A stretch of DNA of 32,000 nucleotides, taken from positions 390,001 to 422,000 of the forward strand of contig NZ_JAGIOS010000003.1 in the NCBI RefSeq assembly GCF_017876815.1. The letters are read 5' to 3'. Under the pieces are notes generated by a model. The model made no database searches and was not told the DNA's origin. It saw only the letters and a list, made by a program, of their open reading frames with translations. The position numbers and the translations under genes are program-made. This DNA comes from Sinorhizobium meliloti (GTDB lineage Bacteria > Pseudomonadota > Alphaproteobacteria > Rhizobiales > Rhizobiaceae). Of this stretch, positions 1 through 32,000 are shown in pieces (within the stretch, counting starts at the first letter, position 1; every line of letters starts with the position of its first letter).

Positions 1-702
1 GCCGCCGACGACCACGGCTGCGCCTCGCTCTTCACAAAGAGGCAGGAATTCCTCGAGTGCGTCCTGTTCGAGAAGCGTATAGCGCCCAGCAAGCAGGAAA
101 CAGTCGAAATCCCGCTGCTTCAACGCCTCGTGACACACCTCCCATTCGTTGACACCGACCCCGATCGCCTTGACCAGGCCTTCCGACCGGAGTTTCTCGA
201 GCGCCCGCCAGGTCCCGTCCATGGCCTGGCCGAATACTTCGGGCTGCTCGCTTCCCCGCGTGAAAACGTCGATGTCGTGGATGAAGCAGATATCCATCCG
301 TTCCAGGCCCAGCCTCTGCAGGCTGTCTTCGAAGGAGCGCATCGTGCCGTCATAGCTGTAGTCGAAGCGCATGCTGAAGGGCGCGGCGTTCACCCAGGGG
401 GCGAAGTCGATCGTCGATCGCTTGGCGGGCGTCAGCAATCGGCCGACCTTCGATGAAAGCACGTATTCGTCCCGATCCCTCCAGCGCAGGCCCTGGCCGG
501 TACGAAGTTCGGCCAGGCCATGCCCGTACATGGGCGCGGTATCGAAGAAGCGCACGCCCGCATCCCAGGCGAGCTCAAACATGGATTGCGACGTCTCTTC
601 GTCGATTTCACGGAAGATGTTGCCGAGCGGCGCAGTCCCGAACCCGAATGCGGTGACGTCGAGGTCCACGCGGCCGAACTTCCGTTTCTCTCCCGGATGC
701 AT
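1..702 (-). CDS. aldo/keto reductase family oxidoreductase (N-terminal 234 codons; 3' end runs off the window)
   Basis: Absent from the ORF track because it is open to the window edge. Reading the reverse complement from ATG (comp. 700-702) gives MHPGEKRKFGRVDLDVTAFGFGTAPLGNIFREIDEETSQSMFELAWDAGVRFFDTAPMYGHGLAELRTGQGL...LSSKVG...CFIHDID. This shows the AKR Asp/Tyr/Lys/His catalytic pattern. GAGGAG lies 8 nt upstream of the ATG. Confidence 0.85.
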   Translation of the reverse strand, partial: MHPGEKRKFGRVDLDVTAFGFGTAPLGNIFREIDEETSQSMFELAWDAGVRFFDTAPMYGHGLAELRTGQGLRWRDRDEYVLSSKVGRLLTPAKRSTIDFAPWVNAAPFSMRFDYSYDGTMRSFEDSLQRLGLERMDICFIHDIDVFTRGSEQPEVFGQAMDGTWRALEKLRSEGLVKAIGVGVNEWEVCHEALKQRDFDCFLLAGRYTLLEQDALEEFLPLCEERGAAVVVGG

Positions 703-716
703 TCGCAAATCTCCTC

Positions 717-735
717 ATGTAAGTAACTGGATGGT
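717..735. promoter_or_regulatory. operator-like repeat, copy 1 (ATGTAAGTAACTGGATGGT), just upstream of the aldo/keto reductase RBS
   Basis: 17/19 nt identical to 822-840. Contains a degenerate version of the GTAAC-N6-GTTAC dyad. Sits in the divergent intergenic region 703-861. Confidence 0.4.
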
Positions 736-821
736 GCACAATACGCGCGGCGACGGCCAGTGCGCAAGCCTCGTCGTGGTGCGATCGGCGATTTTCCGGC
801 TTGACCGTCTGCCGCATGCCG

Positions 822-843
822 ATGTATGTAACTGGATAGTTAC
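822..843. promoter_or_regulatory. operator-like repeat, copy 2 (ATGTATGTAACTGGATAGTTAC) with perfect dyad GTAAC-TGGATA-GTTAC at 828-843
   Basis: Direct repeat of 717-735, 105 bp away (about ten helical turns). The perfect 5+5 inverted repeat lies immediately upstream of the acyl-CoA dehydrogenase start. Confidence 0.4.
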
Positions 844-861
844 TGAATGCGGGATAAGTCT

Positions 862-2004
862 ATGTATCTAACGGAAATACAGGGGCAGGTGCGTGATATG
901 GCGCGCGCGTTCGCCGATGAAGTGATCCGGCCGATGGCGGAGTCTCTCGACCGCGAGGAACGTTTCCCCGCAGAACTTTACGGGGAAATGGCGAAGCTCG
1001 GATTGTTCGGTATCGGCGTTCCCGAACACCTCGGCGGACCGGGCTTCGATACGCTGACCTATGCGGTCGTGATGGAGGAGCTCAGCCGCGGTTATGCGTC
1101 GGTTGCCGATCAGTGCGGGCTGGTGGAGCTGATCTCCACACTGCTCGTCCGTCACGGGACCGAAGGTCAGCAACGCATGCTCCCCGACGTTCTGAACATG
1201 AGCGCCAAGGTCGCTTACTGCATCACCGAGCCCGAGGCCGGAACCGACGTATCGGGCATTCGGACGACGGCGGAACGCGACGGCGACGGCTGGATGCTTA
1301 ACGGCGGCAAGATCTGGATCCATAACGCGCCCGTTGCCGATGTCGGTTTCGTTCTGGCGAGGACCGACAAGGAGGCCGGCAACCGCGGCATGTCGATCTT
1401 TATCGTCGATCTCAATTCCGCAGGGGTCGAGAGAGGTCCGAAAGAGCACAAGATGGGCCAGAGAGCCAGCCAGGTGGGAGCGTTGACCTTCACCGATGTG
1501 CGCCTGCCGGGCGGTGCTCTGCTGGGCCAGGAGGGCCGCGGTTTCCACATGATGATGTCCGTTCTCGACAAAGGCCGCGTGGGCATCGCCGCACTCGCCG
1601 TCGGCATCGCCCAGGCGGGGCTGGAGGCGGCGGTGGACTATGCCGGGACACGCAAGCAGTTCGGCAAGGCCATTTCCGATTTCCAGGGCGTGCAGTGGCT
1701 TCTCGCCGACATGGCAAAGGACATCGAAGCCGCGCGTCTTCTCGTCCATTCGGCCGCCTCGAAGATCGACCGGGGCCTGGACGCGACGAAGGCCTGCTCG
1801 ATCGCAAAATGTTTCGCCGGGGACATGGCCGTTCAGCGCACCGCCGACGCGGTCCAAGTCTTCGGCGGGTCGGGCTATATCCGCGGCTTCGAAGTCGAGC
1901 GGCTCTATCGTGACGCAAAGATCACCCAGATCTACGAAGGCACGAACCAGATCCAGCGGATGATCATTGCGCGTGAACTTCTGAAGAAGGGGGCAAGGGC
2001 GTGA
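862..2004 (+). CDS. acyl-CoA dehydrogenase family protein
   Basis: ORF 847-2004. MYLTEIQGQVRDMARAFADEV... is the typical ACAD N-terminus (M-x-LTEEQ style). The C-terminal YRDAKITQIYEGTNQIQRMIIAREL carries the catalytic-Glu YEGT motif. The start may be ATG 847 or ATG 862; 862 fits family N-termini better. Confidence 0.9.
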   Translation: MYLTEIQGQVRDMARAFADEVIRPMAESLDREERFPAELYGEMAKLGLFGIGVPEHLGGPGFDTLTYAVVMEELSRGYASVADQCGLVELISTLLVRHGTEGQQRMLPDVLNMSAKVAYCITEPEAGTDVSGIRTTAERDGDGWMLNGGKIWIHNAPVADVGFVLARTDKEAGNRGMSIFIVDLNSAGVERGPKEHKMGQRASQVGALTFTDVRLPGGALLGQEGRGFHMMMSVLDKGRVGIAALAVGIAQAGLEAAVDYAGTRKQFGKAISDFQGVQWLLADMAKDIEAARLLVHSAASKIDRGLDATKACSIAKCFAGDMAVQRTADAVQVFGGSGYIRGFEVERLYRDAKITQIYEGTNQIQRMIIARELLKKGARA

Positions 2005-2780
2005 GTAATCCGACCGCGAAACCCGTGGCACTGGTGACGGGCTCGTCACGCGGTATCGGTCTTGCCGCTGCCGAAGCCCTGGCGCGGGAAGGGTTCTCCG
2101 TCGCAATCAACGGGCTGACGGCCGACGACGAATTGGCGGTCGCTGCCGCACGCGTCTCCAGGCACGGAGCGCCGGTGATCGCGGTGGCCTTCGACGTCGC
2201 AGACTTGGCTGCTCACGAGGCGGCGCTCACGAAGATCGAGGCGGAGCTCGGCCCGCTCACGACACTCGTCAATAATGCCGGGGTTGGCGTTCTGAAGCGC
2301 GGCGACCTCCTCGATGTGACGGAAGAGAGCTGGGATCGTTGCCTCACGGTGAATGCCAAGGCGATGTTCTTTCTGAGCCAGGTTTTCGCGCGCCGACTTC
2401 TGGCTCGGGAGCGAAGCCCGCTTTTCCACTCGATCGTCAACGTCACTTCGTCGAATTCCGTGGCGGTCGCCGTTCAGCGCTCGGAATATTGCGCCTCCAA
2501 GGCGGCGGCGTCGATGGTGTCCAAGGCGCTCGCGGTCCGCCTTGGGCGGGAAAACGTCGCTGTTTACGACGTCCAGCCCGGCCTGATCGCCACCGAAATG
2601 ACCGCTCCGGTGATCGACTCCTATCGAGAGCGTGCGGAGCAGGGGCTGACGCTTTTTCCGCGCGTCGGAGAGCCCGAGGAGGTCGGGGCCGTGATTGCCT
2701 CGCTCGCCTCCGGAAGGCTCCCCTACACGACAGGACAGACGATCTCGGCAGATGCCGGCATGCTCGTTCCGCGATTTTGA
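2001..2780 (+). CDS. SDR family oxidoreductase (classical short-chain dehydrogenase/reductase)
   Basis: VALVTGSSRGIGLAAAEAL (TGxxxGxG), NNAG and SEYCASKAA (YxxxK). The GTG start overlaps the upstream stop (GTGA, 2001-2004). Confidence 0.9.
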   Translation: MSNPTAKPVALVTGSSRGIGLAAAEALAREGFSVAINGLTADDELAVAAARVSRHGAPVIAVAFDVADLAAHEAALTKIEAELGPLTTLVNNAGVGVLKRGDLLDVTEESWDRCLTVNAKAMFFLSQVFARRLLARERSPLFHSIVNVTSSNSVAVAVQRSEYCASKAAASMVSKALAVRLGRENVAVYDVQPGLIATEMTAPVIDSYRERAEQGLTLFPRVGEPEEVGAVIASLASGRLPYTTGQTISADAGMLVPRF

Positions 2781-2788
2781 GGTCTCCA

Positions 2789-3937
2789 ATGAAAATTGCT
2801 CTTCCCGATGCCGAAGGCAGGCTGGCCGAATACAGCCTTTCAGGTAACGCGATAGCGGGCGCGGCCCTCGGTCCCGATCGTGCTCGTGTCGTCTATTCCG
2901 CCGCGCATGTCGTGGCAGACCCGTTCACCGCCAACGAGCCCTCAGGACGGGCGACCGTCGACTGGCCGAAGACGCTGGAGTTCCGCCGCTATCTTGCGGG
3001 GCTGGGGCTCGGGATCGCCGAGGCCATGGACACGGCACAGCGCGGTATGGGTCTGGACTGGGCGGGCGCCCTGGAACTCATTCGCCGCACGAAGGCCGAG
3101 CTGCCGGACGCGCTGGTTGCGAACGGCTGCGGAACCGACCACCTGGACCTTTCCAGATCCCACAGCATCGACGACGTGAGACGTGCCTATCTCGATCAGG
3201 TCGAAGCGGTGCAGAAGCTGGGCGGGCGGATCATCCTGATGGCGTCGAGGGCTCTGGTTCGGGCGGCCAGGGGGCCGGACGATTACATCAGCGTCTATTC
3301 CGACGTGCTCGATGCCTGTGACCACCCGGTCATCCTGCACTGGCTGGGCGACATGTTCGACCCGCAGCTTGCCGGATATTGGGGTGGCCAGACATTCGAG
3401 CCCGCGATGCAGACGGCGTTGGCCGTTATCGGAGCGAACGTCCGCAAGGTCGACGGCATAAAGATCTCCCTGCTCGACAAGGACAAGGAGATCGTTATGC
3501 GCCGGCTGCTGCCGGCGGGCGTCAAGATGTATACCGGCGACGACTTCAACTATCCGGAACTGATCGAGGGGGACGAGCAGGGCTTTTCGCACGCACTTCT
3601 CGGCATCTTCGATCCGCTCGCGCCGGCTGCCGCCTTTGCGGTACAGAGACTTGGCGAGGGCGACGTTAGCGCGTTCCGCGCGACATTGGATCCGACAGTG
3701 CCGCTGGCGCGGCTGATCTTCCGGGCGCCGACGCAACACTACAAGACGGGCGTGGTCTTCCTGGCTTGGCTGAACGGCTTTCAGGATCACTTCGTGATGC
3801 TGAACGGCGCGCAGGCGATGCGGCCGCTTCCCTATTTCACCGAGGTTTTCAGGCTCGCGGATCAATGCGGTCTGCTTCGCGATCCGGAAGTGGCCGTCAC
3901 CCGCATGAAGCGCCTCCTCGCAGTCTACGGAGTCTGA
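2789..3937 (+). CDS. DUF993-like protein (TIM-barrel-type protein of unknown function)
   Basis: The last 382 codons of track ORF 2339-3937. The credible start is MKIALPDAEGRLAEYSL at ATG 2789, 8 nt after the SDR stop. AAHVVADPF and AEAMDTAQRGMGLDW match my memory of DUF993 proteins; the family call is from recollection only. Confidence 0.6.
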   Translation: MKIALPDAEGRLAEYSLSGNAIAGAALGPDRARVVYSAAHVVADPFTANEPSGRATVDWPKTLEFRRYLAGLGLGIAEAMDTAQRGMGLDWAGALELIRRTKAELPDALVANGCGTDHLDLSRSHSIDDVRRAYLDQVEAVQKLGGRIILMASRALVRAARGPDDYISVYSDVLDACDHPVILHWLGDMFDPQLAGYWGGQTFEPAMQTALAVIGANVRKVDGIKISLLDKDKEIVMRRLLPAGVKMYTGDDFNYPELIEGDEQGFSHALLGIFDPLAPAAAFAVQRLGEGDVSAFRATLDPTVPLARLIFRAPTQHYKTGVVFLAWLNGFQDHFVMLNGAQAMRPLPYFTEVFRLADQCGLLRDPEVAVTRMKRLLAVYGV

Positions 3938-3938
3938 G

Positions 3939-4796
3939 ATGAGGGACTTCTCTTCGGACCACTCGGCCCTCGCACTGAACACGGCGAGCCTCGGCCACAA
4001 CCTCGAGGGCCACGGTGCGGGCTGGACGAGCGAACAGGTCATCGATGCCTGTGCCGAGCGCGGTTTCGGGAGCATCGTGTTCTGGCGGCGCGAGATCGGT
4101 GAACGCGCCGTGAAGATCGGCGAACGGGTTCGTTCTGCCGGGCTGACCGTGGCGGGTCTGTGCCGGACCCCCTTTCTGGTAGGCACCCAGGCGACGGATG
4201 TCGAAAGCGTCATGGACGATTTCAAGAGGTCGATCGACATGGCGGCAGCCTTGGGGGCTCCGGTCTTAACGATCGTCGTCGGAGGCGTGCATCCGGGGAC
4301 CAAAGGGGTTGCCGAGAGCCTGAAGATCGTGGCGGACCGCGTTGCCGAAGCCGCTCCCTGTGCACAAGCAAGCGGCGTGAAACTGGCGCTGGAGCCACTC
4401 AATCCCGTCTACGCCGGCAACCGGTCGTGCCTCACGACGCTGCGCGATGCCGTGGACCTTTGCGATCGCATAGCTGCCCCGAATGTCGGTATAGCCGTGG
4501 ATGTCTACCATGTCTGGTGGGACACGGAGCTTGAACGGCAGTTGAAGCGTGCCGGCGCCGAGCGAATCTACGGCTATCACCTCTGCGACTGGCTCGCCGA
4601 AACGAATGACGTGCTTCTCGACCGCGGCATGATGGGCGACGGCGTCGCCGATCTCAAGGCGATCCGTTCATTCGTTGAAGGCGCCGGCTATCGCGGCCCT
4701 TGCGAGGTCGAGATCTTTTCCGCGAACGACTGGTGGAAACGCGATCCCGGCGAGGTGCTGGACGTGATGGTCGAGCGTTTCCGCAACTGTTGCTGA
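3939..4796 (+). CDS. sugar phosphate isomerase/epimerase (xylose isomerase-like TIM barrel) family protein
   Basis: 285 aa. KLALEPLNPVYAGNRSCLTT...GIAVDVYHVWWD...YHLCDW is the usual metal-ligand layout of this fold. The start is 1 nt after the upstream stop. Confidence 0.8.
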   Translation: MRDFSSDHSALALNTASLGHNLEGHGAGWTSEQVIDACAERGFGSIVFWRREIGERAVKIGERVRSAGLTVAGLCRTPFLVGTQATDVESVMDDFKRSIDMAAALGAPVLTIVVGGVHPGTKGVAESLKIVADRVAEAAPCAQASGVKLALEPLNPVYAGNRSCLTTLRDAVDLCDRIAAPNVGIAVDVYHVWWDTELERQLKRAGAERIYGYHLCDWLAETNDVLLDRGMMGDGVADLKAIRSFVEGAGYRGPCEVEIFSANDWWKRDPGEVLDVMVERFRNCC

Positions 4797-4812
4797 CAGA
4801 GAGTAGGAATCC

Positions 4813-5562
4813 ATGAAAATACTTGTGACGGTGAAACGGGTGGTCGACTACAACGTCAAGATCCGGGTCAAAGCGGATGGATCGGGCGTCGAGCTTGCCA
4901 ATGTGAAGATGTCGATGAACCCGTTCGACGAGATCTCGGTCGAAGAGGCGCTGCGGCTGAAGGAAGCCGGCAAGGCGAGTGAAGTGGTGGTCGTGTCGAT
5001 CGGCCCGGCCAAGGCGGAAGAGACGCTCAGGACCGCGCTCGCCATGGGCGCCGACCGGGCGATCCTGGTCGAGACCGAGGACCAGGTCGAGCCGCTCGCC
5101 GTCGCCAAGATCGTCAAGGGCGTGGCCGAGGCCGAACAGCCGGGGCTGATCATCGTCGGCAAGCAGGCGATCGACGACGATTCCAACCAGACCGGCCAGA
5201 TGCTGTCGGCATTGCTTGGCTGGGCCCAGGGCACCTTTGCCTCCAAGGTCGAGATCGGCGACGGCAAGGTCAACGTCACCCGCGAGGTCGGCGGCGGCCT
5301 GCAGACGGTCGAACTGAAGCTGCCGGCGGTGGTCACCACCGATCTCAGGCTCAACGAACCGCGCTATGCCTCGCTGCCGAACATCATGAAGGCGAAGAAG
5401 AAGCCGCTCGACAAGAAGACCCCGGCCGACTTCTGCGTCGACACCAGCCCGCGGCTGAAAGTCTTGAAGACGGAAGAGCCGTCCGGCCGCAAGGCCGGCG
5501 TCAAGGTGAAGACGGTCGCCGAGCTCGTCGAGAAGCTCAAGACCGAAGCCGGCGTGCTTTAA
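4813..5562 (+). CDS. etfB: electron transfer flavoprotein subunit beta
   Basis: [53 protein letters not shown]... is a near-canonical EtfB sequence. An AGGAA RBS is present. Confidence 0.95.
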
Positions 5563-5585
5563 GTTCAGGAAAGGGAGATATCATC

Positions 5586-6515
5586 ATGGCTATTCTGCTT
5601 CTGGCTGACCACGACAACAGCCACCTTTCCGACCAGACGGCGAAGGCACTGACGGCGGCAGCGAAGATCGGCGGCGACGTGCATGTGCTGGTTGCCGGTC
5701 AGAACGTCAAAGGCATCGCCGAACAAGCCTCCAAGCTCTCGGGCGTTGCCAAGGTGCTGGTCGCCGAGGACGCCTCGCTCGCTAACAATCTCGCCGAGCC
5801 GCTGGCGGCCCTGATCGTTTCGCTCGCCGGCAATTACGACACCGTTATTGCCGCCGCCACCTCGGTCGGCAAGAACGTCATGCCGCGGGTCGCAGCCCTT
5901 CTCGACGTCGCCCAGGTTTCGGAGATCATCGAGGTCGTCTCGGCTGACACGTACCGGCGGCCGATCTATGCCGGCAACGCCATCCAGACGGTGCAGACGA
6001 GCGAGCCGAAGAAGGTGATCACCGTGCGCACCGCCTCCTTTGCCGCCGCTCAAGAAGGCGGCTCGGCACCGGTCGAGACGGTTGCCGCCGCGGCGAATCC
6101 GGGCCTTTCCGCCCATGTTTCCGATGCCCTGTCGTCCTCCGACCGGCCGGAACTGACCTCGGCGAAGATCATCATCTCCGGCGGTCGGGCGCTCGGCTCC
6201 TCGGAGAAGTTCAAGGAAGTCATCCTGCCGGTTGCCGACAAGCTCGGCGCCGCCGTCGGCGCCTCCCGCGCCGCCGTCGATGCCGGCTATGCGCCGAACG
6301 ACTGGCAGGTCGGCCAGACCGGCAAGGTGGTCGCCCCGGACCTCTACATCGCCTGCGGCATTTCCGGTGCGATCCAGCACCTCGCCGGCATGAAGGACAG
6401 CAAGGTGATCGTCGCCATCAACAAGGACGAGGAAGCGCCGATCTTCCAGGTCGCCGACTACGGCCTCGTCGCCGATCTCTTCGAAGTCCTGCCGGAACTC
6501 GAAAAGGCGCTTTGA
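5586..6515 (+). CDS. etfA: electron transfer flavoprotein subunit alpha
   Basis: 309 aa. The C-terminal FAD-binding block is [74 protein letters not shown] is present. Confidence 0.95.
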
Positions 6516-6530
6516 GGCGAGCATGGCCAA

Positions 6531-7445
6531 TCAGGATCTGCCGGAGAGCTCGAACTGGCAGTGGCTGAAGAAGGCCCGGACGGTCTCGTTGTCCTTCAGG
6601 AAGTGCGCCGTCCCGAAATAGATGGGAACAGGCGTGAGGCTCAGCAGCTCCACCCGGGTTATCGTGTCGTCGTCCGGTCCGACGGACCAGGTAGGCAATA
6701 TGGAAAAGCCGAGGCCTTCGCTGACATAGCGCTTGATGCTGACGCTTGACGAAACCGAGATCAGCGGCTCGACGACCGCACCCTTGCTGCTGAGGAAACC
6801 GGTGGCAATGTCCCTTATTATCTGTCCCGGTTCATGCGAAACGAAAGGACGACCGCAGGCCCATTCGGGAATATCTCCCTCGGCGGGAGCGGGTCCCCAG
6901 GTTCGGGGATAGACGAGCGAAAGGCTGTAGCGGCCGATCAACTGCTGGATCACGACGGAGTCGCCAAAGTGCCGCTCCGCAATGAATATGTCGAGGCTGC
7001 CCTGGCGGACCAGGTCGGACAGGGCGGTGTCACGCTCGTAGACGACAAGCTCCACGTCAGGGCGGCTTTCATGGAATTTCCGGACGACCCTGGGAAAGAG
7101 ATCATGGAAGATTCCCTGCGGCATGCCGATCCGCAGCACCGGACGCTGGCTCTCCATCAGTCGCGTCAGACGTGTCAGCATGATGTCGAATTCCGGGCGG
7201 ATCAACTCGTAAAGCGCAAGTCCCCGCGGTGTCAGTCCCACGCGCCGTGCCCCGCGCTCGGCAACGACCAGCCGCTCGCCGAGGAGGTGTTCCAGCCGCC
7301 GGATATGGTTCGCCACGGATGGATGGCTGAGATTGAGCTCCCGGGCCGCAGCGGAATAGGAGCCGGTCCGTCCGAGTTGGTAGAACGTCTGGACAAGTGA
7401 GAGGCTGATGCTGGGCAAGTGGCGGTTCCTGCGGCTCGTGGGCAT
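6531..7445 (-). CDS. LysR family transcriptional regulator
   Basis: The N-terminal HTH is [45 protein letters not shown], followed by a LysR substrate-binding-type C-terminus. ATG 7445 (MPTSRRN...) is preferred over the TTG at 7502 used in the track. Convergent with etfA, with a 15 bp spacer. Confidence 0.9.
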
Positions 7446-7607
7446 TCGCGCCGAGGACGTTACGGTGAGCAGGGGCAGGGCCGCAAGGCGCAGCTTCGGC
7501 AAGTTGTAAGTTTTTTCATAACTCGTGCCCTTGTTCTTTTATCGACGCGGTTTTGCCGGGCGCGCTACGATCTGTCCCGAGACCTCCTTGCAAGGCGTTC
7601 AGATCAG
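7446..7607. promoter_or_regulatory. divergent promoter/operator region between the LysR gene and the oxidase-amidase-transporter operon
   Basis: This is the only AT-rich patch nearby (GTTGTAAGTTTTTTCATAACTCGTGCCCTTGTTCTTTTATCGAC, about 7503-7546). It contains ATAA (7518-7521) ... TTAT (7539-7542) and similar GTT-T-rich half repeats. I could not define a clean T-N11-A LysR box. Confidence 0.3.
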
Positions 7608-8777
7608 GTGCGCGAGCAGCATTCTTCACCACCAGTCATTGTGATAGGCGCGGGCATTGTCGGCGCCGCGACCGCGTCGTTTCTCGCGCTCGCGGGTACG
7701 CCAGTTCGGCTGCTCGACGCTTCGACGCCGGCCAGCGGGGCGACCGGCGCTGCAGATGGTGCGGTGTCGGTGGCGAGCAAGCGCCCGGGTCCGATGATGA
7801 CGATGGCCCGGGCCGGAGCGGCGCTTTATCGCGAACTCGCCGAGGAGGGGTTGTTCCAAGGCCTCTTCCACAGGCGGCCCACCTTCCTCGTTGCGACGAG
7901 CGATGCGGAAGCCGACGTCCTTTCCGACCACTCGGAAGCTCTCGCCGAGGTCGGTGCGCCGGTGCTTTGGCTCACCCGGGATATGGCTGCAGACAGATTG
8001 GCCCCGCTCTCCCGAAAGACGGTGGCAGTGCTTGAAGTCGAAGACGAGGGGCACGCGATCGGCTACAGCATAGTTTCGCGTCTGATTTCCGCCGCAGGGT
8101 TGAAGGTGGAGCGCAATTCCCCCGTTGCGGCGCTGGAATACGACGGACGATCCGGCCGCGTCAGCGGCGTTCGTGTCGGGGAAGCGGTGATCGAAGCCTC
8201 GGCGGTGGTCGTCGCCGCAGGTGGCGGCGCGGGCGGGCTTATAGGACTTCCCGATGTGTCGCGTCCACGTAGGGGGCAGCAACTGGTGACCGAGCGGGCA
8301 CCCACCCTGAATGCCGCCCTGCCGGGGTCGCTTCTCTCCTGCAGCTATCTCCTCAGCAAGAAGCAAGGGGGCGATGCGGATCAGCGCGGATATGGCGTCG
8401 TCATCGACCCGCTCGAAACCGGCCAGTTCCTGATCGGCTCGACACGGGAGGAGGGCCGCAACATCCCTGAAAATGATATCGACGCGGTGGCTCACCTGGC
8501 GGCCTCCGCTGGGGACATGGTGCCCGCGCTAGGGCGCTTGCGCATCCTTCGGTGCTTCGCCGGAATCCGCACTGCGATATGCGATGGCCTGCCGATGGTC
8601 GGCAGGATGCCCGGTGTCGACAATCTTTTCGTCGCAGCCGGGTTTGAAGGAGACGGCATCTGCCTTGGTCCGCTGACTGGCCGGATCGTGGCGGATCTTG
8701 TTCGGGGGGAGGAGCCGGAAATCGATGTTTCGCCGTTCGATCCGGGCCGGTTCGCCGGTAGGAGCATCGCGGCATGA
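7608..8777 (+). CDS. FAD-dependent oxidoreductase, HcnC / opine oxidase subunit B (OoxB)-like
   Basis: Track ORF 7419-8777. The dinucleotide fold VIVIGAGIVGAATASFLALAG begins 9 codons after in-frame GTG 7608. The family-typical C-terminus is GFEGDGICLGPLTGRIVADLV. The start position is uncertain. Confidence 0.8.
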   Translation: MREQHSSPPVIVIGAGIVGAATASFLALAGTPVRLLDASTPASGATGAADGAVSVASKRPGPMMTMARAGAALYRELAEEGLFQGLFHRRPTFLVATSDAEADVLSDHSEALAEVGAPVLWLTRDMAADRLAPLSRKTVAVLEVEDEGHAIGYSIVSRLISAAGLKVERNSPVAALEYDGRSGRVSGVRVGEAVIEASAVVVAAGGGAGGLIGLPDVSRPRRGQQLVTERAPTLNAALPGSLLSCSYLLSKKQGGDADQRGYGVVIDPLETGQFLIGSTREEGRNIPENDIDAVAHLAASAGDMVPALGRLRILRCFAGIRTAICDGLPMVGRMPGVDNLFVAAGFEGDGICLGPLTGRIVADLVRGEEPEIDVSPFDPGRFAGRSIAA

Positions 8778-9031
8778 CGGCCGTCCGGACTTTTTTCTGG
8801 CGGGGCTCCGAGGTGCCGTTCCGAGCAGGCGAAAGCATTGCAGCCGCCCTTGCCGGTTCGAACATCCATGGATTCGGAAAGGATCCTGCCGGGTCACCAA
8901 CCCGGTATTTCTGCGGCATCGGTGCCTGTCAATCTTGCCTCGTCCGTGTGGATGGGCGCGCAACCGAGGCCTGCCTCGACCCGGTCTATGACGGAATGGT
9001 CGTGATGGCGCTGGAGGATGACGATGCGTGA
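8774..9031 (+). CDS. (2Fe-2S)-binding protein, HcnA-like small subunit
   Basis: 85 aa. The Cys cluster is YFCGIGACQSCLVRVDGRATEACL. ATGA start/stop overlap with the upstream gene (8774-8777). Confidence 0.8.
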   Translation: MTAVRTFFWRGSEVPFRAGESIAAALAGSNIHGFGKDPAGSPTRYFCGIGACQSCLVRVDGRATEACLDPVYDGMVVMALEDDDA

Positions 9032-10376
9032 GGCCGACATCATCGTCGTCGGCGGTGGACCGGCCGGCGTGTCGGCGGCGATCGAAGCCGCGAAATCGGG
9101 GCTCTCGGTGATGCTTTGCGAGCAGAGGCCGGCGCTCGGCGGCGCCATCCATCGCCAGCCGGCCGAAGGCGCAACCCCCGTTGCCGTCTTACCGTCACTT
9201 AGGGGCCGCTGGCAGGCCCTGTCTGCGGAGCTTTCCGCCTCGGGCGTGGATGTTCGGACGCGCCGCGCATTCGTCGGCGTCGACAGCACAGGCGCCGTGT
9301 TGATCGAAGACCGGGCAGCTGGCAAGGTCGAAGTACGCCGGCCGCGCGCCTTGATTTTAAGCTGCGGGGCCGTGGAGCGGGTAAGACCGCGTCGGGGCTG
9401 GCATTTGCCCGGCGTCGCCGCGGCAGGCGGTCTCCAGGTGATGCTGAAGGAGGGCCGCGTGCCTGGGGGACGCATCCTGCTTGCGGGGAGCGGCCCGCTG
9501 CTGCTCGCTTTGGCCGCACAAATGACGGCAGCCGGCAATCCGCCCGTGGCCGTCATCGAGGAGGGAGACCCTGCTTCGCGGCCCCTGGCAGGTGTCCGTC
9601 TGCTGGCTCATCCATCCATCCTTCCGGACATGGCTGCCCTGATGATGCCTGTCCTCTTCCGCCGCGTCGTGTGGCGCCGCGGCACGCGCCTGACGGAGAT
9701 CACCCAATCCGGCGATATGCTCACCGCGTGCCTCATCGCGCCAAACGGGCGGGAGGAGCGGATCGAGGTCGACCGCATCGGTCTCCATGACGGGCTGCGT
9801 CCGAACGATTTCGGCCTGCCGGCCAATGATGCCGCGGCAGGCCTCGTCATCCTGCGGGCCGGAGATGTGCGCGAAGTGCTCGGCGCGCACGCCGCCGAGG
9901 CGGATGGAGCCGAAGCGGGCCGCGAAGCTGCGGCACGGCTGGCAGGGCGCCCGCCGCGCAGTGGCGCGAACGGGATTCGACGCCTGCGCTCTCTGCAGAC
10001 CAGCCTTTCCCGCCTTTTCGCGCCCGTCCACGGTGCGCCGATCCTGGACGATTGTCCCGGAGACACGGTGATCTGTCGTTGCGAGAACCGGACGATCAGC
10101 CATCTGAAAGCACAATTGTCGGGGCCGGACACCGTTTCAGCACGAGAATTGCGGCTCAACGGACGGTTCGGCATGGGCGCCTGCCAGGGGCGCTTCTGCT
10201 CCGAATGGACGCTTTCACTGATGTCCGAACTGCGCCCCACAGCCTCTCCGTCAAGTATCGCCGAAATGGGCGCTTGCCGTTGGCCGTTGCGGCCCGTAGC
10301 TCTGTCGTCGCTCGCAAAAGGTGGCACGAACGCCGACACACTGACAGAACCGCATATGGAGGAGATCTCGGCATGA
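9024..10376 (+). CDS. FAD/NAD(P)-binding oxidoreductase with C-terminal BFD-like [2Fe-2S] motif, HcnB / opine oxidase subunit A (OoxA)-like
   Basis: ADIIVVGGGPAGVSAAIEAAKSG, then a second Rossmann-like ILLAGSGPLLLALAAQ. C-terminal VICRCENRT...GMGACQGRFC. ATG 9024 has GGAGGA 6 nt upstream; the track uses ATG 9018. Overlaps the upstream stop at 9029-9031. Confidence 0.8.
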   Translation: MREADIIVVGGGPAGVSAAIEAAKSGLSVMLCEQRPALGGAIHRQPAEGATPVAVLPSLRGRWQALSAELSASGVDVRTRRAFVGVDSTGAVLIEDRAAGKVEVRRPRALILSCGAVERVRPRRGWHLPGVAAAGGLQVMLKEGRVPGGRILLAGSGPLLLALAAQMTAAGNPPVAVIEEGDPASRPLAGVRLLAHPSILPDMAALMMPVLFRRVVWRRGTRLTEITQSGDMLTACLIAPNGREERIEVDRIGLHDGLRPNDFGLPANDAAAGLVILRAGDVREVLGAHAAEADGAEAGREAAARLAGRPPRSGANGIRRLRSLQTSLSRLFAPVHGAPILDDCPGDTVICRCENRTISHLKAQLSGPDTVSARELRLNGRFGMGACQGRFCSEWTLSLMSELRPTASPSSIAEMGACRWPLRPVALSSLAKGGTNADTLTEPHMEEISA

Positions 10377-10476
10377 CGCTGCAGGCCCGTTGAGGAAAGG
10401 GTTGCCGCCGCGAGCTTCGCTTTTACCCTTACGATCGAGGATGCAAAACAAAAATTCCAATAAGAGGGGTACACAG

Positions 10477-11952
10477 ATGAACACAAGAATACTGGGTTTG
10501 GCCGCCGGCCTCGCCGTCCTGTTCGCGTCCACATCTTGGGCGCAGTCGATCACCGTAGCGATCGGCTCGGAGCCTTCGACCCTCGATCCCCAACTCCGCG
10601 ATGACGGGGGTGAGCGACAGGTCAACGACAATATTTATGAAGCGCTGATGGCGCGCACTGCGACTGGCGATCTCGTGCCGGGCCTTGCCGCAGATGCGCC
10701 GACACAGGTGGATGCCAGGACCTGGCAGTTCAAGCTGCGTGAAGGCATCAAGTTCCACAACGGCGAGCCATTCAACGCCGATGCCGTCGTCGCTTCGGTG
10801 CTGCGGGTGATAGATCCGGCGAACAATTCGGAGCAGATGGCCTATCTTGGTCCGCTTTCAGGAGCCGAAAAAGTCGATGACCTGACTGTCCGCATCATCA
10901 CATCCGCCCCCGACCCGATCCTGCCGGCCCGGATGTATTGGCTGAAGATGGTCCCTGCCGCCTACTCGAAGAACGCGACCGCCATCGCGGAGAAGCCGGT
11001 CGGAACCGGCCCCTACAAGTTCGGCACCTGGGACCGCGGGAACAGTATCACAATGACGGCCAACACCGATTACTGGGGTGGGGAGCCGCAGATCGATGAT
11101 GTGACCTACCGCTTCGTGAGCGAGGCAGGCACGCGGCTATCGGGGTTGGTCGCCGGTGAATTTGACGTCGTCGTCAATCTGCTTCCCGAATTTGCCGACT
11201 CCGTGCCTCAGGCAAAGTCGGTAAGCGGCCTCGAGACATCGGTCATCATTCTCGGCGTGGACAATCCGGCCGTGAAGGATGTGCGAGTGCGCCGGGCGCT
11301 CAACATGGCAATTGATCGGCACGCCCTTGCGGAAAGCCTGTTTGCCGGCAACGCGAAGGTAACAAAGGGACAGCTCGTCCTGCCGGGCGCCTTCGGCTAC
11401 AACGAGAGTCTGGAAAACTGGCCTTACGATCCACAGGGTGCGAAGAAGCTGATCGCGGAAGCGGGCGCGGCCGGAACGACGATCGATCTCGTCGGCGAGG
11501 CGGGGCGCTGGCTGAAGGACCGGGAGCTGGTCGAGGCGGTTGCCGCGTATTGGACCGAGGTCGGACTGAAGGTGAATGTCGAGATCCTCGAATTCTCGGT
11601 GTATCTCGACCGCATCTTCGACATGGGCAACCGGCCCGACAGCTACTTTGTCCTCAACTCGAACGAGCTTTTTGACGCCGACCGTGAAATGGCCTTCGCT
11701 TACGAACCGGGCCAGGGCGGTGCCTCGAACAGCGACAAGGCCCTCGGCGAGGCCATCCGTGCAGCACGTTCGGAAGTCGACGTGGAAAAACGCAAGGCCG
11801 CCTATGCCGTGATCACGAAGAAGCTGCACGACGAAGCCTATGACGTCCCGCTTCTGAACCATCAGGACATTTACGGCATGTCCGAAAAGATGGAATGGCA
11901 GCCGCGGGTGGATTCAAAGATTATTGTCAGGGAAATGAAGGTCAATGAGTGA
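10477..11952 (+). CDS. ABC transporter substrate-binding protein, family 5 (peptide/opine/nickel type), copy 1
   Basis: The signal peptide is MNTRILGLAAGLAVLFASTSWAQ, followed by SITVAIGSEPSTLDPQ... ATG 10477 is preceded by AAGAGGGG; the track ORF starts earlier, at 10390. Confidence 0.9.
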   Translation: MNTRILGLAAGLAVLFASTSWAQSITVAIGSEPSTLDPQLRDDGGERQVNDNIYEALMARTATGDLVPGLAADAPTQVDARTWQFKLREGIKFHNGEPFNADAVVASVLRVIDPANNSEQMAYLGPLSGAEKVDDLTVRIITSAPDPILPARMYWLKMVPAAYSKNATAIAEKPVGTGPYKFGTWDRGNSITMTANTDYWGGEPQIDDVTYRFVSEAGTRLSGLVAGEFDVVVNLLPEFADSVPQAKSVSGLETSVIILGVDNPAVKDVRVRRALNMAIDRHALAESLFAGNAKVTKGQLVLPGAFGYNESLENWPYDPQGAKKLIAEAGAAGTTIDLVGEAGRWLKDRELVEAVAAYWTEVGLKVNVEILEFSVYLDRIFDMGNRPDSYFVLNSNELFDADREMAFAYEPGQGGASNSDKALGEAIRAARSEVDVEKRKAAYAVITKKLHDEAYDVPLLNHQDIYGMSEKMEWQPRVDSKIIVREMKVNE

Positions 11953-12124
11953 CGCTGGCAAAATCGAGGCGCAGTTGAGGGCGATTGCGAAGGTCAGGCT
12001 GCCTCATGGGGCTTCTGAGGAAGAGATCGCGGATTTTGTTCGAGGCCTCGTCATACTCGATGACGTGACGTTGCGGGCGCGTCGCGTGGCCGAAAGGCTA
12101 GCCCAGGACGAGATGCAGCCATGA
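11945..12124 (+). CDS. small hypothetical protein (59 aa), possible GatC/AtzG-like partner of the downstream amidase
   Basis: Below the ORF-track size cutoff. Sequence: MSDAGKIEAQLRAIAKVRLPHGASEEEIADFVRGLVILDDVTLRARRVAERLAQDEMQP. Its ATG overlaps the binding-protein stop (ATGAGTGA, 11945-11952). Its stop overlaps the amidase ATG (ATGA, 12121-12124). A purine-rich AGGGAAATGAAGG lies upstream. By my count about two thirds of third codon positions are G/C. Confidence 0.5.
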   Translation: MSDAGKIEAQLRAIAKVRLPHGASEEEIADFVRGLVILDDVTLRARRVAERLAQDEMQP

Positions 12125-13536
12125 CCGCGCTTGAAAACCTGTCGATCAGGAAACTTGCGGCGATGGTCCGGGCACGTGAGATCTCCGCCGTTGATGTGAC
12201 AACCCATTTCCTTGGCCGAATCGTGGCCTACGACGATGCACTTTGCGGGTTCAACGTGCCGGCACCGGAAGCAGCTCTGGACGCCGCACACGATCTCGAT
12301 ACGTATCTGAATGCAGGAGGCGAGGCGGGGGCGCTTGCCGGCATACCGCTCTCCATCAAAGATATAGCCGATGTTGCCGGGCTTCCCTCTGCGGGGGCCT
12401 CGGCGTCACGGTCAGGGCGCACGGCCACTGCCGATGCGACTGTCGTTGCCCGTATGAAGGCGGCGGGTGGGATCGTGCTAGGCAAGGCGAACTGCCACGA
12501 GCTTGCCTTCGGCGGCCCGTCTTTCGATCTGCCTTTCCCGCCTGCCCGCAATCCCTGGAATCTTGACCGCTTTCCCGGTGGCTCGTCGAGCGGATCCGGC
12601 GTCACCGTCGCTGCCGGCCTCTGTCTCGGATCGCTGGCGACCGACACGGCCGGTTCGATCCGGCTTCCGGCCACGATGTGTGGCGTCTTCGGCCTGAAGC
12701 CCGGTCACGATACGCTGCCGCTCGACGGTATCGCTGTCCTCGCGGCCACGATGGACCATGTGGGCCCGGTCGCCCGGACCGCCGATGATACCCGCATCCT
12801 GTTCGACGTCATGGCAGGCCGCAGCCCCGGTTCACCCTTCGTCGAATCGCTAAAAGGTCTTCGGATCGGCGTCCCGGAGAATGAATGGGATGTTGGACGG
12901 CTGATACATCCCGATGTGCGGGCGGCTATCGACGGCGCCATCGAAGTCGCCCGGTCTGAAGGCGCAGACATCGTGCCGCTCCGGCTTCCTTCGCTGGAGG
13001 ATTTCCACGCCCCGGGCACCGTTCTCATGATGTGCGAGGTTGCTGCGGAGCATGCCGCTTCCGTCCGTGCGGCCTGGGACAAGTTCGGCGCGATATTCCG
13101 GGCTCGCGCACTTGTCGGTGAGGGGATAGCGGTTCATGACTTCCGACTGGCCGAACGTCTGCGCCCTGTTTTGAGGAAGAGGCTCTTGGACGCTATGTCG
13201 AACGTCGATTGCCTGCTGGTCCCCGGCGCACTCGCGCCGCCCGGGCCGCTTGCGTCGGTCGACCCCTTCTATTTCATGAAGGACCCCATTCCGAATATCG
13301 TCGCCAATTATACTGGCTTTCCCGCTCTCGCCTTTCCGGCAGGTTTTGGCGGCGACGGGATGCCGGTCGGAGTGCAGATCATGGGGGTGCCGCGCTCCGA
13401 GCATCGGCTGCTCGACATTGCCGAGAGCTTCGAAAGGGCTGATCCATCGCGGTTTGCGGCCAGGACGCCTCCGGGACTGGAAGGCCGGCCCGAGCCTTGC
13501 CTGTTCAAACTAGAACTTCCGGCTCGAGCCATGTGA
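12121..13536 (+). CDS. amidase (amidase-signature family, GatA/AtzE-like)
   Basis: PLSIKDI (catalytic Lys), GGSSSGSGVTVAAG (AS signature) and DTAGSIRLPA (nucleophile Ser). 471 aa. Confidence 0.9.
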   Translation: MTALENLSIRKLAAMVRAREISAVDVTTHFLGRIVAYDDALCGFNVPAPEAALDAAHDLDTYLNAGGEAGALAGIPLSIKDIADVAGLPSAGASASRSGRTATADATVVARMKAAGGIVLGKANCHELAFGGPSFDLPFPPARNPWNLDRFPGGSSSGSGVTVAAGLCLGSLATDTAGSIRLPATMCGVFGLKPGHDTLPLDGIAVLAATMDHVGPVARTADDTRILFDVMAGRSPGSPFVESLKGLRIGVPENEWDVGRLIHPDVRAAIDGAIEVARSEGADIVPLRLPSLEDFHAPGTVLMMCEVAAEHAASVRAAWDKFGAIFRARALVGEGIAVHDFRLAERLRPVLRKRLLDAMSNVDCLLVPGALAPPGPLASVDPFYFMKDPIPNIVANYTGFPALAFPAGFGGDGMPVGVQIMGVPRSEHRLLDIAESFERADPSRFAARTPPGLEGRPEPCLFKLELPARAM

Positions 13537-13564
13537 TATCTGAACAAAAAACAGGGGAACTTGG

Positions 13565-15049
13565 ATGAAGAAGATACAGAGACTGACTGCCGGCATCGTG
13601 ATGTTGCTCGCGTCGACACTTGCCGCATCGGCAGCATGGGCACAATCCATCACCATCGCCATCGGGTCGGAGCCTTCGACGCTCGATCCGCAGCTTAGGG
13701 ATGACGGCGGCGAGCGACAGGTCAACGACAACATCTATGAGACGCTGATGGCAAGGACGCCGACCGGCGAACTCGTGCCGGGTCTGGCCGCGCAGCCTCC
13801 GAAGCAGGTCGACGCCACGACCTGGCAGTTCAAATTGCGGGACGGCGTCAAGTTCCACAATGGCGAACCTTTCAATGCCGATGCCGTGGTTGCATCCGTC
13901 TCGCGGGTCATCGATCCTGCCAACAATTCCGAACAGATGGCGTATTTCGGTACGATCAAGACGGCCGAAAAGGTCGATGACCTGACAGTCAACCTCGTCA
14001 CCACAGGCCCGGATCCGATCCTGCCGTCGCGCATGTACTGGATGAAGATGATCGCGCCCGGCTATGCCAAGGACGGCGATCTTGCCGGTGCGCCGGTCGG
14101 AACCGGCCCGTACAAGTTCGACAGCTGGAACCGCGGGACGGACCTGAAGCTCGTTGCAAACGCGGACTACTGGGGCGGGGAACCGCAGATCGACGACGTC
14201 ACCTACCGCTTCGTGACGGAGCCGGGCACGCGCCTTTCCGGCCTGCTTTCCGGCGAATTCGACGTGATCACAAACCTCCTGCCGGAGTTCACGACAAATG
14301 TGCCGAAGTTCGCTGCCGTTCCCGGCCTCGAGACGTCGGTCTTCGTTCTGGGCACGGACAACGAAGTTACGAAGGACCCGAAGGTGCGCGAGGCGCTCAA
14401 TCTCGCCATCGACCGCAAGGCCATGGCCGAGGGCCTGTTCATGGGCTATGCGACCCTCGCCAAAGGGTCGCACATCAATCCGGCAGCCTTCGGCTTCAAC
14501 GAAAAGCTGGAGCACTATCCCCATGACATCGAGAAGGCGCGGGCGCTGATCAAGGAGGCAGGGGCCGAGGGCAAGCCTCTCGTGGTCGTCGGCGAATCCG
14601 GCCGCTGGCTGAAGGACCGTGAGCAGATCGAAGCGGTCGCGGGTTACTGGGCCGAGACCGGGCTGAACGTCACGACCGACATCCAGGAATTCTCGCAGTA
14701 CCTCGACAGCCTGATGGGCGACGGGCCGCGTCCCGACGCGATCTTCATCGCCAATTCCAACGAACTGCTCGATGCCGACCGGGAAATGTCCTTCATCTAC
14801 CACAAGGACGGTGCAGCGGCATCGAACTCGGATGCCGAAATGGCCACCATGATCGAGGCGGCACGCGTCGAAACGGATACTGCAAAACGCAAGGCGCTTT
14901 ATGACGATATCCAGAAGAAGGGCCACGACCTGAACTACACCGTCCCGCTGTTCAATCTCCAGGACATCTACGGAATGTCGGAACGCATGGAATGGCAGCC
15001 ACGTGTCGACGCGAAGTTGATGGTGAGCGAAATGAAGGTAACCGAATAG
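13565..15049 (+). CDS. ABC transporter substrate-binding protein, family 5, copy 2 (paralog of 10477-11952)
   Basis: The signal peptide is MKKIQRLTAGIVMLLASTLAASAAWAQ. It is collinear with copy 1 along its whole length, with long identical blocks such as GSEPSTLDPQLRDDGGERQVNDNIYE. Confidence 0.9.
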   Translation: MKKIQRLTAGIVMLLASTLAASAAWAQSITIAIGSEPSTLDPQLRDDGGERQVNDNIYETLMARTPTGELVPGLAAQPPKQVDATTWQFKLRDGVKFHNGEPFNADAVVASVSRVIDPANNSEQMAYFGTIKTAEKVDDLTVNLVTTGPDPILPSRMYWMKMIAPGYAKDGDLAGAPVGTGPYKFDSWNRGTDLKLVANADYWGGEPQIDDVTYRFVTEPGTRLSGLLSGEFDVITNLLPEFTTNVPKFAAVPGLETSVFVLGTDNEVTKDPKVREALNLAIDRKAMAEGLFMGYATLAKGSHINPAAFGFNEKLEHYPHDIEKARALIKEAGAEGKPLVVVGESGRWLKDREQIEAVAGYWAETGLNVTTDIQEFSQYLDSLMGDGPRPDAIFIANSNELLDADREMSFIYHKDGAAASNSDAEMATMIEAARVETDTAKRKALYDDIQKKGHDLNYTVPLFNLQDIYGMSERMEWQPRVDAKLMVSEMKVTE

Positions 15050-15072
15050 CGTCGTCCGCAGGTGGATTAACT

Positions 15073-15099
15073 CTTGCCGCGGACCTGTTCTGCGGCAAG
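15073..15099 (+). terminator. intra-operon stem-loop after the second binding-protein gene (possible attenuator or mRNA stabiliser)
   Basis: Perfect 8 bp stem CTTGCCGC (15073-15080) / GCGGCAAG (15092-15099) with an 11 nt loop. There is no U-tract, so it is not a classical intrinsic terminator. Confidence 0.3.
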
Positions 15100-15127
15100 G
15101 GTCGCCCCGACCAAAGGAATGCCTCAT

Positions 15128-16048
15128 ATGCTGGAATTCATCCTCCGCCGCCTGTTCCAGGGCGTGCTCGTCGTCTTCGGGGTGACAGCGACCGTCTTCG
15201 TCGTGACCCGACTGGTGGGCGATCCGGTTGCGCTGATGCTTCCGCTCAGCGCAACGGAGGCGCAAAGGGCTGCCTTTGCCCAGCAGATCGGCCTGGACCA
15301 GCCGATCGCCACGCAGTTCCTGCGTTTCGTCGGGGACATCGCCACACTGGATTTCGGAAACAGCCTCTGGCAGCGTCGCCCTGCGATCGAAGTCGTGTTC
15401 GAGCGCTTGCCGAACACGCTGCTGTTGATCGCGGCAGGGCTTGGAGCCGCAGTCATGCTTTCGATACCGCTGGGCGCCGTTTCGGCTCTGCGTCCGGGCG
15501 GACTGGTCGATCGGCTGACCATGTCGGTCGGCCTTCTCGGGCTCGCGATGCCGCAATTCTGGCTCGGTCTCGTCGCCATCATGATCTTTGCGGTCACGCT
15601 GAGATGGCTGCCGACCTCCGGCATGGGCACGGCCGCTCACCTTGTTCTTCCAGCCCTTACGCTCGCCCTGACGCCGCTTGCGCGCTTCACGATGATGGTG
15701 CGCGCGTCAATGATCGACGAACTCAACAAGCCCTATGTCAAGACGGCAAGGGCAAAGGGCCTCGGGCTAACGCGTATTCTGCGCGTCCATACCTTACGCA
15801 ACATCCTGGTTCCCTTTCTCTCTATCTCCGGATGGGAACTGATTGCCACTCTCTCCGGCTATACGGTTGTGGTCGAAACGGTGTTCGCGTGGCCGGGGCT
15901 GGGCCTGACGGCCGTGCAGGCGATCCAGCGGGGCGACCTGTTTCTGATGCAGGCCATCGTCTTCGTCATCGCTTTCCTGATCGTCTTGATCGGCATCGCG
16001 CTCGACATCCTGTCGAAGGCGGTGGATCCGAGGATGGAATTGAACTGA
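15128..16048 (+). CDS. ABC transporter permease (DppB/OppB-like)
   Basis: MLEFILRRLFQGVLVVFGVTATVFVVTRLVGDPV... is the typical N-terminus. AAGGA lies 9 nt upstream of ATG 15128; the track ORF starts at 15074. Confidence 0.9.
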   Translation: MLEFILRRLFQGVLVVFGVTATVFVVTRLVGDPVALMLPLSATEAQRAAFAQQIGLDQPIATQFLRFVGDIATLDFGNSLWQRRPAIEVVFERLPNTLLLIAAGLGAAVMLSIPLGAVSALRPGGLVDRLTMSVGLLGLAMPQFWLGLVAIMIFAVTLRWLPTSGMGTAAHLVLPALTLALTPLARFTMMVRASMIDELNKPYVKTARAKGLGLTRILRVHTLRNILVPFLSISGWELIATLSGYTVVVETVFAWPGLGLTAVQAIQRGDLFLMQAIVFVIAFLIVLIGIALDILSKAVDPRMELN

Positions 16049-17007
16049 TGGCCGCTTCCGCTTCCGCCGCTTCACCCACTCCTGTCGGCACGCGCGTGCC
16101 GCGCGGAAGGATATCGGAGCTCTGGCACGACAAGACCGCCGCCATCGGCCTCGCCCTCATCCTGCTCATCGTGTTCCTGGCCCTGTTCGCTCCGCTCATC
16201 GCACCTTACGATCCGGCCGCGCAGTCGATCATGGCACGGCTGAAGCCGCCGGTCTGGATGGAGCGCGGTACCTGGGAACACTTGCTCGGAACCGATAATC
16301 TCGGCCGCGACGTCCTGTCCCGCATCATCTGGGGTGCGAGGGCGACGCTGACGATCGGCGCCGTCACCTGCCTTCTGGCGGCGACACTGGGGACCGTCAT
16401 CGGCCTTTGGGCAGGCTTCATGGGAGGACGCACGGACTCGATCCTGATGCGTCTGGTCGACATTCAGGTGAGCTTCCCGGGCATACTTCTCATCCTCCTC
16501 GTCGTCGCGGTTCTGGGGCCAGGCGTCTGGACGCTTGTTGCGGTCCTGTCGGTGACGAACTGGATGGTCTATGCCCGGCTCGTGCGCGGCATCGTCTCGT
16601 CGACCCGTCAGACCCCTTACGTCGAAGCAGCCGAAGTGATCGGCTGTCGTCCTGCAAGGGTCATCTTCAGGCATATCCTGCCGAACATCGTCTCGCCGCT
16701 GATGACGCTCGCGATCCTGGAGTTCACCAATATCGTGCTGGCGGAAGCAGCGGTGTCGTTTCTCGGCTTCGGCGTTCAGCCTCCGGCGACGTCATGGGGG
16801 CTCGACGTCGCCTCGGGACGGGACTACCTGTTCATCGCGTGGTGGCTCGTGACCTTTCCGGGCCTTGCGATCGTCGTGACAGTGCTGTCCATCAATCTCT
16901 TCGCCAACTGGTTGCGGGTAACGACCGACCCCGAGGAACGGGAGAAACGCTTTGCGCGCGCCGAGGCGGCCAGGCGGCGGCGCGGGCGACGGAGGGCGGA
17001 AGCATGA
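16048..17007 (+). CDS. ABC transporter permease (DppC/OppC-like)
   Basis: The last 319 codons of track ORF 14992-17007. The real start is MAASASAASPTPV... at ATG 16048, overlapping the upstream stop (TGATG). LFAPLIAPYDP and later blocks are family-typical. The C-terminal tail is Arg-rich. Confidence 0.9.
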   Translation: MAASASAASPTPVGTRVPRGRISELWHDKTAAIGLALILLIVFLALFAPLIAPYDPAAQSIMARLKPPVWMERGTWEHLLGTDNLGRDVLSRIIWGARATLTIGAVTCLLAATLGTVIGLWAGFMGGRTDSILMRLVDIQVSFPGILLILLVVAVLGPGVWTLVAVLSVTNWMVYARLVRGIVSSTRQTPYVEAAEVIGCRPARVIFRHILPNIVSPLMTLAILEFTNIVLAEAAVSFLGFGVQPPATSWGLDVASGRDYLFIAWWLVTFPGLAIVVTVLSINLFANWLRVTTDPEEREKRFARAEAARRRRGRRRAEA

Positions 17008-17990
17008 CCATGCCTCTGCTCGAGATCGACAACCTGCATGTCTGTTTCGATACGCGCGCCGGGACCGTCCAGGCCCTGCGCGGGGTGTCCCTGACCGTCG
17101 CACCGGGCGAAACGCTCGGCATCGTCGGCGAATCCGGATCCGGCAAAAGCGTGACGGCACAGGCGGTCATGGGCCTGATCGACGTCCCGGGGCGCATCTC
17201 GGACGGTGAGATTCTCTGGGAGGGAAAGCCGCTCGCCGGGTTCGATGTCGCCAATGCTGCGCGCGATATCTGGGGCAGGGAGATCACGATGATCTTTCAG
17301 AACCCAATGACATCGCTCAATCCGCTGATGACGGTGGGGGCGCAAATCGCCGAGGTGATCGAGGTTCACATGGGATCCAGCAGGCGAGCGGCGCGACGTC
17401 GGGCGGCGGAATTGCTTTCGGCAGTCGGCATCTCCGGGGCGGAGCGGAGGCTCGATCAGTATCCGCACGAGTTTTCCGGCGGCATGCGACAGCGTGTCAT
17501 GATTGCCATGGGAATCGCCTGCGAGCCCAAGCTCCTGATCGCCGACGAACCGACAACGGCCCTGGACGTAACGATCCAGGCCCAGATTCTGGAGCTTCTG
17601 GCGGAGTTGCAGGAGAAGATGGGGTTGGCGATCGTTCTGATCACCCATGACCTCGGCATCGTCGCAGGCCTCTGTCACCGCGTCGCCGTCATGTATGCGG
17701 GGCAGATCGTCGAAACCGGTCCGGTGGATGCGATTTTCGAGAATCCATCGCATCCCTATACGCAGGGCCTGATCCGCTCGACACCAGGCCTCGATGCCGA
17801 CGAGGAGCGGCTGACGGCGATAGACGGAGCTCCGCCGGGGCTGTTGCAGCCGCCTTCCGGCTGCGCTTTCCTGCCTCGCTGTCCGATTGGCGACGAGGGT
17901 TGCCAGGGGCCTCAAGTTCTCCGTGCGGTCGGTGCGGGCACAGTGGCCTGCCGCAAGGCCGGCGAACAGGCATGGAGGGAGGCAGTATGA
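17004..17990 (+). CDS. ABC transporter ATP-binding protein (DppD/OppD-like)
   Basis: [13 protein letters not shown]..., Walker A GESGSGKS, signature FSGGMRQR, Walker [13 protein letters not shown]. The oligopeptide-type C-terminus is HPYTQGL...[12 protein letters not shown] overlap at 17004-17007. Confidence 0.9.
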
Positions 17991-18970
17991 CGGTCGCCCC
18001 CGTGCTTTCGGTTTCCGGCCTCGCCATCGATTACGAACTCTCGTCCGGCGGACTTTTCCGCAAACGCCGGAGCGTCAATGCCGTCAGCGATGTGAGCTTC
18101 GACCTGGCACCGGGCGAAACGCTTGGTCTTGTAGGCGAATCCGGCTCCGGCAAGACGACCGTCGGCCGTGCGGTGCTCCGCCGCATTCCCGCTGCGCAAG
18201 GCAGGATTGTCTTCGGCGGCGAGGACATTACCCATCTCGGTGGCGAGCCGCTGCGACGCCTGCGTGCGCGCATGCAGATCGTCCTGCAGGATCCCTATAC
18301 GTCGCTCAATCCGCGCATGAAGGTCTCGAGCATCGTAGCGGAACCGCTTATCGTCCACGGCCTCGCCGCTTCCGCAGAGGAGGCGCGTGCCGCCGTTGCC
18401 GAATTGCTGGAGCGCGTGGGACTGCCCGGCGATGCCGCCGACCGCTATCCGCACAGCTTTTCCGGCGGACAGCGCCAGCGGATCGGCATCGCCAGGGCCC
18501 TGGCGCTGAAGCCCGCGCTCATTGTGGCTGACGAGCCTGTCTCCGCCCTCGACGTCTCGGTGCGGGCTCAGGTCGTCAATCTTATGCAGGACCTGCAGCG
18601 CGATCTCGGAATATCCTATCTCTTCATCGCGCATGATCTCGCGATCGTGCGGCACATCTCTCACCGGGTGGCGATCATGTATGCGGGGAGGATCGTCGAG
18701 ATCGCGCCGCGCGACGCCATCTACCAGCGGCCTATCCATCCCTATACAGAGGCATTGCTGTCTGCGGTTCCGGTCGCCAATCCGAAGCTCCAGCGCGCCC
18801 GGAGGCGCATCGTGCCTCCGGGCGAGTCCGTCGATATCGCCAGTCCGCCGACCGGCTGCCGCTTCCATCCGCGCTGCCCGCTTGCGACCGACCGGTGCCG
18901 CGAAGAGGCTCCGCAGCTCCTGCGCAAGACCGGCGATCACTTTGCCGCCTGCTGGAATCGTCACGCATGA
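17987..18970 (+). CDS. ABC transporter ATP-binding protein (DppF/OppF-like)
   Basis: [18 protein letters not shown]..., [41 protein letters not shown]...[21 protein letters not shown] is present. ATGA overlap at 17987-17990. Confidence 0.9.
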
Positions 18971-19695
18971 TGGAATTGTTGATCAGCCCTCAGGGGATAG
19001 CCGCGGCCGTTGCGCTCATTCTTGCCGGCGCGGTTCAGGGTTCCACCGGTTTCGGGTTCAACATGCTCGCAGCGCCGATGCTCGCCATCATCGATCCCGC
19101 CTTCGTACCGGGCCCGATGCTGGCAATGGCGATAGCCGTGAGCGCCGGCGGTACGGTTCGGGAATGGAGCGACGTCAACCGGCAGGACCTTGCCTTCTCC
19201 CTGACCGGACGCCTGCTGGCGGCAGGGGCGGCCGCGTTCTGCCTGCAATTGCTAAGCCCAGATGCCTTCGCGGCCGTATTCGGCTTCGGCGTGCTCTTCG
19301 CCGTGGCGCTCAGCCTTGCGGGGCTGAGGATCGACACGACGCGCAGTTCGCTCTTTCTCGCCGGTGTCCTTTCGGGGTTCATGGGCACCTTGACCTCGAT
19401 CGGGGCTCCGCCAATGGCCATGGTTTATCAGAATACCGGCGGCGCACGCATGCGTGCGACCCTGAACGCCTTCTTCGTCGTCGGTGGCATCATCTCGATC
19501 GGAGCGCTTTTCGTCGCCGGCAGTTTCGGCCTCTCCGATCTCCTTCTTGCCGCCACCATGCTCCCCTTCGCCTTCCTCGGCTTCCTGCTGTCGGGCTGGG
19601 GACGACGACTCGTCGACCGAGGGCATGTGAAAGTCATCGTCCTCATCGTGTCGGCGGCTTCAGCTCTTGTTCTGCTTTTGCGCGCATTTTCATGA
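18967..19695 (+). CDS. TauE/SafE (TSUP, DUF81) family membrane protein
   Basis: [42 protein letters not shown]... The protein is polytopic and Gly/Ala-rich, 242 aa. ATGA overlap with the ATPase stop at 18967-18970. Confidence 0.8.
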
Positions 19696-19702
19696 GGATG
19701 CA

Positions 19703-20461
19703 ATGACAGACGCACCAAGAATTCTCATTACCGGTGCTGGCAGCGGAATCGGCGCCGCAATCGCGCGGCGCATCGCGACGCCCGGCATGCGGCTTTTCTT
19801 GCACACGGGCGCGAATGCGGAAGGACTAAGGACAGTCGCGAAGGAGGTGAGCGCAAGAGGCGCCGAGGTTGCCACGGAACTCGGAGATCTGTCCGATCCG
19901 ACCGTTCCCGGACATCTCGTCCAGGCGGCGCGTGCAGCCTTCGGCGGGCTCGACCAGATCGTTTCGAATGCCGGCCGCGCGCAGCGATCTTCGTTCGGTC
20001 AACTGACGGACGCAGACCTGCAGACCGCGTTCGACATGATGCCGATGGCCTTTTTCCGGCTGGTCGACGCCGCTCTGCCGGACCTGAGAACATCCATGCA
20101 GGGGCGAGTGGTCGCCGTCAGTTCCTTCGTCGCCCACGGCTTTGGAACGAATGGGATGCATTTTCCCGCATCCGGTGCCGCCAAGGCTGCGTTGGAGGCT
20201 CTAGCCAAATCGCTTGCTGCCCAGCTCGCGCCGGTGGGTGTGACGGTAAACTGCGTCGCACCCGGCTTCACGCGCAAGGACACCGGAGGCCATGCCGCGA
20301 CTTCATCAGCAGCAATGGAAAGCGCACGTGCGGTGACACCGAATGGCAGGCTCGGCGAGCCGATCGACGTGGCAGAATTGGTCGCCTTCCTTCTGTCACC
20401 CGGAGCACGCCATATCACAGGGCAGGTCATGCATGTGGACGGCGGACTGCTGCTGGCATAG
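19703..20461 (+). CDS. SDR family oxidoreductase with non-canonical active-site motif
   Basis: [17 protein letters not shown] (TGxxxGxG) and SNAG are present. Where YxxxK is expected the sequence reads [12 protein letters not shown], with no Tyr four residues before the Lys. ATG 19703 lies 7 nt after the TauE stop. Confidence 0.85.
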
Positions 20462-20599
20462 CCGGCGTTGACGGTCTCAACATCAGATGAATACCGGGCT
20501 TCTCGCAGTCGCGGTCGCTCATCGCAATCGATCCGACCCGCAATCTCCCACGCCGTCAAAACGTCGGAGAGTGACATTCTTACTTTGCAGAATCAGGAC

Positions 20600-20925
20600 A
20601 CTTTAGATTCGCGTTTTGACAACCGGCCGACCCTCCGATCGGACGACCGACGGCCTTCAGGCACAGATCCTGGAACTCCTGCGGGACCTACAGCGCGAGA
20701 CCGGCATGGCTCAGATCATGATCACCCATGATCTCGAGGTCGCCGCGGCCATGGCGGATGATCGGATCATCGTACTGAACGGCGGCAAGGTGGTGGAGAG
20801 CGGCAAGGCCGAGGACGTCTTTACCAATCCGAGCCACGCCTATACCCGCCGGCTGATGTCGGCCGTGCCCCATGCCGACGCGCCGAAAGCGCCTCGGAAT
20901 GCCGCACAAGGCGAGGTCCTGTTAG
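20600..20925 (+). pseudogene. 5'-truncated fragment of an oligopeptide-type ABC ATPase (end of a first nucleotide-binding domain plus linker)
   Basis: Track ORF 20616-20990 reads ...[90 protein letters not shown]. There is no Walker A or signature motif upstream. The Walker B region (about 20620-20660) is recognisable only with indels. Confidence 0.6.
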
Positions 20926-21081
20926 CATGCGTGCAATGCTGGATTTGCCCGAACCGGACTCGCCGACGATTTCCCCACGACGAAGCGTGAAACTGACATC
21001 GTCCACGGCCCTGAACTCCCGCTTGGGCGAGAACGGGCCGGACCCCAGCTTGTAATGCTTGCTCAAATGGGCGACCTGCAA
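20926..21081 (-). pseudogene. inverted fragment encoding the N-terminus and Walker A of an ABC ATPase domain
   Basis: The minus strand reads [53 protein letters not shown]. Homology is then lost exactly where the plus-strand fragment ends. Confidence 0.6.
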
Positions 21082-21099
21082 CGACTTGCTCGAAGCTCA

Positions 21100-21404
21100 A
21101 TACGCTCTGTTGCCGCAATCACGGCCGATGCTTGCGCAAACGGGCCCAAACATCCGATCGATGTAGCACAACACTCAAGTGAGTGTCCTTAAGGCGGCGG
21201 TCCACGTCAACGAGGAGATCGTCAGCGCTGCACGTCGTCTGCTTTTCCGAAAGCGGCCGGCCTGACCGGATTGCCGGAACTCGAGAGCTTGTCATCCCGA
21301 GGACGCCTTATCTTGCAGCCTACATGATGCTGGCAGATATGATTCGGATTCTGCGTGTCCTACATGGCGCCCAGATGTCGCCCAGCGAGTTCGAAGACGA
21401 GTAG
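21100..21404 (+). pseudogene. frameshifted, probably 5'-truncated ParE/RelE-family toxin remnant
   Basis: The C-terminal frame reads SGRPDRIAGTRELVIPRTPYLAAYMMLADMIRILRVLHGAQMSP, a ParE-type tail. The preceding segments KAAVHVNEEIVSAARRLL and PIDVAQHSSECP lie in two other frames. No antitoxin ORF lies upstream. Confidence 0.45.
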
Positions 21405-21674
21405 AAGCGGCTCCACTTCCTACTTCGTGGATCCCTGCTGCAATTCCCTGAGCACGCCGATGACGCCGACCGGCTTGTCGCAGATTTCGGGGTGGGCTTG
21501 CCCTGATCTCGGCGTTGCCAACGCGCAGCGAGTATACTCGAATAGCTCGGCGATTTTGGCAAGTAATGGGCCGCCGCTCGACGTTTCCGCAGACAGAGCT
21601 ATCTACCTCCTGAAAAGCGGGACGCTTTTGTCCGTACCCGCGCGACGTGGCTTTTGATCGGAGGGAGGACCGAC

Positions 21675-22895
21675 ATGCTGTTCCGTCCTGGAGCTCTCGT
21701 TGCAGCGACCATGCTCTTTGGGTTGCCGGCCTCTGCTGAGGAGATTGTACGGATATCCGGCTGGGGTGGGTCCGAGGTCGCCATTGTCAACGGGCTATTG
21801 ACGAACGTTCTTGCCGAAAAGCTCGCGGAAGAGGGAATCAGGGTAAAGTACGAGCCTGTTGATGGCGACTATTCGCAATTCATCATCAACGGCCTGTCGG
21901 CGGGCACCGCTCCAGACCTTTTTTACGTCGACACCTTTTGGGCGCGGTCGGTATTCAGCGCCGGTCAAGCCGCACCGGTAACAAACGACGTTTCTGGTTT
22001 TGCAGCCAATCTGCTGACGGCCTTCACCTACGATGGGAAGCTTTACTCAACCCCCAAAGACTTCAATACGCTGGCCATACATTTCAACAAGGACATTTTC
22101 GATGATGCGGGCGTCGGCTATCCGAGCGACGACGACACGTGGACGACGCTGCAAGAGAAATTGGTGGCCGTGAACAAGTCGCTTCCGGAGGTCGATGGTC
22201 TCTGTGTTGTGCCGGAATATGCCCGGTTCGGCGCCTTTGCGTTGTCGACCGGCTGGTCGCCCTTTGATGCTCGGGGAAAAACCGTACTGGATAAGCGCTT
22301 TCGTCGGGCATTCGATTTCTATACCGGCCTCGTGAAGTCCGGGGCCGCCGTTATGGCCGCCGACGCGGGGCACAGCTGGACTGGCGGTTGCTTGGCGTCG
22401 GAGCGGGCTGCCGTAGCGATAGAGGGTGCTTGGATCCTCAGCGCGTTGCGCGATAGTGCTCCAAACATGAATCTCGGCACTGTCCGGATGCCGAAAGACC
22501 CAGAAAGCAGCAAACGAGGCAATATCGTCTTCTCCGTCGGCTGGACCGTCAACGCGGCCTCGAAGGTCAGTAAGGCTGCTGCAAAAGTCGCCGAGCTTCT
22601 AACTACCGAGGAGGCCCAGCAATGGGTTTTGGAGCAGGGGCTGGCCCTCCCGAGCCGGACTAGTCTGAATGACAACCCGTGGCTGCGCGGCGGCCAGCCT
22701 GAACAGATCGCAAGCCGAGTGGTCCTTGAAGGCCTCTCGGACGATCACGTTATGCCGTATTTTTTTGGAGACGTCGGAGGGAGTTGGATGCAGCCGATCA
22801 ATGCTGCGCTCAATTCTGTCATCCTCGGGGAGGAGGATGCGAACACAGCTTTGCTATCGGCACAAAGCGCCTTTGACCGGATGCTCGCCAAGTAA
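21675..22895 (+). CDS. ABC transporter substrate-binding protein, family 1 (carbohydrate type)
   Basis: The signal peptide is MLFRPGALVAATMLFGLPASAEE. GGAGGGAGG lies upstream of ATG 21675. Typical sugar-binding-protein blocks are present (DLFYVD, YSTPKDFNTLAIHFNKDIF). Confidence 0.85.
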   Translation: MLFRPGALVAATMLFGLPASAEEIVRISGWGGSEVAIVNGLLTNVLAEKLAEEGIRVKYEPVDGDYSQFIINGLSAGTAPDLFYVDTFWARSVFSAGQAAPVTNDVSGFAANLLTAFTYDGKLYSTPKDFNTLAIHFNKDIFDDAGVGYPSDDDTWTTLQEKLVAVNKSLPEVDGLCVVPEYARFGAFALSTGWSPFDARGKTVLDKRFRRAFDFYTGLVKSGAAVMAADAGHSWTGGCLASERAAVAIEGAWILSALRDSAPNMNLGTVRMPKDPESSKRGNIVFSVGWTVNAASKVSKAAAKVAELLTTEEAQQWVLEQGLALPSRTSLNDNPWLRGGQPEQIASRVVLEGLSDDHVMPYFFGDVGGSWMQPINAALNSVILGEEDANTALLSAQSAFDRMLAK

Positions 22896-22958
22896 GTTTC
22901 TCTCGGGCTAGCAACGGTTAGAGAACGCACGAAGCAGGCGCCCGCGGGAGGAGCATGC

Positions 22959-24047
22959 ATGTCACGAGCAAGGTCAGAAGAGAGGAGCGGCTGGCTCTTC
23001 GTACTGCCTTTTACGATCTCGATGATGCTGTTTTTTGCCTACGCGATTGTTCGGACAGCTTACTACAGCTTTACCGATTTCGACTTGTTCAAGGCTCCAA
23101 GCTTTGTCGGGATGTCCAATTACACTGCATTGGTCTCCGACGAACTTTTCCTCCTCGCCTTGCGCAACACTATCGGCTTCTCGCTCATCGTCACAACGAC
23201 CCAGACTGTGCTCGCACTTGGTCTGGCAGTTCTCGTGAACCATGCCGTCCGGGCGAGGGGACTCATTCGGACGGTGTTTTACCTGCCATCGATCATGTCC
23301 AGTGCGGCCATGACGCTTATCTTCCTGTGGCTCTTCCAGAGAAATGGCTTCATGACCGCGATCGCCAGCGTCGTGCTTGCTTATCGCCAGCACATCCTTT
23401 TGTTCCTCGTGGGCATGGCTGCTCTGCAGGGCGCGCTCGTTCTCAACGCACGACGCAGCTACGAAGGCATTTCGATCTTCGATCCGTTCTTCCTGCTCGT
23501 CGCCGCCGTCGGCGCGCTGGCGCTTGCTGCTTCCTGTGCCCTCGCGGGATTGCTGTCTGTTTTCGACAATAATCTCCTTATTTCCTGGCTAAATACGCAG
23601 CGCCATTTCCTTTTCATGCCGGTCACGCTGTGGTCCGTGGCGTTAATGAACGTTTTTACGACGGTCCCGACGCTGATGCTGTTGTTCCTGGCAGGCCTGC
23701 AGTCGATCCCGAGCAGCTTATACGACGCGGCCGAGGTCGACGGAGCCAACGCTTTCCAGCGATTTCGCCACATAACCGTGCCGGCGCTCAGGCCGGTGAC
23801 CTTTGCCGTCGTGACGATGGGCGTCATTGGTACCCTACAAATGTTCGACCAGGTCGCAATTCTAGGAGATGCGGCTCCCCTCGCAAGTCGGGTAACGCTT
23901 GCCTACTACGTTTATGAGAACGCCTTTCCGGCAGGCGCCTCTTCGAGAATCGGTCTGGCAAGTGCTGCGGCCCTGGTCCTTGGCATTCTTACAATCGCAG
24001 CCGTCTACGTGCAAAAATCGGTCGGCGTGAAGGAAAAGGGCGAATGA
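22959..24047 (+). CDS. carbohydrate ABC transporter permease (MalF/UgpA-like) with an extra hydrophobic insertion
   Basis: WLFVLPFTISMMLFFAYAIVRTAYYSFTDFD..., then the EAA-loop region LYDAAEVDGANAFQRFRHITVPALRP. GGGAGGAG lies 5 nt upstream. At 362 aa it is longer than the usual ~290-310 aa. Confidence 0.85.
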   Translation: MSRARSEERSGWLFVLPFTISMMLFFAYAIVRTAYYSFTDFDLFKAPSFVGMSNYTALVSDELFLLALRNTIGFSLIVTTTQTVLALGLAVLVNHAVRARGLIRTVFYLPSIMSSAAMTLIFLWLFQRNGFMTAIASVVLAYRQHILLFLVGMAALQGALVLNARRSYEGISIFDPFFLLVAAVGALALAASCALAGLLSVFDNNLLISWLNTQRHFLFMPVTLWSVALMNVFTTVPTLMLLFLAGLQSIPSSLYDAAEVDGANAFQRFRHITVPALRPVTFAVVTMGVIGTLQMFDQVAILGDAAPLASRVTLAYYVYENAFPAGASSRIGLASAAALVLGILTIAAVYVQKSVGVKEKGE

Positions 24048-25444
24048 TGGCGAGCATGCCGGCTGCGGAAGTCTCGCCCTCGCGCCGCCGTTTGCCGGCT
24101 GGCGCGCTTCGTCGGCGGCAGCTTGCAGCGAGCGCCTGGGTATATCTGGCCTTTCTCGCCGTTGCGACCATCATGGCGGGGACATTCGTTCTCGCCTTTA
24201 TAGCGAGCTTGAAGGTCGACCCACTCGAGAGACCGTTCCGCATCTATTTCGATCAGCTCAATCCGGCCGCATGGGTCGCCGCCGCTCGCTTGGGACGGGA
24301 AGGTGCGGGTGACGCTTTGTGGGGAGGGCTTGCTCCTGGCGCCAACGTTCACTTCAGTGTGACGTACGCGGCACCCGCCGATGCTAGGATTGTTGAACCC
24401 AGAGCCGAGATTCCCCGCCGCCGCCCGGGTTCGGGCATCGCCGCTGCGCTCATGCGGCATTATGCGGCGGATTATGCGTCAATTGCATTGAGAAGCTCCA
24501 GTTCGGCAACAAAGCAGGCTCGTGACAAGAGGGGAATTCGGCAGGGTTGGCAGGCGCGGACATTCGTCTATGAGATCACCTACCGCTCCGACCGCCATAA
24601 TGGCCCCTGGATCGAACGTACGCCCGTCAATCTTACCGCTCCGACCTCTCAAACGCTTATCGACAGTCCGATTTCGCCATCGCGATCCGAGCGTCGCGGA
24701 CGTTTGCTGAGCTGGGATAACATCACACCAGGCGCTCTCGGGTTGATCTTCAACAACTACCGGAGGGTCATAAGCGAGACGGCTGACCTGCAGACTGGGA
24801 AGAGCCTGATTGGAAGCTGGCTGGGCAATAGTCTTGCGATCGCCACTGGGCGCCTGGTCCTGACGCTCGTCGTCGCCAGCCTTGCGGGGTATGCGCTCGC
24901 GCGGCTGAAGTTCAGAGGCAGCCGCTTACTGTTCGCTGCAGCACTCTTCTCCATGACGATTCCGGCGCAAGTGACCTTCGCGTCAAACTATCTGATTTTC
25001 AGGGATCTGTCGCTTCTGAACACACCCTGGAGCGTAATCGTCGTTTTCGTCGCCTCAGCCAACGTCCTCTTGATGAAACAGTTTTTCGAGGGGTTTCCAA
25101 GAGAGATAGAGGAAGCTGCAATCGTCGACGGCGCAAACCGTTTTCAAGTGTTCTGCAAGATCGTTCTGCCAAACGCCAAACCGGCCTTGTTGGTCAACGC
25201 GATTCTCGCGTTTCAAGGCGCCTGGAACGACTTCTTTTGGCCCCTCGTCCTCATCACCAGCCCACCTGAAGCGCTGACGATCCAAGTCGGGCTTCTCAGC
25301 CTACGTCGTTCGTTCGGGGGGGTGCAGGGTGATTGGGGACTCGTTTTGGCAGGTGCGTTCATCTCGATCGTGCCAGTCGTTATCCTTTTCGTGCTCTTCC
25401 AGCGCCACATTGTCTCCACTGAGTTCGCCAAGGGCACCACATAG
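24044..25444 (+). CDS. carbohydrate ABC transporter permease (MalG/UgpE-like) with a ~190-residue insertion after TM1
   Basis: The C-terminal 220 aa are a typical MalG-type core (EEAAIVDGANRFQVFCKIVLPNAKPAL). TM1 (WVYLAFLAVATIMAGTFVLAFIA) is followed by a long non-hydrophobic segment. ATGA overlap at 24044-24047. Confidence 0.85.
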   Translation: MMASMPAAEVSPSRRRLPAGALRRRQLAASAWVYLAFLAVATIMAGTFVLAFIASLKVDPLERPFRIYFDQLNPAAWVAAARLGREGAGDALWGGLAPGANVHFSVTYAAPADARIVEPRAEIPRRRPGSGIAAALMRHYAADYASIALRSSSSATKQARDKRGIRQGWQARTFVYEITYRSDRHNGPWIERTPVNLTAPTSQTLIDSPISPSRSERRGRLLSWDNITPGALGLIFNNYRRVISETADLQTGKSLIGSWLGNSLAIATGRLVLTLVVASLAGYALARLKFRGSRLLFAAALFSMTIPAQVTFASNYLIFRDLSLLNTPWSVIVVFVASANVLLMKQFFEGFPREIEEAAIVDGANRFQVFCKIVLPNAKPALLVNAILAFQGAWNDFFWPLVLITSPPEALTIQVGLLSLRRSFGGVQGDWGLVLAGAFISIVPVVILFVLFQRHIVSTEFAKGTT

Positions 25445-25501
25445 CAATGCCACCCAAAGCCGTCCATTGTGAGTGCCGGAGTGCGGATTGCTGATCAATG
25501 C

Positions 25502-25717
25502 TTATCCATAGCGCAGTGCTTCCAACGGCGACTTGTGCGATGCGCGGATTGCCGAGTAAAGGCCAAAACGAGGCCGACCCGTGCCGAGAACGGAGAGCAA
25601 GCAGAACCGCGCAGCCGAAAGCTCGACCCACATTCCGAGCTGCTGTTCGGCAAAGATTGCCCCGCCGAAGCCGATCGCGGCACCTACATTCCACTCCTCC
25701 CGTTTGCACGCTTTCAA
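25502..25717 (-). pseudogene. C-terminal remnant of a FtsX/MacB-type ABC permease
   Basis: The minus-strand ORF ends ...GAAIGFGGAIFAEQQLGMWVELSAARFCLLSVLGTGRPRFGLYSAIRASHKSPLEALRYG. This resembles the conserved FG-x-YPA-x-(K/R)A-x-x-x-P-x-EALRYE tail. A stop lies immediately upstream and there is no N-terminal part. Confidence 0.4.
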
Positions 25718-25851
25718 ATGTCACAGCGCCAGCTCCCTTTCCCGCTTGCGCTCGAGTGTGCCCCATGTGTTGGGTTGAAGCGCGATGGTCGTGCGGGGAA
25801 CTTGCGATTCCCGCCTGCGTTGTTCGTCAGTCAACGGAAGGAGGGCCTTGG

Positions 25852-26034
25852 ATGGCAGACGACAAGACTAAGACGGCAGCTGACCGCCGACTGGTATCGG
25901 GCACCCAGAAGTACGAGGTCGACTACTTTGCGAGGAAGCACGGCATCGCTGTTGCGGATGCACGCCGCATCATCAAACAGCACGGCAGCGACCGCGACGC
26001 TGCCGACAAAGCGGCCAGCCGCTTGAAGGGCTAG
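25852..26034 (+). CDS. DUF3606 domain-containing small protein
   Basis: MADDKTKTAADRRLVSGTQKYEVDYFARKHGIAVADARRIIKQHGSDRDAADKAASRLKG (60 aa). GGAAGGAGGG lies 6 nt upstream. Only this tail of track ORF 25498-26034 looks coding. Confidence 0.65.
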   Translation: MADDKTKTAADRRLVSGTQKYEVDYFARKHGIAVADARRIIKQHGSDRDAADKAASRLKG

Positions 26035-26749
26035 AGGCGATTCTGTCTCCTACGGAAGCCTAAGCTGAAAGCCCGCGTCTATCTTTGTCAGCGGGACGGC
26101 CCGCCTCCTCTCGCACCCTTTAGCGGCACGCGGATGCTCTCCTGTACTGTGGGGCTGAGCGGCCGCCGTTCTATTACGTCCGAAAGCCAACCGCCGGTAA
26201 AACATCCTCAGCAGAAGTCTTGGAAGCGCATTCAGCCGCAAACCGCAATCACAGTGGCTGCAACCAAAATGTGGTCAGTGACGGAGTTTTGCCGAGGGTC
26301 TTGTGCGAGGGAGAAGAACGGCGCTTGACCCGCCTCTTGGGCCGGTTCGCCACGGCTCGGGGGTTGCTTCACAACGCAAACCGCGCTCCCAAGTGGAGGT
26401 ATAAATGCGCGCAAACGGTAGAATGAGTGACCGACTTTGACGGAAAGCGCCCCTCAGCCTGCAACTGCCCCGTCCGCCAAGTGGCCTTGCGCGGTGTGAA
26501 GGCATTCAAGCTGGACGCCGCGCGCGTGACTGCCAGTTCTACTAGGAAAAATTATGAAAACGCTGCTCGATTCCAGAAGAATCGGTAACTGACGGTGCGA
26601 TGCAAGAGCCACCGAGGCAACGTCGCGGCCCTTGGACGACCAATACGCCGCCAATCGTCACCCTCACTGCAAGGAATAGGGTGTTGGCTCCCCGGCCCGT
26701 AGGAATTGATGCGAGACAACCAGGTCACGCTCTACGGTTGCCACGGGGC

Positions 26750-27754
26750 CTATAAACTGAACTGATAGGAAACCGGCAGCCAACGATAGCCTCTATCCTT
26801 CCGCTCAACAAACCCGAGCGAGGGGAATGACGTATGGTATCCGGCGACGGGAAGCCGATCGGTTGCAACCATGTCATAGATGTGCTGCCGGGTCTCCGCG
26901 CCTTTGGCCTTATCCATGTCGAAAAAGGCGTGCCACTCGGGATACGCAAGCGATGCTACCTCGTGATGGGCGCAATCGCCCCAGACGAGCAGTTGTTTGC
27001 CCTCGCTTTCGATGTGAAACGCGAGGTGGCCAGGTGTATGCCCATAGGCCTCGACCGCACGAATGCCGGGAACCACATCACTACCCGGTTTGATAAAGCT
27101 TGTACGTTCGGCCAAGGGAACGACATTTCTGGCGAAGAGCTTTGCCGACACATACTCGTTGTCACTGGGAGGGGCTGCGAGACGGTCCTCGGACGACCAG
27201 AAATTGAACTCCACATCACCGGTTGCATATCGAGCGTTGGGGAATAGTGGTCTTCCACCCTCGATGAGGCCGCCTATATGATCAGCATGGCCATGGGTCA
27301 GGACCACGACGTCGATCTGCTCCGGTGCAAAGCCGGCCGGGCCCAACAGGTTTGCGAGCCAGCCGCCATTGGGCCTCGGGACGAAGCCGTTTTCGCCGTT
27401 ACCGGTATCGAAGAGCACGAGCTCTTTGCCCGTGTTCACGATTGTGGGGGTAAAGCCCGGCCGAAATTTCCTTTCGGGAAGCAGGCTTTGCCGCATCAAC
27501 TCTTCGACCTCGGACTGCGGGCGATCTTGCCCGACGATAGGCCACGGTCCATCGAGCACGGGGCCGGCATCGAGGATATTGGTCACTTCAAATCTTCCGA
27601 GCTTGAAACGATAGTGCGTTGGCATTGACGGACCGAGCGGCATTCCGGCACCTTGTGCCGCCGACCCGAACAGGCCGGCTATCGCCGGAGCTGCTACCAA
27701 CGAAGCGGCCGAGGCCAGGACTTGCCGTCGAGATAAGTGGGGTAGAAGCATCAT
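26750..27754 (-). CDS. MBL-fold metallo-hydrolase with twin-arginine (Tat) signal peptide
   Basis: MMLLPHLSRRQVLASAASLVAAPAIAG is a Tat motif of SRRxVL type. The metal motif is VVLTHGHADHIGG (HxHxDH), with later His and Asp ligands. GGAGGA lies 6 nt upstream of ATG 27754; the track ORF extends to 27847. Confidence 0.85.
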   Translation of the reverse strand: MMLLPHLSRRQVLASAASLVAAPAIAGLFGSAAQGAGMPLGPSMPTHYRFKLGRFEVTNILDAGPVLDGPWPIVGQDRPQSEVEELMRQSLLPERKFRPGFTPTIVNTGKELVLFDTGNGENGFVPRPNGGWLANLLGPAGFAPEQIDVVVLTHGHADHIGGLIEGGRPLFPNARYATGDVEFNFWSSEDRLAAPPSDNEYVSAKLFARNVVPLAERTSFIKPGSDVVPGIRAVEAYGHTPGHLAFHIESEGKQLLVWGDCAHHEVASLAYPEWHAFFDMDKAKGAETRQHIYDMVATDRLPVAGYHTSFPSLGFVERKDRGYRWLPVSYQFSL

Positions 27755-27948
27755 GCGGTATCCTCCACGTGGGTACTGGTCTCTGCTAGAGCAGCTCCAC
27801 TGCGCTCGAAGCAGTGACCGCGTTAGCCGCAGCCGATCTGACCGCATAACGCTCCAGCACAGGTCATTCCATTTCTGCGAGCTTCACCTACACTGCAGTC
27901 CCGCGATCGAGATGAGGCTAGGTGGTCGCAAGTATTGGGAGGTTAGCC

Positions 27949-28752
27949 ATGTCGGCACCGGATGGCTTGTATGAACGTGCTGCTCCGGACGGCATGCTCC
28001 GGCCCTTTTGGCACGTGGATGAAGTGCATACGTTCTTTGTAGGACCTCTCGAGTATAACAGGCTCCACCAGCATGGCGCTCCCGTTTTCCTGGCAGGGAT
28101 CTACAGCGAATTCCGGCTGCGAATCCATGGGGGCCATTGGCATTCGTGCCGTACGGCGGTCATTCCCGCTGGTGTAGTTCACGAGCTTGATCTCTGCGGC
28201 TATCCGCTGGCCGTATTTTACGTCGAACCAAAGCATGGCGGCATCGAAGTACTTGTATCGCTGTCCGGCAATATTTGGGAAGTGGACGGCGTTGTTATGG
28301 GGCGCAGTGGCGAGGTTTCCGTCATGCGCGAGCTGTGGGAGGATAGTGCCGCCGCCAGATGGGCCGGTTTGGCTCTGGAGGACTTGCTCGCCTTTTCCGC
28401 ACGACGGGCCACTAAAAACAGAGACACGCGAATAGCGGCGGCTATTGATTACCTGCGAACACACCCGGGCGAACTCACCTCAGTATCGCCCCTCGCAAAG
28501 AGCCTAGGCCTTTCCTCGTCGCAGTTTCAACGCGTATTCACCCGAGAGGTGGGCGTGCCTTTCCGTCGCTACCGCGCTTGGAACCGGATGCGTGTGGCCA
28601 TAAGTGAGATCGTGAACGGCAGCAACTTTACGACGGCCGCCCACACCGCGGGCTTCTCGGATCAAGCGCATTTCACCAATGATTTCCGCCGGACTTTCGG
28701 CGCGCCGCCTTCAGTCAGTCTTCTGGCTTTGAGGAAGCCTCCTTCCCAGTGA
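27949..28752 (+). CDS. AraC family transcriptional regulator
   Basis: The C-terminal double HTH is LAKSLGLSSSQFQRVFTREVGVPFRRYRAWNRMRVAI...AAHTAGFSDQAHFTNDFRRTFGAPPS. GGGAGG lies 6 nt upstream of ATG 27949. Divergent from the MBL gene. Confidence 0.9.
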   Translation: MSAPDGLYERAAPDGMLRPFWHVDEVHTFFVGPLEYNRLHQHGAPVFLAGIYSEFRLRIHGGHWHSCRTAVIPAGVVHELDLCGYPLAVFYVEPKHGGIEVLVSLSGNIWEVDGVVMGRSGEVSVMRELWEDSAAARWAGLALEDLLAFSARRATKNRDTRIAAAIDYLRTHPGELTSVSPLAKSLGLSSSQFQRVFTREVGVPFRRYRAWNRMRVAISEIVNGSNFTTAAHTAGFSDQAHFTNDFRRTFGAPPSVSLLALRKPPSQ

Positions 28753-28760
28753 ATGCAAGT

Positions 28761-28783
28761 GGGTACGGGATAAGCCCGTCCCC
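28761..28783 (+). terminator. possible stem-loop just after the AraC gene
   Basis: GGGTACGGG-ATAAG-CCCGTCCCC forms a 9 bp stem with one mismatch. There is no U-tract. Confidence 0.25.
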
Positions 28784-29172
28784 AAGAGCGGGCTCCGGCC
28801 CCGGCCTTGGACGCCTGATGTTAACGTCTCGCTGTCGTTATTGGGCCATCACTAGACGGCGCATGTCGAGCGGCGGCCACGAACATTGGTGGGAGGCCGT
28901 GTCCCGCAAGCGCGCCAAACCTTGCCCTAGATGCGTCGGTGAGGTGCATTGATGCCTGTCAAAGCAAGGGTTGCACAATGAACGGCCTGCGGTTCGGATC
29001 TTTCAGGAGCTTTTACTCGGGGCCTGATTCAAGACTTTGACCGAGGATCCAACCAAGACCGGGCGTTCATCCAGCGTAGCGGGGGGCCGCCGGAAACCGA
29101 TTCTCAATGTCCGACATGAGGGGCGGCCGCAGGTAAGCGAAGCCCCCTTGTGGATGTCCCTCGATGGCGGGA

Positions 29173-29547
29173 TCAGGCCTCGGGTTCGTGGCAAACCACT
29201 TCGATGTTGTGCCCGTCCGGACCAATGACGAATGCTGCATAGTAGTTCGCGTGGTAGTGGGGGCGCAGGCCAGGAGCACCATTGTCTTTGCCACCCGCCT
29301 CGAGAGCCGCGCGATAGAAGGCTTCGACTTGCTGGCGATTGTCGGCCGTGAACGCCAAGTGAAGATGCGCTGGCTTCTCCTCGGTTTGGTACAGGCACAA
29401 TGAAGCCTTGCCCTTTGGGCTAAGCTCGACACCGTACGCCGGCAGACCCTCAGAGACTACGGCTACGCCGAGCGGTTCGAGTGCCTTGAGGAAGAACGCT
29501 CTGCTCGCTGCGTAGTCGCTGACGCCGAACTTGACATGGTCAAACAT
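29173..29547 (-). CDS. VOC (glyoxalase/bleomycin resistance/dioxygenase) family protein
   Basis: MFDHVKFGVSDYAASRAFFLKALEPLGV...HLAFTADNRQQVEAFYRAALEAGG...NIEVVCHEP (124 aa). A GGAGA RBS is present. The track ORF extends to 29697 without support. Confidence 0.85.
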   Translation of the reverse strand: MFDHVKFGVSDYAASRAFFLKALEPLGVAVVSEGLPAYGVELSPKGKASLCLYQTEEKPAHLHLAFTADNRQQVEAFYRAALEAGGKDNGAPGLRPHYHANYYAAFVIGPDGHNIEVVCHEPEA

Positions 29548-29887
29548 GAGTTTCTCCTGAAGTGTGTGGGCTTGCCTGACGAAGATACGCTCGGAGCATA
29601 CCTTTGCTGCGCACCTTGCAATGTCGACTTGGCTGCAACGGTCTTCGCGGGCGCTTGCGTCTGTGTCTTGATGGCATGTCTCAGCGATTAATGGCAAGGA
29701 ACAACGTGGGGAGTGAAGAACCGCAACACCCTAATTCCCATGACAAGCGGCTGTTCGGGCAATGTCCGGGCATTCGATCTTGCAATGGGTGTTTCCTGTG
29801 GCCGACCGAGGGTTTGGATCGGACCGCGACAACCTTCCGGCAGGTCGTGCGTTAGTAGACGAAGAAAATTGGAGCGCGGAGAGCACC

Positions 29888-30709
29888 ATGCCCTCAAGAT
29901 TTCGTTTCGACGTACTTGCGAAAGCCGGCTACACCGCCCGTGGTGTCGTGTTCCTTCTCGTTGCCGGACTCGCTCTTTTCTCCGGAGTGACAGGCGGTCA
30001 ACCGGAAATGAAATCAGCGCTCTTGACGCTGCTTGGACAGCCCTTCGGCCGGGCCTGGGTCGGATTGATCGGGCTCGGTCTGCTCGGGTTCGTCGCCTGG
30101 AGATTGGCCCAGTCTCTTGCAGATAGTGATGGCCACGGATCCGGTCGCAAGGGGCTCACTGTGCGCGGTGCACTGTTCGGCAGCGCCGCAATCTACCTTG
30201 GGCTTGCCGGCTACGCCCTTGGACATGCACTGTTTTCCGCGGGAGGAGACCAGGAATCGGGTGAGAAAGGGCTGGCGGAATGGATCATGTCGAAGCCATT
30301 CGGCTCATACTTGGCAATCGCGGTCGGGATCGGCTTCATCGTCGGTGGGGTCGTCACCGCCTACAAAGGCCTCACCCGAAAGTTCGAACGATATCTTCGC
30401 ATTCCCGACCGGAACCGCGTCCTTACGTTAATCTGCATTTACGGCCTCGTCGCGCGTGGCGCAGTCTTCGTGATTATCGGTATCCTGTTTGCCTATGCGG
30501 GATTCCGGGTCGACCCGGAACAGGCTGGTAGCATCAGCGATGCCCTGGAGTGGCTTCGACAACTGCCGTTCGGCTCGATTCTGTACATCGCGGCCGCTGC
30601 CGGTATTGCTGCTTTCGGCATCTATAACCTCGTTGAAGCGCGGTATCGCGTCGTCCGCGGCCCTGATCTGACAGCGGCGAAGCAGCCGATTTGGCTGCAG
30701 AAAATCTGA
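29888..30709 (+). CDS. DUF1206 domain-containing membrane protein
   Basis: MPSRFRFDVLAKAGYTARGVVFLLVAGLALFSG...QPFGRAWVGLIGLGLLGFVAWRLAQSLAD, with the motif repeated three times (ARGAVFVIIGILFAYAG..., LPFGSILYIAAAAGIAAFGIYNLVEA). Confidence 0.7.
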   Translation: MPSRFRFDVLAKAGYTARGVVFLLVAGLALFSGVTGGQPEMKSALLTLLGQPFGRAWVGLIGLGLLGFVAWRLAQSLADSDGHGSGRKGLTVRGALFGSAAIYLGLAGYALGHALFSAGGDQESGEKGLAEWIMSKPFGSYLAIAVGIGFIVGGVVTAYKGLTRKFERYLRIPDRNRVLTLICIYGLVARGAVFVIIGILFAYAGFRVDPEQAGSISDALEWLRQLPFGSILYIAAAAGIAAFGIYNLVEARYRVVRGPDLTAAKQPIWLQKI

Positions 30710-31003
30710 CCCGACTCAGCCGGCCAGGCCGAATTGACCGCCGGTTTCGAGAACTGGCACGTCGACTGTAGATTAGAACCCGCACAGTAATTGCGTAGGT
30801 TTGCAACCATCGGACGGATCTAAGTGTAGGCTTTGACTTCCATACTGAACGTTTGGGCGGGCAGGAGGAATTCCACAAATCCGAAATCGGTAGGGCAAGG
30901 CGACGCTTAGTCCTGCCGGCCCCAACGAACCTGGTGACGCTCGCGCTGCCGCCGCGCCCAACTTCAACTGTTCGGGAGCGTTGGTAAGCGCGCGGCCGGT
31001 TCG

Positions 31004-31855
31004 TCATGCCGCTGCCTTCCATCCGTCCCGGATGTGACGGTATCCATCGCGATAGACCACTTCGGGCGTCTCGGAGAAATCGCGCCAGACCTTCGTTGCT
31101 GCCGCGAGGTCTTTCAACGCGCGACCGAAGGCCTCGATTGTCAGCCAGCCGTCATAGCCGCTCGCACGGATTGCCTTGAAGGTCTCCGGCCATGGAATGT
31201 TGCCATGGCCCGGTACCCCGCGGTCGTTTTCTGAGATGTGGACATGAACGATTCGGTCCGCATTGCGGGTGAAGGCCCCCACGGGATCGGCTTCCTCGAT
31301 ATTGCTGTGGAAGGTGTCATACATGGCGCGAATGTTCGGATGCCCGATTGCATCAATATGAGCAGTAAGGTCGTCCATTGTGTTGACGAGATAACATTCG
31401 AAGCGGTTCAGCGCCTCGAGCGCAACGGTGACACCGCGCTGGGCGGCATGATCGCCGATCGTGCGCTGCGAGAAGATGGACCGCCTCAGTTCCGCGGCGG
31501 TGGGCCCGGTACCGGAGAACTGGCCTAGCGTAGAATGCAGTGGACCGCTTAGCGCGTGAGCGCCGAGGGCGGCCGCGCAGTCGATAGCCCATTGCATGTA
31601 GGCGATGCCGCGCTTGCGGGTCGCAGTGTCAGGCGAAATCAGGTTCATGGATGGGTCGCTCATGGCAGAAACAGCAGTGCGCTCCAGACCTATGCCATCG
31701 AGCAATGCGCCGAGGCGGCGGTAGTCGTCCGGAGTGCCCTCGAAGATCGGTATTTCTACACCGTCGAAGCCAGTCGCCCTGATGTCCCGGAGTAGCTTTT
31801 CATGTTTCCGGCTGACGCTCGTCGTCCAAAGAAACATGCACATACCGATCTTCAT
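31004..31855 (-). CDS. sugar phosphate isomerase/epimerase, ketose 3-epimerase-like (xylose isomerase-like TIM barrel)
   Basis: MKIGMCMFLWTT...VALEALNRFECYLVNT...MYDTFHSNIEEADP...VHVHISENDRGVPGHGNIPW...LTIEAF matches the E-D-H-E metal-ligand pattern of D-tagatose/D-psicose 3-epimerase-type enzymes. A GGGAGGAAGGAA RBS is present. The track ORF extends to 31912. Confidence 0.75.
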   Translation of the reverse strand: MKIGMCMFLWTTSVSRKHEKLLRDIRATGFDGVEIPIFEGTPDDYRRLGALLDGIGLERTAVSAMSDPSMNLISPDTATRKRGIAYMQWAIDCAAALGAHALSGPLHSTLGQFSGTGPTAAELRRSIFSQRTIGDHAAQRGVTVALEALNRFECYLVNTMDDLTAHIDAIGHPNIRAMYDTFHSNIEEADPVGAFTRNADRIVHVHISENDRGVPGHGNIPWPETFKAIRASGYDGWLTIEAFGRALKDLAAATKVWRDFSETPEVVYRDGYRHIRDGWKAAA

Positions 31856-32000
31856 GGTTCCTTCCTCCCGTTTCTCACTGCCGCGGTAACGCCTCCCCAC
31901 GCCGGTCGCCATCTGGTAATACCAAATGCGGCGATATGGTCAAGTTAGCAACGGCGATGATTTTGGACCGAAGCACCGAGACAGGACGGGCGCTTGTTAA

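Follow-up and report, generated by a model that had tools for sequence, protein, structure and literature searches.

A LysR-linked, three-module gene block on pSymA of Sinorhizobium meliloti that may catabolize an amino-acid-derived compound

Organization of the locus

The stretch of DNA analysed here (the window) comprises 32,000 nt of pSymA, the symbiotic megaplasmid of S. meliloti. According to the listing of open reading frames and their translation, thirteen cistrons, g1 to g13, follow one another on the + strand from 7608 to 20461, with a divergent LysR gene upstream. Eight of the twelve junctions overlap, by 4, 8, 8, 4, 1, 4, 4 and 4 nt in 5′ to 3′ order, the 1-nt overlap being the TGATG at 16046–16050 (g8/g9); the remaining four have gaps of 100, 28, 78 and 7 nt. 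An earlier note on this DNA had given the coordinates, overlaps and gaps exactly so, and its naming of the components (a flavoenzyme of HcnCAB type, an amidase accompanied by a small partner, twin Dpp-type receptors, a TauE protein and an atypical SDR) was correct throughout. The gene calls agree with the NCBI annotation, and PGAP calls the same 14 genes, including one of only 59 aa, on a 99.9% identical pSymA (CP140953). The thirteen cistrons probably form a single transcript, with internal promoters conceivable in the 100-nt and 78-nt gaps. A scan for promoter and terminator consensus sequences gave nothing over shuffled controls, but the sigma-70 consensus may not suit a rhizobium. The note had not recognized the block as a characterized pathway; indeed, we found no characterized homologue of it, and the searchable literature yielded no paper on the locus, whether on substrate, induction or expression.

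The LysR-family gene lies on the − strand at 6531–7445 if it starts with ATG, or ends at 7418 with the TTG start preferred by PGAP. Its product matches Pfam HTH_1 and LysR_substrate and reaches the cut-off of no NCBIfam equivalog. Orthologues occupy the equivalent position in four related loci, those of S. medicae (L003), Shinella (L004), and Sinorhizobium sp. M103 and Rhizobium sp. WL3 (L088, L092). Between the LysR gene and g1, an unstranded footprint at 7500–7572 consists of CAAGTTGTAAGTTTTTT (7500–7516), the dyad TAAC-N10-GTTC (7519–7536) with GTTCTTTTATCGACGC (7533–7548), and CGCGCTACGATC (7561–7572). These segments are invariant and the adjoining positions variable in an alignment given as covering three genera (S. 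meliloti, S. medicae, Shinella). The footprint is a candidate LysR operator/promoter, through which the regulator would presumably control the operon.

The flavoprotein dehydrogenase

The first three genes of the + strand encode an enzyme of the family that includes the heterooligomeric flavin opine dehydrogenases and opine oxidases (PpOdhB-C-A in Pseudomonas putida; NoxB-gamma-NoxA and OoxB-OoxA from Ti plasmids), the D-hydroxyproline dehydrogenase LhpBEF and the HCN synthase HcnABC, with which they share three tandem genes in the order beta-gamma-alpha. In this order, as well as in cofactor motifs and sizes, g1–g3 correspond to PpOdhB-C-A, D-hydroxyproline dehydrogenase and Nox (PMC4575208). 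The FAD-dependent beta subunit g1 (7608–8777), catalytic and HcnC/OdhB/LhpB-like, has the DAO domain of its relatives (Pfam DAO, E 1e-53) and an N-terminal VIGAGIVGAA motif; among proteins of solved structure, glycine oxidase and the beta subunit of PH1363 (1y56) are its best relatives. The gamma subunit g2 (8774–9031, Fer2_4) is a [2Fe-2S] ferredoxin-like protein resembling HcnA and OdhC, with the four family cysteines at positions 47, 52, 55 and 67. The alpha subunit g3 (9024–10376, Pyr_redox_2 and FAD_oxidored), which is HcnB/OdhA/NoxA-like, combines an N-terminal dinucleotide fold with a C-terminal Cys cluster, as do the alpha subunits of Odh, Nox, LhpBEF and HcnABC. Identity to the subunits of pTiC58 Nox is, however, only 30% for g1 and NoxB (with about half of the length aligned), 35% for g2 and the gamma subunit, and 31% for g3 and NoxA, the last over the full length and including the Cys motif CRCE...GACQGRFC.

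The amidase and its 59-aa neighbour

The amidase-signature enzyme g6 (+ strand, 12121–13536; Pfam Amidase, E 1e-88) has a putative triad K80/S155/S179, located in SIKD at 78, GGSSSG at 153 and DTAGSIR at 175. It falls below the cut-off of each NCBIfam equivalog with which it was compared (IaaH, 270 against 532; AtzE, 245 against 461; GatA, 223 against 481) and is 32% identical to IaaH of pTiC58.

What does the 59-aa product of g5 (+ strand, 11945–12124) do? The gene sits where GatC- and AtzG-like subunits are found, and hence a role as a non-catalytic partner of the amidase is proposed, although neither profile matches. AtzG, which is derived from GatC, is obligatory for the solubility of AtzE (PMC6219798), and, in parallel with the AtzG-AtzE and GatC-GatA pairs, g6, an amidase-signature enzyme related to AtzE and GatA, is translationally coupled to an ORF of about 60 aa on its 5′ side. 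The atzG-atzE-atzH clusters likewise serve the catabolism of nitrogen compounds and include a LysR gene and an ABC transporter (PMC6219798). On the other hand, the block has no AtzH or GatB gene, g6 is below both the AtzE and GatA cut-offs, and g5, unlike AtzG and GatC, matches neither PF13318 (AtzG-like) nor GatC, whereas PF13318 is matched by seven of the nine small ORFs beside more distant amidases in our own locus set. A complex of g5 with g6, comparable to AtzG-AtzE (1-carboxybiuret hydrolase), is one we infer from position and analogy.

It is improbable, in our estimate, that g5 does not act as a protein subunit at all, being instead an annotation artefact or a coupling or leader ORF that brings ribosomes to the amidase start. 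The gene is short and is the least conserved of the block (74% identity in S. medicae, against 84–97% for its neighbours), and no homology of its product to a known family could be detected: there were no matches in Pfam, NCBIfam or the PDB, hhalign gave probabilities of 1–8% against GatC and AtzG, and profile searches of the PDB and Foldseek found nothing. Against this, its dN/dS of about 0.22 indicates purifying selection close to that on the amidase (0.14–0.20), its GC3 is typical of coding sequence, and the AF2 model is a confident helix-loop-helix (pLDDT 87). Furthermore, the motif LP..AS..E..F.rGl.IL is kept down to 18–34% identity across families and orders, and a small ORF of the g5 family overlaps the amidase start in nine further loci (L003–L006, L083–L086 and L089). 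In L090 and L091, the amidase start is also overlapped by a small ORF, of a sequence unlike the g5 family. The family appears to be described in none of the databases searched.

Receptors, importer and distal genes

The two periplasmic binding proteins, g4 (10477–11952; SBP_bac_5, E 1e-77) and g7 (13565–15049; SBP_bac_5), both on the + strand, are of the Dpp/Opp type (cluster C for g4), are 65% identical to each other and both carry signal peptides, that of g4 ending ...STSWA/QS. The translocator, also on the + strand, consists of the DppB/DppC-type permeases g8 (15128–16048) and g9 (16048–17007), both with BPD_transp_1, to which BPD_transp_1_N is added in g8 and OppC_N in g9, and the DppD/DppF-type ATPases g10 (17004–17990) and g11 (17987–18970), each with ABC_tran and oligo_HPY. 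SBP_bac_5 receptors, two permeases and two oligo_HPY ATPases are shared with the Dpp/Opp importers compared, among them those of DppA, GsiB and Agrobacterium AccA/AgaA/MoaA. In contrast to the multi-receptor importers of this type, here the amidase pair lies between the two paralogous receptors, one of which is gained and lost along with the amidase. Between g7 and g8, a stable + strand hairpin (15071–15101; −36 kcal/mol, z = −3.5) has a stem that S. medicae, M103 and WL3 retain with a compensatory change. No U-run follows it, and it may act as a barrier to mRNA decay.

Of the two distal + strand genes, g12 (18967–19695) encodes a TauE/SafE (DUF81) membrane protein (Pfam TauE at 78.6 bits, the cut-off being 32.6), and a gene of this type recurs near the amidase module in L005, L006, L083 and L084. 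The SDR encoded by g13 (19703–20461; adh_short, adh_short_C2) has the cofactor motif TGAGSGIG but HFPASGAAK in place of NYxxxK, so that the catalytic Tyr is missing, as it is in six other aligned sequences of the clade, including that of Aminobacter; this bears out its earlier description as atypical. FabG served as the reference in that alignment.

Conservation and modularity

S. medicae and Shinella share the whole 14-gene block in synteny, between flanking genes that differ, and 59 plasmid records contain it with a DNA coverage of at least 80%, those inspected all being from Sinorhizobium. It is thus a conserved unit across genera and more than a chance grouping of genes, in line with the proposal in the earlier note that it acts as one system.

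Within this unit, three modules can be distinguished: A (the LysR gene and g1–g3), B (g4, g5 and g6) and C (g7, the ABC genes g8–g11, g12 and g13). Natural A+C operons occur on pM103b of Sinorhizobium sp. M103 and on a plasmid of Rhizobium sp. WL3, in the order lysR, beta-gamma-alpha, binding protein 2, ABC, TauE, SDR; exactly g4, g5 and g6 are missing, and the g7 orthologue is the sole receptor. The oxidoreductase and importer therefore function in the absence of the amidase, which is accompanied by the additional receptor wherever it is gained or lost in these operons. Elsewhere, B+C sets are found in which another flavin amine or amino-acid oxidoreductase replaces module A. A DadA-like DAO lies beside the g5-amidase pair in Pelagibacterium, Aminobacter, Shinella pollutisoli, one Hyphomicrobiales genome and one Alcaligenaceae genome, and a flavin amine oxidase adjoins it in Paenirhodobacter; the Dpp ABC, TauE and Tyr-less SDR genes are often present in these loci too. 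Both kinds of variant lend independent support to a logic of import, de-amidation and oxidation that had been suggested from this sequence alone.

What might the operon degrade?

We give roughly an even chance to the reading that the block is a LysR-regulated, three-module catabolic operon acting on an amino-acid-derived compound with a carboxylate and an amide form. The acid form would be captured in the periplasm by g7 and the amide form by g4, and both would enter through the common translocator. In the cytoplasm, g6 would hydrolyse the amide form, with g5 as a stabilizing subunit that it needs, comparable to GatC for GatA and AtzG for AtzE. This would yield an N-substituted, D- or cyclic amino acid, whose C-N bond would then be oxidized by the membrane-associated g1–g3 by way of FAD, probably FMN, and [2Fe-2S], with electrons passing to the respiratory chain, and the product may be processed or exported by g13 and g12. 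Alternatively, the two receptors could reflect unrelated ligands or redundancy instead of an acid/amide pair.

A narrower reading, possible but less likely, takes the substrate to be a D- or cyclic amino acid (of proline, hydroxyproline, pipecolate or diamino-acid type) that is bound in an amide or a short peptide. The amidase would free the amino acid, the dehydrogenase, acting like D-hydroxyproline dehydrogenase, would form a cyclic imine, and the SDR would handle the imine or keto product. Some sources apply the name "D-hydroxyproline dehydrogenase subunit beta" to proteins closely homologous to g1, but these names are automated. The neighbours in related loci point to D-/cyclic amino-acid chemistry at least as much as to opines: a proline-racemase-family gene in L086, OCD/mu-crystallin Pyr2C-reductase-like and alpha-ketoglutarate-semialdehyde-dehydrogenase-like genes in L083/L084, the DadA-like DAO of the amidase loci, a DapB-like gene in L005, and aldehyde dehydrogenase, DapB-like and DapA-like genes beside a group of g1 orthologues of about 55% identity. 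However, the NCBIfam matches of these neighbours are below the curated cut-offs with two exceptions, the DapB-like protein in L005 and the DapA-like one in L093, for which only generic biosynthetic dapA/dapB models are passed. The block in the window encodes neither an epimerase nor a deaminase nor a semialdehyde dehydrogenase.

A system specific for opines seems to us rather unlikely. In it, an opine bearing an amide (of the mannopine, heliopine/vitopine or succinamopine type) would enter the cell, as would its acid form, and hydrolysis of the amide would be followed by cleavage of the secondary amine by an opine dehydrogenase. The noc and occ regions likewise have a divergent LysR gene and an ABC importer adjoining a flavoenzyme, which is of the same family and of identical gene order (PMC4575208). 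To this extent the parallel drawn in the earlier note stands; it fails for the importer, which in the occ and noc operons (NocPTQM in noc) is of the polar-amino-acid type and here of the Dpp/Opp type with two receptors. Dpp-like importers are used by the mannityl-opine loci, with which the note also drew a parallel. The pSymA block also has an inserted amidase module, and lacks opine synthase and OCD- or arginase-type genes. Twin acid/amide receptors would suit opine pairs, and the binding protein's closer relatives of solved structure include the opine receptors AccA and AgaA, but their scores do not exceed those of GsiB or DppA. Similarly, the identities to the Nox subunits are no closer than expected across the subfamilies of the family, and the neighbours in related loci are of amino-acid rather than opine type. 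The hosts of S. meliloti are not known to make such opines, which also counts against this explanation.

Breakdown of an organosulfonate conjugate (an N-acyl or gamma-glutamyl taurine-type amide, or a tauropine-like opine), with TauE exporting a sulfite or sulfonate product, is very improbable: a TauE/SafE gene and the amidase module do occur together in six of the loci examined, with a GGT gene in the Aminobacter loci and ALS-like TPP enzymes in L005 and L085, but TauE/DUF81 proteins are common and their substrates mostly unknown, the block in the window has no desulfonating enzyme, and the TPP enzymes are ruled out as Xsc by a score of 233 against the cut-off of 620 of the sulfoacetaldehyde acetyltransferase model.

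Organisation and borders of the operon

The block consists of thirteen cistrons, all on the + strand between 7608 and 20461 by ORF listing and translation, which overlap by 4, 8, 8, 4, 1, 4, 4 and 4 nt or are separated by gaps of 100, 28, 78 and 7 nt. Divergent from the first cistron, g1, is a LysR gene, which spans 6531-7445 by ORF listing, or 6531-7418 from the TTG start chosen by PGAP. PGAP called the same 14 genes, including the one that encodes a protein of 59 amino acids, on a plasmid that is 99.9% identical. The cistrons, overlaps, gaps and divergent regulator described in an earlier note on this DNA were thus reproduced exactly, and Pfam, NCBIfam and motif comparisons bore out the components that it had named: an HcnCAB-like flavoenzyme (g1-g3), an amidase (g6) preceded by a small ORF (g5), a Dpp-type importer with twin receptors (binding proteins 1 and 2, g4 and g7, with g8-g11), a TauE protein (g12) and an atypical SDR (g13). 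The regulator and g1-g3 are referred to below as module A, g4-g6 as module B and g7-g13 as module C.

The window belongs to a megaplasmid of the pSymA type in Sinorhizobium meliloti. In a DNA search, 6531-20461 was 100% identical to RU11/001 and SM11 and 99.6% identical to strain 1021 pSymA (751181-765112, reversed). The search gave 143 matching records, 59 of them covering at least 80% of the query and the rest being short matches to the ABC ATPases. The block itself was found on Sinorhizobium plasmids only (all of those inspected), and almost every S. meliloti and S. medicae plasmid examined has kept it. In one S. meliloti strain (CP050559.1, 1511957-1527197) it is interrupted by the IS4-like ISRm16, and the match falls into two pieces over 15.2 kb. 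Protein comparison shows synteny of the whole block, from lysR to the SDR, in S. medicae and in a Shinella sp. (comparison loci L003 and L004). Since this synteny persists despite unrelated flanking genes, the block behaves as a discrete unit, conserved as such in both genera, a point that the earlier note had left to neighbourhood comparison.

On one side, the block is bordered by a + strand cluster at 847-6515 (acyl-CoA dehydrogenase, SDR, DUF993 protein, xylose-isomerase-like TIM barrel, EtfB and EtfA) that stops 15 nt from the lysR stop. This cluster was considered and excluded from the system, being convergent with lysR and not adjoining the block in S. medicae or Shinella. For CP140953, the PLSDB gene table lacks its gene at 3939-4796, and the NCBI name for the DUF993 protein of the cluster is "dihydrodipicolinate synthase family". 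On the other side, a 1.2-kb stretch downstream of the operon (20616-20990 and 21183-21404) holds the C-terminal fragment of an Opp/Dpp-type ABC ATPase, without its N-terminal or Walker A part, and a sequence that by eye resembles a fragment of a ParE/RelE-like toxin. These are probable pseudogene remnants that mark the end of the block.

Literature searches under presumed SMa locus tags and by subject yielded nothing on this locus, and the searches made found no characterised homologue, in line with the earlier statement that this is not a recognised characterised pathway. A table in PMC12904279 places a pSymA gene annotated "amidase" (CDO30_RS22005) among loci whose alleles alter the fitness of strains in nad1 mutants of Medicago truncatula; this gene may or may not be g6.

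Natural variants and the modular design of the pathway

Plasmid pM103b of Sinorhizobium sp. M103 carries lysR, the beta-gamma-alpha enzyme genes, binding protein 2, the ABC genes, TauE and the SDR; the genes that it lacks are precisely those of module B, namely binding protein 1, g5 and the amidase. The DNA that it shares with the window is 94.5% identical. The absent stretch is about 3.2 kb long, roughly 10340-13507 of the window, and takes in the hcnB tail, binding protein 1, g5 and the amidase; the corresponding sites lie at 6858-6880 of the M103 locus (L088) and at 12763-12802 of a Rhizobium sp. WL3 locus (L092). The WL3 plasmid has the identical 10-cistron form without module B, and its beta subunit is 71% identical to g1. 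In M103, the HcnB-like gene closes with a tail that shows in-frame homology to the amidase 3' end of S. meliloti; the sequence of this junction suggests an in-frame deletion. Because S. medicae also has module B, its deletion in the M103 lineage is the simplest explanation. A chimeric M103 receptor, recombined from binding proteins 1 and 2, was rejected, as the protein is uniformly a binding protein 2 orthologue.

The reverse situation also occurs. In Pelagibacterium lacus (L005) and Paenirhodobacter (L006), a binding protein, small ORF, amidase, second binding protein and ABC genes, with TauE and with or without the SDR, occur without the beta-gamma-alpha enzyme, and these sets adjoin a DadA-like DAO in the former and a flavin amine oxidase in the latter. 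More distant amidases, 38-57% identical to g6, were found in Aminobacter, a Hyphomicrobiales genome, Shinella pollutisoli, Paracoccus denitrificans, an Alcaligenaceae genome and two MAGs. A small ORF overlaps the amidase start in all of these relatives, most of which have a DAO-type oxidoreductase and an ABC importer as neighbours. The Aminobacter and Hyphomicrobiales loci (L083 and L084) share TauE and the Tyr-less SDR with the block. These two loci additionally carry, at 4074-5904, a CADD/PqqC-like (TENA_THI-4 / Haem_oxygenase_2) protein with two plant-type ferredoxins, along with GGT, aldehyde dehydrogenase and OCD/mu-crystallin genes, the whole being an unusual oxygenase-like set. The TPP enzymes found beside related amidase modules were tested as Xsc (sulfoacetaldehyde acetyltransferase), and this identification was rejected.

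What, then, does module B add? Modules A and C would together constitute a self-sufficient import-and-oxidise pathway, to which B, as a cassette, would add de-amidation and another receptor. What the amidase releases would repeatedly be handed to a flavin amine or amino-acid oxidoreductase of whichever type the host has. The three steps proposed in the earlier note, uptake, amide hydrolysis and C-N oxidation, thus gain independent support from the natural module variants. These also suggest that one receptor may bind the amide and the other the acid form of a single scaffold. A ready genetic contrast in the search for this ligand pair is provided by the A+C and A+B+C forms that occur in nature.

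The flavoenzyme and the importer

The Pfam domains DAO, Fer2_4 and Pyr_redox_2 occur in that order in g1-g3, with overlaps of 4 and 8 nt, a beta-gamma-alpha arrangement that is also the gene order of PpOdhB-C-A (PMC4575208) and of the pTiC58 nox genes. The beta subunit, g1, is a DAO-type FAD enzyme; g2 is a Fer2_4 [2Fe-2S] protein with four Cys residues at 47, 52, 55 and 67; and g3 is an HcnB/NoxA-like flavoprotein with a C-terminal Cys cluster, CRCE...GACQGRFC, that aligns with NoxA. ADP-binding GxGxxG motifs are present at the N-termini of g1 (VIGAGIVGAA) and g3 (VVGGGPAGVSAA). In order, subunit sizes and motifs, as read from the sequences, g1-g3 agree with the family of D-hydroxyproline dehydrogenase, opine dehydrogenase and HCN synthase that Watanabe et al. 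described (PMC4575208).

Which substrate chemistry does this imply? Beta subunits with about 55% identity to g1 form a large group in Rhizobiaceae and relatives, and they lie in a cluster of lysR, beta-gamma-alpha, aldehyde dehydrogenase, DapB-like, DapA-like, polar-amino-acid ABC and saccharopine-dehydrogenase-like genes (Polymorphum gilvum, L093, 10001-18635; Rhizobium petrolearium, L094), the DapA-like product scoring above the dapA cut-off. As far as could be told, this cluster is likewise uncharacterised. Proline-racemase-family, OCD/mu-crystallin and DapB-like genes adjoin related amidase modules. Together, these neighbours point to D-, cyclic or N-carboxyalkyl amino-acid chemistry, without identifying the substrate.

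The importer is of the Dpp/Opp type, with SBP_bac_5 receptors, two BPD_transp_1 permeases (one with OppC_N) and two ATPases with oligo_HPY, g8-g11 forming a DppBCDF-type translocator. The receptors g4 and g7 are 65% identical, and each has a signal peptide. The closest solved receptors, a structure with an undescribed ligand, GsiB, DppA, AccA and AgaA, are all similarly distant. The TauE protein, g12, belongs to PF01925 (TauE/SafE, DUF81; 78.6 bits against a cut-off of 32.6) and matched no model in NCBIfam. In g13, the cofactor motif TGAGSGIG and the Ser and Lys residues are present, and the catalytic Tyr of classical SDRs (TGxxxGxG with Ser-Tyr-Lys, YxxxK) is missing: the region reads HFPASGAAK, with an insertion of 3 residues relative to FabG. 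The same Tyr-less feature is common to six other aligned sequences of the g13 clade.

The amidase and its proposed small partner

The amidase signature superfamily is represented by g6 (PF01425, 298 bits against a cut-off of 27), which has the motifs SIKD from residue 78, GGSSSG from 153 and DTAGSIR from 175. By motif, we take these to supply the Lys, cis-Ser and Ser residues, and the Ser-cisSer-Lys arrangement in its GGSS(S/G)G context is present. Among named NCBIfam equivalogs, g6 falls below every cut-off: IaaH (270 of 532), AtzE (NF006631, 245 of 461 bits; TIGR02715, 229 of 426) and GatA (TIGR00132, 223 of 481). The match to PDB entry 6c62_A (E 2e-40) is weaker than that to GatA.

The small ORF lies directly upstream of the amidase with a 4-nt overlap in the window, and the same arrangement is seen in L003-L006, L083-L086 and L089-L091. 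In L007, with a 39% identical amidase, a scan confined to ATG starts found no small ORF, so that one with another start codon may exist. Several lines of evidence establish g5 as a genuine protein: its dN/dS is 0.22 relative to S. medicae and Shinella (0.14-0.20 for the amidase), its GC3 is typical of coding sequence, the motif LP..AS..E..F.rGl.ILdd is kept in the family down to 18-34% identity (alignment A5), and an AF2 monomer model gives a helix-loop-helix with a pLDDT of 87.

Is g5 then a member of a known family? It had no match in Pfam, even at E up to 5, or in NCBIfam; phmmer and profile searches detected no relatives in the PDB, and Foldseek found no significant link for the model. A word-based search returned Sinorhizobium relatives only. 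HMMER, run exhaustively against 1.84 billion representative proteins, recovered the g5 cluster itself, a single plausible relative (P0215) and noise from repeat proteins. With hhalign, the probability of a match was 1% for a GatC alignment and 4-8% for an alignment of verified AtzG-like ORFs. As an internal control, the farther amidases of the locus set follow either a true GatC gene or an ORF with a match to PF13318 AtzG-like (7/9).

AtzE depends for its solubility on AtzG, a subunit with no catalytic role, and a descent from GatCA has been proposed for the AtzEG pair (PMC6219798). Because g5 occupies the same position as AtzG relative to a GatA/AtzE-like amidase, we propose, by analogy, that it may act as an AtzG-like, non-catalytic subunit of g6. 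In such a role, it would carry the GatC/AtzG principle, by which a vestigial subunit persists as the solubility partner of an amidase, into a new sequence family, and would also help to annotate a small gene known from very few other genomes in the searched collections. A broader reading is tentative and on balance doubtful: g5 would be a third family of obligate small subunits for GatA-derived amidases, beside GatC and AtzG; receptor, chaperone-subunit and amidase would make up a plug-in cassette that extends an importer/dehydrogenase pathway from acid to amide; and the compound handled would come from the plant or the rhizosphere, be opine-like or a cyclic amino acid, and matter to symbionts of Medicago.

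Relationship to known systems

The operon resembles GatCA in its conserved, translationally coupled small ORF before the amidase, but g6 is below the GatA model, g5 has no GatC match, and the block has no GatB gene. The amidase and small ORF are coupled as in AtzE/AtzG, but g6 is below the AtzE models and g5 lacks a PF13318 match. The opine identity considered in the earlier note is not supported as orthology to the opine dehydrogenase type 1 enzymes (Nox/Oox/PpOdh): judged on pairwise identity, g1-g3 are just 30%, 35% and 31% identical to pTiC58 NoxB/gamma/NoxA, values that may be no higher than those between subfamilies, so that orthology is not established. The locus works like an import-and-oxidise operon of the LysR-controlled noc/occ type, here joined to an AtzG/AtzE-like amidase pair. 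The occ/noc layout that the earlier note had recognised stood as regards the divergent LysR gene and the oxidase family; on the other hand, the Ti systems have a polar-amino-acid importer (OccQMPJ/NocPTQM) and downstream arginine/ornithine enzymes, whereas the importer here is of the Dpp/Opp type and the block has no arginase or OCD gene. By these tests the locus is not placed in any of these: not in opine dehydrogenase type 1 by orthology, nor in occ/noc by architecture, nor in AtzE/AtzG or GatCA. We class it as a catabolic operon of modular build that is still uncharacterised and whose amidase has a putative small partner not described before.

No paradigm is broken by these findings. Many orphan catabolic operons reside on pSymA-type megaplasmids, where they may shape rhizosphere and nodule fitness, and this one is widely conserved, yet without an assigned substrate. 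The existence of variants with and without the cassette, together with the putative new small-subunit family, makes the question experimentally tractable.

Regulatory elements

A scan for consensus promoters and terminators gave nothing above background, and there were no Rfam matches in the window. The lysR-g1 intergenic region has three segments that are invariant across three genera, one of which holds the dyad TAAC-N10-GTTC at 7519-7536; from their conservation, these are candidate operator and promoter elements. Within the operon, a 14-bp hairpin at 15071-15101 (folding energy -36 kcal/mol, z = -3.5), with no U-tract after it, lies in the 78 nt that separate binding protein 2 from the first permease. 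Such hairpins are typical of elements that raise receptor mRNA over that of downstream genes, and this one is probably a barrier to mRNA decay that gives more receptor than translocator. It is kept in three other operons, those of S. medicae, Sinorhizobium sp. M103 and Rhizobium sp. WL3, where a compensatory change turns a U-A pair into C-G.

Follow-up and report, generated by a model that had tools for sequence, protein, structure and literature searches.

A conserved small gene overlapping an amidase-signature gene on the Sinorhizobium meliloti pSymA megaplasmid and the possible role of its product as an amidase partner

Does the short open reading frame lying between a solute-binding protein gene and an amidase-signature gene on megaplasmid pSymA of Sinorhizobium meliloti constitute a gene and, if so, what might its product do beside an amidase? 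The initial annotation of the window, the 32,000-nt stretch of DNA analysed here, had described this ORF as hidden from automated annotation and had read its product as a possible GatC- or AtzG-like subunit of the amidase. We examined the ORF, its counterparts at orthologous loci and its relationship to these two known partners of amidase-signature enzymes.

A translated small gene between a binding-protein gene and an amidase gene

The binding-protein stop codon (11952) and the amidase ATG (12121) are separated by 168 bp, and an ATG-to-TGA frame on the forward strand (Table 1) does fill this gap as initially described; its translation agrees with the product reported there. Both proposed overlaps, ATGAGTGA at the start and ATGA at the stop, are present. 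Reading of the sequence also located the purine-rich leader, as GAAGG 4 nt 5′ of the ATG, and the estimate that about two thirds of third codon positions are G/C was borne out by a GC3 of 0.667, the values per codon position being 0.70/0.42/0.67, a high-low-high pattern that the flanking genes share. At the amidase start the Shine-Dalgarno-like sequence is weak. The same overlap geometry was found at other loci, as ATGANTGA/ATGAATAA, and the 8-nt overlap restricts residues 2-3 of the small-protein family to [S/N/T][D/E]. A 95-aa antisense ORF overlaps the small ORF; such overlaps are common in GC-rich DNA. An Rfam scan of the window returned no RNA element, and an explanation of the segment as an RNA element was dropped.

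Table 1 Features of the amidase locus (positions in the window)
Feature	Positions	Strand	Remarks
DAO-type FAD oxidoreductase gene	7419-8777 (maximal ORF)	+	First of the upstream operon genes (7419-10376); context
2Fe-2S protein gene, 85 aa	8774-9031	+	Upstream operon gene; context
Pyr_redox_2 FAD oxidoreductase gene	9018-10376	+	Upstream operon gene; context
Family-5 periplasmic solute-binding protein gene	10477-11952	+	Pfam SBP_bac_5; Sec signal peptide MNTRILGLAAGLAVLFASTSWA/QS; upstream neighbour, not in all lineages
Purine-rich GAAGG, Shine-Dalgarno-like	11933-11941	+	Inside 3′ end of binding-protein gene; putative role
8-nt start/stop overlap ATGAGTGA, binding-protein gene/small ORF	11945-11952	+	Read from sequence
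Small ORF	11945-12124	+	59 codons, ATG...TGA; product 6.6 kDa, acidic, pI 5.2, cytoplasmic
4-nt stop/start overlap ATGA, small ORF/amidase gene	12121-12124	+	Read from sequence; putative termination-reinitiation coupling
Amidase-signature enzyme gene, 471 aa	12121-13536	+	Pfam Amidase 1.4e-88; triad Lys80-Ser155-Ser179 intact
Second family-5 binding protein gene	13565-15049	+	Followed by ABC permease and ATPase genes; context

The view that automated annotation would miss this ORF proved wrong for current pipelines. PGAP labels it "hypothetical protein" in numerous records of S. meliloti megaplasmids, and it has been SM2011_RS03800 in RefSeq since 2017, being absent only from the 2014 GenBank annotation; the existence of the gene is not new. 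Published Ribo-seq of S. meliloti 2011 lists CP004138.1:759186-759365 (SM2011_RS03800) as translated with a TE of ~0.98 (Hadjeras et al. 2023, PMC10117765 Table S7), places it among 54 curated translated sORFs and groups it with the translated small ORFs lacking in the 2014 annotation; the tables of that study hold no MS or Western evidence for the protein (PMC10117765).

The frame was intact at all orthologous loci examined, down to 44% amidase identity. For unsaturated pairs the small ORF gave a dN/dS of ~0.22-0.25, comparable to the 0.15-0.28 obtained for the amidase, and conserved residues were retained between lineages whose synonymous sites have reached saturation. The small ORF is a real, translated gene under purifying selection.

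A small-protein family and its linkage to the amidase gene

Homologues of the small protein were collected as 27 clusters of 40-62 aa, every one named hypothetical and none carrying a Pfam domain, and together they form a previously unclassified and unnamed family. Single-sequence and exhaustive searches yielded one 50%-identity cluster only; further members came from orthologous loci and profile searches, and the metagenome scan was made with an amidase alignment. The family occurs in Sinorhizobium, Shinella, Pelagibacterium, Paenirhodobacter, Aminobacter and related metagenomic lineages, and a protein HMM still recognises it at 44% amidase identity. Its core consists of Leu19-Pro20, an Ala-Ser N-cap and a long helix (residues ~25-57) with an invariant Gly34. 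The Paenirhodobacter members are devoid of the N-terminal third of the protein. No stretch of 7-10 columns is conserved throughout the small-protein alignment.

Two AF2 runs both predicted the long helix at residues 25-57 with confidence and differed at the N-terminus, which was modelled as a weak beta-hairpin in the first and as a helix (3-14) plus loop in the second. The strand of the first run had suggested a ribbon-helix-helix, DNA-binding protein; this was rejected, there being no RHH Pfam hit, no strand in the second model and no such region in the 41-aa members. A conserved face on one side of the helix was likewise dropped (moment test, p = 0.14) and, since conservation is not limited to a single helical face, no docking surface stands out. 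We also rejected the idea of a split gene, with the ORF as the missing N- or C-terminal part of a neighbour: the amidase aligns over its full length to Pfam and GatA, no longer protein with the motif was found, and the exhaustive and profile searches retrieved only stand-alone proteins of 40-62 aa. A signal peptide is present in the binding protein and absent from both the small protein and the amidase.

An amidase-signature gene lies directly downstream of the family member in 31 out of 31 loci, and these amidases belong to a single clade. The offset between the two is -4 in most of them and -14, -8 or +8/+9 in the others. Upstream, four contexts were encountered, among them the SBP_bac_5 gene of the window locus, an ABC ATPase gene (L096/L097/L100) and a divergent DAO oxidoreductase gene (L098 and L111-L115), the small ORF being in this last case the first cistron. 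Since its upstream neighbour changes, it is the pairing of the small ORF with the amidase gene that forms the conserved unit. The family HMM gave no hit among the ORFs of ~80 loci with more distant amidases, and many of the distant amidase genes recovered had a GatC or AtzG-like ORF upstream. Neighbouring clades (L012/L016, L032/L041) have other unclassified small ORFs abutting an amidase gene.

In NCBIfam, the amidase itself does not reach the cut-offs set for IaaH, AtzE and GatA; with the AtzE models (TIGR02715 / NF006631) it reached 229-245 bits against cut-offs of 426-461. Its closest PDB relatives are GatA (1e-54) and AtzE (2e-40). In a rough NJ tree it falls in a clade of its own, outside the GatA and AtzE-like clades and apart from the AtzG-associated amidases.

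Given a genuine, selected gene whose sole constant neighbour is the amidase gene, a role as amidase partner is the most economical reading. Adjacency and coupling are nevertheless equally compatible with a different role in the same pathway. The small protein could, for instance, modulate the ABC importer or the LysR regulator, or act on the pathway substrate, and be merely co-transcribed with the amidase, a reading that we regard as unlikely. ABC transporter genes and FAD oxidoreductases are always nearby in these loci, and conservation all round the helix would also suit homo-oligomerisation or another partner. However, the transporter changes from locus to locus, both in type (family-5 peptide/opine or family-3 polar amino-acid) and in distance from the small ORF, with a gap of ~600 bp in L111-L115, whereas the amidase gene stays at -4 nt; nor did Pfam or Foldseek reveal any DNA-binding or other domain signature.

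Relationship to GatC and AtzG

The proposed likeness of the small protein to GatC or to the AtzG-like family (DUF4089, PF13318) was not supported. None of nine family members hit PF02686 or PF13318 at E<=10, and NCBIfam likewise gave none; seven of nine control ORFs from other amidase loci matched PF13318, with 4e-15 as the best value. Neither of two family profiles (A1 and A7) retrieved GatC or AtzG chains (including 6c62_C) from the PDB at E<=10, while control profiles of the same construction found AtzG 6c62_C at 8e-6 and GatC at 2e-26; 6C62 is the structure of AtzE with AtzG. All hhalign probabilities lay within 0.4-2.6%. Against GatC, alignments of 15-26 columns gave 1.2%, 0.4% and 0.4% (P 0.046-0.16), on a scale where the AtzG-versus-GatC positive control reached only 7.8%; against AtzG, where the register was non-homologous, they were 2.6%, 0.8% and 1.0%. 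The values decreased as the family profile gained diversity. The window protein showed no excess over composition-matched shuffles with the GatC HMM (p = 0.23) or with AtzG (p = 0.29), and distant members have SEQDKQDI in place of the SEEEI..F motif on which the likeness had been based. Foldseek on the AF2 models, which as isolated, small, helical structures carry little signal, matched neither GatC nor AtzG.

We consider it improbable that the small protein is an extremely diverged descendant of GatC or AtzG which binds the amidase the way GatC engages GatA with its N-terminal helices. Gene position and coupling match gatC-gatA and atzG-atzE, the nearest solved relatives of the amidase are GatA and AtzE, and the second AF2 model is a helix-loop-helix. 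In addition, hhalign repeatedly returned the register originally proposed (AS-x-x-E...F...L versus L-[ST]-x-x-E...F...L) with the P values given above, and the Pelagibacterium member does exceed shuffles against the GatC HMM (p = 0.003-0.01). The tests are of low power, and some room is left for a very remote ancestry since AtzG itself fails to exceed shuffles against the GatC HMM. Against such descent stand the empty Pfam, PDB-profile and Foldseek searches, the weakening of the signal as the profile broadens, the loss of the matched motif in distant members, the 40-41-aa members without an equivalent of helix 1 and the position of the amidase clade in the NJ tree. What endures of the initial proposal is a real gene with a constant amidase neighbour; the likeness to GatC and AtzG is not supported.

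Proposed role and comparison with known systems

From these sequence comparisons we propose, with about even confidence, that the small protein is an accessory subunit of the amidase belonging to a previously unclassified family with no detectable membership of GatC or AtzG. The 4-nt overlap would couple translation of the small ORF to that of the amidase gene by termination-reinitiation, and the two proteins may in this way be co-produced in a roughly fixed proportion. The small protein, envisaged as a conserved Leu-Pro turn followed by a single long helix with an invariant glycine, would then bind the amidase in a non-catalytic capacity and could serve its folding, solubility, assembly or gating. 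By analogy, we infer that it would probably act on its amidase as AtzG does with AtzE or GatC with GatA. More tentatively, the small protein may be an obligate structural subunit without recognisable relationship to GatC or AtzG; taken with the other unclassified small ORFs abutting amidase genes, small helical clamp subunits could then be a general feature of GatA-derived amidase-signature enzymes, either repeatedly reinvented or diverged beyond recognition, and many recombinant amidases recorded as "insoluble" or "inactive" may simply be missing an unannotated partner. We hold this broader idea to be doubtful.

It is very improbable that the ORF is a leader whose translation alone matters, delivering ribosomes to the amidase start while the peptide is functionless. 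The start and stop overlaps on both sides and the weak Shine-Dalgarno-like sequence of the amidase would suit such a device, but purifying selection acts at the amino-acid level (dN/dS 0.22-0.25), residues are conserved where synonymous sites are saturated, and the family is still found by a protein HMM where amidase identity is 44%. That the frame is open merely by chance in GC-rich intergenic DNA, as the short length, the lack of a domain and the overlapping antisense ORF might suggest, is refuted in practice by the dN/dS, the listed Ribo-seq evidence (PMC10117765) and the amidase linkage in 31/31 loci, and its probability is negligible.

The accessory-subunit reading would have practical consequences. 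Mining for amidase-signature enzymes is widespread in biodegradation and biocatalysis work. If the interaction proves true, the small ORF should be co-expressed with amidases of this clade, and the family would deserve a Pfam entry; if it does not, the small ORF stays one more conserved hypothetical small protein. The uncharacterised, Ribo-seq-validated SM2011_RS03800 gains a concrete candidate partner.

The same ORF appears in the small-protein catalogue of Hadjeras et al. 2023, where the entries concerning SM2011_RS03800 give no function, family or partner and report neither the strict amidase linkage nor the small-protein family (PMC10117765). Literature searches covering the adjacent pSymA genes SMa1371-1380 and further small partners of amidase-signature enzymes brought up nothing relevant.

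GatC is a subunit of the GatCAB amidotransferase of roughly 95-100 aa, with a C-terminal GatB-binding segment. The small protein is half as long and does not have this segment, no gatB-like gene was seen in the annotated 41-kb context, and GatC HMMs did not match. Shared with GatC are the order of small ORF followed by an overlapping GatA-type amidase gene (directly upstream in 31/31 loci) and a weak local resemblance in an N-capped amphipathic helix, [ST]-x-x-E...F...L..IL, which is not kept across the small-protein family.

AtzG provides the precedent. This 68-aa non-catalytic protein is encoded directly 5′ of the AtzE gene and is an obligate partner of AtzE, which is insoluble without it; AtzG is found in ggt-atzG-atzE-atzH clusters, in which the downstream atzH is a DUF3225 gene (PMC6219798). 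The present family differs in that it has no sequence, profile or fold match to AtzG, whereas the AtzG-like ORFs of other loci were readily recognised; in its short forms, which are without the first helix; in its partner amidase, which lies outside the AtzE clade and under the AtzE model cut-offs; and in the gene downstream, which here encodes a family-5 binding protein in place of atzH/DUF3225. The two are alike in size (40-62 versus ~60-70 aa) and in their helical character, predicted here for the small protein. Both genes lie immediately 5′ of a GatA-like amidase-signature gene and are coupled to it, within a catabolic/ABC-transporter cluster with a LysR-type regulator, and in some lineages a gamma-glutamyltransferase gene is nearby, as in the ggt-atzG-atzE-atzH clusters. 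The AtzE/AtzG precedent illustrates that an overlooked 68-aa partner can determine the solubility of an enzyme, and the family described here adds a second group of small proteins, without sequence relation to AtzG, whose linkage to an amidase gene is as tight as that of AtzG to AtzE.

A translated small gene between two known ones

The initial annotation had described a 59-codon frame between the genes for a family-5 solute-binding protein and an amidase, and all of its sequence observations were present in the window. This small ORF overlaps both neighbours, with its ATG on the stop codon of the binding-protein gene (ATGAGTGA) and its TGA on the amidase start codon (ATGA); without it a 168-bp gap would remain between the two. 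The purine-rich leader GAAGG lies just 5' of the ATG, and the GC content by codon position (0.70/0.42/0.67) matches that of the flanking genes. The frame is not hidden from current pipelines, as had been supposed, because PGAP already annotates the 180 bp as "hypothetical protein" in many records (e.g. QND35439.1 and WQP09577.1).

The window matches the S. meliloti SM11 megaplasmid record NC_017327.1 at 100% identity and pSymA of strains 1021 and 2011 at 99.2%. Ribosome profiling, which had been suggested as a check, has been published for strain 2011, and the available parts of that study (PMC10117765) report exactly this small ORF, there a V36A variant, as one of 54 small ORFs that were curated manually as translated and are missing from the 2014 GenBank annotation. 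They list Ribo-seq RPKM values of 174/414 and translation efficiencies of 1.03/0.93, and assign it no function. As also proposed, we examined the loci of orthologous amidases in reference genomes and in metagenomes. An intact small ORF was found at the same place in all of them, namely at amidase identities of 84% in S. medicae, 71% in Shinella, 67% in Paenirhodobacter, 57% in Pelagibacterium and 71, 61, 55 and 44-45% in metagenomic relatives. Its dN/dS was 0.22-0.25, compared with 0.15-0.28 for the amidase (Nei-Gojobori, unsaturated pairs), and Rfam gave no family match anywhere in the window. The intact frames, dN/dS, Rfam result and Ribo-seq together exclude that the frame is open by chance or acts purely as an RNA element; the small ORF is a translated gene under selection, and that it should be no gene at all is hardly conceivable given its intact orthologues, dN/dS and translation.

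A 95-aa antisense ORF with a GTG start lies across both the small ORF and the start of the amidase gene. It is unsupported and of a kind typical in GC-rich DNA; the Ribo-seq evidence, being strand-specific, belongs to the plus-strand ORF.

Positions of the small ORF, its relatives and neighbouring features
Feature	Sequence	Position	Strand
Small ORF, ATG to TGA, 59 codons (read from the sequence)	window	11945-12124	+
Small ORF in strain 2011	CP004138.1	759186-759365	-
Antisense ORF	window	12004-12291	-
FAD oxidoreductase genes flanking Fer2_4 ORF	window	7419-8777 and 9018-10376	
Fer2_4 (2Fe-2S) ORF, 85 aa	window	8774-9031	+
Paenirhodobacter-type short members, 40-41 aa	L009; L087; L090	3876-4001; 7001-7126; 820-942	
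Amidase-abutting small ORFs, nearest clades	L012; L016; L032; L041	3744-3989; 3775-4008; 2550-2774; 3627-3851	
Amidase, Parvularculaceae MAG	L010	2142-3563	
ISRm16 transposase gene	L086 (RCAM1115, CP050559.1)	about 15662-16825	
Small ORF/amidase pair with gamma-glutamyltransferase, SDR and divergent DAO genes	L111-L115	about 1240-6550	

A protein family and its amidase clade

That this gene exists and is translated was known before. The new findings are that it belongs to a definable family, that this family is strictly tied to a single amidase clade across four gene contexts, and that membership in GatC/AtzG tested negative. When 1.8 billion representatives were searched exhaustively with phmmer, a single cluster was returned. 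Profile searches extended this to 27 clusters, all of 40-62 aa, none with a Pfam domain and every named one "hypothetical". In a 32-sequence alignment Gly34 was the sole invariant residue and Leu19, Pro20 and Leu38 were nearly so, within the consensus core L-P-x-x-A-S-x-x-E-x-A-D-F-x-R-G-x-A-I-L. The N-terminal M-[S/N/T]-[D/E] is semi-conserved because the ORF overlaps the upstream stop codon there (ATGANTGA). Since the Paenirhodobacter members lack the entire N-terminal segment, the minimal functional unit would be the Leu-Pro turn and the long helix. This helix (residues 25-57, pLDDT about 87-96) was confident in both AlphaFold2 runs, and the N-terminus differed between them: the run on 15 sequences gave a weak beta-hairpin, the run on 32 a helix (3-14). 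Conservation was not confined to one helical face (p = 0.14). With a pI of 5.2 the small protein is acidic; it is also hydrophilic, has no signal peptide and is, by its sequence, cytoplasmic. The upstream binding protein carries a Sec signal peptide.

An amidase-signature gene directly followed the family member in 31/31 loci, with a stop-to-start offset of -4 nt in most and of -14, -8 or +8/+9 in the rest. The upstream neighbour is the family-5 binding protein in Sinorhizobium, Shinella, Pelagibacterium and Paenirhodobacter types, the ABC ATPase of a family-3 (polar amino acid) transporter in L096, L097 and L100, and a divergently transcribed DAO oxidoreductase in L098 and the Aminobacter-type loci L111-L115. 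In the last group the small ORF opens a two-gene unit as its first cistron, with transporter genes about 600 bp away. Against the family HMM, every distant small ORF scored far better than 1000 shuffles (8-40 bits; p <= 0.001), and the HMM had no match in the loci of more distant amidases, roughly 80 in number. With a constant amidase, a changing upstream gene and an HMM confined to these loci, the conserved module is therefore the pair of small ORF and amidase.

The amidase retains its Lys80-Ser155-Ser179 triad, makes up a clade of its own in a rough NJ tree and scores under the cut-offs of all specific NCBIfam models; GatA and AtzE are the most similar solved structures. The next-closest amidase from a reference genome (Parvularculaceae, 39% identity) begins with a Tat/lipoprotein-like N-terminus (RRQTLAGLASIAIAACA), lacks a small ORF upstream, and is probably exported, with a different biology. 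In the nearest clades, small ORFs of 67-81 aa end at the amidase start; none of the four matched any Pfam family, two appeared GatC-like by eye, and they may represent further unrecognised families of amidase-linked small proteins. Downstream of the amidase in strain RCAM1115, an ISRm16 transposase gene lies inside the ABC permease region and probably interrupts the transporter part of the operon.

Comparison with GatC and AtzG

The initial annotation had proposed a GatC/AtzG-like subunit, partly from a motif, SEEEI..F, resembling the GatC N-terminal pattern. This motif is not conserved, reading SEQDKQDI in distant members. Nine family members gave no GatC (PF02686) or AtzG-like (PF13318) match in Pfam and NCBIfam even at E <= 10, searches of PDB sequences with family profiles retrieved no chain of GatC or AtzG at that threshold, and Foldseek searches of the PDB with both AlphaFold2 models returned no significant match and neither protein. 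As positive controls we used GatC (13) and AtzG-like (9; 7 matching PF13318) ORFs just upstream of distant amidases, whose profiles retrieved GatC at 2e-26 and AtzG 6c62_C at 8e-6. Against these the family gave hhalign probabilities of 1.2% (GatC) and 2.6% (AtzG-like), falling, once the family profiles were made more diverse, to 0.4% and 0.8-1.0%. The window protein was no better than composition-matched shuffles against the GatC or AtzG-like HMM (p = 0.23 and 0.29), with p = 0.053 for an N-terminal GatC model. Such tests are weak for short helical proteins, since accepted relatives also score low: AtzG-like against GatC reached only 7.8%, and solved AtzG was itself no better than shuffles against the GatC HMM (p = 0.39). 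On these comparisons membership is not demonstrated and several defining features fail; a diverged GatC/AtzG homologue, a narrower claim within the amidase-partner reading, appears rather improbable.

Proposed role and parallels

Based on the conserved pair, we consider the chances about even that the small protein is a direct partner of the amidase. Termination-reinitiation coupling at the overlap would yield both products together, and the small helical protein, itself non-catalytic, would bind the amidase as an accessory subunit with a part in solubility, assembly or gating. That it has some different role within this pathway is unlikely, and that the ORF serves purely for coupling a good deal more so. 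If confirmed, the partner role, which is directly testable by co-expression, would provide another small non-catalytic partner of an amidase-signature enzyme and would not much surprise a specialist.

Upstream of the transporter and amidase genes, the Fer2_4 ORF is wedged between, and overlaps, two FAD oxidoreductase genes, a three-component layout like that of HcnABC or opine oxidase. In L111-L115 gamma-glutamyltransferase, SDR and divergent DAO genes adjoin the small ORF/amidase pair, reminiscent of the ggt-atzG-atzE-atzH clusters of AtzG/AtzE homologues (PMC6219798). For the proposed partnership itself AtzG/AtzE is the established parallel, AtzE being insoluble without AtzG (PMC6219798).
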